Notes: a model not told the origin generated them from the letters alone. DNA of 52,164 bases from Anaerolineae bacterium (GCA_034433995.1 DAOTZU010000032.1:1-52164); one strand, 5' to 3'. Numbered from the stretch's first letter, positions 1 through 52,164 are shown. Translations and numbers: made by a program.

Positions 1-243
1 AGGGGCGTTGGCCAACATCTCTTCGGGGGTAAAGGAGGGCTCGACGTGGTCCTCGCGCCACACGTTCTGGCGGGCGATGGCCTGGGCTGTGGGGGGGATG
101 GCGCCGGTATCCAGGCGGTCCAACACCGCGAAATAATCCAGGATCTCGGAAAGCTGCTCCGCAAAACGCTCAGTCTCTTCCTCCGTCAGGCCCAACTTGG
201 CCAACTCGGCGATGTGCAACACCTGCTCACGGCTCAGCTTCAC
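1..243 (-). CDS. gatC: Asp-tRNA(Asn)/Glu-tRNA(Gln) amidotransferase subunit C; the C-terminus runs off the window
   Basis: My own minus-strand translation from the GTG at 243 gives [54 protein letters not shown]..., which is typical GatC. AAGGAG at 251-256 lies 7 nt upstream. It is absent from the ORF track because there is no stop inside the window. Confidence 0.85.
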
Positions 244-277
244 AGCTCCGCTCCTTCTTGCGGGATAACCAGGAGAG

Positions 278-306
278 ATTATAGCATCCTTGGATGGCCG
301 CCGCAA
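278..306 (-). promoter_or_regulatory. Candidate sigma70-type promoter for gatC, with an extended -10
   Basis: The minus strand reads TTGCGG (306-301), a 17-nt spacer ending in TGc, then TATAAT (283-278). This leaves a leader of about 28 nt before the GTG at 243. Confidence 0.55.
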
Positions 307-369
307 ATGACCGGGGCCAACACTCTGCTTTGCCCGCGGGCTGGCCGCCGAGGCGACCCGGCCTCAGGC

Positions 370-771
370 TCAAGGCCTCGCCGTGGGCGTGCGGGCCAGG
401 GTGGGCCAAGGGGTGAGCCGGGGCGCGCGGGTGGGACGCGGCAGGGATGGGCCGGGGCTCGCGCCCACCGTGGGCGTACCGGTGGACGTGGCAGTGGCCG
501 GCGCAGGGCTGGGCACCGGAGTGGTGGGCACAGGGGAGGCGGTGACCGTCGGGCTGGGCGTGCCGCCGGCGCTCACGGCCGGCAGCGAAACTTGCCTGGC
601 CGTGGGCGTGGGCATCTCGGTGGCGGCCGAGGGGCCATCTTGGTGAGGGGAAGAGAGGCCCAACCAGGGCAGTTCCGCGGATAAAACAAGGCGCACCAGG
701 ACGCTGGCCAGCAGGACCAACGCCACCAGGAAAAGCAGTGCTCCCAAGATGACCATGGGGCGCGCCCTCAT
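370..771 (-). CDS. Small membrane-anchored protein with a Pro/Thr/Ala-rich tail (hypothetical)
   Basis: In-frame MRARPMVILGALLFLVALVLLASVLVRLVL is a TM helix followed by a PT-rich low-complexity tail. Third codon positions are GC-rich in this frame. The start is uncertain (ATG 771 or ATG 756, the latter with GAGGG 8 nt upstream); the ORF-track start at 861 is probably too long. Confidence 0.45.
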   Translation of the reverse strand: MRARPMVILGALLFLVALVLLASVLVRLVLSAELPWLGLSSPHQDGPSAATEMPTPTARQVSLPAVSAGGTPSPTVTASPVPTTPVPSPAPATATSTGTPTVGASPGPSLPRPTRAPRLTPWPTLARTPTARP

Positions 772-871
772 CTCTCCCGGCGGAGACATATGGGTCATCG
801 CAGGTGATCCCCTCCCCTCGATCTCATCCCACCGCCACGCACGCCCTCGGCCATGGGGCAAAGGCGACCAT

Positions 872-1933
872 CTAGCCGAGAAGCTCCAAATTCACAAAAG
901 GCACAAAGATCTGCCGACCATCGGGCAGACGCACCTGGGCGCCCTCGGCCTTGGTGCCGATGGTGGTTTCCTGGGGCGTTTGGGGCAGCGCCACCACCTG
1001 GCCGATGCTCCCCAGGTAAGGGGGACGGGTCAACCTCACCTTCATCCCCACGGCGATAGGCCGCGCCAACACCAAAGCCTTGGCGGTGTTTTCCCCCATA
1101 GCCGGCAAGGGCACCACCAGCTCCGGGCCGCTCTGGCTCTCGGCACCGGCGATGACCGCCGGCCGACCGTGGGCCGAGACGAGCACATCCAACACCGGCG
1201 CAGCCAGGGGCACCCGCCCCATCCCCTCCGTCACGACGACGGGCAACGTGAATTGCTGGCACAGGGCGCGGACAGGGGCGGCCATCCCGCCGACCACCAG
1301 GCCGCCCAGCCGAAAACGCTGGGCGCGATAGAGGACACGCACATCCTCCAAGATGCCACCCACCACGATCATGCCGCGATGGCGCAGGCTGATCTGCTCC
1401 CAGGTGAGGAGATCTCCCGGCTCCCGCGCCATGACCACCAGGATCCCCTGGCCCTCGCCGCCGCTGCCCCAGATCCCCCGCACCACATGCCCCTGGGCGT
1501 GAATGGCCACCCCTTGATGGGGATACTCCTCCATCACCTCGCCGGGCAAATAGGCGCGGAGCTGCCGGATCTGGGCATCGCGGCGCAAAAAGAGCCGCCC
1601 CTCGATCAAGGCCAAGACGGTGCTGGCCCAAGGCGCGACCACCTGGCGTCGGTGGGGCCACGGGTGCCGGGCCCGGGCCAAGACCGTCCCTGCGGCCACT
1701 GCCTGGCCCTCCTGCACGGCGAGATACCGCTCCACCCGCCGGGCGCTCACTCCCAGAGCCTCGGCCAGGTCAATGGTGTACAGCTCGCCCTCCACCGGGG
1801 CTTGGGCCACAATATCCTCCGGCGCCACCCGATCGCCCACGTGCACCAAGACCTCGCCGGGGACGGGCAAAAAGCGCCGGCGCACGATGGAGGCGGCGAT
1901 GGCAAGACGCGGCTCAAACGGGACGATGGCCAT
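872..1933 (-). CDS. Hypothetical protein (353 aa), last gene of the GlmL-type ATPase operon
   Basis: Intact ORF whose start overlaps the upstream gene by 20 nt. The C-terminal segment GMKVRLTRPPYLGSIGQVVAL...VRLPDGRQIFVPFVNLELL looks KOW/SH3-like. I recognise no family with confidence. Confidence 0.65.
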   Translation of the reverse strand: MAIVPFEPRLAIAASIVRRRFLPVPGEVLVHVGDRVAPEDIVAQAPVEGELYTIDLAEALGVSARRVERYLAVQEGQAVAAGTVLARARHPWPHRRQVVAPWASTVLALIEGRLFLRRDAQIRQLRAYLPGEVMEEYPHQGVAIHAQGHVVRGIWGSGGEGQGILVVMAREPGDLLTWEQISLRHRGMIVVGGILEDVRVLYRAQRFRLGGLVVGGMAAPVRALCQQFTLPVVVTEGMGRVPLAAPVLDVLVSAHGRPAVIAGAESQSGPELVVPLPAMGENTAKALVLARPIAVGMKVRLTRPPYLGSIGQVVALPQTPQETTIGTKAEGAQVRLPDGRQIFVPFVNLELLG

Positions 1934-3692
1934 GATCGAGCAAATCCCCTAACCACTGCTGCAACTTGCGGCGACGATACTCGGCATCCTGGGGCAGGGC
2001 CAGCGGGCGCCCACGGGTATCCACGATGATCCCCAAATCCCCGCCACGCACCTCCGCCTTGCCTCCCTGCCCTTGGCGCCCCAGACCGATATCCCAATCG
2101 CGTCTGGGCCACACCTCGATCTGGGCCACAGCATCGGGGGGCAAAGGGAAACGCTGCACCACGCCGGCCGGAATGTCGTCCTCCACGGTGTGCCCATCAG
2201 GATAAACGATCTTGATCCGCAAGGCGCGCTCGCCTTCGCGGGCATCGCCCCGTGGGGCAAGGACGGTGCCCAAGGGGCGCAAGCCATCGCGCTCCAACAC
2301 CTGGCCAGCGGCCAGCGGGGCCACCAAAGCCAGGGCGCCCAATTGGGGCCAGATGGAGGCCCAATCCAACACCAACCAGGCCAGGCCTACAGGCTGCAAG
2401 GCATCCAGCAAGGTCAGAGCGATGACGCCATCCTGGGGCGTGTGCACCAGGGCACCGCCCCGGGCGGCGATCAGGTCAAAGGGCAGGTTGGTCTCCTCCT
2501 CCGGCTTGATCTCGGGGCGGGACCAGAACTGGTGGCGCATCCGTCGCATGGTGAGCAGGAGGGCCTGGCGAGCGATGGCCTGCACCAACAGGAGATCCTC
2601 CATCGTCTGCGGGATGCTATGGGGGCGCAGATGGATATTCTCCAACCGGTGCACGGCCTCGTCGGCGGGCATGGCCACAGGCAGCCAGCGCAACACATGG
2701 CCCAAGGGCGAAAGCTCGCTCACCCGGGCGCAGCCGAAACTGGTGCCCAGGTTCGCCCCCACGACCCACTGGTACAGTTCCCCTCGCGCGGCCCCCACAT
2801 AAGTGGTGGCGCCGCCCACGTCCACGCCCAAAATGCTTTGGGGCGGCTCATGGCGCCGGGCCATGAAACGCCAAACAATGCTCAGCGCCTCCATGGACGA
2901 GAGGATGGGCACCTGGCACCACCGCCGCAGACGCCGATAACCGGGCAGGCTGGCCAGCTTGATGCGCTCATAGATCTCGGCCAATTCGCGCTGCAATTCG
3001 CCCAGGCTTTCCAGGTGCACATTGGGGCGCACGTTATCCACCACGCGCACCTCAAAATCCGGCGACATCAACTGGGCCACGGGGCGCCGGGCCTCCTGGT
3101 TGCCGGCAAAGACGATCACCGGTCGCTTTTCCCGCGCCAACCCCTCAAAAATGGTGGTGAGCACCCGCGCCGCCCCCTGCAAAGGTGCCACCGGCCCCGT
3201 ATCCATCCCGCCCACCAAGAGGATGATATCCGGAGGCGTGCGGCGCATCTGCTCCAAGCTGCGGTCATCCCATTGGCGCATGCGCTTGCCCAGGGAGATG
3301 GTCTGCGCCACCCAAACATTGGCCGCGGCGCAGGCGTTCTTGGCGCTCTCCACGCTCAGATCGTCGGTGAGGCCCACGATGACGCACTGAAGCGCCGGGG
3401 CCGCGTTGGAGGTGGCCACAAAGGCATCCACTCCCGCGTTCGGCTCCGCCTCCGGAGTGAGGGGTTCCTCCTGGTCGTTCAACAGGCGGCGCCCGGCGAT
3501 CTCCTCCAGGCGCTTGATGGCGCGGCGGAGGCCCAGGGTGACATCACATTCCGGCTCGCGCAATGTGGTGGGCGCCTCGGCACGGGCCACAAAACGATAG
3601 ACCCCCTCCACCCGGGCGAAAAGGGCAACATGGGTTAATGTGCTGCCGATATCGGCGGCGAGGACGGAGGCGGGCAACTCGGAATCGCTCAT
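1914..3692 (-). CDS. GlmL/MutL-family (glutamate mutase L-like) ASKHA-fold ATPase, orphan (592 aa)
   Basis: N-terminal VLAADIGSTLTHVALF and internal ILGVDVGGATTYV are the two phosphate-binding motifs of sugar-kinase/actin-fold ATPases, in a GlmL-like arrangement. The ATG at 3692 overlaps the upstream stop as ATGA. The ORF-track N-terminal extension to 4178 is rejected. Confidence 0.6.
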   Translation of the reverse strand: MSDSELPASVLAADIGSTLTHVALFARVEGVYRFVARAEAPTTLREPECDVTLGLRRAIKRLEEIAGRRLLNDQEEPLTPEAEPNAGVDAFVATSNAAPALQCVIVGLTDDLSVESAKNACAAANVWVAQTISLGKRMRQWDDRSLEQMRRTPPDIILLVGGMDTGPVAPLQGAARVLTTIFEGLAREKRPVIVFAGNQEARRPVAQLMSPDFEVRVVDNVRPNVHLESLGELQRELAEIYERIKLASLPGYRRLRRWCQVPILSSMEALSIVWRFMARRHEPPQSILGVDVGGATTYVGAARGELYQWVVGANLGTSFGCARVSELSPLGHVLRWLPVAMPADEAVHRLENIHLRPHSIPQTMEDLLLVQAIARQALLLTMRRMRHQFWSRPEIKPEEETNLPFDLIAARGGALVHTPQDGVIALTLLDALQPVGLAWLVLDWASIWPQLGALALVAPLAAGQVLERDGLRPLGTVLAPRGDAREGERALRIKIVYPDGHTVEDDIPAGVVQRFPLPPDAVAQIEVWPRRDWDIGLGRQGQGGKAEVRGGDLGIIVDTRGRPLALPQDAEYRRRKLQQWLGDLLDHGHRPV

Positions 3693-4420
3693 CCCACCGG
3701 TCCCCCTTGACCTACCAGCTTGAGCCAGTCCTGCAACAAAAAGAGCAAGCGGCCGTGCAACACGGCAAAGAAGGTGAGCAATGCCCCGGCCATCAAGGCA
3801 CCGAAGGTGATCATGATCACCACCCGGCCCAGGCCGCCCAAGCCCTTGAGCAACCTGTGCCCCAAGGCGTTCAAGGGGCCGCGACCTTGGGCAGTGAAAT
3901 GAAAGGCGCTCAGCACGGCGATGGTGCCCAGGACCAGGATCAAGGCATCCACCGCATAGGCCCAACCCAACAGACCGCCGCCATGATGCGCCGGCGAGAC
4001 GGAGACGATGGCAGCGCGCAATTGGGGCACCAGCGAGCCAGTGAGGGCCCCGCCCAAGGCCAGGGCTGAACCCGTCCCCAGCAGCACCCCCAGAGGCAGA
4101 TTGGCCAGCGGGGAAAGGACACGGATGCCCCTGGCCAGAAGCAACGCGCCCAAGACGAAAAAGACGCCATAGTACCAATAGGTGTACGGCTCACGCCAGA
4201 GGAGGAGCACACGAGGCCAGAGCACCTGGTTCCAGGCCAGGGCCGCCGCATAACCGGCGGCGATGCCCACAAAAAGGTGTTCCGCCAGACGAAAGAGGAC
4301 GTTCTGGCCCAAGATGTAGCTCAACACCGCGCAGGTCAGTAGCGCGGCAACCCAGATGCCGATGATCTGCGCCAAGCCGGGCGGCGCTATGGCCGCCCAT
4401 TGCGAGAGAACCTCAAGCAT
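3689..4420 (-). CDS. Polytopic integral membrane protein (243 aa, hypothetical)
   Basis: Multiple hydrophobic helices. GAGGAGG lies 4 nt upstream of the ATG at 4420. The stop overlaps the next start. Confidence 0.7.
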   Translation of the reverse strand: MLEVLSQWAAIAPPGLAQIIGIWVAALLTCAVLSYILGQNVLFRLAEHLFVGIAAGYAAALAWNQVLWPRVLLLWREPYTYWYYGVFFVLGALLLARGIRVLSPLANLPLGVLLGTGSALALGGALTGSLVPQLRAAIVSVSPAHHGGGLLGWAYAVDALILVLGTIAVLSAFHFTAQGRGPLNALGHRLLKGLGGLGRVVIMITFGALMAGALLTFFAVLHGRLLFLLQDWLKLVGQGGPVG

Positions 4421-4443
4421 AGCGCCTCCTCATAAGCTGTTGC

Positions 4444-5931
4444 CTAACGGGAGCTGCCCAAGGGGCGCCGGCTGCGCGGCCTTTGCTCCGGCCCCTGGCT
4501 CACATAGATCGCGTTGGTGATGATGGCCATGCCCAGCACCAGCACAAAGAGCAGCGCATAGCCATCGGTCTGGGCCAGGGCATCGGGGCGCGCGCCGCTG
4601 GCGGATTCATACTCCGCCGCCCCAGCGGCGCCGTTGATCAGGGTGGCAAGCTGCCCCGCCTGGCGATAGGGGACGAGGAGGGGCTCAACCGCTGCCGTCA
4701 CCAAAGCGTGCAAGGGCACATTATGGCGACCGCCCACCTGCTCGATCCAGCGCCGCACCGTCTGGGCGTCATCGGCCAAGACGATAACCTGGTCGAAATC
4801 GCGCAGGGTGGTGAGGCCCTGGCCCAGCGGCCAGGCGCTCAAGGGGCGCTCCTGGAGCGCATCGGCCCGAAAGGCCTGCTCCAATCCGGTGCCCAAGGCC
4901 CGAAGGCCAGCCTCCTGGCCGGGCAAGTAACCGAGGATGATCCAGTTTTCGCCATAGAGGGAACGGGGCCATTCCTCCGGCATGTGCCCCAACACCCATT
5001 GCGCCTGGCCGACCCCTTGGGGCGTGAGGCTCATGGCCGCCACCTGAGCGCCGCGCCTGGCCAGATGCCGCATGAGGGCCAAGGCCAAGGGATCCAGCTC
5101 CCCCGCATAGCCGGGGCCATAGTCGAAGGAGAGGAGCACCTTGGCCCCCCGTGGGAGCGCCTCTACGGTGCGCACCAAAGCGACCACCGCCTCGCGGGGC
5201 TGCACCAGCGAGGCCGTCTGGCCGCCGGTCAAGGCGGGCGCCAGGGCCACCAAAAGGAGCAACAGGTAAAGCATCACCCGCCCCAGGCGCGGCAACGCCT
5301 TGGCCTGGCGCGGCACCACTACCCGCACGGCCTCGCGCAAGGAGGGACGCTCGGCGGCGATGCGGCGCAGCAGAGCCGCATTCAGGTGGTCCGCCTCGCT
5401 GGGCCCCTCCGCCTCGCCGGGCGCCTCCCGGTGGGGCAGAGTGGCGATGGCGGCTGCGCCGGGCAAAGGTTGCTCCAAACCGGCCAAAGGATCGGGCATC
5501 GCCTGGGCCACCGTGGCCGGCACAGGTTCGGCAGCGGGCTCTTGCCCGGGCGACTCTTCCGGGGCCTCCTGCCGAAGCGCGGGCTCCGGCGGCGCAGCCG
5601 GCGCCTCCGCCTCTGCCCCAGCGGGCAGTTCGGCCTTGGGCTCGGCGCGCTGGACCGCGGCCCGCCGATGACGCGCCGTGGACACGGGCGCCTCCTCGGC
5701 CACCCCAGGCACAAAGGGCCGGACCAGATCCTCCTCCGACGCGCCGGCCAGCGCCTGGAATTGCGGCAAGAGTGGTTCCAGACAACGCTGACAAAAGGCG
5801 CTGGAGGCCTCGTTCAAGGCGCCACAGGCGGGACAAGCCCGATAAATGAAATGTTCCAGGGAACCGCCGCAGGCCTCGCACCGGGAGGCTTGTTCCGGGT
5901 TGCGATGCTGACACGCTGGACAGACGATCAT
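4444..5931 (-). CDS. Double zinc-ribbon membrane protein with a disordered linker and a TM-flanked C-terminal domain (495 aa)
   Basis: MIVCPACQHRNPEQASRCEACGG...YRACPACGALNEASSAFCQRC gives two CxxC...CxxC ribbons. These are followed by an A/P/E-rich linker, a TM helix, a ~230-aa domain and a second TM helix. AAGGAG lies 9 nt upstream of the ATG at 5931. Confidence 0.7.
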   Translation of the reverse strand: MIVCPACQHRNPEQASRCEACGGSLEHFIYRACPACGALNEASSAFCQRCLEPLLPQFQALAGASEEDLVRPFVPGVAEEAPVSTARHRRAAVQRAEPKAELPAGAEAEAPAAPPEPALRQEAPEESPGQEPAAEPVPATVAQAMPDPLAGLEQPLPGAAAIATLPHREAPGEAEGPSEADHLNAALLRRIAAERPSLREAVRVVVPRQAKALPRLGRVMLYLLLLLVALAPALTGGQTASLVQPREAVVALVRTVEALPRGAKVLLSFDYGPGYAGELDPLALALMRHLARRGAQVAAMSLTPQGVGQAQWVLGHMPEEWPRSLYGENWIILGYLPGQEAGLRALGTGLEQAFRADALQERPLSAWPLGQGLTTLRDFDQVIVLADDAQTVRRWIEQVGGRHNVPLHALVTAAVEPLLVPYRQAGQLATLINGAAGAAEYESASGARPDALAQTDGYALLFVLVLGMAIITNAIYVSQGPEQRPRSRRPLGSSR

Positions 5932-5944
5932 CCCGTGGAACTCC

Positions 5945-6556
5945 TTATTGAGCGTAGGGCCGGTCGATCGCCAACAGGACACGCAGGGAGGTGGCGATGG
6001 TGCCCAGGGCCGTGCCCAAGATGATCCCGCGCACGCCCGCCGTCACCGGCACGGTGAGCAGCCAATCCCTCAGGGGGACCAGCACCGGCGAAAGAGAGGC
6101 GCTGAAGGGCAGTTGGGCCAAAAGGACGAACAAACTGGTGACCAGGAGGATCAACGCATGGACGCTGCGCAGCCGAAAGGCGCGATAGAGGGCGCTGACG
6201 GCAAAAAAGGCCAGGAGGGCGGTCATCGTCCCTTGCAGCGGGGCATAAAGGTAGTTAAAAACCCAATCCAGCGCCTGGGAACCGGGCAGGGCGATGCCGA
6301 TGGTCGCCGTGCCCACCAACCCCACAAGGAGCACAAGGCTGGATCCGCGCCGGCCCTCGCCTTTGGTCGCCAACCGGCGGCCGTGCACGCTCACCAGGTT
6401 CAACAGGCCCAACAAGAGGGCAAAGGCGGCCAGGATGGTGACGCCCTCCACCAGCTTGGCGCCGATGGTATCAATTTGGGGATGGGGGACAAAGAAATCC
6501 ACCAGGGTGAACAGACCACAGAGGATCGCCACGCTTACGGGCAAAACCTTTTTCAT
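5945..6556 (-). CDS. Polytopic integral membrane protein (203 aa, hypothetical)
   Basis: MKKVLPVSVAILCGLFTLVDFF... with about six hydrophobic segments, tightly packed in the operon. Confidence 0.7.
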   Translation of the reverse strand: MKKVLPVSVAILCGLFTLVDFFVPHPQIDTIGAKLVEGVTILAAFALLLGLLNLVSVHGRRLATKGEGRRGSSLVLLVGLVGTATIGIALPGSQALDWVFNYLYAPLQGTMTALLAFFAVSALYRAFRLRSVHALILLVTSLFVLLAQLPFSASLSPVLVPLRDWLLTVPVTAGVRGIILGTALGTIATSLRVLLAIDRPYAQ

Positions 6557-6568
6557 CCTTGCTTCCCC

Positions 6569-7351
6569 TCACCAATAGCCCCAGGTGGTCAGAATGACGC
6601 CGATGACGATGGTTAACAGGATGATGATACGCATGATATCCTGGGCGGCCAGGCTGCCCAGATGGCTGGGGCGGTGGAGGTACGCGCCCGCCGCATAGAC
6701 CTCCTCGCCGATGACAACCTCGTCCAGCGCGGCGGTCAAGAGGGGCATGGCCGCGGGATCGGTGGTGCCGCCCAACTGGGCGCTCCCTTGGCTCGCCATC
6801 GCCTCGGCCAGCCACAGTCCTTCGGCACCGAAACGCCCCAGAAGGACGTTGGCGGGTTGGTTCTCCACGCCCAGCAGGTGGCTGGCGCCCGCGGCATAGG
6901 CCAAAGGGTCGGGGCCATAAAAATGCACCGCCTGGCCCGGCGTGCGCTCGAGAAAGCCCGCCTCCTCCTTGGCCGTGTGCAACAGCCCTTGGGCCGCGGC
7001 CAAGAGGGTGGGATCGCCGGCCGATCCACACACCGGCTGGTCACAGGCAGCGGCGTGGCGGGCCACATAGTCGAACACGGTGAGGCCCATCACGACGTCC
7101 GGCGTGGCCTCTCCGCCGAGCGGCCCCACGCCCAAGGCCACATGGATGGGCCGCCCGCTCTCCGTGGCATAACTCACCAATTGGCGCAGTTTCTCATACA
7201 CGGGAATGGGGCGCAGCGGAAAACGTTTCCCGCCCTGGGCGCGCACCGTCAGGACAATCAAGAGCGGAAGGAAGACCAACAACACCGCCAAGGCGGCCAC
7301 ATCCACGCTGGTGGAAAAGATGTGACCGAGGAATTCGGTCAAAGATGGCAT
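6569..7351 (-). CDS. Membrane protein with N- and C-terminal TM helices flanking a soluble domain (260 aa, hypothetical)
   Basis: TM helix near the N-terminus (VAALAVLLVFLPLLIVL) and at the C-terminus (IIILLTIVIGVILTTWGYW). GAGGAGG lies 4 nt upstream of the ATG at 7351. Confidence 0.7.
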   Translation of the reverse strand: MPSLTEFLGHIFSTSVDVAALAVLLVFLPLLIVLTVRAQGGKRFPLRPIPVYEKLRQLVSYATESGRPIHVALGVGPLGGEATPDVVMGLTVFDYVARHAAACDQPVCGSAGDPTLLAAAQGLLHTAKEEAGFLERTPGQAVHFYGPDPLAYAAGASHLLGVENQPANVLLGRFGAEGLWLAEAMASQGSAQLGGTTDPAAMPLLTAALDEVVIGEEVYAAGAYLHRPSHLGSLAAQDIMRIIILLTIVIGVILTTWGYW

Positions 7352-7635
7352 GGATCCTCCTCGCGATCTGGAGCCGACGGCCCTGGAGATTCGATAGCCC
7401 GCAGCAGACGCTCAACGTTGGCCCGGTCCTCCAACAAGCGCGCATACGCGGCACTGCTTTGGCCCCACAGCGGCGCCACCAGCCACAGGCATTGGCTGCC
7501 CAGGAAACTCAACGGTTTGAGCAGCTCCAACAGCACCACCGCCGGCGCCACCAGGTTGTGGTCCACGATCCAGCGGGCCGCACGCCGGATCAGGGCGTCG
7601 GTCTCGCGCGCCACAGGCTCTGACTTGATAACCAC
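7339..7635 (-). CDS. Small hypothetical protein (98 aa)
   Basis: GTG start at 7635 with GGGAG 7 nt upstream. The 3' end overlaps the next gene by 13 nt. It has one hydrophobic segment. Confidence 0.5.
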   Translation of the reverse strand: MVIKSEPVARETDALIRRAARWIVDHNLVAPAVVLLELLKPLSFLGSQCLWLVAPLWGQSSAAYARLLEDRANVERLLRAIESPGPSAPDREEDPCHL

Positions 7636-7647
7636 CGTCTTACTCCC

Positions 7648-8592
7648 TCAAGGACGGTGCTGCAAGTTCTTGCGGATGCGCTGCCATTGGCGACGCAGGC
7701 GGCTGAACAGCCCCATCTCGCGATGGGTGATGGCCTCGATGGCCGTCTGGGCCACTTGGCCAATGGAGCGCCCAAACAGGGTCGCCTGGTCGGTCAACAA
7801 CTGCTCCAGGGCCGGAATCGCGCCCACGCCACCGACCTGGCCCAGGCCACGGGCGGCGTACCAGCGGATGCCGGGATCCGGATCGTGCAAGCAACGCTCC
7901 AAAAGCTCCGGCGCCTTGGCACAGGACATATGGCCCAGAGCCGCCACCGCTGCTGCGCGCGCCAAAGGGTGCTCATCGCCCAGCAATTGCTCCAGAGCCG
8001 GCACAGCGGCCGGATCGGCGATGGCGCCCAGGGCATCCGCCGCGGCCTTGCGCACCCAAAGGGAAGGATCGCGCAGGGCCTTGAGCAGGGGTTCCACGGC
8101 GGCGCGATCGCCGATTTGGCCCAAGGCGGCGGCGACGCTGGCCCGCACCGATGGATCGGTGTCTTGCAAGGCCTCCAACAGAAACTCGACGCCGGCCTCG
8201 TGCTCCCAGAGGGCCAAAGAATCGGCCGTGGCGGCGCGGCGGATGGGGTTAGGATCGCGCAGGCTCTGCCGCATCAGCAGCAACAGCCCGCTGAAGGTCA
8301 GCTCCGGGGCTTGGCGGTTCCACAGCGGGGCGCCCAGGTGGGCCCGCCGGCGCAGGCGCTCGGCGATCTGCGCCAGCCCCACCCCCGCTTGCCAGCGGAC
8401 AAAGGGGTGCTCATCGGCCAGGTAGGCGTATAAGGTGCGCACCGCTCGCTGGTCCCCCTGGCCCGAAAGCTGGATCGCCTCCTGCCAACGGCGCAAAGCT
8501 TCCTGGTCGGCGTCATCCGCGACGAACCGGTCGCCGAGGGCGGCTATACTGGGTTGAGAACTCAACAGAGGTGCTCCTTCGGCAAATCTCAT
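7648..8592 (-). CDS. HEAT-repeat (PBS-lyase/E-Z type) protein (314 aa)
   Basis: Repeated units of the form DPSVRASVAAALGQIGDRAAVEPLLKAL / DPSLWVRKAAADALGAIADPAAVPALEQLL / DPDPGIRWYAARGLGQVG. The start is taken as ATG 8592, directly behind a promoter. The ORF-track start at 8889 would read through the repeat elements. Confidence 0.8.
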   Translation of the reverse strand: MRFAEGAPLLSSQPSIAALGDRFVADDADQEALRRWQEAIQLSGQGDQRAVRTLYAYLADEHPFVRWQAGVGLAQIAERLRRRAHLGAPLWNRQAPELTFSGLLLLMRQSLRDPNPIRRAATADSLALWEHEAGVEFLLEALQDTDPSVRASVAAALGQIGDRAAVEPLLKALRDPSLWVRKAAADALGAIADPAAVPALEQLLGDEHPLARAAAVAALGHMSCAKAPELLERCLHDPDPGIRWYAARGLGQVGGVGAIPALEQLLTDQATLFGRSIGQVAQTAIEAITHREMGLFSRLRRQWQRIRKNLQHRP

Positions 8593-8599
8593 TGTGCTC

Positions 8600-8628
8600 A
8601 GTATAGCACGCCTGGGCCAGAGGTGCAA
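8600..8628 (-). promoter_or_regulatory. Candidate promoter giving a leaderless mRNA for the HEAT-repeat gene and its operon
   Basis: The minus strand reads TTGCAC (8628-8623), a 17-nt spacer, TATACT (8605-8600), then exactly 7 nt to the ATG at 8592. There is no Shine-Dalgarno. Confidence 0.55.
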
Positions 8629-8659
8629 GCATTCTCGCGCAATAATAGCGCGCTCCCTG

Positions 8660-8799
8660 GAGGGTGTCGAGAAATGCCCCCGTCGGTTAGAAACCGACGT
8701 CTGAGGATGGTAAGCCCGCGCCGCGGGCTTGGCAAGCAGAGCCGTCGGATTCCATCCGACGGCGGGCAAGACGTCTACACGCCCTTTTTCAATACCCTC
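8660..8799. repeat. 140-bp structured repeat element, copy 1
   Basis: The termini GAGGGTGTCGAGAAA ... TTTTTCAATACCCTC form a 15-bp closing stem. Three internal hairpins lie at 8681-8699 (8 bp), 8712-8730 (8 bp) and 8741-8763 (9 bp). Confidence 0.9.
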
Positions 8800-8813
8800 C
8801 TGTTCCCGGCAAA

Positions 8814-8953
8814 GAGGGTGTCGAGAAATGCCCCCGTCGGTTAGAAACCGACGTCTGGGGATGGTAAGCCCGCGCCGCGGGCTTGACAAGCAGAGCCGTC
8901 GGATTCCATCCGACGGCGGGCAAGGCCTCTATGCGCCTTTTTTCAACACCCTC
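8814..8953. repeat. 140-bp structured repeat element, copy 2
   Basis: Identical in length to copy 1. It differs from copy 3 at a single position (8886 A versus 9056 G). Confidence 0.9.
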
Positions 8954-8983
8954 CTGGCGCAATACGCAATAGCACGCTCCCTG

Positions 8984-9123
8984 GAGGGTGTCGAGAAATG
9001 CCCCCGTCGGTTAGAAACCGACGTCTGGGGATGGTAAGCCCGCGCCGCGGGCTTGGCAAGCAGAGCCGTCGGATTCCATCCGACGGCGGGCAAGGCCTCT
9101 ATGCGCCTTTTTTCAACACCCTC
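8984..9123. repeat. 140-bp structured repeat element, copy 3
   Basis: Same 140-bp unit. Copies 1 and 3 also share a 16-nt left flank, AATAGC(G/A)CGCTCCCTG (8644-8659 and 8968-8983). Confidence 0.9.
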
Positions 9124-9134
9124 GATCTCTTACT

Positions 9135-9163
9135 TTGACGCGCCGGCGGGGACGCCGTACAAT
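9135..9163 (+). promoter_or_regulatory. Candidate sigma70-type promoter for the CPBP protease gene
   Basis: TTGACG (9135-9140), a 17-nt spacer, TACAAT (9158-9163). It starts 12 nt after repeat copy 3. Confidence 0.6.
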
Positions 9164-9238
9164 CAAGCAGCGTGGAGCGTCTTGGCCTTCTCAGCGGTCC
9201 GGACCCTCCGGCGCAGATGCGTGCAGCAAAGGAGTCTC

Positions 9239-9952
9239 GTGTCCCTTCAGGAAAAGCGCAAGGGCGATCCTGTGGCCTGGGGATTGAAGGACATGCTCTG
9301 GGCGAGCCTCACCGCCATCGCCCTGGTGCTGGCCGGCCTCATCGCCCTGATCATTTTCCTGGCGCTCTTCCAGGCGCTGAGGGGCAGCCCGCTGGACCAA
9401 AAGGTCTGGATCTGGGGCGTCCTGGCCCTGGAGAGCATCCTCGTCGTGCCGGCCTGGTTCTGGGGGCCGCGCAAGTATGGCCAGGGGTGGGCCAGCTTGG
9501 GGTTACATGCCTTTCCCGTGGTCAAAACGTTGGTGCTGGCCCTCATCAGCTTGCCCCTGATGCTGCTGATCAATGCAGGCTGGGAGCTGGTGCGCCGGCA
9601 ATTGGGTTGGGCCGGCCAGCCGAATTATTTGCCCCTCTTTGGCGGCGGACCGCTGGGGCTGGCGCTGGCCTTGCTGATCGGCGGCGTGATCGCCCCGATA
9701 GCGGAAGAGATTTTCTTTCGGGGCTACCTGTACGCGGGATTGCGCAGTCGCCTCGGCTTGGGCTGGGGCTTGGTCCTTTCGGCGCTCCTCTTTGCCGTGC
9801 TCCATGTGATCCCCGGCGTCATCCCGCCCATCTTTCTTCTGGGGTTGATCCTCGCGACGGTCTATGAATATAGCGGCTCCCTCTGGCCCGCCATCCTCCT
9901 GCACAGCGCCATCAACACATTGGCCTTTGTGGCCGCCTACCTCACAGGATGA
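9239..9952 (+). CDS. CPBP-family (CAAX/Abi-type) intramembrane glutamic endopeptidase
   Basis: The motifs EEIFFRGYL, FAVLH and HSAINT sit in a polytopic membrane protein. The GTG at 9239 is preceded by AAAGGAG (9228-9234); the alternative start is ATG 9293. The ORF-track start at 9053 lies inside repeat copy 3. Confidence 0.85.
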   Translation: MSLQEKRKGDPVAWGLKDMLWASLTAIALVLAGLIALIIFLALFQALRGSPLDQKVWIWGVLALESILVVPAWFWGPRKYGQGWASLGLHAFPVVKTLVLALISLPLMLLINAGWELVRRQLGWAGQPNYLPLFGGGPLGLALALLIGGVIAPIAEEIFFRGYLYAGLRSRLGLGWGLVLSALLFAVLHVIPGVIPPIFLLGLILATVYEYSGSLWPAILLHSAINTLAFVAAYLTG

Positions 9953-9997
9953 ACCCAGGCTCCAGCGAATAGATCCCCATCTTGACCCGGAGCAGAT

Positions 9998-10030
9998 GGC
10001 GGGGCCGCCCCTATGGGGGGCGGCCCCGCC
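9998..10030. terminator. GC-rich hairpin between convergent genes (candidate bidirectional terminator)
   Basis: GGCGGGGCCGCCCC (9998-10011) pairs perfectly with GGGGCGGCCCCGCC (10017-10030) around a 5-nt loop. There is no clear U-tract. Confidence 0.5.
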
Positions 10031-10037
10031 GGTTCAG

Positions 10038-13000
10038 CTAGCGTCCGGCCGCGATGGTAAAGAGCGCCCCCGCCGAGCGCCCAAAGACATCGGCAAAGTA
10101 CATCTCGTAGGCCAGGGCAGGCAACACCCGAAACTCGCCCGGCGTGGTGCAGCGGAAAGAGTAGATATACTCATACGTGCCACGAGGCAGGTTGCTGGCA
10201 AAGAGGACCACCTTCTCGTCGCGCAGCTCGGTGTGGGTGGCCCAGTGCCAATGCCAATCCCACCAACCGCGCTCCTGCTCGGGCAGCTCCTTGGTTAGCT
10301 CCGGCCGCTGGGCGGTGGCGCTGGTCGTCTGCAAGCTGGTATCAATGGCCTCACCGCCGGCGGGCAAAGGATCTTCCAACACCAAGAAGTACAGATCGTT
10401 GGGCGCGATCATGGTCAGCTTGACCACCACCACGTCGTTCACCTTGGCCTGGGTGATGGGCGTCTTGAGGTCCCCGGCCAAATAGTACTGCCGATCCACG
10501 ATGATACCCCGGTTCAGGGCGCCCATCTGTTCCACGGGCAAAAAGTAGCGCAAAAAGATGCTATAGTACAGCGTGCCCGGGCCCGTTTTATCCAAAATGA
10601 CATCGTTATCCCCGGCCAAAAGCTCGCCCACCGGCACCTGGGCCCTGACGGCCCGGCCCACATTCTCCGAGGTCACGTCGCCTTCGGCCCGCTCCAGCCC
10701 GTTGATGCGCAAGAGATAGTGATAGTTCCCCTGGAGCTCGCCCGTGAGCACCATGTAATCGGTGAGGGCCAAGATGGACCAGACGTTCTCCTGGGTCGTC
10801 TCCCAGCGCCCGCTCTGGCGCGCGGTCATCAACCAGCGCACCACGTTGGGCAACAGGCTGCTCTCGGGCTGGAGACGCACCAGGGCGCGCAAGATGATGG
10901 CCGTGGTGCGGGTGTCGGTGTTCATCGCCCAGGGATCGCGCTGCGCCTCCTCCCAGTGGGCGCCCGTGGCGCTGAGGATGGCCGCGTTGGCCAAGGCGTT
11001 CACCAGCGTTTTGAGGCGCGCCGTGTCCTGGGAGTTGGTCAGGTGCAGCGCCATGGCCAAGTAGGCCTTGGCATAGAGGGACATCTCGCCTTTGCCATCC
11101 ACCAGCGCCACCGTGCGGCCCAGATCCCCGCGGCCCGCCTCGGCCAAAGTGTAGAGCACCACCGCTTGGATATCGCGCAGCTGCCGCTGGGAACGGGCGC
11201 TGGCCGCGAACTGCTCCAGCCAACCATAAAGGTAAGCGATGCCGCGCTCCAGCACCTGCTGGTCCACGCTGAAATCGGCCTTTTGGGCCTCCACCAGCCC
11301 CAGCACCACATACGCGCTGAGCAAGGGCGAGCTGTCCTCCCGGGCCCACCAGCCCCAGCCGCCATCGGGGTTCTGCAAGGCATAGATGCGCTGCAGGCCG
11401 ATGCCCACCTGCTCCGGTAGCTTGGCCTCCAGCTCGGCGTTGGCGATGCCCAACTTTTGCAGGGCGCCGTAAGTGACCACATTGGGCAAGAAGCGGCTCA
11501 CCGTCTGCTCGATGCAGCCATAGGGGTAGGTCTCCAGATACTCCAAGCCCCCGCGCATGCCGGCGGCCAAGGAGGGCTCCAGGTTCACCGTCAGCTCACC
11601 CAGGCTGCGATCCACCGCCTCCGGCAAGCGCACCAACTCGATGATCTGCTCCTCCACCTGGCCCGCTGTGCCCACCGTCTCCGGCGAGCTGGGATGGTAA
11701 ACGGGCAAGGTGAGCTGGATCGCGTCGCTGTATTGGCCCGCGCTCACGTTAAAGCGTAGCACGGCCCGTTCCGCCGCCCCCACCGCCGCCGGCCAAGAGA
11801 GCGCCTCCCGCCCATGGGCGGCCACGGTCACCTTCTGTTCGCCGTTGGCCACGGTGACCCCTTCAGCGACGAGCTTGACCGTCATCTCCAGGTCTTGCCC
11901 GGTGTTATTGTGCACCACCGCGCCCAGGATGGGCTTGTCGCCGATGACCAGGAAGCGCGGCACCACCGGGCGCACCATCACATCCAGGGTGCTGACGATG
12001 TCGCTGGTGGCCTTGCCCACTTGGGTTTGGGCCGTCACTCCTTGGGCGGTCAGGCGCCAGGTGGTGAGGTTATCCGGCAATTTGACGGTGACTCGGGCCT
12101 TGCCGGCAGCATCGGTGCGCACCGCCGGCGCCCAGAAGGCGGTATCGGGGAACTCTTGGCGCAAGATGCCCGCCGCCTCGGCGCCGCCACCGCCACCCTT
12201 GGCCTCGGCCACCTGTTGCTGTTGGTAGCGCTCCACGGCGATGGCCAAAGTGGCCGCCGTCCACACCCCCAAGGGGCGCTGACGATAGAACTCTTGGACG
12301 ATATCTCGCTGCCCGCCGCCCACCAACGACTCCACGGCCAGGTCCACCAATTGTAGCGAAACCTCGGCCTCCACACCGCGCCCACGATGATCCAAGACCT
12401 CCAAGGAGTAGGTCACCTCATCCCGTGGCTTGTAGGGGGTGGCGCGATCGGGGGTCACCTTGATGGTGAGCTCCTGCTGTTCGGTGGAGACCTCCAATAT
12501 CACGTAACCCAGCTTAAAAGAGGGCACAGGATTGGCCCGATCCATCCCTTTGATGATGACCACCGAAACATACACATTGGGCGCATATTCCGGCAGGATG
12601 GGAAGGCTCAGGCGCTCGCTGTTGGTCGCCAGCTCGATGACCCGATGCTCCAGGATGTGGCCGCGCTCGATGGTGAGCAGGGCCATCGTTCGCCCTTGAT
12701 AGGGCGAGGGGATGAGGATCTGGGCCGTCTCACCGGGACGGTAGGATTTCTTGTCGGCCACCAGGTCAATCCGGTCGTTGTTCGCCTGCCGCCAGGGGAT
12801 GAACCCGGCGCCGCCGACCCACAAGAAGGCCGCGCTCTGCACCTTGTTTTCGCGCTCATCCAGGCCCACGGCCAAGATCTTGAACATCCCACCCTCCGGT
12901 GGGGTGAAGCGGGCGATGGCCTGCCCCAGATCATCCGTCTTGACCGTGGTGGTGTGCACCGCCGTATCGCGCACCTTGCTGGTCCAATAGTAGCGGCCGT

Positions 13001-15980
13001 CGTCAGCCTTTTCTTGCACGCTGTACCATTCGTGGCGATAGAAGGTGATGGTGAGGGCTTGCTGGGTGCGGGTGATCCCATGGGTATCCACGGTGATAAC
13101 CCGCACCGCCTGCTCCTGGCCGGCGACGCCCACATAGCTCAGCGGCGCCAAACCGATGTAAAATAGCCCCTTGTGCACCACGGCGGCGCGGCGGGCGCTC
13201 ACCTCCTGGTTATTCACGTCCACCACCGAAAATTCGATGGTGTAGGTCTGGCTCTGGGTGAACTCGGCAAGGTTGGCCGGTATCTCCACCACAAAGCGCC
13301 CTTGGGCATCGGTCTTGCCCTCGCCCTCGGTGAGGAGCTCACCCCAGGAGCTGGCCGGCCCATAGCCGTAGGTCTCGTCATAGTTGGCAAAGCTGTAATA
13401 CCCCTTGCCCTGCCAACGATCAAAGTAATAATCTTGGCGCAAGACCCGCCACTGGACGCTGGCATTGGCCACGGGGCCGCCAAAGAAATAGGTGGCCTCC
13501 GCCGCCGCCACGATGGTATCTCCATGGATGTAATCCTCTTGATCCAGGTTCACCTGCACCTGGAACTCGGGCTTGCGGTACGCGGCCACCTGGAAATCGG
13601 CGCTAAAGGCGTACTCGTCATAGGTTGCCTGCAGGGAATAGTAGCCCAGAGCAGCATCCTCACCCAGGGCGATCTCGCCGGCAAAGGTGCCCAGCGTGTT
13701 CAAAGCAACCTTCTGATGCCAGATCTCGCGCCATTCCCCATCCCGCAAGACGAGGAGCACCTCGCCACCTTGGGGGGGCAAGCTGTAGCGCCCATCATCA
13801 TCCAAGCGCAGGATGCCCTTGAAATAGACCGTCTGGCCGGGGCGGTAGATGCGCCGATCGGTATACAGATAGGCGCGGAACTGCTCCAGGCTGGGCGAGC
13901 CGGAGAGGTTGAAGGACCAAGGCTCCAATCCGTCGGACCAATGGCGCGAGACCAAGGCATAGCCCGCGCCCCGCTTGGCCAGGACGATGAGCGGCTGCCA
14001 GGGCTCCTGTTCGGGAACCGCCGCCTTCAAGAGGCCATCTCCATTGGTGGTGCCCCCGGCCACGCGCTGCCCTTCGGCGTTATAGATGGCCACCTGCACC
14101 CCCGCCACCGGCTGGCCCTCCCGCAGGTCGGTGGCCCAGACCAAGGCCTCCGTCTGGGTGCTCTTCAAGGTCAGGTTCGTATCCGAGACGATCAGGAGCT
14201 GCCGGGCCACGTTCTTGGTCTCTGGCGCCGAGGCCTGGAGATAGTAAAAGCCCGGCGTCAGCTTCTGGCCAGCAGCCAGAGCCAATGTCTGGGAGAGGGT
14301 TCGGGTGGCATTCAAGGGGGCTTGGGTGGGCAGCGACCAACGCTTGAGCAGGCTATCCGCTTGGGGAGCGTATTTTTGCCAACGCGCCCAAAAATCCTTG
14401 CCGATCAACTTGACCATCTCCTCGGGCGCCACGGCATAAAGGGCCAGGTCCACCCGCGAGACGTTGCGATATTGCACCGAGACGGTGGTCTCGGCGTAGG
14501 CGTTGTAGCTGCTATACGGATTCGGCGTGTTGAACCCCACCCAAGGGTCATAGGGCCGGGTGCGAAAATGCAAGGTCACGGGCGCCTGCAGGGGATGGCC
14601 ATAGATCCCCCGGATCTCGGTGGAAAAGGTCACGGTGTACCAGGTGGAGGGCTTCAGGGAGCCGGCCAGGTGCAGCACCGTCTTGTCTCGCTCCCACCAA
14701 TCGTAAAGCTTGGCGGTGGGGGTGATGGAAAAGCCCTTGAGGAAGGTATCTTGGCTGATGGGGCTGGAGAAGGTGATGATCAAGCCATCGCCCACGGGCC
14801 AGTTGCCCTCGCCCTCCTTGGGGCGGGTGGCGACCACGGCCGGCGCGCTCACCACGGTGAACTGCCACGTGTAGGCCTGGGGGATGACGGCCTGGCCCGT
14901 CGCCGCGGCCGCGCCCTCGGCCAGCCGCGCCTGATATTGGGCGCCCAGCTCCAGCGGCTGGGTGGGTTTAAAGACCAGGCTGTTGTCTTTCCAGGAAAAG
15001 ACGCCGGGGATGGATAGCCGATCCCGCGTCAACGAGAAGCGCGCCTGGGTCTGTTGGTGATCCATGGGTTGGTTGAAGGTGATGGTGATGGCGGTGGTGG
15101 GCGCCACATGCCGCGCCTTGTCCTCCGGATAGGTCTTGACCACCCGGGGCAAGGCCGTGGTGAAGGACCACACATAGTCTTCGGCCAAGACGCCGCCGGT
15201 GGTATCTTGCAGGCCGGCCCGCACCCGCACCGTGTACTTGGTGCCGGGCAGCAACAATCCGCTCGGCTCAAAAGTATAGAGCGAAGTGTTGATCCAACTC
15301 CCCTTGCCCTGGATCGGGGGCGTGAATTCCAGGGGCTGGGGCAGCTTGGCCTGCTCTTGCACCCCCGTGAGGGGCACCACAGGACGGTTAAAGGCCACGC
15401 GGATGACGGTGTTCGCGTCCACGTCGGTGCTCTCGGCCAGGGGCAAGACATCCGTCACCTGCAGATAGCCCACCGTGCGGAAGCGGAACTCCACCGGCCG
15501 GGCCAGCCCCAACTTGCGGGCGCTCTGGGCGGCCGTATCCACCGTGACGCGATATTCCGTATCCCGCTGCCATTTGCCCTCTTCCGGGATAAAGCGCACC
15601 GTGCGCGGATCTTGCCAGGAGAACTTGCCCCTCACCACCGGCTCGATGCGAAAGGCCTTCTCCAGAGAGGCCGGGTCCATCTCTTGGTCAAAGCGCAAGA
15701 GGATGGGCTGATCCAGCGCCTGTTCCTCGCCACGTTCGGGCGAACGGCTCAGTAACCGGGGTGGCTGGGGCGGCAGGGGCGTCGTCGTGGCCTTGGGGGT
15801 TGCCGTGGCTTTGGGAGCGGCGGTGGCGCCCGGCGTGGCCGTCGCCTGAACCTTGCTCGGCGCTGTGGGCGCCACAGTGGCCGATGGGGGCGGCGTCGGC
15901 GGCTTGCTGCAGCCCATCAGCCCACCCACCAAGGTCACCAAAAGGACCATGCAAAAGATGCGATATGCGCGCCGGCTCAT
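10038..15980 (-). CDS. Alpha-2-macroglobulin family lipoprotein with a thioester site (1980 aa)
   Basis: Signal peptide plus lipobox (LVGGLMGC). N-terminal SbsA/Big_5-like Ig repeats, then macroglobulin domains. The thioester motif is YPYGCIEQTVSRF. The ATG at 15980 overlaps the pbpC stop as ATGA. Confidence 0.9.
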   Translation of the reverse strand: MSRRAYRIFCMVLLVTLVGGLMGCSKPPTPPPSATVAPTAPSKVQATATPGATAAPKATATPKATTTPLPPQPPRLLSRSPERGEEQALDQPILLRFDQEMDPASLEKAFRIEPVVRGKFSWQDPRTVRFIPEEGKWQRDTEYRVTVDTAAQSARKLGLARPVEFRFRTVGYLQVTDVLPLAESTDVDANTVIRVAFNRPVVPLTGVQEQAKLPQPLEFTPPIQGKGSWINTSLYTFEPSGLLLPGTKYTVRVRAGLQDTTGGVLAEDYVWSFTTALPRVVKTYPEDKARHVAPTTAITITFNQPMDHQQTQARFSLTRDRLSIPGVFSWKDNSLVFKPTQPLELGAQYQARLAEGAAAATGQAVIPQAYTWQFTVVSAPAVVATRPKEGEGNWPVGDGLIITFSSPISQDTFLKGFSITPTAKLYDWWERDKTVLHLAGSLKPSTWYTVTFSTEIRGIYGHPLQAPVTLHFRTRPYDPWVGFNTPNPYSSYNAYAETTVSVQYRNVSRVDLALYAVAPEEMVKLIGKDFWARWQKYAPQADSLLKRWSLPTQAPLNATRTLSQTLALAAGQKLTPGFYYLQASAPETKNVARQLLIVSDTNLTLKSTQTEALVWATDLREGQPVAGVQVAIYNAEGQRVAGGTTNGDGLLKAAVPEQEPWQPLIVLAKRGAGYALVSRHWSDGLEPWSFNLSGSPSLEQFRAYLYTDRRIYRPGQTVYFKGILRLDDDGRYSLPPQGGEVLLVLRDGEWREIWHQKVALNTLGTFAGEIALGEDAALGYYSLQATYDEYAFSADFQVAAYRKPEFQVQVNLDQEDYIHGDTIVAAAEATYFFGGPVANASVQWRVLRQDYYFDRWQGKGYYSFANYDETYGYGPASSWGELLTEGEGKTDAQGRFVVEIPANLAEFTQSQTYTIEFSVVDVNNQEVSARRAAVVHKGLFYIGLAPLSYVGVAGQEQAVRVITVDTHGITRTQQALTITFYRHEWYSVQEKADDGRYYWTSKVRDTAVHTTTVKTDDLGQAIARFTPPEGGMFKILAVGLDERENKVQSAAFLWVGGAGFIPWRQANNDRIDLVADKKSYRPGETAQILIPSPYQGRTMALLTIERGHILEHRVIELATNSERLSLPILPEYAPNVYVSVVIIKGMDRANPVPSFKLGYVILEVSTEQQELTIKVTPDRATPYKPRDEVTYSLEVLDHRGRGVEAEVSLQLVDLAVESLVGGGQRDIVQEFYRQRPLGVWTAATLAIAVERYQQQQVAEAKGGGGGAEAAGILRQEFPDTAFWAPAVRTDAAGKARVTVKLPDNLTTWRLTAQGVTAQTQVGKATSDIVSTLDVMVRPVVPRFLVIGDKPILGAVVHNNTGQDLEMTVKLVAEGVTVANGEQKVTVAAHGREALSWPAAVGAAERAVLRFNVSAGQYSDAIQLTLPVYHPSSPETVGTAGQVEEQIIELVRLPEAVDRSLGELTVNLEPSLAAGMRGGLEYLETYPYGCIEQTVSRFLPNVVTYGALQKLGIANAELEAKLPEQVGIGLQRIYALQNPDGGWGWWAREDSSPLLSAYVVLGLVEAQKADFSVDQQVLERGIAYLYGWLEQFAASARSQRQLRDIQAVVLYTLAEAGRGDLGRTVALVDGKGEMSLYAKAYLAMALHLTNSQDTARLKTLVNALANAAILSATGAHWEEAQRDPWAMNTDTRTTAIILRALVRLQPESSLLPNVVRWLMTARQSGRWETTQENVWSILALTDYMVLTGELQGNYHYLLRINGLERAEGDVTSENVGRAVRAQVPVGELLAGDNDVILDKTGPGTLYYSIFLRYFLPVEQMGALNRGIIVDRQYYLAGDLKTPITQAKVNDVVVVKLTMIAPNDLYFLVLEDPLPAGGEAIDTSLQTTSATAQRPELTKELPEQERGWWDWHWHWATHTELRDEKVVLFASNLPRGTYEYIYSFRCTTPGEFRVLPALAYEMYFADVFGRSAGALFTIAAGR

Positions 15981-18508
15981 GGAGAGCTCCTTTCCTCGCC
16001 CGGTGGGGCGAGCACCGTAATAGATACCGTTGCGCTACGATAACGTGTGCCCGCAGCATCTTGCCCCTCGGCCCAGAAGACATGCTCTCCCGGCGCCAGG
16101 GGCCAAAAGACACGATAGGGTGGTCCGGACCAACGCTGCCAAGGTTGGCCATCCACCCATAACGTCACCTCCTCCAGCCCCAATTCTCCAGGGCAAGAGG
16201 CGACGACCTCGATCTGTTGGCACGCGGCGGGGATGGCCGCGCTCAGCCGAAAAACGCTCTGCGGATCCGGGCTGACCAAGCGCAGAGCGGCACTGCCCGC
16301 CCCGTCCGGCGATGCCTCAAGCGACGGCACCGGCGCGGCCAGCCCCAGACGCCCCGCGCCCACTTTGGGCGGCAGAGGCAGGCCCTCCTCCTCGGCCCAG
16401 GCCAGCGCCTCCACCGGCCAGAAGGTTACCCGGCGCGCCATCCGGCGCTCAGCGGGGCAGGAGGCATCGGCCAGGGCGCCGGTCAAAGCGTCCACCACCA
16501 CAAAGCGATGCAGGGTGCAATGCTCCTGGGGCACATTCTCGGCCAGGAACAGCTCCTTTTGGCGATGGTCGCAGGCGGATGTGGGCAAGAGGCCCGAAAG
16601 GGCGCAGACCTCGATCTCCACCAAGCCCGGCGGCCGCGCAAAGGCCGCCGGCGCCCCACGGTGCGCCCGCCGCATGATACCGTTCCAGATGGGCGCGGCC
16701 CCCGTCACCCCCGAGACGCGCACCATCGGCTGGTTATCGGCGTTACCCACCCACACCCCCACCACGAGCTCGCTGGTGTAGCCCACGGTCCAGTTGTCGC
16801 GCCATTCGGTGGTGGTGCCCGTCTTGACGGCGGCCGGGAAGGGGAGGTCCAGGGCGCTGCCTTCGCCAAAAGCGGGGATGCGCGCTTGCGGATCGGCCAG
16901 GATATCGGTGATGAGATAGGCAATGCGCGGATCCAACACCTGCTGGCTACGCGGTTCGGCCTGATACAGGATATTCCCCTGGCCATCCTCGATGCGCATA
17001 ATATCATAGGGCGCCACCCGCCGGCCGCCGTTGGCGAAGGCGGCGTAGGCGCCGGTCAACTGCCAGAGCGACACCTCGCCGCCGCCCAAGGTCAGCGCCA
17101 GCCCAAAGCGCTCCGGGTTATCCCAGGAGGTGATCCCCAGGCGCCGGGCCATCTCCACCAAGGCCTCGAGGCCGATCCGGTCCAACAATTTGACGGCGAC
17201 AACGTTATAGGAGCAGGCCAGCGCCTGACGCAGCAGCACGGGGCCGTGGAAGCGATAATCGTAATTCAGGGGAACGTAGGGCGTGCCCTCGCGGGTGAGG
17301 AAGGAGGAGCGCACATCGGCCAACATGGTGGCTGGCCCAAAGCCTCGTTCAAAGGCCGCCGCGTAGGTGAGGGGCTTGACGGCCGAGCCCGGCTGGCGCA
17401 GCGCCAAGGCCGCGTTCACTGCGCCGCTGATGGTAGCATCGAAACAATCGGGGCTGCCCACCAACGCCCGCACGGCGCCATCCCGCGGGTCCAGCGCCAC
17501 CACCGCCGCGTTACGCACATTGTGGCCGGGAAAACCTTTTTGGGGCGTATTCAGCCTCTCCAGATGCAAACGCACCTGCTCCTCGGCCAAATGTTGTAGA
17601 TCCAGGTCCAAGGTGGTATAGATGCGCAGCCCGCCGGCGCGCAGCGTTTCTTCACCCACGAGCTTGGCCGCCTCCTCGCGCACCGCGAGGCAGAAATGGG
17701 GCGCCTCCATGACCACGGGCGCGGCGGCAAAACGCAGCGGCTCCTCCTTGGCCAGGGCAGCCTGCTGCGCCGTGATGTAACCCGCCTTGGCCATCAGCTC
17801 CAACACCACCCCTTGGCGCGCCCGTGCCGCGCTCAAGTTCGTGAAGGGATTATAGTCCGCCGGCGATTGCGGCAGCCCCGCCAAAAGGGCGCATTCGGCC
17901 AGATCCAGCTGGGACACGGGTTTGCCAAAATAGGTCCGGGCCGCCGCCTCCACCCCATAGGCGAGGTTGCCGAAATAGGTCTCGTTCAGATACAAAGCCA
18001 AGATCTCGTCCTTGCTCAACGTGCGGGTGAGACGGTAGGCCAGCCAGGCCTCCCGGAGCTTGCGCTGCCAGGTGCGCTCCTGGCGTTCCGGCGCCTCCAT
18101 GAGGAGGTTGCGGGCCAACTGTTGGGTGATGGTGCTGGCCCCGGAGAGGATCTCGCCGCCACGCAGGTTGGTCCACAGGGCGCGGAGGATGGCCCAGCCA
18201 TCCACGCCGGGGTTGCGGTAAAAAGAAGCATCCTCTGTGGCGATGATGGCTTGGCGCAACGCCAGAGGGATCTCTTCCAAGGGCACCGGGCGATGGGAGC
18301 CGGTGTGTGGATCGATGAGCTCATACAACAAGCGGCCGTTGGCATCGAGGATCAGGCTGGAGGGTGCGAGCGCGCGCCGGCCGATGTCCAGGTCGCCGGC
18401 CCACGGCAGCAGGTCGGGGCGGTGGAGCACCAGCCCAAGCCCCATCGCCAATAAGAGGCCCGGCAAGGCCAGCCAGCCCCAGACCCAACGGCGACGCAAC
18501 AGCACCAT
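15977..18508 (-). CDS. pbpC: Penicillin-binding protein 1C (bifunctional glycosyltransferase/transpeptidase)
   Basis: GT51 motifs (EDASFYRNPGVD, GASTITQQLARN), the transpeptidase SxxK (GSAVKP), a C-terminal PbpC-type domain and an N-terminal TM anchor. It is adjacent to an A2M gene. Confidence 0.85.
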   Translation of the reverse strand: MVLLRRRWVWGWLALPGLLLAMGLGLVLHRPDLLPWAGDLDIGRRALAPSSLILDANGRLLYELIDPHTGSHRPVPLEEIPLALRQAIIATEDASFYRNPGVDGWAILRALWTNLRGGEILSGASTITQQLARNLLMEAPERQERTWQRKLREAWLAYRLTRTLSKDEILALYLNETYFGNLAYGVEAAARTYFGKPVSQLDLAECALLAGLPQSPADYNPFTNLSAARARQGVVLELMAKAGYITAQQAALAKEEPLRFAAAPVVMEAPHFCLAVREEAAKLVGEETLRAGGLRIYTTLDLDLQHLAEEQVRLHLERLNTPQKGFPGHNVRNAAVVALDPRDGAVRALVGSPDCFDATISGAVNAALALRQPGSAVKPLTYAAAFERGFGPATMLADVRSSFLTREGTPYVPLNYDYRFHGPVLLRQALACSYNVVAVKLLDRIGLEALVEMARRLGITSWDNPERFGLALTLGGGEVSLWQLTGAYAAFANGGRRVAPYDIMRIEDGQGNILYQAEPRSQQVLDPRIAYLITDILADPQARIPAFGEGSALDLPFPAAVKTGTTTEWRDNWTVGYTSELVVGVWVGNADNQPMVRVSGVTGAAPIWNGIMRRAHRGAPAAFARPPGLVEIEVCALSGLLPTSACDHRQKELFLAENVPQEHCTLHRFVVVDALTGALADASCPAERRMARRVTFWPVEALAWAEEEGLPLPPKVGAGRLGLAAPVPSLEASPDGAGSAALRLVSPDPQSVFRLSAAIPAACQQIEVVASCPGELGLEEVTLWVDGQPWQRWSGPPYRVFWPLAPGEHVFWAEGQDAAGTRYRSATVSITVLAPPGEERSSP

Positions 18509-18573
18509 GTTACCTTTCTACGCTGGATTGCAATCATATAGACGTCACAAGCCAGGCTGCGGTTCCCCCTGGG

Positions 18574-19602
18574 CTAGGACGCGCGCTCGACCAGGGATAG
18601 GGCCAGTTCCCGCAGGGCCTCCTGGGCAGGATGGACGATGCCGGTGGAGCAAAGATGCTCCAGCGTCTTGTGCAGATGTTCCTGGGCCCTTTGGCGGGCG
18701 TAAGCCTGGGCGCCGGCCCGCTCCAGCAGGGCGAGGACGGCGGGTAGGTCCTGCTCGCCAAGGACGGGCCGGGCATAGAGGGCGGCCAGGTCGCCATAGC
18801 CGCGCTCGGCCTCCCAGGCGAAGGCGTAGAGCACGGGCAGGGTCTTTTTCTTGGTGAGGATATCGTCGGCCGCCGACTTGCCCGTGGTGGCGGGATCTCC
18901 CCAGATGCCCAAGATATCATCCACAATTTGGAAGGTGAGGCCCAACTCCCGGCCCGAGGCGCCATAGGCCGCGACGACCTCCTCTCCGGCCCCACCCAAA
19001 AGGGCGCCACAGGCCAAAGCGGCGGCCAAGAGGGCGGCAGTCTTGCCTGTGATCATGCGCTCATAGGCCGCCAAAGAGACGCTGGGCGCCGCTTCAAAGG
19101 CGAGATCAAGATATTGGCCCGTGCAGAGTTCCAAGCAGGTCTCGTCCAACAGTTTGACCACCCGCAACACCAGTTCCGCCGTGAAACCCTGCTCCGTGAG
19201 CCTCAAAGCGGCCAGGCGGGCCAAGGCCCACATGGCATCGCCGGTGTTCAGGCCCTGGGCCAATCCCCACAGGCTCCACACCGTGGACCGATGGCGACGG
19301 GTCTCGCTGCGATCCTCGATATCATCGTGCAAGAGGGAAAAGTTGTGGATCAACTCGATGGCGCTGGCCGCCGGCAGCGCCCGGCGCCAATCGCCGCCCA
19401 CCGCCTCGCAGGCCAAAAGGCAAAGGAGGGGACGCAGGCGCTTGCCCCGCGCGGCGTTCACCGGAGCGAAAGAGGCATCAAGCCAACCCAGATGGTAGTG
19501 CATCATCTGGTACAGGGGAGCGACCAAGGGTTCGCGCACGGCCAGGTCTCGGCGCAACGCGTCCTCGATGGCATCCAAGTAGACGCTCAGCTCCTGAGGC
19601 AT
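18574..19602 (-). CDS. Trans-polyprenyl diphosphate synthase (GGPP/FPP synthase family)
   Basis: First aspartate-rich motif LLHDDIEDRSETRR and second FQIVDDILG. The start at ATG 19602 (MPQELSVYLDAIE...) overlaps the upstream gene by 16 nt. The ORF-track extension to 19971 is rejected. Confidence 0.85.
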   Translation of the reverse strand: MPQELSVYLDAIEDALRRDLAVREPLVAPLYQMMHYHLGWLDASFAPVNAARGKRLRPLLCLLACEAVGGDWRRALPAASAIELIHNFSLLHDDIEDRSETRRHRSTVWSLWGLAQGLNTGDAMWALARLAALRLTEQGFTAELVLRVVKLLDETCLELCTGQYLDLAFEAAPSVSLAAYERMITGKTAALLAAALACGALLGGAGEEVVAAYGASGRELGLTFQIVDDILGIWGDPATTGKSAADDILTKKKTLPVLYAFAWEAERGYGDLAALYARPVLGEQDLPAVLALLERAGAQAYARQRAQEHLHKTLEHLCSTGIVHPAQEALRELALSLVERAS

Positions 19603-20627
19603 TCCTCGCCTCCCTCCCTGCGGACCAGGCAGGCCCGGTTGAGATCCTGCACAGTGCGCGCCCCTGTGCAGAACATGGCGATGCGCAATTGGCGCAACAC
19701 CACCCGCAGCTTGCTCAGCAGCGCCTCGGCCGATTCCAGCGCCGGGCGCAACACCGCCGCCGCCATGCCCACCAGGTCCGCCCCCAAGGCCAGACACAGG
19801 GCCACCTGCACGCCATCGGTGATGCCGCCGCTGGCGATGAGTGGCTGCCTCGGGCAGGCGCGACGCACCTGCACCAGCGCCTCGGCGGTGGGGATCCCCC
19901 AAGAGGCAAAGGCTTGGGCCACCTCGGCATCGACGGGGGAGGCGCTGCGATGGCGCTCGACCTCGCTCCACGAGGTGCCCCCGGCCCCGGCCACATCCAC
20001 CGCCGCTACGCCCACATCATAGAGGGCCATGGCCACCTCCGCCGAAAGGCCCCAGCCCACCTCCTTGACGATGACGGGCACTTCCAGCGCCCGGCAGATG
20101 GCGCCGATCTTGGCCAGCAGGCCGGAGAAATCGGTGTTGCCCTCCGGCTGGATCGCCTCTTGCAGGGGGTTCACGTGCAGGACGAGGGCATCGGCTTGGA
20201 CGCTCTCCACAGCCCGCCGACATTCCTCAGGCCCATAGCCATAGTTCAACTGCACCGCGCCCAGGTTGGCCAAGAGGAGGATATCCGGTGCCACGGCGCG
20301 CACTTGGTAGGTGGCAAGCAAGGAGGGATCCTCCAAGGCGGCCCGCTGTGAGCCCAGCCCCATGGCCAACCCCAACTCCTGAGCCGCCGCGGCCAAACGC
20401 AGATTGATCTCTCGGGCCACAGGGGTGCCGCCGGTCATGGCCGAAAGGAGCAACGGCGCCGCCAGTTCATGGCCCAGAAAGCGCGTCTGGGTGCATACAT
20501 CGGCAAGGGAGATCTCGGGCAGGGCCCGATGCACCAAACGATACCGCTCCAACCCGGTGGTACAGGCTGAACGGATCTCCTCGTGGGCGCAAATCTCCAG
20601 ATGTTCCTGTTTTCTTTGGCCTAGCAA
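19587..20627 (-). CDS. fni: Type 2 (FMN-dependent) isopentenyl-diphosphate delta-isomerase
   Basis: QRKQEHLEIC at the N-terminus, a TIM-barrel glycine-rich FMN site (ASGGI), and the expected length. TTG start at 20627 with GGAGGG just upstream. Confidence 0.88.
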   Translation of the reverse strand: MLGQRKQEHLEICAHEEIRSACTTGLERYRLVHRALPEISLADVCTQTRFLGHELAAPLLLSAMTGGTPVAREINLRLAAAAQELGLAMGLGSQRAALEDPSLLATYQVRAVAPDILLLANLGAVQLNYGYGPEECRRAVESVQADALVLHVNPLQEAIQPEGNTDFSGLLAKIGAICRALEVPVIVKEVGWGLSAEVAMALYDVGVAAVDVAGAGGTSWSEVERHRSASPVDAEVAQAFASWGIPTAEALVQVRRACPRQPLIASGGITDGVQVALCLALGADLVGMAAAVLRPALESAEALLSKLRVVLRQLRIAMFCTGARTVQDLNRACLVRREGGEECLRS

Positions 20628-20656
20628 AGTCCCTCCGGATGCATTCCAGCACGTGC

Positions 20657-20685
20657 AGTGTAACCTTTTCTCTATGGGCTGTCAA
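20657..20685 (-). promoter_or_regulatory. Candidate promoter for the fni / polyprenyl synthase (/ pbpC / A2M) unit
   Basis: The minus strand reads TTGACA (20685-20680), a 17-nt spacer, TACACT (20662-20657). The start codon lies 29 nt further downstream. Confidence 0.55.
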
Positions 20686-20862
20686 AGGGGTATGCCCGCT
20701 AAATGCTCACCACGTGTCCCGCCCGCAAGAGGGTTTCCACGATGGTATACATATTGCTGATCGTCCCGACGGCCAAGCGTTCTTTGAGGTTGAAATAGCC
20801 CACACAGAGATTGTTTATCATCATACATCAATTTACAGCAGAATAAAAATAACCCCGCCGCG

Positions 20863-20891
20863 ATTGACGCTCGGCCCCACCTGTGCTACTA
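20863..20891 (+). promoter_or_regulatory. Candidate promoter for the SEC-C protein / HAD / galK / MFS unit
   Basis: TTGACG (20863-20868), a 17-nt spacer, TACTAT (20886-20891). The ATG at 20934 follows a GAAGGAAAGGGG ribosome-binding region. Confidence 0.6.
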
Positions 20892-20933
20892 TTGGCCCAC
20901 ATCATGACCCGAAGGAAAGGGGTTTGAACGCCC

Positions 20934-21911
20934 ATGCCCCAAGTGAACCGCAACGCTCCCTGCCCCTGCGGCAGCGGCAAAAAGTACAAGAATTGCTGTT
21001 TGCGCCAAGACGTCATCCGCGAGGCCCAAATGCTGGGTTTCGGCACGGAGCGGACGGCGTTGTTCAACTTGCTCACCAGGTACGCGCGGGCGCCACGCTT
21101 TGCCTCAGAGTTCAACGCCGCCTTTGAGCTCTACTGGGGCGGCCGTTACGATCTGCAAGGTTTCCGCGACTTTCCCTTGGCCGATCTCCAGCGGACGTTG
21201 GAATGGTTCGCCCACGATTACCCCATCGGCGAGGAACGGCGCCATATCATTGACCTGTTTATCGAGAGCGACGCCAAGAACCTCCCTGAGCGGGCCACGT
21301 CTTGGCTGCTGGCCTGGGCCCACTCGGCCATGGGCCTTTTCCGGGTGATGGCCACGGATCCTGCCGGCACGTTGCGCCTGTATGATTGTCTACGGCAAAC
21401 AGAGCTCCAAGCCCACGATATCCCCCTGGCCCACAACGTTTATCAGGGCGAGGTCCTGGTGGGCCGGCTCTACACTTGGCAGGATCAACACCATCTTTCG
21501 CCGTTCACCCTCATCCTTCCCGCGGCCTATGAACCGGCGCTCACGGAATATGTCGGGCGCGCCTACCAGCTCTATGCGGACGAGCACTATCAGCAGGCCA
21601 CCTGGGATAGGTTCTTGCGGGATTATGGATACCTGTTCCAGGCCTTTTTGCTCTCCGAGAAGGGCGAAAGCTTGCGCAAGCTTATCGGCCCAGGCACGCG
21701 CTACTATGATCCCGCGCTGCTGCGGGATAGGCTGCGCGCCCACACCCTGCGCCGCCAGCAAGAGGCCTTGCAGGAACCCGCCGAGGAGGAGCTGCCCTTG
21801 CAGCGCACCCGCTCTGGCCTTGTCCTGCCCGGCACGGCGGAGCCGGCCCCCGGCGACGAGGGCGCGCCACAGCAGCCGCCCACCATCCTTATCCCAGGCC
21901 GGGATTTCTAG
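20934..21911 (+). CDS. SEC-C motif-containing protein (hypothetical)
   Basis: N-terminal NAPCPCGSGKKYKNCC is the SEC-C metal-binding motif. The remainder is unrecognised. Confidence 0.75.
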   Translation: MPQVNRNAPCPCGSGKKYKNCCLRQDVIREAQMLGFGTERTALFNLLTRYARAPRFASEFNAAFELYWGGRYDLQGFRDFPLADLQRTLEWFAHDYPIGEERRHIIDLFIESDAKNLPERATSWLLAWAHSAMGLFRVMATDPAGTLRLYDCLRQTELQAHDIPLAHNVYQGEVLVGRLYTWQDQHHLSPFTLILPAAYEPALTEYVGRAYQLYADEHYQQATWDRFLRDYGYLFQAFLLSEKGESLRKLIGPGTRYYDPALLRDRLRAHTLRRQQEALQEPAEEELPLQRTRSGLVLPGTAEPAPGDEGAPQQPPTILIPGRDF

Positions 21912-21953
21912 CCCTGTCGGCGCCCACCGCGCCACTTCGTCAGAGGGTGCAAG

Positions 21954-22688
21954 ATGACTTTACACAGAATCCGAGCGCTCCTGTTCGACCTGGACGATAC
22001 CCTCCTCCTTAACGACATGGAGGCCTTTGGTGCCGCCTATTTCCGCGCCTTGGCAACCAAATTGCGCCCCCTCTGCCCGCCGGAGGTGTTGCAGCCCGCG
22101 TTGGACGAGGCCGTGCGGGCCATGTGGCGTAACGACGGCCGCAACGGCACCAACGCCGAGGTCTTTGCCCAGATCTTTTTCCCCCGGGTGGGCCGTACCC
22201 CGGAGGAGTTGATGCCCCTGATCCACGAATTCTACACCCGTGATTTCGAGGCCTTGCGCCGTTGCACGGCGCCGGATCCTGAGGCCCGCGCGCTGGTCTC
22301 CCTGGCCGTGGAACGGGGCTATCAACTGGCCGTGGCCACCCAGCCGGTCTTTCCCCTGCCCGCCATTCTGGCCCGGCTGCGCTGGGCCGGCGTGGGCGCC
22401 GACGAGTTCCCCTACGCCTATATCTCTTCCTATGAGGAGATGCGCGCCTGCAAGCCCCATCCGCACTACTTTGGCACCATCGTCACTGCCCTGGGCCGGG
22501 CGCCGGAGGAATGTCTCATGGTGGGAGATAGCGTGGAGACCGACCTCCCCGCCCGCAGATACGGCCTCAAAACCTTCTGGGTGCGCCGAGGCGGGCAGGA
22601 AAATACTGCGGAGATACTCTGCGACGCCCAGGGAACCCTGGGCGATCTTGGACGCTTGCTGGAGACAGGAGGCTTGGATGCACTCTGA
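21954..22688 (+). CDS. HAD-superfamily hydrolase (subfamily IA-like)
   Basis: Motif I LLFDLDDTLL and a late GDS..D motif (MVGDSVETDL). Confidence 0.8.
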   Translation: MTLHRIRALLFDLDDTLLLNDMEAFGAAYFRALATKLRPLCPPEVLQPALDEAVRAMWRNDGRNGTNAEVFAQIFFPRVGRTPEELMPLIHEFYTRDFEALRRCTAPDPEARALVSLAVERGYQLAVATQPVFPLPAILARLRWAGVGADEFPYAYISSYEEMRACKPHPHYFGTIVTALGRAPEECLMVGDSVETDLPARRYGLKTFWVRRGGQENTAEILCDAQGTLGDLGRLLETGGLDAL

Positions 22689-23838
22689 TCGTCTACTTGC
22701 CCTGCGCCAAAGGGTCGTGGCCGCCTTTGGCCAAGCGTTCGGTGGCCAGCCTGCTTTGGTGGTGGTCGCGCCCGGACGGGTGAACCTCATCGGCGAACAC
22801 ACCGATTATAACGAGGGCTTTGTCTTGCCGGCCGCCATCGATCGCCACGTGCTTTTGGCCTGCCGGCCGCGCCGCGACCGCCAGGTGCGCCTTTACGCCG
22901 CCGATTTTTCCGCCGCAAGCGCCTTCTCCTTGGATGACATCTGCCCGGACGAGGCCCAACGCTGGAGCAACTATGAGCGCGGAGTGGCCTGGGCCTTGCA
23001 GGGTGCGGGCTACCCGCTCCAGGGGATGGATGCCGCCCTCGGCAGCGACCTGCCCATCGGCTCAGGGCTGAGCTCCTCGGCGGCCGTGGAATTGGCCACC
23101 GCCTACGCCTTTCAGGTGCTGGGCGGGCTGGAGCTGGACGGGGTGCAACGGGCCCTCCTATGCCAAAAGGCGGAAAACGAATTCGTGGGCATGCGCTGCG
23201 GCATCATGGACCAGTACATCATCTCCCTGGGCCGGCGCGATCACGCCCTGCTGATCGACTGCCGCAGCCTGGAATATCGCCTCGCCCCCATCCCGGCGGG
23301 CTGCAGCCTGGTGATCTGCGATACCAAGAAGCGTCGCGGCCTGGTGGATTCCGCCTATAACGCCCGCCGCCAGGAATGCGAGGCCGGCGCCAGGGCGCTG
23401 GGCGTGCGCGCCCTGCGCGATGTGACGCCGGAGGAGCTGGCCGCCCAAGAGCACTTGCTCAGTGAGGTGGTGCTGCGGCGCTGCCGCCACGTGATCAGCG
23501 AAAACCGACGGACGCTGGAGGCCGTGGCTGCCTTGGAGGCAGGCGACCTGGCCCGTTTGGGCGCGTTGATGAACGCCTCGCACCGCAGCCTGCGCGACGA
23601 TTACGAGGTGAGCTGCCGCGAATTAGACGCCATGGTGGAGGCCTCCTGGCAACAGGAGGGCGTCTGGGGGGCGCGGATGACGGGGGCCGGTTTCGGCGGC
23701 TGCACCATCGCCCTGGTGCGCAGCGAGGCCACGGCTTCCTTTTGCCAAGGGGTGGCCCAGGCCTATCGGCGCGCCACCGGCCTGGAGCCCGAAATTCATG
23801 TCTGCGTCGCCGCAGAGGGAGTGCACGTCCTTGACTGA
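22678..23838 (+). CDS. galK: Galactokinase
   Basis: Galactokinase signature GRVNLIGEHTDYNEGFVLP, GHMP motif PIGSGLSSSAA, and GAGFGGC near the C-terminus. The start at ATG 22678 overlaps the HAD stop by 11 nt. Confidence 0.9.
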   Translation: MHSDRLLALRQRVVAAFGQAFGGQPALVVVAPGRVNLIGEHTDYNEGFVLPAAIDRHVLLACRPRRDRQVRLYAADFSAASAFSLDDICPDEAQRWSNYERGVAWALQGAGYPLQGMDAALGSDLPIGSGLSSSAAVELATAYAFQVLGGLELDGVQRALLCQKAENEFVGMRCGIMDQYIISLGRRDHALLIDCRSLEYRLAPIPAGCSLVICDTKKRRGLVDSAYNARRQECEAGARALGVRALRDVTPEELAAQEHLLSEVVLRRCRHVISENRRTLEAVAALEAGDLARLGALMNASHRSLRDDYEVSCRELDAMVEASWQQEGVWGARMTGAGFGGCTIALVRSEATASFCQGVAQAYRRATGLEPEIHVCVAAEGVHVLD

Positions 23839-25027
23839 GGGACAGCGCCCTCCCTTCCTCATCGCTTGCCTCAGCATGGTGCTGAACGGCGCCATCGTGG
23901 TGGTGCTGGGGGCGCTGTTGCCGGTGGTGGTGCAAGATTTTTCCCTGGGCACGGCCCAAGCGGGGATGCTGGTCTCCAGCCCGGCCATCGGCTATGTGGT
24001 GGCCACCCTCTTGGCCGGCACCCTGGCCGACCGCTGGGGTTACCGCGAGGTCTGGCTGGCGGGCACCGGCCTGGGAGCCATCGCCTGCCTGGCCACCGCC
24101 CTGGTGCCCTCCTATGGGGGGCTCCTCCTGGTGGTGATCGGCCTGGGCCTCGTGGGCGGCCTTCTGGATAGCGGCATTGACGCCTCCATCTCCCTCCTTT
24201 TCGGCCCGCGCTCGGGAAGCGCCCTCAACCAGGTGCACCTCTTTTTCGGCGTGGGTGCCACCGCGACCCCCTTCCTGGTGAGCCTGGGCCTGAGCCAAGG
24301 GATGCCCTGGCGGGGATTCTATCTGCTGTTGGCCGCCCTTTGCTTGGCGGTGGGGCTGGTCGTCCGGGGCTTGCATCTGCCACGCCCCACCACCCACCCT
24401 CTGGGCACCTCCCTTCCCCTGGGCAAGCTCCTTGCCTCTCCCTTGGTGGCCTACTCGGCGCTGGCCCTGCTGGTCTATGGCGGCGTGGAGGGCTGTGCCT
24501 TCTCTTGGAGCGCGCTTTATTTTAACCAGGTGCGCGCGCTAGCCCCCGAACTGGCCAGCTTGAGCGTCTCGGCTTTTAGCATCATGTTCATCATCGGGCG
24601 CTTGGTCATCAGCCAGATCGTCGGGCGACTGGGGGCGAAAAGGGTGGTGCTGGGCGGGTCGCTCTTGGGTGCGGCGGGCTGGGCCTTGCTGCTGCTCCTG
24701 CCGGGCAAGACGCTCCCCTGGGGCGGGTTGGTCCTGGTGGGGTTGGCCTTTGCCGGGATCTTTCCCACCATCGTGGCCGAGGCCGCCCGCAGGGCCGCGA
24801 GCCACACCGGCGCGGTGACCGGCCTGGTGCTCACCTCCAACGGCGTGGGCAAGATCATCCTGCCCGCGTTGGTGGGCTGGATGGCGGAGGGGATGGGCCT
24901 CGCTTGGGCCATGGGGCTGGCGGTGATCTTTTCCCTGGTCATGGCCCTGCTCTACCGCTTGGCCTGGCGCTCCAAGGCCCTGCCACAAGACGCCGCCTGC
25001 GCCGGGATCCTCAGCGACCGGGCGTAG
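23798..25027 (+). CDS. MFS transporter
   Basis: About 12 TM segments and an MFS loop motif (GTLADRWGYREV). The start is uncertain: ATG 23798, or TTG 23831 with GAGGGAG 9 nt upstream. Confidence 0.75.
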   Translation: MSASPQRECTSLTEGQRPPFLIACLSMVLNGAIVVVLGALLPVVVQDFSLGTAQAGMLVSSPAIGYVVATLLAGTLADRWGYREVWLAGTGLGAIACLATALVPSYGGLLLVVIGLGLVGGLLDSGIDASISLLFGPRSGSALNQVHLFFGVGATATPFLVSLGLSQGMPWRGFYLLLAALCLAVGLVVRGLHLPRPTTHPLGTSLPLGKLLASPLVAYSALALLVYGGVEGCAFSWSALYFNQVRALAPELASLSVSAFSIMFIIGRLVISQIVGRLGAKRVVLGGSLLGAAGWALLLLLPGKTLPWGGLVLVGLAFAGIFPTIVAEAARRAASHTGAVTGLVLTSNGVGKIILPALVGWMAEGMGLAWAMGLAVIFSLVMALLYRLAWRSKALPQDAACAGILSDRA

Positions 25028-25997
25028 CCGCCGCCAGCCGACGCAGCTTGAGCGCGCCCCAGACCATCCCCAACCCCAAGGCCGCCGCCCTGAGGAAGAG
25101 AAGCAGCGGCGCCACGGCCAACACAGGGGGATCGCGCCGGGCCACAAAGACCAGGAAGGATGCCCAACTGGCCAGCAAAGCGGCCAGGCCCACCAGGGCC
25201 GGCGCCGGCGAGAGGATGGCCAAGCTCCACAGCCAGCTCGCCCCCCACAGTGCCGTAAGCACGATCTCCACCTTCAGGGATTGGGGTGTGTGGGAATCCC
25301 GCACCATCTTGCCGGGGTGTTCCTTGAGCACCAGCATCTTCCAATAGCCGATGCGGAACTTTTTCCGGGCATAGGCGCGCACGGTGGCCGCGTGGAAATG
25401 TTCCACCACGGCATCGGGCACCAAGATCAGCTTGTAGCCCCGCTCGGCGATGCGAAAGGAGAGCTCCTGGTCCTCCACCGAGGCCGTGGGAAAGCGCTCA
25501 TCGAACCCACCCACCTCCAGGAGCACCTCGCGGCGATAGATGGCCGCGTAGGTATCCACAAAATCGATCTGGGGCTCCCGCGCCATGCGGCGATACTTGG
25601 TCTCGTATTCCAATTGTACAAAGCGGGCCACCAGGCTGCGCTGTCCCGTGGCATAGATCCCTTTGCCGCCGGCGGCGCCCCGTTGCTCCACGGCGGTCAC
25701 CATCCGGCGGAGCCAATCTCGCCGGGGGGCGCAATCGGCGTCGGTAAAGAGCACGAACTCGCCCCGGGCAGCGGCGATGCCCCGGTTCCGCGCCACGGCC
25801 GGCCCGCCGGGCGGCTGGCGCAACAACGTGACCTGGGAGAAGCGGGCCACCACCTCCGCCGTGGCATCGGTGGAGCCATCGTCCACCACGATGATCTCGT
25901 AATCCTCTGGGGGCCAATCCTGGCCCAAGAGGGCCTCAACACAGCGCCCGATGATCCCCGCGCCGTTGCGCACCGGCACGATGACGGAAGCCTTCAT
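25011..25997 (-). CDS. Family 2 glycosyltransferase with C-terminal TM helices
   Basis: MKASVIVPVRNGAG...IIVVDDGSTD...FTDADC are classic GT2 motifs. The ATG at 25997 overlaps the upstream stop as ATGA. Confidence 0.85.
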   Translation of the reverse strand: MKASVIVPVRNGAGIIGRCVEALLGQDWPPEDYEIIVVDDGSTDATAEVVARFSQVTLLRQPPGGPAVARNRGIAAARGEFVLFTDADCAPRRDWLRRMVTAVEQRGAAGGKGIYATGQRSLVARFVQLEYETKYRRMAREPQIDFVDTYAAIYRREVLLEVGGFDERFPTASVEDQELSFRIAERGYKLILVPDAVVEHFHAATVRAYARKKFRIGYWKMLVLKEHPGKMVRDSHTPQSLKVEIVLTALWGASWLWSLAILSPAPALVGLAALLASWASFLVFVARRDPPVLAVAPLLLFLRAAALGLGMVWGALKLRRLAAATPGR

Positions 25998-26986
25998 GAC
26001 GCGCTCCTCAGCCGCTGGGCGGCGCCGGCCAATTCCCGCTGCAACGCGCCCCAGCTCAGGCTCAGACCCCACAAGCCCCCCGCCCCAAACAGGGCGATGG
26101 TGCCATAGACCAAAAGGTGCAACACCAGGGCATAGGGCAGCGCCGCCTCACGAACGATGCCAAAGACGGCCAGGGAGATGATGGTCAGATAATGGAACAC
26201 GCCCAATTGACCGGGCACCACCCGCACCAAGCTGCCCATGTAGATGGTCACCAACAGTAGCAGCGCCGCCGCCAAAGAGAGGGGCAGATCGAACGCCCGG
26301 AAGAGGAGCAGGTTGGTGGCCGTGGAAAGGAGCCAGAGGAGCAAGGTCAGCCCGCCGATGGCCCCCAAACGCCCGCCCCGGCGCAAGACGCCCAAACCCT
26401 GCAAGCCCCCCAGCGCCGCCCGGCGCCAGCGCGGGGGGAGCCGTTGCACCAGGCCCTCCAGGCGGCCGGCGCCCCAGGTGACGGCGGCCACCAACACGGC
26501 CAGCACGGCCAACACCCCCACGAAAAGCAGCGCCGCCGAGCGGAACCACTCCGGCAAGGCCACGGTGAGGGCCAACGCCACCACCATGCTCACCAGCACC
26601 AAGCCATCCAGGGCCTTTTCCACCACCACCGTCCCCAAGGCGAGGAGGGCGTTGGACGGGGTCCCGCCGGCCAGGTAGGCCCGGGCCAGGTCGCCCAGAC
26701 GCGAAGGCAAGAGGGCATTGCCCATCTGGCCCACAGCATAGATGGCCAAGGCGCGCCCGAAGGAGAGGGGTACGCCGGCGCTCCGCAAGAGCCCCTGCCA
26801 GCGGCGCGCCCCCACCAGCGTGCACAGCAGAACGGAGGCCCAGGTCAGGGCCACCCAGAGCCAATGGGCCTGGCCCAGGGCCTGGGGCAGGCCAGGGGCC
26901 ACATCGCGCAGGGAGAACCAGAGCAAGGCGCCGCCCAGCGCCAGGCCCAACCAGGGCCGCAACGCCGCCCAGAGTTTCCCCTTCAC
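25994..26986 (-). CDS. Flippase-like membrane protein (lysyl-PG synthase TM region / UPF0104 family)
   Basis: Polytopic protein with RRWQGLLRSAGVPLSFGRALAIYAVGQMGNALLPSRLGDLARAYL, typical of this family. The GTG at 26986 overlaps the rfbB stop as GTGA. Confidence 0.65.
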   Translation of the reverse strand: MKGKLWAALRPWLGLALGGALLWFSLRDVAPGLPQALGQAHWLWVALTWASVLLCTLVGARRWQGLLRSAGVPLSFGRALAIYAVGQMGNALLPSRLGDLARAYLAGGTPSNALLALGTVVVEKALDGLVLVSMVVALALTVALPEWFRSAALLFVGVLAVLAVLVAAVTWGAGRLEGLVQRLPPRWRRAALGGLQGLGVLRRGGRLGAIGGLTLLLWLLSTATNLLLFRAFDLPLSLAAALLLLVTIYMGSLVRVVPGQLGVFHYLTIISLAVFGIVREAALPYALVLHLLVYGTIALFGAGGLWGLSLSWGALQRELAGAAQRLRSAS

Positions 26987-28020
26987 CGCGCCCCGCCCGC
27001 CGGCTTGATCTCGCGGCCTTGATAGTGGCGGCGGTAATACTCTTGGTATAGCGCGCCGCTTTTGATCTTGCGCCACCACCATTCGTTCTCCACGTACCAG
27101 CGCACCGTCTTTTCCAGGGCCTCGGCGAAGGTGTGTCGCGAGCGCCAGCCCAGGGCGCGGATCTTGTCCACATTGAGGGCATAGCGGCGATCGTGGCCGG
27201 GGCGGTCGGTGATGTATTGCAGCAAGCTCTCCGGCTTGCCCAAGAGTTGCAGGATCATCCGGGCCATGTCGATATTGCGCGTCTCCACGCCGGTGCCCAG
27301 GTTATAGATCTCGCCCGGTTTCCCCCGCTGCAGCACCACGTCGATCCCCTCGCAATGGTCCTCCACGTACTGATAGTCGCGCATCTGCAGGCCATCGCCA
27401 TAGATGGGCAGGGGCAAATTATCCAAGGCGTTGGTGATGAACAGGGGCACCACCTTCTCCGGATACTGGTAAGGGCCGATGTTGTTCGAGCCACGGGTGA
27501 TGGTCGCCGGCAGGCCAAAGCTGGTATGGTAGGCCAGGACCAGCAGGTCGCCGCCGGCCTTGCTGGCCGAGTAGGGGCTGCGGGTGTGCAGGGGGGCCGT
27601 CTCCGCCGCTGCGCCCTCCAGCACCTCGCCATAGACCTCATCGGTGCTCACCTGGTGATAGCGCTCCAGCCCCAGCTCCTTGGCCGCCTCCAACAGGGTG
27701 AAGGTGCCCAGGACATCGGTGCGGATGAAACTCCCCGGATCGGTGAGGGAGCGATCCACGTGGGTCTCGGCGGCGAAATTGACCAAGGTATCAATGGCAT
27801 ACTGCCGCAGCGTCTGGCGCACCCCCTCGGCATCGCAGATATCGCCCTGGACAAAGGCATACCGGGGATCATCGGCCACATCCCGCAGGTTATCCAGGTT
27901 GCCGGCGTAGGTGAGCTTGTCATAGACCACCACGCGGATATCGCCATACCTACGCAGCAAATAATGGACGAAATTAGAGCCGATAAAGCCGGCGCCGCCG
28001 GCGATCATCACGTTGCGCAT
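26983..28020 (-). CDS. rfbB: dTDP-glucose 4,6-dehydratase
   Basis: GGAGFIGSNFV Rossmann motif, catalytic YSASK, and a conserved C-terminus (RPGHDRRYALN). Confidence 0.9.
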   Translation of the reverse strand: MRNVMIAGGAGFIGSNFVHYLLRRYGDIRVVVYDKLTYAGNLDNLRDVADDPRYAFVQGDICDAEGVRQTLRQYAIDTLVNFAAETHVDRSLTDPGSFIRTDVLGTFTLLEAAKELGLERYHQVSTDEVYGEVLEGAAAETAPLHTRSPYSASKAGGDLLVLAYHTSFGLPATITRGSNNIGPYQYPEKVVPLFITNALDNLPLPIYGDGLQMRDYQYVEDHCEGIDVVLQRGKPGEIYNLGTGVETRNIDMARMILQLLGKPESLLQYITDRPGHDRRYALNVDKIRALGWRSRHTFAEALEKTVRWYVENEWWWRKIKSGALYQEYYRRHYQGREIKPAGGAR

Positions 28021-28038
28021 CGTTCCTCCCTGAAGGTA

Positions 28039-28069
28039 GCCATCAGCCGTCAGCGATCAGCAATCAGCA
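28039..28069. repeat. Heptanucleotide tandem repeat (GCNNTCA x4) in the rfbB 5' region
   Basis: GCCATCA GCCGTCA GCGATCA GCAATCA GCA read directly. It lies 19 nt upstream of the rfbB ATG on the minus strand. Confidence 0.7.
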
Positions 28070-28155
28070 CGCTACCGGGTATGGTTTCCCTTAACTGTTC
28101 AGGCGTCGTTTTCACCCACCATGGTGAGCCACCGCGCATCGCCAACGCCAAAGCG

Positions 28156-29541
28156 CTAGATGCCCACAAGCTGCCGCACCTTGCGCACGATCTTGCGGGG
28201 GTTGGCGTAGCGCCGCCAGGCCTTGCGCGCGCCTCGGCGCAGGCGGTTGTACCAGGTGCGCCGCTGCGATTCGGCCAAGGCCCAGTTCAGCCACGTATAG
28301 TCCACGCCCTTGATCTTGGCCTCATCGGGGTTGCGGCGGTAGCTATCGTGGTCACGGATCAAAGAGAGATCATGCTCGAGGCAATAGGTGTACAGGTCGC
28401 TGCCCGGATGGGGCGTGTAAAAGGCGGGGCTATAGTAATCGGGGTCAATCTCCTTGAGCATGCTGATGGTCTCCAAGACCTCTTCCTTGGTCTCGGTGGG
28501 CAGGCCCAGCATGTAATTGGCCCAGATGGCGATGCCATACTTGCGGCAGATCTTGGCCGCCTGGATATTCTGCCAGCGCTTGGTCCCTTTGCGGATAAAG
28601 CGCAACACCCGGTCGCTGCCGCTCTCAAAGCCGATGAAATAGCCCCGCAGGCCGGCCTGGGCCATCAGGGCCACCATATCCTCGTTCTTGACGATGATAT
28701 CGGCCCGGCTCTGGCAGAAAAAGGGCTGGGTGAACCCCTCGGCGCGATAGGCTCGGCAGAAGGCGATGACCCATTCCCGGTCCTCGGTGAGGCAATCATC
28801 GTGGAACATAAAGCTGGCAAAGTGGTACTGGTCTCGGAGCATCCGCAGCTCGGCTATGACGTTCTCCACGCTGCGGCGGCGCACCTTGCGGCCAAAGATG
28901 GCCCGCTCGGCGGGCTGGCAATAACTGCAATTGTACATGCAGCCACGCCCGGCGATGATGGTGACAAAGGGCGGCGGCAGCTCCTCCACAAAAGGGGCCT
29001 CCGGCGAGGTCACCTCATACCCTTGGCGCCGCCATTCCTCGATAAAGAGGGAATGATCGGCAAAGGGGAGGGCATCCAGGTCGGGGTGGGTGCCGGGGAT
29101 CACCCGTGGCGGGGTCTCGCCTCGCTCCAGGGCGTCCAGGGCTTGGGGAAAGGTTTCCTCTCCCTCGCCCAAAAAGACGTGGTCAATGTGGGGGTTGTGC
29201 AGCACCTCGTCGGGCATGAGGGTGGGATGGGGCCCGCCCACCATGGTGACGATCCGCGGGTCCACCTCGCGGATGATCTCCAGGCAGCGCATGGCCGGGT
29301 TATAGTCGGCGCTCATCATGGTGATGGCGGCCACCTGGGGCTGGCGCTGGATGATCTCCTGGCGAAAATGCTCCCATCCCTTGAGAGCGCGCAGGTCGAT
29401 CAAGTTCACCTCGTGGCCGGCCTGGCGGGCGCAGGCGGCCAGGATGGCCAATCCATGGCTGATCCAGCCCGAATCCATCCCCTGACCGATGCTATCGAAC
29501 CCCTTGCCCACAATGCCCGGATAGATCAGGCTGACGCGCAT
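28156..29541 (-). CDS. B12-binding domain radical SAM protein
   Basis: N-terminal cobalamin-binding-like domain (VAAITMMSADY...VGGPHPT) and a radical SAM cluster motif GRGCMYNCSYC (Cx3Cx2C). Start at ATG 29541 with GAGGAGAGG upstream. Confidence 0.85.
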   Translation of the reverse strand: MRVSLIYPGIVGKGFDSIGQGMDSGWISHGLAILAACARQAGHEVNLIDLRALKGWEHFRQEIIQRQPQVAAITMMSADYNPAMRCLEIIREVDPRIVTMVGGPHPTLMPDEVLHNPHIDHVFLGEGEETFPQALDALERGETPPRVIPGTHPDLDALPFADHSLFIEEWRRQGYEVTSPEAPFVEELPPPFVTIIAGRGCMYNCSYCQPAERAIFGRKVRRRSVENVIAELRMLRDQYHFASFMFHDDCLTEDREWVIAFCRAYRAEGFTQPFFCQSRADIIVKNEDMVALMAQAGLRGYFIGFESGSDRVLRFIRKGTKRWQNIQAAKICRKYGIAIWANYMLGLPTETKEEVLETISMLKEIDPDYYSPAFYTPHPGSDLYTYCLEHDLSLIRDHDSYRRNPDEAKIKGVDYTWLNWALAESQRRTWYNRLRRGARKAWRRYANPRKIVRKVRQLVGI

Positions 29542-29616
29542 CCGCCTCTCCTCAGCTAGTGATTGGCTCTCAGACGCTCCTCGGCGCAGAGATGTTCCCT
29601 GAGAAGCCACAAGCCT

Positions 29617-29677
29617 TCAGCCATCAGCAATCAGCTTTGGGATAGCTCCGCGCCGCCGGCTGCAAGCTGATGGCTGA
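29617..29677. repeat. Inverted repeat built from the same heptamer family
   Basis: TCAGCCATCAGC (29617-29628) and GCTGATGGCTGA (29666-29677) are perfect 12-nt complements 37 nt apart. The left arm continues as GCCATCA GCAATCA GC. The element lies between the cyclase stop and the radical SAM start. Confidence 0.6.
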
Positions 29678-29680
29678 CCG

Positions 29681-30337
29681 CTACCTCTCCTCGATGGCCA
29701 CCGCCCGCGCCCAGGAACTATCGATGGTCCGCGCCTTGTAGGGCAGCGCCATGAAATAGAACTCGGGCCGGCGGATCTCGTCGAGGTGATCCAAAAACTC
29801 GACCAACGTGCCGCCGGCGCCCATAAAAATATCATGGAGCATGCGGCCGGCCGTCACATCGCGCCCCAAGGCGAAATGCTGGTCAATGCCGATCATCTTG
29901 ACCCCATGGGCCACAAACCAACGCGCCGCCTCCGGGGTCAAGGCGGGCTTGGGCCGGGCGCCGGCGCGGCTGGCCGGATCCGAGTTGCGGCAGATGAGGA
30001 TATCCCCCCGGCCGATGCGCCCGCCGAGGACCCGCTCCAGATATTCTGGCGTGACCTCGGGCGTGGCCTGCACGTCGGGCACATCCAACAAGAGGCCGCG
30101 GCCCATGAAGGCGGTCAGCTCATAGCCGGTGACGTCGCGGCCGCCCTCAAAAAAGTGGGCGTCCACCTCCACATGGGTGCCCACATGGGTGTGGGTGCGC
30201 ACATGGTGCATGAAGGCATTATCGGCCAAGAGGCCCCGTTCAAGCTCAAAATAGCGCTCCTGGCTGGCCCCCGGCACCACCTCGTAGGAGAGGTCAACCA
30301 GCCGGTACTTTTGCCAATCGATGTTGAAAACGGACAT
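29681..30337 (-). CDS. Cyclase-family protein (arylformamidase/kynurenine formamidase-like fold)
   Basis: HVRTHTHVGTHVEVDAHF resembles the HxGTHxDxPxH metal motif of the putative-cyclase family. The length is 218 aa. Confidence 0.7.
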   Translation of the reverse strand: MSVFNIDWQKYRLVDLSYEVVPGASQERYFELERGLLADNAFMHHVRTHTHVGTHVEVDAHFFEGGRDVTGYELTAFMGRGLLLDVPDVQATPEVTPEYLERVLGGRIGRGDILICRNSDPASRAGARPKPALTPEAARWFVAHGVKMIGIDQHFALGRDVTAGRMLHDIFMGAGGTLVEFLDHLDEIRRPEFYFMALPYKARTIDSSWARAVAIEER

Positions 30338-30367
30338 GCTGGCGTGCTCCTTGGTAAATCTGGCGGC

Positions 30368-30396
30368 ATTATAGCCTGCTGCGGGGCTTTTGCCAA
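30368..30396 (-). promoter_or_regulatory. Candidate promoter for the cyclase / radical SAM / rfbB / flippase-like / GT2 unit
   Basis: The minus strand reads TTGGCA (30396-30391), a 17-nt spacer, TATAAT (30373-30368). An AAGGAG leader precedes the ATG at 30337. Confidence 0.6.
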
Positions 30397-30418
30397 CTCC
30401 AGCGGCCCGCGCTACAAT
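30390..30418 (+). promoter_or_regulatory. Candidate promoter for the DUF1998 helicase gene
   Basis: TTGCCA (30390-30395), a 17-nt spacer, TACAAT (30413-30418). GGAGGG (30431-30436) precedes the ATG at 30441. Confidence 0.6.
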
Positions 30419-30440
30419 CTCCAGTGCCGCGGAGGGCAGG

Positions 30441-32747
30441 ATGCAAGCACAGGAGTTTATCCATCACCTCACCTCATTGCCGTTCTACGCCGGGCAGATC
30501 GTGCATGTGGAGCAGATCCCGGCGCGCCCGGCGGTCTGGGGCGAGTTGGCGCAACCGTTGCCCCCGGCCTTGCAAGAGGCCTTGGCCCGCCGGGGCATCA
30601 CCCGGTTCTACAGCCATCAGGCCGAGGCGATCAACGCCGCCCGGGCGGGACAGCACGTCATGGTGGCCACGGGGACGGCCAGCGGCAAGACGCTGTGTTA
30701 CAACATCCCCGTGCTGGAGGCCGTGCTGCAAGACCCCCTCTCTCGGGCGCTGTACCTTTTTCCCACCAAGGCCCTGGCCCAAGATCAGTTGCGGTCCTTG
30801 GGCGAGCTGTGTGCCCCCTTGGGCAAGATCCGCCCGGCCACCTACGATGGTGATACGCCCCCCGCCGCCAGGACCCGGCTGCGCAAGGCGACCCCCATCA
30901 TCCTTTCCAACCCCGACATGCTCCATGTGGGGATCCTGCCCAACCATCCCCAATGGGCGGCCTTTTTTCGCCATCTGAAATATGTGGTGGTGGACGAGGC
31001 CCACACCTATCGCGGCGTGTTCGGCTCGCATCTGGCCAACATCCTGCGGCGGCTGCGCCGGGTGTGCGCCCTCTATGGCGCCGCGCCGCAATTTATCCTT
31101 TGTTCGGCCACCATCGCCAACCCCGCCGAGCACGCCCAACGCCTCATCGGCCAGCCGGCTGTGGTGGTGGAACGCGACGGCGCGCCCCAAGGCCCCCGTC
31201 ATTTCATCCTCTGGAACCCGCCCTTCTTGGATCAGCGCCTGGGCGTGCGGCGCAGCCCCAACACCGAGGCCGCCAGCTTGGTGGTGGCGCTGGCCCAGGC
31301 GGGGCTGCGCCACATCGCCTTCACCCGGGCGCGCAAAGTGGCCGAGCTGATCTTGCTCTATGCCCGCCAGGCCCTGGAGCGCGAGCACTCCCAACTGGCC
31401 GAACGGTTGAGCTCCTACCGCGCCGGGTACCTGGCTGAGGAGCGCCGCGAGATCGAGCGGCGGCTCTTCTCCGGCGAGCTTTTGGGCGTGATGGCCACCA
31501 ACGCCCTGGAGTTGGGGATCGACGTGGGTGCCCTGGACGCCACCGTCCTGGTGGGCTATCCCGGCACCATCGCCAGCACCTGGCAACAGGCGGGCCGGGC
31601 CGGCCGCGGACGGCGCGAGGCCCTCAACATCCTCATCGGCCAGGATAACCCCCTGGACCAGTACTTTATGCGCCACCCTGAAGAGCTGTTCCTCCGCCCC
31701 CACGAGCACGCCTTGATCGATCCGGCCAATCCCCACATCCTGCAGGCACATCTTGCCTGCGCGGCCTGGGAATCCCCGTTGCGCGCCGAGGACGAGGCCC
31801 TCTTTGGCGAAGGATTCCGCGAGGCGCTGGCGGCCCTGGAGCGGAGCCAGGTGTTGGAGCGGCGGGGTGAGCGCTGGTACGTGCGGGAGAATTATCCCGC
31901 GCAACAGGTGAGCATCCGTTCCATCGGCGCGGGGAACTATATCTTGGTGGATGAGAGCCAAAACTATCGCCTTTTGGAAGAGATAGACGGCGCCACGGCA
32001 TTCGTCCGGGCGCATCCGGGGGCCATCTATCTCCATCGGGCCGAGGCCTACCTCATCACCCACCTGAACGTGGAGCTCCGCGTGGCCTACGCCCGCCCCG
32101 TAGAGGCCAACTATTACACCCAACCCAGGGTCCTGGACGAGGTGCGCATCATCCGCTCCCTCCAAGCGCGGTCCATGCCCTCCACCGATCTCTTTTTCGG
32201 GCTGGTGCGCGCCACGCAGCAGGTGATCTCCTTCCGGCGCAAGCAACAATTCACCGAAGAGATCCTGGACGAGGAGCCGCTGGATCTGCCGCCCTCCACC
32301 TTTGAGACCCAAGCGCTGTGGTTCGAGGTGCCCGAGACCATCGCCCAGGAGGTGGCGCGCCAGGGGCTGGATTGGGCCGGCGGCCTGCACGCCGTGGAGC
32401 ACGCTTGCATCGGCATCTTGCCCCTCCTGGCCATGTGCGACCGCAACGATCTGGGCGGCCTTTCCACCCCCTGCCACCCCGATACCGGCCGCGCCCAGAT
32501 CTTTATCTACGACGCCTATCCAGGGGGCGTGGGCATCGCCAAGAAGGGTTTCGAGCTGGCGGTGGAACTCTGGGAGCGCACCCGCGAGGCGATCCGCGCC
32601 TGCCCCTGTGAGGCGGGCTGCCCCTCGTGCATTCATTCGCCCAAGTGCGGCAATTATAACGAGCCCCTGGACAAGCGGGCCGCCCTGGTGATCCTCGACG
32701 GTTTGCTTGACCCATGTCTTGTGGGCATTTACAATAGCCCCAAGTGA
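30441..32747 (+). CDS. DEAD/DEAH-box helicase with a C-terminal DUF1998 zinc module (MrfA/YprA-like)
   Basis: Motif I ATGTASGKT, motif II VVVDEAH, and the C-terminal four-Cys module CPCEAGCPSCIHSPKCGNYNEPLDK. The length is 768 aa. Confidence 0.85.
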   Translation: MQAQEFIHHLTSLPFYAGQIVHVEQIPARPAVWGELAQPLPPALQEALARRGITRFYSHQAEAINAARAGQHVMVATGTASGKTLCYNIPVLEAVLQDPLSRALYLFPTKALAQDQLRSLGELCAPLGKIRPATYDGDTPPAARTRLRKATPIILSNPDMLHVGILPNHPQWAAFFRHLKYVVVDEAHTYRGVFGSHLANILRRLRRVCALYGAAPQFILCSATIANPAEHAQRLIGQPAVVVERDGAPQGPRHFILWNPPFLDQRLGVRRSPNTEAASLVVALAQAGLRHIAFTRARKVAELILLYARQALEREHSQLAERLSSYRAGYLAEERREIERRLFSGELLGVMATNALELGIDVGALDATVLVGYPGTIASTWQQAGRAGRGRREALNILIGQDNPLDQYFMRHPEELFLRPHEHALIDPANPHILQAHLACAAWESPLRAEDEALFGEGFREALAALERSQVLERRGERWYVRENYPAQQVSIRSIGAGNYILVDESQNYRLLEEIDGATAFVRAHPGAIYLHRAEAYLITHLNVELRVAYARPVEANYYTQPRVLDEVRIIRSLQARSMPSTDLFFGLVRATQQVISFRRKQQFTEEILDEEPLDLPPSTFETQALWFEVPETIAQEVARQGLDWAGGLHAVEHACIGILPLLAMCDRNDLGGLSTPCHPDTGRAQIFIYDAYPGGVGIAKKGFELAVELWERTREAIRACPCEAGCPSCIHSPKCGNYNEPLDKRAALVILDGLLDPCLVGIYNSPK
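32707..32735 (+). promoter_or_regulatory. Candidate internal promoter for the HerA-like ATPase gene, inside the 3' end of the helicase gene
   Basis: TTGACC (32707-32712), a 17-nt spacer, TACAAT (32730-32735). AAAGGAGG (32777-32784) precedes the ATG at 32791. Confidence 0.5.
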
Positions 32748-32790
32748 TCGCAGTTGGCCCAGCTCACCCCAGAGCGAAAGGAGGTCGGAA

Positions 32791-35280
32791 ATGGAGAATT
32801 ATGAGAAGCTCGGCGTGTTCTATTTGGGGCGCCTTTATGATCTGAAGGCAAAAAAGCCCCAAGAGGAGCTGCTGCTGTATGACGCCAAAGACCTGGTGAC
32901 CCACGCCATGATCGTGGGCATGACCGGCAGCGGCAAGACAGGCTTGGGCATCGGCCTCATCGAGGAGGCCGCCATAGACGGCCTTCCGGTCATCGCCATT
33001 GACCCCAAGGGCGACTTGGGTAACCTGCTGCTGACCTTCCCCGGCCTCCAGCCCCAGGATTTCCTCCCCTGGATCAACCAGGAGGAGGCACGGAAAAAGG
33101 GCCTCACTCCTGAGGTTTACGCCGCCCAGCAGGCCGAGCTTTGGCGCAAGGGTTTGGCCGAATGGGGCCAAAGTGGCGAGCGCATCCAACGTCTGCGCGA
33201 GGCCGCCGAGTTTGTCATCTACACCCCCGGCAGCACCGCCGGGCTGCCGGTCTCGATCGTCAAATCCTTCGCCGCCCCGGATCCCGCCCTCCAGGAAGAT
33301 AGTGACCTGTGGCGCGAGCGGATCAGCACCACCGTCACCAGCCTGCTGGGTTTGGTGGGCATCCAGGCCGATCCCATCCAGAGCCGGGAGCACATCCTGC
33401 TCTCCAACCTCTTGGACTTGGCCTGGCGCCAAGGCCAGGATATGGACCTGCCGCGATTGATCCAGCAGGTGCAATCGCCGCCCATCAGCAAGGTGGGTGT
33501 GCTGGATTTAGAGTCCTTCTATCCGGCCAAGGAGCGCTTTGGGCTGGTCATGGCCCTGAACAACATGCTCGCCTCCCCTGGCTTCAGCACCTGGATGGAG
33601 GGCGAGCCGCTGGATATCGGCCAGATCCTCTACACCCCCTCAGGCAAACCACGGGTGGCCATCTTTTCCATCGCCCATCTGAGCGACGCGGAGCGCATGT
33701 TCTTTGTGGCGCTGTTGCTCAACCAGATCCTGGGCTGGATGCGCGCCCAACCCGGCACCACCAGCCTGCGGGCCCTGGTCTACATGGACGAGATCTTTGG
33801 TTACTTCCCGCCCCTGAGCAACCCGCCGGCCAAGCTGCCCCTCCTGACCTTGCTCAAGCAGGCCCGTGCCTTTGGCGTGGGCTTGGTCCTGGCCACCCAA
33901 AACCCTGTAGACCTGGATTACAAGGGCCTGGCCAACACCGGCACCTGGTTCGTGGGCCGTCTGCAGACGGAACGGGACAAGATGCGGCTCTTGGACGGCC
34001 TGGAGGGCGTGGCCACCAGCGCCGGCCTCCAATTCAACCGGCAGGAGCTGGACCGCACCCTTTCCTCGTTGACCAGCCGGGTCTTTTTGCTGAACAACAT
34101 CCATGATGCGGCGCCAGCTATCTTCCAAACCCGTTGGGCCATGTCCTACCTGGCCGGCCCGCTGACCAGGGAACAGATCAAAACCCTGATGGCCCCCCAC
34201 AAGGCGACCACGCCCCAACCGGGGCCGTCTCCCCGGCCTGCCGCGGCGCCCGCCGCCTTTGCCGCCGCGCCTGTAGCGGCGGCAGCCGCCCCCGCGACGC
34301 CGGCCGCCCCCGCCGCGGAGAGCCCGGCCAGCACCCAGCCGCCGGCCCTGCCGCCGGGGCTGAGCCAGGTCTTTATCCCCATCCGCGGCCGCGTGCCGGC
34401 GCGGCTGGTGTATCAGCCCCGGATCTTGGGCGCAGCCCAGGTGCGCCTGGCCGATACCAAGGCCAAGGTAGACCTGCTGGAGGACGTGCTCCTCTTGGCG
34501 CCCATCACCGACGCCCCCTTGCCGGTGGATTGGGCCGAGGCCCAGCAGGTATCCTTCTCCCTCAAAGATTTGGATACGGCGCCCCAGGGCCCGGCCCTCT
34601 TTGCCGCCCTGCCTGCGGCGGCCACCCAGGCCAGAAACTATGCCACCTGGAACCGCAATTTGGTCACCTGGCTCTATCAGAACCACAAGTTGGAGCTGTT
34701 CCGTTCGCCGAGCCTGGGCGAGGTCTCGCGGCCAGGCGAGACGGAGCGCGACTTTCGCCTGCGGGTGCAACAGGCCGCCAGGGAGCAGCGCGACGCGGCG
34801 TTGGAAAAGTTGCGCCAAAAGTACGCACCCAAGCTGGCCGCCTTGCAGGAGCGCATCCGCCGCGCCCAACAGGTGGTGGATAAGCAAGCCGAGCAAGCCA
34901 AGGCCCAAAAGGCCCAAGTGGCCATCTCCATGGGCGCCACCCTGCTCACCGCCCTCACCGGCCGCAAGCTCGCCAGCCAATCCACCGTGGGGCGGGCCAC
35001 CACGGCGGTGCGCGGCGTCACCCGGGCCATGGGCGAGCAGCAGGATGTGGCCCGCGCCAAAGAGACGGTGGAGGCCTTGCAGCAACAACTGGCCGAGCTG
35101 GACGCCCAGTTCAAGGCCGAGGCCGCCGCGTTGCAAACCCGCATCGACATCATGAACGAAGCCCTGGAAACCATCGCCATCCGCCCGAAAAAGACGGACA
35201 TCGTGGTGCAGTTGGTCGCCTTGGCTTGGGTGCCCTATGGCCAGGATGCCCAGGGGATCTTGACCCCGGCCTGGGCGTGA
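32791..35280 (+). CDS. HerA/FtsK-like P-loop ATPase of the YjgR (DUF853/DUF87) type with a long coiled-coil C-terminal extension
   Basis: Walker A VGMTGSGKTG, Walker B-like LVYMDEIFGYF, and GVGLVLATQNPVDLDYKGLANTGTWFVGRL, which parallels E. coli YjgR. These are followed by an Ala/Pro-rich linker and about 300 aa of heptad-like helical sequence. Confidence 0.7.
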   Translation: MENYEKLGVFYLGRLYDLKAKKPQEELLLYDAKDLVTHAMIVGMTGSGKTGLGIGLIEEAAIDGLPVIAIDPKGDLGNLLLTFPGLQPQDFLPWINQEEARKKGLTPEVYAAQQAELWRKGLAEWGQSGERIQRLREAAEFVIYTPGSTAGLPVSIVKSFAAPDPALQEDSDLWRERISTTVTSLLGLVGIQADPIQSREHILLSNLLDLAWRQGQDMDLPRLIQQVQSPPISKVGVLDLESFYPAKERFGLVMALNNMLASPGFSTWMEGEPLDIGQILYTPSGKPRVAIFSIAHLSDAERMFFVALLLNQILGWMRAQPGTTSLRALVYMDEIFGYFPPLSNPPAKLPLLTLLKQARAFGVGLVLATQNPVDLDYKGLANTGTWFVGRLQTERDKMRLLDGLEGVATSAGLQFNRQELDRTLSSLTSRVFLLNNIHDAAPAIFQTRWAMSYLAGPLTREQIKTLMAPHKATTPQPGPSPRPAAAPAAFAAAPVAAAAAPATPAAPAAESPASTQPPALPPGLSQVFIPIRGRVPARLVYQPRILGAAQVRLADTKAKVDLLEDVLLLAPITDAPLPVDWAEAQQVSFSLKDLDTAPQGPALFAALPAAATQARNYATWNRNLVTWLYQNHKLELFRSPSLGEVSRPGETERDFRLRVQQAAREQRDAALEKLRQKYAPKLAALQERIRRAQQVVDKQAEQAKAQKAQVAISMGATLLTALTGRKLASQSTVGRATTAVRGVTRAMGEQQDVARAKETVEALQQQLAELDAQFKAEAAALQTRIDIMNEALETIAIRPKKTDIVVQLVALAWVPYGQDAQGILTPAWA

Positions 35281-35323
35281 GCTCGGACATCGGGGAGTTC
35301 AATCTTGCCTTGAGGAGCTATAT

Positions 35324-36655
35324 ATGAGCAGTCAAGAGGAACAAAAGGCGGCCGCGGCCCAACATGCCGCCCTCGGCATCGGCGAGCAGGCCCAAGGGGG
35401 CTACCGGCGCACCCAACACCCGGATGCCCAGTGGTTCGGCAACGCCGGCCTGGGGCTGTTCATCCACTGGGGCATCTCCAGTGTCCACGGAGAGATAGAC
35501 CTCTCCTGGGGAATGATGGCCGATACCCCCTGGGACGCGCATCTCCACAACCGCAACAAGGTCACGCCGGAGGAGTATTTCAAGCTGGCCGAACGCTTTA
35601 ATCCCGACCGCTACGACCCGGACCGGTGGCTACGGGCCGCCAAGGAGGCCGGTTTTCGCTACGCCGTGATGACCACTAAACACCACGACGGTTTTACCCT
35701 CTGGCCCAGCGCCCAGGGGGAGTGGGGCGTGCAAACCTACCTCAAGGGACGCGACTTGGTGCGCCCGTATGTGGAGGCGTGCCGCAAGAACGGCCTCAAG
35801 GTGGGCCTCTACTACTCGCCCCCCGATTGGTACTATCATCGCCACTATATGTCCTTCCATTATGGCAGTGGCGACGAGCAACGCTTCCCCGGCCGGGTGC
35901 ATTACGGTCTGCGCCATGAGCCGCTGGCCAGCCTCCCGCCCAAGCCGGCGGGGTTCGACGAAGCCTATCGCGCCTATGTGCGCGGCCATGTGGAGGAGCT
36001 CCTGACCCGGTACGGGCAGATCGACCTGCTCTGGTTCGACGGCGGGCCGGCGGTGATCTCCATGGAAGAGATCCGCGCCCTGCAGCCCGGCATCGTGGTC
36101 AACAACCGCATGCACGGCTATGGCGATTTCTTTACCCCCGAATGCCGCATGCCGGAGGCGCCTTTGGAGGGTTGGTGGGAGCTGTGCGAGATCTGGCCGG
36201 AGGGGCCTTGGGGTTATGTCAAATCAGAAAGCTACAAATCCACCGGCTGGATGCTCAGCCGCCTGGCCCAGGTGCGCAGTTGGGGCGGGAATTATCTGAT
36301 CAACGTCGGCCCCAGGCCCGATGGCGAGATGCCCACCACCTATTACCAGCGCATGGCCGAGCTGGCCGCGTGGATGGCCCATAGCAGCGAATCCCTTTTG
36401 GATACGGCGCCGGGCCCCTTCCCCCAACAGTGCGACGTGCCGGTAACCACCCGGGGCAAGACCTGGTATCTCCACATCTTACCAGAGCGAGAGGCGCCGG
36501 TGCAGCTTCGGGAGATATCCCGTCCCACCAGCGTAAAAGCGCTGCGTACCGGCCAAGACCTGCCCTACGCCTTTTACGGGGGCACGCTCATGGTGGATGT
36601 CTCCGGCCCCTGGCGCACCCCTCTGGATGACGTGGTGGCGGTGCGCTGGGACTAG
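35324..36655 (+). CDS. Alpha-L-fucosidase (GH29)
   Basis: GLGLFIHWGISSV and YAVMTTKHHDGFTLWPS are GH29 hallmarks. GAGGAG precedes the ATG. Confidence 0.85.
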   Translation: MSSQEEQKAAAAQHAALGIGEQAQGGYRRTQHPDAQWFGNAGLGLFIHWGISSVHGEIDLSWGMMADTPWDAHLHNRNKVTPEEYFKLAERFNPDRYDPDRWLRAAKEAGFRYAVMTTKHHDGFTLWPSAQGEWGVQTYLKGRDLVRPYVEACRKNGLKVGLYYSPPDWYYHRHYMSFHYGSGDEQRFPGRVHYGLRHEPLASLPPKPAGFDEAYRAYVRGHVEELLTRYGQIDLLWFDGGPAVISMEEIRALQPGIVVNNRMHGYGDFFTPECRMPEAPLEGWWELCEIWPEGPWGYVKSESYKSTGWMLSRLAQVRSWGGNYLINVGPRPDGEMPTTYYQRMAELAAWMAHSSESLLDTAPGPFPQQCDVPVTTRGKTWYLHILPEREAPVQLREISRPTSVKALRTGQDLPYAFYGGTLMVDVSGPWRTPLDDVVAVRWD

Positions 36656-36658
36656 GCC

Positions 36659-37678
36659 TCAGTCGGTGACGGCGATCAAGATCTTGGTAAAACGGGTGGG
36701 GGCGGCGTCCCAATCGGCCAAGGCCTGGGCCGTCTGGGCCAAAGGATAGATCCGCGAGATCAGCTTCAAGAACGGCCGCTCCCTCCGTTCCAACATCTGG
36801 ATCACCGAGGGAAAGACCCGCAGGGCGTTGCGCGCGCCGAGGATATCCAGCTCCTTGCGCACAAAGGCGGTGGTGTCGAAGGTGACCTGCTCCTTGGCGT
36901 AGCCGATGTAGACCACCCGGCCGGCGAAAGAGGCCGCCTCCACCGCCAAGCGATACGTGGCGGGCAGGCCCACCGCCTCGATGGCCACGCTCACCCCCTC
37001 GCCGCCGGTGAGTTCGCGCACCCTGGCCAGAGGATCCTCCTGCGCCGAATGGATGACATGGGTCGCGCCCAAAAGGGTGGCCAGGCGGAGTTTGTCCTCG
37101 TCAATATCGCAGGCGATGACGGTGGCCCCTTTGCGGGCCGAGGCGGCGATGGCCCCCAGCCCCACGGTCCCCGCCCCCAGGACCAACACGGTATCGGCCT
37201 CGCTCACCCGGCCCCGGTTGGCGGCGTGATAGCCCACGCTCAAAGGCTCCACTAGGGCCAACTCCTGGAGGGAGAGCTTGTCACTGCCGTACACTTGGGC
37301 ATAGGGCACGGCCAACCAGGGGGCCAGGGCGCCATCGCGCTGCACGCCCAAGGTCTCGTTAAACTGGCAACAGTTGGGCCGCCCCACCCGGCAGGCGGGG
37401 CAAAGGCCGCATGCGGAATAGGGAGAGACCATCACCCGTTGGCCCAAGCCCAGGCGCTCCGGCACGGCCGCGCCTTTGGCGACGATGACGCCAGAGACCT
37501 CGTGGCCGGGGATGCGGGGATAGGTGACCAAAGGGTTCAGCCCACGAAACGTGTTGAGGTCGCTGCCGCACAACCCCACGTAATGCACCTGCAGCAGCAC
37601 CTCATCGGGTCCGGGCGAGGGATCGGGCACCTCCACCCCAGCGACCTGGCGCGGCGCAACGATGGAGACGGCTCGCAT
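36659..37678 (-). CDS. Zinc-dependent medium-chain alcohol/polyol dehydrogenase
   Basis: GLCGSDL, GHEVSGVIV, structural-zinc cysteines CGLCPACRVGRPNCC and a GAGTVG Rossmann motif. Confidence 0.85.
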   Translation of the reverse strand: MRAVSIVAPRQVAGVEVPDPSPGPDEVLLQVHYVGLCGSDLNTFRGLNPLVTYPRIPGHEVSGVIVAKGAAVPERLGLGQRVMVSPYSACGLCPACRVGRPNCCQFNETLGVQRDGALAPWLAVPYAQVYGSDKLSLQELALVEPLSVGYHAANRGRVSEADTVLVLGAGTVGLGAIAASARKGATVIACDIDEDKLRLATLLGATHVIHSAQEDPLARVRELTGGEGVSVAIEAVGLPATYRLAVEAASFAGRVVYIGYAKEQVTFDTTAFVRKELDILGARNALRVFPSVIQMLERRERPFLKLISRIYPLAQTAQALADWDAAPTRFTKILIAVTD

Positions 37679-37747
37679 GGTTAGCTCCTTCTCTTTGGGT
37701 TCAACCTTTGGGCTACAGCCTCATCCGCCCAAGGCTACCGGCGTTCC

Positions 37748-38563
37748 TCAGCATGATTCCTCGGCGGGCAGGCAGCCCGAACGGATCCACCAAAAGCGTT
37801 CGGCATAGCCTGCGCCGCCCACCCGCAACGCCTGGGCGCGCACCGCGCGGCGCATATCCTCCAGATTGGCCCAAAAAGTGCTGATCTGGGAGGCGTGGCG
37901 GGCGATGGCCTCCTGCTTGGCCCGCAGAGCCTCCTCGGAGAAAAAGAGCGTCTCGCTGGACCAGCACAGCTCCGGCCAGGTGCGCAAGACGGCCTCCACC
38001 GCCTGGGTATCGCCGGCGTAAGGGTAATCCTCATAGAAGAGCACCTGGGCGCCCCGCCTTAGCAGAGCAAAGGCCAGGCGTTGCACGAGGATGTGATCCA
38101 CATGGTGCCCCACGGTGAGAGGGGCGTACATCTTGGCCCCGTCCAACGAACCCACCCGGGCCTCAAGGGCGGCGAGCAGCTCCCGGTGCCAGCCGGCCTC
38201 CGCCGGATGCACCTCGCCAAAGATGGATTCCTCCTGGGGATAGAGGGCCTCGCCGGTGCGGGGATCTTGGCGGTAGACGCAATCCAAAAAGGGCAAATGC
38301 AGCCCCTCCGCGCCCAAGACGGCCAGCGCGGCCAGATCCTCGCGGCGGCGGACGGCCACCGGATCCTCTGCCCCGCCCCAGCGCGCCTTTAGATCCCGCG
38401 CAAAGGCGGTGAGGGAATCATCCTCCGGCGAGCCGGCAAAAAAGGTCACCACCAACACCCTCTCGCCGGCGCGCACCTGGCGGTAGATTGTCCCGCCGCA
38501 GGAGAGCACCACGTCATCCAGATGGGGTGAAAGATACACGTGCTGAGGGCCTTGAGCGTCCAT
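37748..38563 (-). CDS. PIG-L/LmbE-family deacetylase
   Basis: LSPHLDDVVLSCGG N-terminal motif plus later HVDH. The start at ATG 38563 sits directly behind a promoter. The ORF-track start at 38617 is rejected. Confidence 0.8.
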   Translation of the reverse strand: MDAQGPQHVYLSPHLDDVVLSCGGTIYRQVRAGERVLVVTFFAGSPEDDSLTAFARDLKARWGGAEDPVAVRRREDLAALAVLGAEGLHLPFLDCVYRQDPRTGEALYPQEESIFGEVHPAEAGWHRELLAALEARVGSLDGAKMYAPLTVGHHVDHILVQRLAFALLRRGAQVLFYEDYPYAGDTQAVEAVLRTWPELCWSSETLFFSEEALRAKQEAIARHASQISTFWANLEDMRRAVRAQALRVGGAGYAERFWWIRSGCLPAEESC

Positions 38564-38570
38564 GGCCGCG

Positions 38571-38599
38571 AGTATAGCATGGCCGCCAACTCTTGACAA
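38571..38599 (-). promoter_or_regulatory. Candidate promoter giving a leaderless mRNA for the PIG-L deacetylase / ADH unit
   Basis: The minus strand reads TTGTCA (38599-38594), a 17-nt spacer, TATACT (38576-38571), then exactly 7 nt to the ATG at 38563. There is no Shine-Dalgarno. Confidence 0.6.
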
Positions 38600-38616
38600 T
38601 TCCCCCACTCCGCCCA

Positions 38617-38654
38617 AAAGACCAGACAGGTTTTAAAAGACCTGTCCAGTCTTT
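38617..38654. promoter_or_regulatory. Long palindrome upstream of the VIT-VWA operon (copy A of a shared element)
   Basis: AAAGACCAGACAGGT tttaaaa ACCTGTCCAGTCTTT: 13 of 15 arm positions pair. The centre lies about 92 nt upstream of the ATG at 38728. Confidence 0.65.
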
Positions 38655-38727
38655 AGGGGAACCTTCTCCCTTGGCCCAGCGTCTGTGTTTTGCGTTACGT
38701 GAGTGGAGCTTCAAGGAGGCACATCCC

Positions 38728-40977
38728 ATGCAGGTTCGCTGGCTATCTCCGGTGTTGGCCCTGCTTTTGGTGCTACTTGGGGCCACCCCCGCCCTGGCGG
38801 ATGGCATCATCATCCTCCGCCCCCGCCCGCCCGTCCCCCCGCCGCCGCTGCGCAGCCTGGCTATCAAGTATCACCGGGTCACGGTGACCATCGAAGACCA
38901 GGTGGCACGGACCCACGTGGACCAGGTGTTCCTGAACGAATCGGGGCAGGAGCTGGAGGGGGAATACATCTTTCCTGTGCCCGAAGGGGCCAGCATCTCC
39001 AGCTTTGCCCTGTGGGTGGATGGCCAACGCCTGGAGGCGCAAATCCTCGATCGGGACAAGGCGCGACAGATCTATGAAGAGATCGTGCGGCAGCGACGCG
39101 ACCCGGCCCTTTTGGAGTATGTGGGCCGCAACGCCTTCCGTGCCCGGATCTACCCCATACCGGCCTATGGCGAAAAGCGCGTCGAGCTGGAATATACCGA
39201 GATCTTGCCCCGAGACGGGGGATTGGTGCGTTATGTCTATCCTCTGAACACCGAAAAGTTCTCCAGCAAGCCCTTGCAGGAAGTGCAGGTCAGCGTGCGT
39301 CTGGCCACAAAACGGCCCTTGCAGGCGATCTATTCGCCCAGCCACGAGGTGGACGTCCTCCGCGAGGGCGACCGCCAGGCCATGGTGGGCTATGAGGCCA
39401 AGAACGTTACCCCGAATAAGGATTTCGTGCTGTACTATGGCATGGGCGAGCAAGAGCTGCAAAGCAGCCTGCTGAGCTACCGAGAGGGCGATGAAGCCGG
39501 CTTTTTCCTCCTGCTCCTCACCCCGCCCCGCCAGGCGGCGCCGGAGGAGGTGGTGCCCAAGGACGTCTTTTTCGTCTTGGATACCTCCGGCAGCATGCGG
39601 GGAGAAAAACTAACCCAGGCCAAGGAGGCGGCCAAGTTCGTGCTGCATCAGCTCAACCCTGAGGACCGCTTCAACATCATCGCCTTTGCCACCGCCACCC
39701 AGCATTTCGCCAGCGGCCCGCGCCCGGCCCAGGAGGCCAACCAGGCCAAGGGCTTTCTCGCTGCGCTGGAGGCGCGGGGCGGCACCAACATCCACCGCGC
39801 CCTCCAAGAGACCCTGGCGCAATGCGATCCTGCGCGCCCCCAGGTGATCCTCTTTCTCACCGATGGCCTGCCCACCGAGGGCGAGACGGAGGTGAACAAG
39901 ATCCTCCAAGACGTGGCCAAGGCCGCGCCGGAGAATGTGCGCCTCTTTGCCTTTGGCGTGGGCGATGACGTCAATACCCTGCTTTTGGATAGTTTGACGC
40001 AAAAGCATCACGGCACCACGGTGTATGTGCGCCCCGGCGAGAATATCGAACGCGCCGTCTCGTCCTTTTACGAGAAAATCAGCAACCCGGTGTTAACGGG
40101 GATTTCCCTGGATTTCAGCGGGGTGCAAGTGGAGGACCTGTATCCCTATCCTCTGCCCGATCTTTTTGCCGGCGGGCAATTGGTGGTGGTGGGCCGCTAC
40201 CGGCAAGGAGGCGAGGCCACCCTCACCTTGAGGGGCACCAAGGACGACCAACCGGCGAGCTACCGTTACGAGGCAGTGCGCTTTACCACCGACGGCGGCC
40301 CCGATTTTATCCCGCGCCTGTGGGCCACCCGCAAGATCGGCCACCTCCTGACCCAGATCCGCCTCCACGGGGCCGAGCGTGAGCTGGTGGACGAGGTCAT
40401 CGCCCTGAGCGTGCGCTATGGCATCGTCACGCCGTACACCTCCTTCTTGGTGGATGAGACGGAGGACGCCCTCACGCCGGAGGGCCGCGAGGAGCTGGCG
40501 CAGCGGGCCTTGGCCCCGCGGGGCGGGATCGGCAGCGCCGCGCCCGCCGCCCTTGCCTCGGGCGCGCAGGCGGTGGAAAAGAGCATCGCCCAAGACGCCC
40601 TGCGCCGGGCCGAGGTGCCCGCCGAGCCGCAGACGGAGCAGGTGCGCACCATCGGCGACAAGACCTTTGTCCTGCGCCAGGGGAGCTGGACCGACACAGA
40701 CTGGGAGGCCCAGAAAATCAAGGCGGAGGAGATCCTCTGGGGCAGCGAGCGCTATTTCGCCCTTGTGCGCCAATATCCCGCTTTAGGCCGCTACCTGGCC
40801 GTTGGTTCGGACGTCATCATAGTGTGGCAGGGTCGCGCCTATGCCATCCAGAGCGCCACCCATGCCGGCCAGACGAACGCCGACACAGCCTCGCCCAAGC
40901 CAACGCCCACGCCCCAGACCGCGGAAGATGATTTCTGGCGGCAGATCCAAACCTGGTGGCGCAACCTTTGGCGCTAA
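38728..40977 (+). CDS. Secreted VIT + von Willebrand factor A domain protein (inter-alpha-trypsin-inhibitor heavy-chain-like architecture)
   Basis: Signal peptide MQVRWLSPVLALLLVLLGATPALA. VIT-like region (HRVTVTIEDQVARTHVDQVFLN...YIFPVPEGASISSFALWVDG). VWA MIDAS motif VFFVLDTSGSMRG. AAGGAGG lies 8 nt upstream of the ATG. Confidence 0.85.
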   Translation: MQVRWLSPVLALLLVLLGATPALADGIIILRPRPPVPPPPLRSLAIKYHRVTVTIEDQVARTHVDQVFLNESGQELEGEYIFPVPEGASISSFALWVDGQRLEAQILDRDKARQIYEEIVRQRRDPALLEYVGRNAFRARIYPIPAYGEKRVELEYTEILPRDGGLVRYVYPLNTEKFSSKPLQEVQVSVRLATKRPLQAIYSPSHEVDVLREGDRQAMVGYEAKNVTPNKDFVLYYGMGEQELQSSLLSYREGDEAGFFLLLLTPPRQAAPEEVVPKDVFFVLDTSGSMRGEKLTQAKEAAKFVLHQLNPEDRFNIIAFATATQHFASGPRPAQEANQAKGFLAALEARGGTNIHRALQETLAQCDPARPQVILFLTDGLPTEGETEVNKILQDVAKAAPENVRLFAFGVGDDVNTLLLDSLTQKHHGTTVYVRPGENIERAVSSFYEKISNPVLTGISLDFSGVQVEDLYPYPLPDLFAGGQLVVVGRYRQGGEATLTLRGTKDDQPASYRYEAVRFTTDGGPDFIPRLWATRKIGHLLTQIRLHGAERELVDEVIALSVRYGIVTPYTSFLVDETEDALTPEGREELAQRALAPRGGIGSAAPAALASGAQAVEKSIAQDALRRAEVPAEPQTEQVRTIGDKTFVLRQGSWTDTDWEAQKIKAEEILWGSERYFALVRQYPALGRYLAVGSDVIIVWQGRAYAIQSATHAGQTNADTASPKPTPTPQTAEDDFWRQIQTWWRNLWR

Positions 40978-40999
40978 AGAGCGCGACAAGGAGGGAAAA

Positions 41000-43201
41000 A
41001 TGCACGTGAGCCACCGCCGGTGTCGCTTCTGGATGTTGTGTTTGGTGATGGTCTTGGTCGGGTGCTCTGCCTTGCCCACGCCCACCACCCCGCCCACCCG
41101 CCCTCAGCCCAGCAAGGAGGCCTCGCCCATGCCGGTTTATCCCATCATGGCCCTGAAGGCGGCGGGCTTTGCCCAGGTGTCGTTTGAGCGACGGGCCATC
41201 CAAGCCCAGGTAGCGCCCTACAACACCGATCCCCAGGCCGCCCTGAACGCCCAAGTGGGCCGCCGCCTCTCGCCGGAACAGTTGCGGGTGCTGCAAGCGA
41301 ACGGTTTTGTCATCGTCACCGAGCGGGCCAGCCAGATTTACGATCTCTACAAACAGGCCCAAGATGCCGGCATCCCGCCCTTTGTCACCACCGACGCGCT
41401 GCTGCACACGTACCACATCTTGTACGATTACATCCTGCGCAGCGTAGAGTATGACCATCTGGCCAACGATCTGGCCGCCCTCTTGGAAGCCATGGTGCGC
41501 GCCAGCGAGAAACAGCTCCAGGATGCAGCAAAACTCCCGCCCATCCGCGAGGCGGCCCAACGCAACCTGGCCTTTTTCGCCGTGGCCCAACGCCTGCTGG
41601 ATCCCCAGGCGTCCATCCCCGATGAGGTCGCGCCCATGGTGGCGCAGGAGCTGGCCCTCATCGCGGCCCACCAGGGGTTCAGCCCCTCGCCCATCTTTGG
41701 CTATGAGGAGGACTATTCCCAATACGTTCCCCGCGGCCACTATACGCGCAACGAGACCCTCTCGCGCTACTTTCAGGCGATGATGTGGTTGGGGCGCATG
41801 ATGTTCCGCCTGCGCCCCGGCGCCACCGCCGAAGCCATCGAGGCCGGCCGACGGGAGACCCGCCAGGCGCTCCTCATGGTGGCGGCCCTGCACAGCGCCA
41901 CCGTGGGTGCAGAGAGCGCGGCCACGGTGTGGGAGCGGATCTATGAGCCGACGGTCTTTTTCGTCGGCCAGACGGATGACCTCAACCTTTACGATTACAA
42001 CGAGCTCCTGCGCAGCATCTCGGGGAATTCCTTGGACCTGGGCAAACTGGCCGATAACACCTGGCTGGACGCCTTTATCCAAAAAGCTCTGGCCCTGCGG
42101 CCGCCCAAGATCCTCTCTTCTTTGGTGACGGACCAAGAAAAGCCGGAGGAGGTGACCAAGGGGTTCCGCTTCATGGGGCAGCGTTTTGTGCCCGATGCCT
42201 ACATTCTGCAACAGCTCGTTTACGACAAGGTCCAGGAATATCAAGGGAAGGGCCAGCCCTTCACCGCCGTGGGGCCGCTCCGCGCCCTGCCGCGGGGCTT
42301 GGATATCGCCTCGGTGTTGGGTTCGGAGCGCGCCGCCGAGATTCTGGCCGCCGAGGGCGACGCCGATTACAAGGGCTATCCGGAGCAGGTGGCCAAACTC
42401 CGGAAAGAGTTCGCCGCCCTGCCGGCGGAGCAATGGACGGCCAACCTCTACTGGAGCTGGCTGCACACCTTGCGCCCCCTATTGGCGCCCAAAGGCCAGG
42501 GCTATCCCCTCTTTATGCAGCGGGCAGCCTGGCTGGATAAGAACCTCAACACCTTCCTGGGCTCCTGGACGGAGCTGCGCCACGATACCATCCTCTACGC
42601 CAAACAGAGCTACACCGTCAAGGCCACGGGCATCCTTCCCTCACAGCCCAAGCCCGCCGGCTATGTGGAGCCGGAGGTGGAGGTTTGGGAGCGGTTACTT
42701 TACCTGGTGCGCCAGACCGAGGAAGGCCTGGGCAAGCGCAACCTGCTCGGCGCCGAGTTCGAGCAGCGCCTGGCCAACCTGGAGGAGCTGGTGGTGGCGT
42801 TGCGCGATATCTCGCTACAAGAGCTGAGCGGCCAGCCCCTGAACCCGCAGCAGGCCGGCCTTTTGGAGAGCATCGGCCGCCGCCTGGAGGAGCTGACCAC
42901 CTTTTCCGAGGAGGTGCAGGGGAAACTTGCCTCCAAGGCCGATACGCGCATGGCGGTGGTGGCCGATGTGCATACCGACGTCAACAGCGGCCTGGTCTTG
43001 CAAGAGGGCGTGGGGGATCCGCTAGCGATCTATGTCCTCGTGCCCCAGGGCGAGGCGACGGTCATCACCATGGGTGGGGTGTTCGCCCATTACGAGTTCA
43101 AACAGCCCATGGCGCAACGGCTCACCGACGAGGCCTGGCAGGCCATGGACCCCAAGCCGCCCTTTGCACCCTGGTTTGCAGCCTTGGTGCAGACGAGGTA
43201 A
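41000..43201 (+). CDS. Lipoprotein, probably DUF3160 family (733 aa)
   Basis: Lipobox LVGCS after a signal peptide. The internal PPFVTTDALLHTYHILYD is as I remember it for DUF3160, so the family call is from memory only. AAGGAGGG precedes the ATG at 41000, 22 nt after the VIT-VWA stop. Confidence 0.55.
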   Translation: MHVSHRRCRFWMLCLVMVLVGCSALPTPTTPPTRPQPSKEASPMPVYPIMALKAAGFAQVSFERRAIQAQVAPYNTDPQAALNAQVGRRLSPEQLRVLQANGFVIVTERASQIYDLYKQAQDAGIPPFVTTDALLHTYHILYDYILRSVEYDHLANDLAALLEAMVRASEKQLQDAAKLPPIREAAQRNLAFFAVAQRLLDPQASIPDEVAPMVAQELALIAAHQGFSPSPIFGYEEDYSQYVPRGHYTRNETLSRYFQAMMWLGRMMFRLRPGATAEAIEAGRRETRQALLMVAALHSATVGAESAATVWERIYEPTVFFVGQTDDLNLYDYNELLRSISGNSLDLGKLADNTWLDAFIQKALALRPPKILSSLVTDQEKPEEVTKGFRFMGQRFVPDAYILQQLVYDKVQEYQGKGQPFTAVGPLRALPRGLDIASVLGSERAAEILAAEGDADYKGYPEQVAKLRKEFAALPAEQWTANLYWSWLHTLRPLLAPKGQGYPLFMQRAAWLDKNLNTFLGSWTELRHDTILYAKQSYTVKATGILPSQPKPAGYVEPEVEVWERLLYLVRQTEEGLGKRNLLGAEFEQRLANLEELVVALRDISLQELSGQPLNPQQAGLLESIGRRLEELTTFSEEVQGKLASKADTRMAVVADVHTDVNSGLVLQEGVGDPLAIYVLVPQGEATVITMGGVFAHYEFKQPMAQRLTDEAWQAMDPKPPFAPWFAALVQTR

Positions 43202-43217
43202 CCTCCTGCACAGACCG

Positions 43218-43249
43218 AGGGAGCGCCGGCAAGTTTGCCGGCGCTCCCT
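43218..43249. terminator. Hairpin between convergent operons (candidate bidirectional terminator)
   Basis: AGGGAGCGCCGGCA / TGCCGGCGCTCCCT forms a 14-bp perfect stem with a 4-nt loop. It lies between stops at 43201 (+) and 43284 (-). Confidence 0.6.
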
Positions 43250-43283
43250 TCATTCACCGTCGCAGGGGCCCAGAGGCGTTCCC

Positions 43284-45602
43284 TCAAGCGCTCGACACGG
43301 CGCGAGGGCCGCGCCTGAGGGGCAACCACCACAGCCTGAGGCGCAAGCGGCGCCAGGCCCCCTCCACGCGATAACTATCCTCCAAGGCGATGGGCCGCTG
43401 ATCGTAGCGCGCCCGCTGATAGACCTGGCCGATGAGGCCCACGTCGCGCTCGGCGCTGCCCCCAAAGTGACCTCTCTGTTCGATGGCCCGGGCCAGGGCG
43501 GCCAGGAACTCGTTGGGCGTCTGCCCATCGGCCGGCCTTTGGCCCAGCCAACGCGCCCGACGCACCAACTTGCCATAGACCTTGAAGACTACGCGCCGCG
43601 GATTGCGCGGCCGCCGGAACCAACGCGGCGGCCAGATGATCACCACGAGGAGCAGGAGCGCCAGCCCTCCCCCCAGATAGATCAAAGGCGAGATGCTGCG
43701 CCAGGCGGGTTGCGCCGGTGGTTCGGCCCCAGGCAGCGGCCCCACGGTGACCAAGTGGCTATCGGGCCAGGTGAACACCCGTTGGGTGGGCGTCGGCTCG
43801 AACTCGATCCAGCCGTAACCGGGGAAATAGACCTCCGTCCAGGCGTGGGCATTGGTCTCGCGCACCACCCAGAACCCCGCCTCGGGGCTGTAGGTGCCCG
43901 TGTTATAGCCCGAGGCATAGCGCGCCGCCACCCCCACCGCCCGCAGCATCACCGCCATGGCGGTGGCGGAATAATCGCAGTAGCCGCGTTGGGCGCGAAA
44001 GAGGAAATAATCCACCACATCGGCATCAAAGGGCGGCGGATCCAGATTCAGGTCGTAGGGAAAGTTGCGCAGATAAGCCTCGATGGCCCGGGCCTTGTCG
44101 TAGCGGGTGGTCGCGCCGGCCTGCTGCACCACCTCCTCGGCCTTTTGGCGCACCCGCTCCGGGATCTTGGGCAGTTGCAGATAGCGCTCCTTCACCCAAT
44201 CCGGATAGGGCCCCTCGGCGTTGCGCAGGTCGCTCACCGTCACCTCGGGCACGGCAGAGACCACCTTGTACTCCTTGGCCTCCACCGAGAAGCTGATCAT
44301 GTCCTCCTCGCCCCGCGCCAGCACCCGGTAATCCTTATCCACCACCTTCACGGGCTCGTTGACGCCAAAGGCCAGCGCAGGGAGATCCCTGAGCTCGAAG
44401 GTCTGGGTCACCAAGGTGTGGGGATAGGGGATGGCGATCCAATTCGTGTTGCGCAGCAGCAACTCGGTGGTGGCCTCGGAACTGCTCCAACCGTGGCCGG
44501 TGTAGTAATCATAGGTGCGCTGGCGCCAGTAGCGCTTGGGGAGCAGCTCCTCGATGGGGATATCTCCCAGGGCCGCCATCTGCTCCTCCGGCAGCACAGG
44601 GACGGGGTCGCTGGTGCGCACCCAAAAGACCGCTGTGGAGGTGGGGTTGGTCCCGCCGCCCACCGCATGCGCGCCCAAAGCATAGCCCTTGACGCTGGGG
44701 GTGGGTTTGGGCACGGGGTTCCGCCCGGCAAAGGCGCGGCCCAAGTTCTCGTAAAAAGGCTCCACGTGAGGCTGGATGAAATCCCAAAAGGCGAACACCG
44801 CCGGGTTATACGTGACATACGGCACCGCCAGCGCCACCACAATGGCCAGGCCGGAGAGGGCGGCGCCGGCGGTCAGCGCGTCCCGCCTCAAGTCGGGCGA
44901 AAAATCAAGCTTCAGGCGCGCCCACAGCTCCTCCATGCGGATGGCGTTGCTCCAGACCAAGGTCAACAAAGTGATGGCAAGGAACGAATGGACATAGGCC
45001 ATGCCCAAATCGGTAAAGGCCACATTGCTCACCACGGCGATGCCCAGAGGGAGCAGGGCGGCAAAGGGGCGGCGCCGGCGGAGCAACTGATAGCTCGCGT
45101 TCCAGGAGAGCAGCCAGATCCCCAAAGCCAGGGGCAGCCAAAGGGCAGCGGGTTCCTTGCTCGGCTCCCCCGCCTGCACCGTCTGGTACCATTTCAAGAG
45201 GTTGCTCCAAAGGGCGTTCGCCTGGGTGACAAAAAAGGCCCAAGCGCGGGAGGCGGGGGCAGCGCCCGTCCCGGTCTTGGTCCAAAGGCCCCAGAGCCAA
45301 CCCAGAAGGCGCCCGGCGTCATTCCAGAGGAGGCCCGGCCTGGGCAGGAGCTTGCCGGCGAACTGGACGCTGTACTCCAGGCCCAAAACGATGCCCAAGA
45401 GCCAAACCAGCCATCCCGGCCATTTGGTGCGCATCACCAAAATACCGAGCAGGACCGCCCAAAAGCCCGCCCAAGCGAGCCGCCCGCCCTCCGGCACCCA
45501 TTTCGAGTTCTGGATCGCCAGCGGCAGGCAAAGGGTCGCCGCCAACAACAGGCCATAAAGTAACCAATCTCTTTCCCGAAGATCTTGATCCGACGCCGCC
45601 AT
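43284..45602 (-). CDS. Transglutaminase-domain membrane protein (TgpA-like, with DUF4129-like C-terminus)
   Basis: N-terminal polytopic region. Catalytic Cys context RGYCDYSATAMAVMLRAVGV, and His/Asp context NAHAWTEVYFPGYGWIEFEPT. A late TM helix and a basic tail follow. Start at ATG 45602, 7 nt after the DUF58 stop. Confidence 0.85.
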   Translation of the reverse strand: MAASDQDLRERDWLLYGLLLAATLCLPLAIQNSKWVPEGGRLAWAGFWAVLLGILVMRTKWPGWLVWLLGIVLGLEYSVQFAGKLLPRPGLLWNDAGRLLGWLWGLWTKTGTGAAPASRAWAFFVTQANALWSNLLKWYQTVQAGEPSKEPAALWLPLALGIWLLSWNASYQLLRRRRPFAALLPLGIAVVSNVAFTDLGMAYVHSFLAITLLTLVWSNAIRMEELWARLKLDFSPDLRRDALTAGAALSGLAIVVALAVPYVTYNPAVFAFWDFIQPHVEPFYENLGRAFAGRNPVPKPTPSVKGYALGAHAVGGGTNPTSTAVFWVRTSDPVPVLPEEQMAALGDIPIEELLPKRYWRQRTYDYYTGHGWSSSEATTELLLRNTNWIAIPYPHTLVTQTFELRDLPALAFGVNEPVKVVDKDYRVLARGEEDMISFSVEAKEYKVVSAVPEVTVSDLRNAEGPYPDWVKERYLQLPKIPERVRQKAEEVVQQAGATTRYDKARAIEAYLRNFPYDLNLDPPPFDADVVDYFLFRAQRGYCDYSATAMAVMLRAVGVAARYASGYNTGTYSPEAGFWVVRETNAHAWTEVYFPGYGWIEFEPTPTQRVFTWPDSHLVTVGPLPGAEPPAQPAWRSISPLIYLGGGLALLLLVVIIWPPRWFRRPRNPRRVVFKVYGKLVRRARWLGQRPADGQTPNEFLAALARAIEQRGHFGGSAERDVGLIGQVYQRARYDQRPIALEDSYRVEGAWRRLRLRLWWLPLRRGPRAVSSA

Positions 45603-45609
45603 AGCTACC

Positions 45610-46935
45610 CTATCCTTTATCTCCCACAGGCATCCATTGCGCCTGATCTTGAGCGCCGGCATCCACCACCACCACGCGCCCCGTGCCCAAAGCGCGGTAC
45701 TTGGGCCGTTGTTGCCGGCGCTGGGTGAGCTGTTCAAATTTAAAGCCCTGGGCGATGATGTGGCCCATCACGCCCAGATCGGCCAGCGCGCCCAAGACGC
45801 TGCGCGCATCTCCCTGGCCGCCGAAACTCTGGGCATCCAAGAGCAAACATGTGGTGTGGATCCCTCGGCGCAAAAGGGCCGTCAGGCCCTTGATCCATTC
45901 CGGATCCGCCGAAGGGGTGATCAGAGTCACCGTCATCCCCCGCCCGATGACGGGGTCCACCGCCTCCAACACCTGACCCAAAGGCAGCTGACCCACAGCA
46001 TGGACGCCCGCCAACACCCGCAACAGCTCCCAGAGTTGCTGGTAGCCCTTTTGCGGGCGGATGACCACCGGCTCCTCGGCGTAGGTGATGAGCCCCACGG
46101 CGTGGTTGGCGCGCAACATCTGGTTGGCCAACGAGGCGGCCAGGATCACCCCATATTCCTCCGTGGATTCAAGCTCCTCGCCGGCCTGGGAAGGGCCATA
46201 GAGATCCAACACGATCCAGACATCGCCCGAAGGTTCCAAATCAAACTCTTTGACATAGAGCTCGTCCTGGTCGCCGGTGGAGCGGCGGGCGGTGGTGCGC
46301 CAATGGATGACGTGCAGGGCATCGCCGGGCACGTAATGACGCACCGAGGAGGCGTTGGTGGTGAGGTCGAGGCTGCGGGTGTTGGTGCGCGCCGAACCTC
46401 TGGCCCGGCCACGGGGCTCAAAGAGGGCGGGCAGGTAGGCGATGGGCGGATAGACCACAAAGGTCTCGGTGTAGGGGTGTTCCAGGGTGATCTCAAAGAG
46501 GCCAAAGGGATCGCCCATGCGCACGCGGATGGGCCCCAAGGTGTACACGCCCCGGCGCTCGCAGATGCCTTCGGTGTTCCAGCGGGTGGTGCTGCGGGCG
46601 CCCAGCCCCACCGCCCGGCTGGCGTTGTAGCCGGGGAGGTTGCTCAGATCGCGGACCTCGGCCCAAAGGACGGGGAGCCAGGCCTCGTTGTGCATGATGA
46701 ACCGCTCCTCGATCACATCGCCCACCTGGGCCCAGCCGTAGCGGCGTTGCCGCTGGATGGTGACGCCGCGCGCCACCTGGCGCGCCCACACCCACGAAAC
46801 CAAGACCACCGCCAACAGCACCACCAACACAAACTTGACCGGGGGCGCGGGGGAAAAGATCTGCAAAAAGAGCAGTACCACGGCCGCCACAATGGGGAGC
46901 CAAGAATTGAGCTTGAGCGAGGTGTGTGCCATCAC
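45610..46935 (-). CDS. DUF58 domain protein
   Basis: Two N-terminal TM helices, then VRHYVPGDALHVIHWRTTARRSTGDQDELYVKEFDLE, which is the DUF58 core motif. Start at GTG 46935 or ATG 46932, with AAGGAG 5-8 nt upstream. Confidence 0.8.
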   Translation of the reverse strand: MMAHTSLKLNSWLPIVAAVVLLFLQIFSPAPPVKFVLVVLLAVVLVSWVWARQVARGVTIQRQRRYGWAQVGDVIEERFIMHNEAWLPVLWAEVRDLSNLPGYNASRAVGLGARSTTRWNTEGICERRGVYTLGPIRVRMGDPFGLFEITLEHPYTETFVVYPPIAYLPALFEPRGRARGSARTNTRSLDLTTNASSVRHYVPGDALHVIHWRTTARRSTGDQDELYVKEFDLEPSGDVWIVLDLYGPSQAGEELESTEEYGVILAASLANQMLRANHAVGLITYAEEPVVIRPQKGYQQLWELLRVLAGVHAVGQLPLGQVLEAVDPVIGRGMTVTLITPSADPEWIKGLTALLRRGIHTTCLLLDAQSFGGQGDARSVLGALADLGVMGHIIAQGFKFEQLTQRRQQRPKYRALGTGRVVVVDAGAQDQAQWMPVGDKG

Positions 46936-46947
46936 GTCATCTCCTTA

Positions 46948-46983
46948 GGACAAATTATACCACATTTGTCCAGATAAACCCAA
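46948..46983 (-). promoter_or_regulatory. Candidate extended -10 promoter for DUF58/transglutaminase, with an inverted repeat straddling the -10
   Basis: The minus strand reads TTGGGT (46983-46978), an 18-nt spacer ending in TGg, then TATAAT (46959-46954). GGACAAAT (46948-46955) and ATTTGTCC (46964-46971) are perfect 8-nt inverted repeats enclosing the -10. Confidence 0.6.
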
Positions 46984-46998
46984 TGGCTCGACACCAGA

Positions 46999-47034
46999 AG
47001 ACCCGACAGGTCTTTAGAGACCTGTCGGGTCTTG
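46999..47034. promoter_or_regulatory. Long palindrome upstream of the DUF58/transglutaminase operon (copy B of the shared element)
   Basis: AAGACCCGACAGGTC tttaga GACCTGTCGGGTCTT has perfect 15-nt arms. The centre lies about 60 nt upstream of the -10. It clearly resembles the element at 38617-38654. Confidence 0.7.
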
Positions 47035-47060
47035 GATCGGATACACTCGCCGGAAAACGC

Positions 47061-47099
47061 CAGCAGGGACACCTCTCCCCACGGAGCGTGTCCCTGCTG
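47061..47099 (-). terminator. Candidate intrinsic terminator after the DNRLRE/DUF11 gene pair
   Basis: On the minus strand, CAGCAGGGACAC, a 15-nt loop, GTGTCCCTGCTG, followed by GCGTTTTCC. It lies 35 nt after the stop at 47134. Confidence 0.5.
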
Positions 47100-47133
47100 A
47101 GCGGATAGAGATCAGTTTGTCACCAATGCTCGG

Positions 47134-48291
47134 CTAGTCGCGGCGATAACCGTTGAACACCTCAACGAACAACATGCGGTACTGCCGCTGGGGCGGCACG
47201 ACCAGGGTCTCCCAATAATCCTCCGCCACCACATCCGGCAATTCCGCGCAGGTGGCCTGGGCAAGATTCACCACCGTGCCCGTCTCCTTGACCCACCGGG
47301 CCAACTTGAGCTCCAGTTCCAGGACTTGTTGGGCGCCCATGGGCAGGTTACCGATCTTCCAGACCACCGCATGGGTGGAGGCATCGTACAGGCCGCCACC
47401 GGTGCACCGCGAGAACACCGTGCCCAACGGCAGGGTATCGGTGAGGACCACGCCCGTGGCATCCTGGGTCCCGGCGTTGCGCAACGTGATCTGATAGGTG
47501 AGGGTGTAGATCTGGGTGATGTTGCCGGTTTCGTCGGTGAGCGGCCCCTGGGGACCCGTCTTTTCCAGCACCAAGACGGGCCGGATGGGCGTGGGGGTGG
47601 GGGTGGGCATGGGGGCAAAGAGTATCTCCAACACCGGCCGCAGGGCCTCCTCGCGATACTCCATGCTGGCCAGCTCATAGGCGACAGACCCGGCCTGGGT
47701 GGTTTTCAAGACCAGGCCGTTGTTGGCCACAGAACCATCCATCCACCCGCGGACGATGTCCGAGACATCGATCGTCACCCAACCCTCCGCCTCGCGGAGC
47801 GTGGTCAACGGCGAGCCTTGGCCCGAGCGGTCATCAGGCACTCCGTTGCAGCCGGCCACGGACCAAGGGGTTGCCTGGTCGGCCATGGCCCAGGTCGCCT
47901 CCGTGGCCACCCACGGGCGATGCACGGCATAGGCCATCACTCCCATAAAGCTCGCGTTGGTGCGGGAGAGGACGTACACCTTGAGCAGCGCCTGGGCCAC
48001 CACCACGCCCGCCGGACGCTGGATGGAGGAGAGATCGAATTGCATCAGGGCAGCGCTCGCATCTCCCGAACGTAAGGTCAGGCTCCCCCTGGAGGCATAG
48101 TTTTGCTGCGGGTAAAAGCTGTGGATGGTGGTATCCGCGCTGGGCTGAACAGTCTGCCGATCAAAGATGAAATCTTCCGGCCCCTCGGCGGGCACGGCCG
48201 GCCCCGCCCCGGCGCTGCCCAACCCCACCACAAGGCCGATGGCCAAGACCACCATCAATCCCAAGACCCATAGTCTGCTCTGGATGTTCAT
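47134..48291 (-). CDS. Secreted DNRLRE-domain + DUF11 (conserved repeat domain) protein, paralog 1
   Basis: Signal/anchor MNIQSRLWVLGLMVVLAIGLVVGL. DNRLRE-like region (ADTTIHSFYPQQNY...AALMQFDLSSI...AQALLKVYV...HRPWVATEATW). A PTPTPTP linker. DUF11-like YQITLRNAGTQDATGVVLTDTLPLGTVF. Confidence 0.7.
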   Translation of the reverse strand: MNIQSRLWVLGLMVVLAIGLVVGLGSAGAGPAVPAEGPEDFIFDRQTVQPSADTTIHSFYPQQNYASRGSLTLRSGDASAALMQFDLSSIQRPAGVVVAQALLKVYVLSRTNASFMGVMAYAVHRPWVATEATWAMADQATPWSVAGCNGVPDDRSGQGSPLTTLREAEGWVTIDVSDIVRGWMDGSVANNGLVLKTTQAGSVAYELASMEYREEALRPVLEILFAPMPTPTPTPIRPVLVLEKTGPQGPLTDETGNITQIYTLTYQITLRNAGTQDATGVVLTDTLPLGTVFSRCTGGGLYDASTHAVVWKIGNLPMGAQQVLELELKLARWVKETGTVVNLAQATCAELPDVVAEDYWETLVVPPQRQYRMLFVEVFNGYRRD

Positions 48292-48377
48292 CTGGCTCAG
48301 TCCTCCTTTTCGCCAATCGGTTCCAGAACGGTCATCACTCCGTGGGGTGGCTCATCCAGGGCCGCCCCAGAGCGCGC

Positions 48378-49661
48378 TCAGCGCGCAGGGACCAAGAAGC
48401 CCTTATCCACCTTGACCAGGTACAGCCTCCAGATTTGGGGCGGGCGCACCTGGTTGTACACCTTGACCAGGAACAGCCGATACGGCGTGGGCGAGGGAGT
48501 CACCGTCGGCGTAGCCGTGGGGATGGGGGTCTCTGTCGCTGTGGGGGTGGGCGCCACCACAAAGGTCTGCCAGTATCCCTCCGCCACGCCCTCCAGCTCG
48601 GCGCAGCTGACCCGCACCCAGTTGACGATGGTGCCCAGCTCCCGCACCCAACTGGCCAAATCCAGCTCCAGCGTGGCGCTAAAGACCTCGCCGGGCGCCA
48701 AGGCAGCCAACCGCCAAAGGACCTGCTGGTTTTCAGGATCAAAAACGCCATCCGCGGTGCAGCTCCGATAGACCGTGCCCAGGGGCAAGGTATCGGTGAT
48801 CGCCAGCCCCGTCGCCTCCCGGGTGCCGGCGTTCCGCACATAGATCTGGTAGGTCACCATGGTCTCTTCCTGGCCCAGAGGCCCCGGAGGGCCGGTCTTT
48901 TCCACCACCAACACCGGCGCGTAGGGCGTGGGCGTGGGAGGCACCGTGGGGATGGGCGTATACGTCGGCAGCGCAGTGTAGGTGGGCAGGGGAGTGGGGT
49001 TAAAAACGTAGGATACCTCCAAGAAAGGCCAGTGGGCCCGATCGGAGTGGTCCTTGGCGATCAAAGAGTACTCCACCGAGCTCCCCCCCAAGCCCTTGAG
49101 GATGATCCCCTCATTGGGCTGCGTGCCGCGCAGCCAACCATCTACGATCCGGGTCACATCCACATAGAGCCATCCGCCCACCAGGTTGAACTCGCTCACG
49201 CCGGCCGCCTCTCCTTGGCGATCGTCGGGGACGCCGTTACAGCCCGTGACCGCCCAAGGGACATTGGCAGCCGCCCGTTGCCAGGTGGCCTCGTTGGTCA
49301 CCCACGGGCGGTTGATGGCATAGGCCGAGGCCGACATGGTGGAGCTATTGCTCCGGGAAAGGACGTACACGCCCAGCTTGGCCTGGGCCACGGCGATATT
49401 CGCCGGCAAGGACGAGAGGTCGAACTTGAACAGCGCCGACGCCACATCGTTGGAACGCACCGAGATGGTCCACGCTTGCCCGAAATTCTTGGCGGGTTGG
49501 TAGGCGCTGATGGCAGTATCCTCGCTGACGATGATGCGCGTGGTATTGGCGTTGGGTTGCTCCCCTTGGGGCAAGGGGCCGGCCCCCGCCCAGGCCACAC
49601 TCAGAATCGCCACAAGGATCAGCCCTGCACAAATTGGCAAGACCCGCCGCAAAGATTGCAT
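48378..49661 (-). CDS. Secreted DNRLRE-domain + DUF11 protein, paralog 2
   Basis: Same architecture and many shared motifs (SALFKFDLSSLP, AQAKLGVYVLSRSN, NRPWVTNEATW, GCNGVPDDR, YQIYVRNAGTREATGLAITDTLPLGTVY). ATG at 49661 with GGGAGG 9 nt upstream. Confidence 0.7.
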   Translation of the reverse strand: MQSLRRVLPICAGLILVAILSVAWAGAGPLPQGEQPNANTTRIIVSEDTAISAYQPAKNFGQAWTISVRSNDVASALFKFDLSSLPANIAVAQAKLGVYVLSRSNSSTMSASAYAINRPWVTNEATWQRAAANVPWAVTGCNGVPDDRQGEAAGVSEFNLVGGWLYVDVTRIVDGWLRGTQPNEGIILKGLGGSSVEYSLIAKDHSDRAHWPFLEVSYVFNPTPLPTYTALPTYTPIPTVPPTPTPYAPVLVVEKTGPPGPLGQEETMVTYQIYVRNAGTREATGLAITDTLPLGTVYRSCTADGVFDPENQQVLWRLAALAPGEVFSATLELDLASWVRELGTIVNWVRVSCAELEGVAEGYWQTFVVAPTPTATETPIPTATPTVTPSPTPYRLFLVKVYNQVRPPQIWRLYLVKVDKGFLVPAR

Positions 49662-49691
49662 CAACCCGTACCTCCCAAGAGAGCTAAGATC

Positions 49692-49721
49692 ATTCTACCA
49701 CATAGAGACTATCCATGTCCA
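49692..49721 (-). promoter_or_regulatory. Candidate extended -10 promoter for the DNRLRE/DUF11 gene pair
   Basis: The minus strand reads TGGACA (49721-49716), an 18-nt spacer ending in TGg, then TAGAAT (49697-49692). The string ATGTGGTA(T/G)AAT is shared with the DUF58 promoter. Confidence 0.55.
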
Positions 49722-49751
49722 GCGCAAACGTAAACCCCGCACGGTCTTCAG

Positions 49752-49792
49752 ACAAAAAAGAGACCCCCACTTGCCTCAGCGAGGGTCTCCTG
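49752..49792 (-). terminator. Candidate intrinsic terminator after the sugar transferase gene
   Basis: On the minus strand, AGGAGACCC, a ~16-nt loop, GGGTCTCTT, running into TTTTTTG. It lies 10 nt after the stop at 49802. Confidence 0.55.
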
Positions 49793-49801
49793 GCTATGCC
49801 T

Positions 49802-50590
49802 CTAGCGCACGCCACGGCCCTTGAGCACGGCAGGGATCGTGGCCAGAAGGATCTTGCCATCCAGGCGCAGCGACCGCTGGCGGGCGTAGGCGATATCCAA
49901 AGAAACCATCTCATCGAAGGAGAGCTCGTTGCGGCCCATCACCTGCCAGAGGCCCGTCAGCCCTTGGGTCACCGTCAGGCGCTGCAGGTGCCAAGGCTTG
50001 TACTGGCGCACTTCGTAAGGGATCGCCGGGCGCGGCCCCACAAAACTCATCTCACCACGGAGGATGTTGATCAGCTGGGGCAGCTCATCCAAGCTGGTTT
50101 TGCGCAAGAAGCGGCCCACCCGGGTCACCCGCCGGTCGTTGCCCAGCTTGTAAAGCTTTTTCCCATCGTCCTCCATCTTTTCGGCCTGGCCGTTGATCAG
50201 ACTCTCCACGTAACGGCGATGGCAATCCTGGTCGGCATTATGATACATGGTGCGGAACTTGTAGAAGGTAAAGGTGTGCTCCTCCGGCCGACCGTCGTTC
50301 AAGGATTGATCACCCAAAACCCGCTGCTGGCGAAAGATCACCGGGCCGGGGGAATCCAAAGCGATGGCCAAGGCGATCACGGCCATCAGCGGCGCCAAAA
50401 GAACAAGCAACACCAGCGCCAAGATCACATCCAAGGCCCGCTTCACCAAAAGATATAGCTGATCCGCCGTGGGGATGGCCAGGCTGGGGAGATAAGTCGC
50501 TTCACGCAGATGGGAAATCTTGGTTGCCACAGGATGACCCCTTGCCGGAGAAGGATATGCTTTCTTGCTTCCGTGGTCATTGTAGCGCAA
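49802..50590 (-). CDS. Polyprenyl-phosphate sugar phosphotransferase (bacterial sugar transferase, WbaP/EpsL C-terminal type)
   Basis: [48 protein letters not shown] and [21 protein letters not shown] are family hallmarks. The start is uncertain: TTG 50590, or GTG 50530 with AGGGG 7 nt upstream. Confidence 0.85.
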
Positions 50591-50740
50591 AGAGATGAAG
50601 GCTCGATGAAAGAGGGGGGATCCCAGGATGACAGATTGTTCATCTTGGCGTGTAGCTTGCAGCCACCACCTTCAAGCACTGGGACCTTGCAGGGACGGAT
50701 GCGAGGGGGATAGGGCCTCTCTGTTTCTGCTTTGACAACA

Positions 50741-50775
50741 GGAACCGAGAGGGAGCTTTGCTCCCTCTCGGTTCC
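50741..50775 (-). terminator. Candidate terminator hairpin after the bactofilin-like gene
   Basis: GGAACCGAGAGGGAGC ttt GCTCCCTCTCGGTTCC forms a 16-bp perfect stem starting 11 nt after the stop at 50787. On the minus strand it is followed by TGTTGTC. Confidence 0.55.
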
Positions 50776-50786
50776 CATCGGGCATT

Positions 50787-51902
50787 TCAGCTCCCGGAGG
50801 GCGGGGGCGCATCTTCGTCGCCCAGATCCTCCGGCCCCAAAGGGCGGGTATCCTTGCGTTGCAGGGGACGGGAGGCGCCGGGGGACGCGGCCCCGGCGGC
50901 AGCCGGGGTTGAAGCCGAGACATTGGGCCGGGCCGGCAACATGTCCAACGGAGTGCCGGCCCCATAAGTCACGGTGCCCAGCCGCGTCAGCACGGCAGCG
51001 CCCAGGCTCCACGCAGCCAGGGACAAAATGACCAAGGTCCCCAAACAGGGGATGTTCGCCGCAAGACCGATGAGCGCCGCCCCCAGCAGGGTCTCGACCA
51101 GGGGCGAGCTCCCCCTCAGGCCCAGCCCCTGGAACACCCTCCGGCCCAGCAGCTCGCCCAGGGCAACCCAGCCGGCCAGGGCGCAGGCCAGCGTCGCCGC
51201 GATGAGCACCACGGCGAAGGGGATGCCCACGCAGAGGAGCACCAACAGGGGCAGGAGGAGCACCAAGAGGCCCAAGGTGAGCGCGCCCAGGGCCAAGGAG
51301 ATCACCATTCTATGGCTCATGGCCTGGCCCAACCGGGCCACATGGTGGGGCGCGAGGAACCGCAAAAGGATCGCCAAGACAAGGAGGGCGCTCCACACCA
51401 TCACCCGGCGCAACACCCGCGAGAGCATATCCCACGGGGCGGCCGGGGGCGTCGGCCGCGGGGAGGCGGCACGCCGCTGCCCCTGCCAAATGAACGCCAG
51501 GTGATCGAGGCTCCCCATCACGTCCATCCCCTGCACGACGTTTCCGTTGATCCGCGCCTCCGGATGGCGCCGCACCGTGCCAAAGACCACCAAATCGCCT
51601 TGGATCACGGCCGTCGCGGCCAGCTCCACGGTGCCGCCCACGGCCACCACGTCGCCGGCCACCTCCCCCTCCACCAGCGCCTCGCCGCCCAGGATGGCCA
51701 CATCGCCGCGCACCAGGCTGCCGCGCTCCAGATGCACCCGGCCGCCCCAGATGGCCAGGTCGTTATCCACCTCCTGGCCCTCATGCAAGGTGTAATCCTG
51801 CCCGATGAGGGCGACGGTGCGCCCACCATCGGCCACGACGGGCGCGGCGCCGAGCACCAGAAGCCATAGCACCAATGCCAAACGCAGCACATGCGATCTC
51901 AT
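50787..51902 (-). CDS. Membrane protein with an exported bactofilin-like (polymer-forming cytoskeletal family) beta-helix repeat region
   Basis: Signal peptide MRSHVLRLALVLWLLVLGAAPVVADG. Then repeats of the kind GDVAILGGEALVEGEVAGDVVAVGGTVELAATAVIQGDLVVFGTV. About five TM helices and a P/A-rich tail follow. The ATG at 51902 overlaps the upstream stop as ATGA. Confidence 0.5.
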   Translation of the reverse strand: MRSHVLRLALVLWLLVLGAAPVVADGGRTVALIGQDYTLHEGQEVDNDLAIWGGRVHLERGSLVRGDVAILGGEALVEGEVAGDVVAVGGTVELAATAVIQGDLVVFGTVRRHPEARINGNVVQGMDVMGSLDHLAFIWQGQRRAASPRPTPPAAPWDMLSRVLRRVMVWSALLVLAILLRFLAPHHVARLGQAMSHRMVISLALGALTLGLLVLLLPLLVLLCVGIPFAVVLIAATLACALAGWVALGELLGRRVFQGLGLRGSSPLVETLLGAALIGLAANIPCLGTLVILSLAAWSLGAAVLTRLGTVTYGAGTPLDMLPARPNVSASTPAAAGAASPGASRPLQRKDTRPLGPEDLGDEDAPPPSGS

Positions 51903-52164
51903 GATGTCCTCCGCAACGATCGGCCTTGGCGCTCCTGGGCGCTCACCCGTTGCACCGGGCGAACGACCCAACGCGCCCACCACGCGCCCAGCGCCGTGGC
52001 CAAGGCCACATAGGCCACCAGGATAAGCCAGTTAGGGCTGGCCCAAACGGCCCTGAGCAAAAGGCCCCCAGCGCGCCACATCGTCTGCAAGACGCCCCAC
52101 AAACGGCCCAAAACGCCCACCAGGGCACTGATCGTCGTGGGGCTATCGGCGATGATCAGCGTCA
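51899..52164 (-). CDS. Hypothetical membrane protein, possibly 5'-truncated by the window edge
   Basis: The frame stays open to the window end (...TLIIADSPTTISALVGVLGRLWGVLQTMW...). A GTG at 52120 is an alternative internal start. The segment WLILVAYVALATALGAWWA is hydrophobic. Confidence 0.4.
   Translation of the reverse strand, partial: TLIIADSPTTISALVGVLGRLWGVLQTMWRAGGLLLRAVWASPNWLILVAYVALATALGAWWARWVVRPVQRVSAQERQGRSLRRTS

Follow-up and report, generated by a model that had tools for sequence, protein, structure and literature searches.

GlmL/MutL is an accessory protein, the gene of which lies between glmS and glmE, and it is presumed to be a B12-related chaperone. Which machine, then, is served by an ATPase of this family that is encoded among membrane proteins in an Anaerolineae bacterium? 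The whole 52,164-nucleotide stretch that was analysed (GCA_034433995.1 DAOTZU010000032.1), here called the window, had been interpreted in a sequence-only reading as carrying a leaderless eight-gene operon with five membrane proteins. We found the eight minus-strand open reading frames, g1 to g8, where this reading had placed them; with the promoter included, they span positions 872-8628.

8600-8628, minus strand: candidate promoter, with a -35 element TTGCAC (8628-8623), a 17-nt spacer and an extended -10 element TGcTATACT
7648-8592, minus strand: g1, 314-aa HEAT-repeat protein (Pfam HEAT_2, 4.5e-43)
7339-7635, minus strand: g2, 98-aa protein in which a hydrophobic hairpin, PAxxFLE..KPLSFLGSQ, is conserved
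6569-7351, minus strand: g3, 260-aa DUF6754 protein (Pfam PF20539, 7e-42) with a TM segment, an alpha/beta domain of about 190 aa and a TM segment
5945-6556, minus strand: g4, 203-aa protein of about six TM segments with conserved AAYRAFRxR and GxRG...LG motifs
4444-5931, minus strand: g5, 495-aa protein with a double zinc ribbon (DZR, 2e-8), linker, TM segment, core, TM segment and basic tail
3689-4420, minus strand: g6, 243-aa protein of about six TM segments, by hydropathy
1914-3692, minus strand: g7, 592-aa ASKHA ATPase of the MutL/GlmL-hydantoinase clade (Pfam MutL match)
872-1933, minus strand: g8, 353-aa soluble partner with a barrel-sandwich hybrid, an alpha/beta domain and a KOW/SH3-like domain
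370-861, minus strand: possible but uncertain ninth gene, encoding one N-terminal TM segment and a Pro/Thr-rich tail

The three gene overlaps that had been claimed were all present: the stop codon of g6 and the start of g7 form an ATGA at 3689-3692, g7 and g8 share 20 nt (1914-1933), and g2 and g3 share 13 nt (7339-7351). The accompanying claim that all gaps measure 13 nt or less fails at one junction, because 23 nt (4421-4443) separate g5 from g6. Both promoter hexamers could be read directly from the sequence at the positions proposed, with the -10 element TATACT at 8605-8600 followed after 7 nt by the ATG at 8592. This element was not called in a scan for consensus promoters because its -35 hexamer agrees with the consensus at only three of six positions; TGGTATACT-like elements were also found 5′ of the HEAT gene in two related loci (L003 and L010). 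An in-frame TTG at 8565, located 27 nt downstream of the ATG, is preceded at a distance of 8 nt by AAGGAG, so that a 27-nt leader appears to be as good a reading for g1 as a leaderless start. Given this alternative start, the weak -35 element and the clear GGAGG-like Shine-Dalgarno sequences before most internal genes (weaker for g7 and g8), the description of the operon as leaderless is unproven. The same-strand run, moreover, does not end at g8 but goes on through the open reading frame at 370-861 to gatC (about 246 to the window edge).

The extent of the conserved unit was then read from the related loci. All of g2 to g8 were present in 22 of the 40 ATPase-seeded loci with enough flanking sequence, and the unit occurs in Chloroflexota, Planctomycetota, Eisenbacteria, Nitrospirota, Symbiobacterium and archaea, the latter including one Nitrososphaerota and one Bathyarchaeia genome. 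The block is thus kept as a unit well beyond the Chloroflexota. Homologues of g1, whose HEAT repeats were borne out by Pfam, were restricted to nine unique related loci, all from Chloroflexota relatives (Anaerolineae-type). The proposed eight-gene unit consequently stands for g2 to g8, which recur together, and loses g1, which is a lineage-specific accessory outside the conserved core; the conserved unit consists of seven genes.

These seven genes are arranged in three different orders among the related loci and form two separable modules, A (g2, g7 and g8) and B (g3, g4, g5 and g6). In a search seeded with g4, module A adjoined module B in most of the long loci, the commonest order being g2-g7-g8-g3-g4-g5-g6. 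In two loci (L141 and L158) a tandem pair of module B copies follows a single module A, and four others (L088, L128, L153 and L161) carry module B without module A. Several archaea and Brocadia have the g7-g8 pair by itself, and single g7-like ATPases are found in Armatimonadota and Poribacteria. Natural fusions were found as well: P0314 is a 995-aa protein in which g7 is followed by g8, and in locus L039 the zinc ribbon, carried by g5 in the window, is fused instead to the N-terminus of g7.

The identification of the 592-aa protein as a MutL-family ATPase with two phosphate-binding motifs was confirmed. It matched Pfam MutL (PF13941) with 222.3 bits (cut-off 27; E 1.3e-65), residues 10-468 covering model positions 1-448 of 450. 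The NCBIfam GlmL models aligned with the N-terminal half of g7 only, and both scored far below their cut-offs (89.4 bits against 475 for the equivalog NF040745, 54 against 204 for the subfamily TIGR01319); judged from these profiles, the label GlmL-type is valid at the Pfam level only. About 125 aa at the C-terminus lie outside the Pfam model, and this end of the protein bears an extra beta domain (about 470-560) and an amphipathic, basic helix (570-585). Among 63 homologues, G16 and T20 of the phosphate-1 motif (DxGxT), G293 of the phosphate-2 motif (DxGG) and G412 of the adenosine motif (GG) are invariant, Trp580 in the C-terminal helix is invariant or nearly so, and D14, D291, T297 and G413 are each kept in at least 90%. 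The AlphaFold model (pLDDT 91.4, pTM 0.91) gave 317 PDB matches in Foldseek at E<=0.001, the best 50 of which were all of the ASKHA fold; g7 thus combines the three motifs with the two-lobed fold of this superfamily. Its closest solved structures are hydantoinase-A-type subunits (E 4e-11 to 4e-9, with TM-scores of only about 0.3), the top matches being N-methylhydantoinase (9h03, 3.6e-11), acetophenone carboxylase (5l9w) and acetone carboxylase (5svc, 5m45). Further matches were obtained to PilM (5eoy, 1.6e-8, target TM-score 0.40), FtsA (1e4f, 4a2b) and the diol dehydratase reactivase 2d0o (4e-7). No Pfam match to Hydantoinase_A, PilM or FtsA was found in g7 of the window, and some homologues have weak or faint Pfam hydantoinase matches (Hydantoinase_A; PF05378). 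Profile searches left the protein in Pfam MutL, and no known partner of these families (GlmS/GlmE, HyuB, DdrB) was present.

The partners of g7 in module A have, like g7 itself, no predicted membrane-spanning segment. The g8 family is large (1,249 representatives at E<=1e-30), and the AlphaFold model of g8 (pLDDT 89.3) matched PDB entries at the level of single domains only. Its C-terminus had been described as KOW/SH3-like, with which both Spt5/L24 profile matches (4e-4) and the model agree, and its middle domain gave weak matches to the RraA fold (target TM-score about 0.5). In other phyla the g2 gene sits directly 5′ of the ATPase gene, and in locus L122 it accompanies the membrane module without g7 or g8. 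We propose that g2 is an adaptor.

Hydropathy supported the TM segments of g3 to g6, two each in g3 and g5 and about six each in g4 and g6. In 34 homologues of g3, the mean K+R count is 0.3 before the first TM segment and 3.2 after it, and the domain between the two segments is predicted to be cytoplasmic; in other phyla g3 has an added signal-peptide-like segment and a beta-rich N-terminal extension. For g5, the counts are 2.8 before the first TM segment, 0.9 after it and 2.7 in the C-terminal tail. Here the double zinc ribbon, which was confirmed and lies at the N-terminus, is cytoplasmic and is followed by a low-complexity linker and two TM segments flanking a conserved core of about 210 aa, an alpha/beta domain predicted to be extracytoplasmic. 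A minimal g5 core of 273-281 aa without the zinc ribbon occurs in other phyla and in archaea. With the g3 domain predicted inside and the g5 core outside, a complex of these proteins would present domains to either side of the membrane. The conserved motifs of g4 are rich in Arg and include an invariant Arg176. Neither g4, g6 nor the g5 core has a meaningful Pfam match or a PDB relative by sequence profile, known transporter families (ABC, ECF, TRAP, Rnf/Nqr and others) included, and the annotated related loci showed no ABC ATPase.

How should the two modules be understood together? A membrane-anchored metabolic enzyme or group translocation system, in which g7, as an ATP-dependent enzyme of the hydantoinase type, would phosphorylate or activate a small molecule that g3 to g6 would take up or channel, is rather unlikely. 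The best Foldseek matches and the weak hydantoinase Pfam matches of some homologues point to it, as do several neighbours: amidohydrolase genes adjoin the cluster in Symbiobacterium (L081) and Bathyarchaeia (L060), a PLP-dependent enzyme is encoded within 10 kb in nine loci (a weak enrichment, the loci being phylogenetically non-independent), and glycine-cleavage or 2-oxoacid dehydrogenase and lipoate genes adjoin it in Eisenbacteria, TA06 and Nitrospirota. These metabolic neighbours vary, however, and none is conserved across phyla. The likeness to hydantoinase-A-type proteins (N-methylhydantoinase, acetone carboxylase beta, acetophenone carboxylase Apc) is at the fold level only, with low TM-scores; these enzymes are soluble and have a HyuB-type partner, whereas a HyuB-like catalytic partner was found in no locus. 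The matches to PilM and FtsA, at about 1e-8, would fit an actin-like scaffold, in which membrane-tethered and possibly oligomeric g7 would arrange or position the bitopic and polytopic proteins of the envelope without energising transport. PilM-PilN-PilO and FtsA likewise combine an ASKHA protein at the cytoplasmic face with bitopic membrane proteins, as g3 and g5 are, and the conserved C-terminal helix of g7 with Trp580 is reminiscent of the membrane-targeting helix of FtsA. Yet the hydantoinase-clade matches outscore those to PilM and FtsA, no family-level sequence match, PilN-like N-terminal binding peptide or pilus or division gene was found in the cluster, and PilN/O are unrelated to g3-g6. 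Furthermore, polymerisation is not known from the hydantoinase/GlmL clade. Hydantoinase and glutamate mutase are treated as non-polymerising members of the superfamily (PMC5597319). We regard such a scaffold as unlikely.

The family name itself suggests a B12-related chaperone, with g7 reactivating or loading a cobalamin enzyme whose gene lies elsewhere, and the supply of the cofactor falling to the membrane module. Membership in Pfam MutL, the weak NCBIfam matches to GlmL and to a GlmL-related ornithine-degradation protein and the Foldseek match to 2d0o favour this role, which we nevertheless consider very unlikely: besides the low GlmL scores, g7 is about 130 aa longer than GlmL/MutL through its added beta domain and C-terminal helix, and is paired with g8 and usually also with four membrane proteins, for which no match to a CbiM/N/Q or Btu family was obtained. 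The neighbours of g7 in the loci examined include no glmS/glmE, oraS/oraE or other B12 enzyme. As the sequence-only reading had it, the operon encodes no such enzyme. Profile scans of the operon and of 21 larger ORFs in the window detected no B12-binding or mutase domain, and none is present in the related loci that were annotated. That unrelated genes were packed by chance, without forming a functional unit, is scarcely credible. The lineage-specific HEAT gene and zinc ribbon and the unlinking of the modules would suit such packing, but the seven genes occur together across phyla and both domains of life in three orders, fusions join their parts, and the window shows overlapping start and stop codons; conservation and fusions thus speak strongly against it.

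We conclude that g2-g8 represent, in its Chloroflexota form, a two-module system of Bacteria and Archaea that matches no described machine. No entry for it was found in Pfam, PDB, PADLOC or the literature, in line with the earlier failure to name one; the PADLOC anti-phage models gave only generic HEAT matches for g1 and none for g2-g8. The earlier suggestion that the ATPase has been recruited to a membrane-associated machine is supported by its conservation with the membrane genes and the lack of a family partner. For the function of this system we tentatively favour a switch that is driven by ATP and coupled to a transmembrane platform for transport or assembly, in which we infer the complex, the direction of coupling and transport. 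Module A would dock on module B from the cytoplasmic side, with the g3 domain, g2 and the C-terminal helix of g7 as candidate contacts. ATP binding and hydrolysis by g7 may then act as a conformational switch that drives a trans-membrane process, in which a substrate would be translocated or assembled while the outer g5 domain handles it. If true, an actin-fold ATPase would here take the place of an ABC or AAA+ ATPase in powering a transporter or mechanotransducer.

Two known arrangements resemble this coupled system in part. In DdrAB and EutA, an ASKHA ATPase likewise acts on a partner protein as a conformational switch driven by nucleotide, and the RraA fold shares its swivelling beta/beta/alpha class with a domain of DdrA; the cluster, in contrast, has no DdrB-like subunit or B12 enzyme, and the RraA-fold likeness of g8 is weak. 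Mechanotransmission by MacB, FtsEX and LolCDE also combines a cytoplasmic ATPase with membrane proteins that have a large outer domain between two TM helices. However, g7 is not an ABC protein, no sequence or structural relation was detected, and the functional analogy is drawn from anatomy alone.

Further observations on such coupling point in both directions. The overlaps g6/g7, g7/g8 and g2/g3 in the window are in its favour, and the stoichiometric co-assembly that the sequence-only reading drew from translational coupling is a possibility. Against it, the modules are unlinked in some genomes and g7-like ATPases are sometimes single, the nearest solved structures to g7 are soluble ATP-dependent enzymes and not motors, and g4 and g6 resemble no transporter family by Pfam or PDB sequence profile.

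Besides g1, two parts of g5, its zinc ribbon and its disordered linker, are lineage-specific accessories, and so is the Pro/Thr-rich open reading frame. The latter, at 370-861, lacks the C-terminal signal of its counterparts; in 15 related loci, the gene at the same position encodes a TM segment, a Pro/Thr-rich linker, an xPxTG motif, a second TM segment and a basic tail.

The ORF listing returned eight minus-strand genes at the coordinates proposed by the sequence-only reading, numbered here g1 to g8 in the order of transcription:

7648-8592, minus strand: g1, HEAT-repeat protein of 314 aa
7339-7635, minus strand: g2, small protein of 98 aa
6569-7351, minus strand: g3, DUF6754 protein of 260 aa
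5945-6556, minus strand: g4, polytopic membrane protein of 203 aa
4444-5931, minus strand: g5, double zinc ribbon membrane protein of 495 aa
3689-4420, minus strand: g6, polytopic membrane protein of 243 aa
1914-3692, minus strand: g7, ASKHA ATPase of 592 aa
872-1933, minus strand: g8, soluble protein of 353 aa with a KOW end

The overlaps described for these genes were also found: g6 and g7 share the ATGA at 3689-3692, g7 and g8 share 20 nt (1914-1933), and g2 and g3 share 13 nt (7339-7351). The gaps had been put at 13 nt or less, but that between g5 and g6 measures 23 nt. Pfam returned the expected HEAT repeats in g1 (4.5e-43) and, at the N-terminus of g5, the double zinc ribbon (2e-8); profile matches to Spt5 and L24 (4e-4) support the KOW-like end of g8. 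The leaderless start claimed for g1 is unproven and constitutes one of two readings. It is favored by the promoter hexamers TTGCAC-17-TGcTATACT, which stop 7 nt 5′ of the ATG at 8592. However, an in-frame TTG (8565-8563), preceded at 8 nt by AAGGAG (8579-8574), offers a conventional alternative, and the clear GGAGG-type Shine-Dalgarno sequences of most internal operon genes also count against the leaderless reading.

The proposed membership of g7 in the GlmL/MutL branch holds at the Pfam level (MutL PF13941, 1.3e-65, residues 10-468). The NCBIfam models for GlmL aligned to the N-terminal half of g7 only, and the scores were 89 bits for the equivalog (cut-off 475) and 54 for the subfamily TIGR01319 (cut-off 204). 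With a length of about 590 aa, members of the g7 family extend roughly 130 aa beyond the coverage of the Pfam model. This additional part comprises a beta domain (about 470-560) and, C-terminal to it, a basic amphipathic helix (570-585) in which Trp580 is invariant. Among 63 homologues the motifs for ATP binding show no or almost no variation, which argues that g7 is probably an active nucleotide switch. No sequence relative of g7 was found in the PDB, and its AlphaFold model is confident (pLDDT 91.4, pTM 0.91).

Together with g2 and g8, both soluble by sequence, g7 forms what we call module A. The AlphaFold model of g8 (pLDDT 89.3) has three domains, in which a predicted barrel-sandwich hybrid at the N-terminus and a KOW/SH3-like barrel at the C-terminus flank an alpha/beta domain (about 150-275); no solved structure covers the whole chain. 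In some homologues the first domain gives weak Pfam matches to RnfC_N or biotin-lipoyl domains, and the middle domain carries a conserved TEGxG motif with weak RraA-like matches only. Neither His, Cys nor Lys occupies a conserved position among the g8 homologues. A phospho-, lipoyl- or biotinyl-carrier role is therefore unlikely, and the phosphocarrier candidate was dropped on these grounds. The small protein g2 has a conserved hydrophobic hairpin, PAxxFLE..KPLSFLGSQ.

Module B consists of the membrane proteins g3 to g6. Hydropathy gave two TM segments each for g3 and g5 and about six each for g4 and g6. The DUF6754 domain of g3 (Pfam, 7e-42) is predicted to be cytoplasmic and the core domain of g5 to lie outside the membrane, on the basis of positive-inside statistics from 34-43 homologues. 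Outside Chloroflexota g3 is extended at the N-terminus by a beta-rich region and also carries a segment resembling a signal peptide, additions which fit an N-terminus outside the cell. The conserved motifs of g4 are Arg-rich (AAYRAFRxR, GxRG), with Arg176 invariant. Searches with g4, g6 and the core of g5 gave neither a meaningful match in Pfam nor a sequence relative in the PDB. The possibility that g3 and g5 are paralogues was dropped, since the hhalign probability was only 26% and the predicted topologies are opposite.

A protein search with g7 gave 183 relatives, nearly all of about 590 aa; those with names came mostly from Chloroflexota MAGs and were labelled ‘glutamate mutase L’ or ‘hypothetical’. 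When one genome per species was scanned and relatives with the same C-terminal motif were counted, at least 572 species were found to encode one. The bacterial carriers include Chloroflexota, Armatimonadota, Planctomycetota (Brocadiia), Poribacteria, Eisenbacteria, TA06, Acidobacteriota and Symbiobacterium, and the archaeal ones Methanomethylicia, Culexarchaeia, Bathyarchaeia and Nitrososphaerota. With a g8 profile and a threshold of E<=1e-30, 1,249 representatives were recovered from 1.84 billion cluster representatives (50% identity clustering). As shown by tblastn and HMM searches of the g7 flanks, g2 to g8 travel together: among 40 related loci with enough flanking sequence (designated L plus a number), all seven genes were present in 22 and g8 in 31. 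The HEAT gene g1 was found in only 9 unique loci, all of them closely related to the window. The order is g2-g3-g4-g5-g6-g7-g8 in Chloroflexota, g2-g7-g8-g3-g4-g5-g6 in Brocadiia, Eisenbacteria, Zipacnadia and Nitrospirota, and g3-g6 ... g2-g7-g8 in Symbiobacterium and Bathyarchaeia, and in a Nitrososphaerota MAG the two modules are divergent. Conversely, when metagenome contigs were scanned with the membrane protein g4, using an alignment built from closer sequences, at least 585 relatives were found, and in most long loci the ATPase module adjoins the membrane module. Module B occurs without module A in L088, L128, L153 and L161, and L122 has g2 with module B and neither g7 nor g8. These data support and extend the initial interpretation: the operon represents a widespread seven-gene, two-module system and not a Chloroflexota oddity.

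Two fusions link the parts. The 995-aa homologue P0314 is a natural g7+g8 fusion, the g7 part of which is 32% identical to g7 of the window (1e-99). In L039, from a Chloroflexia MAG, the double zinc ribbon borne by g5 in the window is located at the N-terminus of g7; this puts the ATPase in the same functional neighborhood as the N-terminus of g5, which is cytoplasmic. Outside Chloroflexota g5 is minimal (273-281 aa) and devoid of the zinc ribbon; within Chloroflexota a low-complexity linker, which can exceed 1,000 aa, leads from the ribbon to the first TM segment.

Several loci deviate in composition. L158 has g2-g7-g8 followed by two tandem copies of g3-g4-g5-g6, and L141 carries two such copies behind the module A side, with g8 cut off by the contig end. 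The Symbiobacterium thermophilum MAG locus L081 encodes two paralogous g7-like ATPases, one (5851-7713) after g3-g6 and the other (9962-11827) between g2 and g8, with an amidohydrolase gene after g8. A solitary g7-like ATPase in a complete Fimbriimonadales genome (L052, 9986-14694) is directly followed by Wzz-type and Wza-type polysaccharide export genes, with neither g8 nor the membrane module nearby. Just upstream of g2 or g3, several non-Chloroflexota loci encode a family of about 146 aa that combines two TM helices with a small domain at the C-terminus and has no match in Pfam (L085:7379-7819, L081:2159-2611, L077:7693-8223, L065:7199-7645, L032:1164-1706 and L122:7945-8376); in these lineages the family may represent an eighth component associated with the core.

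From the co-occurrence, the fusions, the predicted topology and the conserved ATP-binding motifs we infer a complex, its coupling and transport, a model that we advance tentatively. In this model, g7 with g8 and g2 would act as a cytoplasmic nucleotide switch, and g3 to g6 would form a platform of four membrane proteins whose domains lie on either side of the membrane. ATP-driven conformational changes of module A would pass via g3, g4 and g6 to the outer domain of g5, so that a substrate would be moved or assembled outside the cytoplasm. It is conceivable, though short of probable, that these genes define an ancient class of membrane machine common to Bacteria and Archaea, built from an actin-fold ATPase of the GlmL/hydantoinase clade, its dedicated hybrid-barrel/KOW partner and the four-protein platform. 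Such a machine would draw its energy from an actin-fold ATPase instead of an ABC, AAA+ or other P-loop ATPase.

The alternatives were weighed against the same data. Foldseek placed hydantoinase-A-type subunits (N-methylhydantoinase, acetophenone carboxylase, acetone carboxylase; E 4e-11 to 4e-9) at the top of the matches to the g7 model; PilM, FtsA, Hsp70 and diol dehydratase reactivase came next (E 1e-8 to 1e-6). We regard a hydantoinase-like ATP-dependent enzyme supplied by a dedicated uptake module as unlikely. As a membrane switch ATPase g7 is likest PilM, FtsA and DdrA, yet it is a member of none of these families, and a PilM/FtsA-like scaffold appears decidedly unlikely. A B12-related chaperone, as presumed for GlmL, would agree with the shared MutL domain; however, g7 departs from GlmL orthologues in score, genomic context and length, and domain scans of the operon and of 21 larger ORFs in the 52-kb window detected no B12-binding or mutase domain, in line with the earlier statement that the operon lacks a B12 enzyme. 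This role is very improbable. The loci carrying module B on its own speak for adjacency by chance, which the joint travel of seven genes nevertheless makes hardly credible.

Metabolic neighbors do not decide between these readings, and none is conserved across phyla, whether glycine cleavage with LplA, 2-oxoacid dehydrogenase with LipA, amidohydrolase or PLP-enzyme genes. In Eisenbacteria L085 the cluster sits between gcvT/H/P and the lipoate-protein ligase gene (lplA), gcv genes lie upstream of it in L048, L032 and L054 (Eisenbacteria or TA06), and on a Nitrospirota contig (L084) it lies behind the genes for 2-oxoacid dehydrogenase E1/E2 and for lipoyl synthase (lipA). A lipoate/glycine-cleavage link was rejected as lineage-specific after a tblastn survey, and the PLP-enzyme and amidohydrolase neighbors were too sporadic to serve as a functional clue. 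A known defence system was likewise rejected, PADLOC giving no match for g2 to g8.

No description of the cluster was found in the full-text literature, the coverage of which is incomplete. We rate the system as outside every described kind, with g3 to g6 compared by sequence, because the ATPase is neither a GlmL orthologue nor of the PilM/FtsA/DdrA family and no literature description was found. PMC5597319 names glutamate mutase and hydantoinase solely as members of the actin superfamily that do not polymerise. If the machine model is true, a transmembrane process is powered by an actin-fold ATPase whose clade is otherwise known only from soluble enzymes and from accessory proteins of B12 enzymes. 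This would give a possible function to a large block of ‘hypothetical’ genes (about 1,250 representatives of the g8 family, and the ATPase in at least 572 representative genomes). The presence in TACK archaea and distant bacterial phyla suggests an old origin or wide horizontal transfer. Caution is also needed in annotation: hundreds of genome records call the g7-type ATPase ‘glutamate mutase L’, a label implying B12-dependent glutamate fermentation, of which these loci give no sign.

The same-strand run extends beyond g8 with a Pro/Thr-rich, single-TM ORF (370-861, minus strand) and then gatC. In 15 related loci (L003:13105-13617, L011:12887-13330, L021:5777-6265 and 12 others) the next gene downstream of g8 codes for a protein that starts with a TM segment and continues with a Pro/Thr-rich linker, xPxTG, a hydrophobic segment and finally a basic tail. 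This C-terminal part resembles a sortase-type sorting signal; the ORF of the window has the TM and Pro/Thr-rich parts and no xPxTG-type C-terminal signal.

On the other side of the operon, directly upstream of its promoter, the divergent intergenic region contains 2.9 tandem copies (90% matches) of a 170-bp unit (8660-9123). Folding of a single unit gives a long hairpin (-82 kcal/mol, z = -5.3 vs shuffles); its core palindrome has no other copy within the window and no Rfam family match. The divergent plus-strand ORF at 9053-9952 encodes a CAAX/Rce1-like membrane protease, the true start of which is probably further downstream because the N-terminal part of the long ORF crosses the repeats. 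A class A penicillin-binding protein (15977-18508, minus strand; transglycosylase and transpeptidase) is followed, with a 4-nt overlap, by a bacterial alpha-2-macroglobulin of 1,980 aa (10038-15980, minus strand), a pair which we take to match the alpha-2-macroglobulin/PbpC pair of other bacteria.
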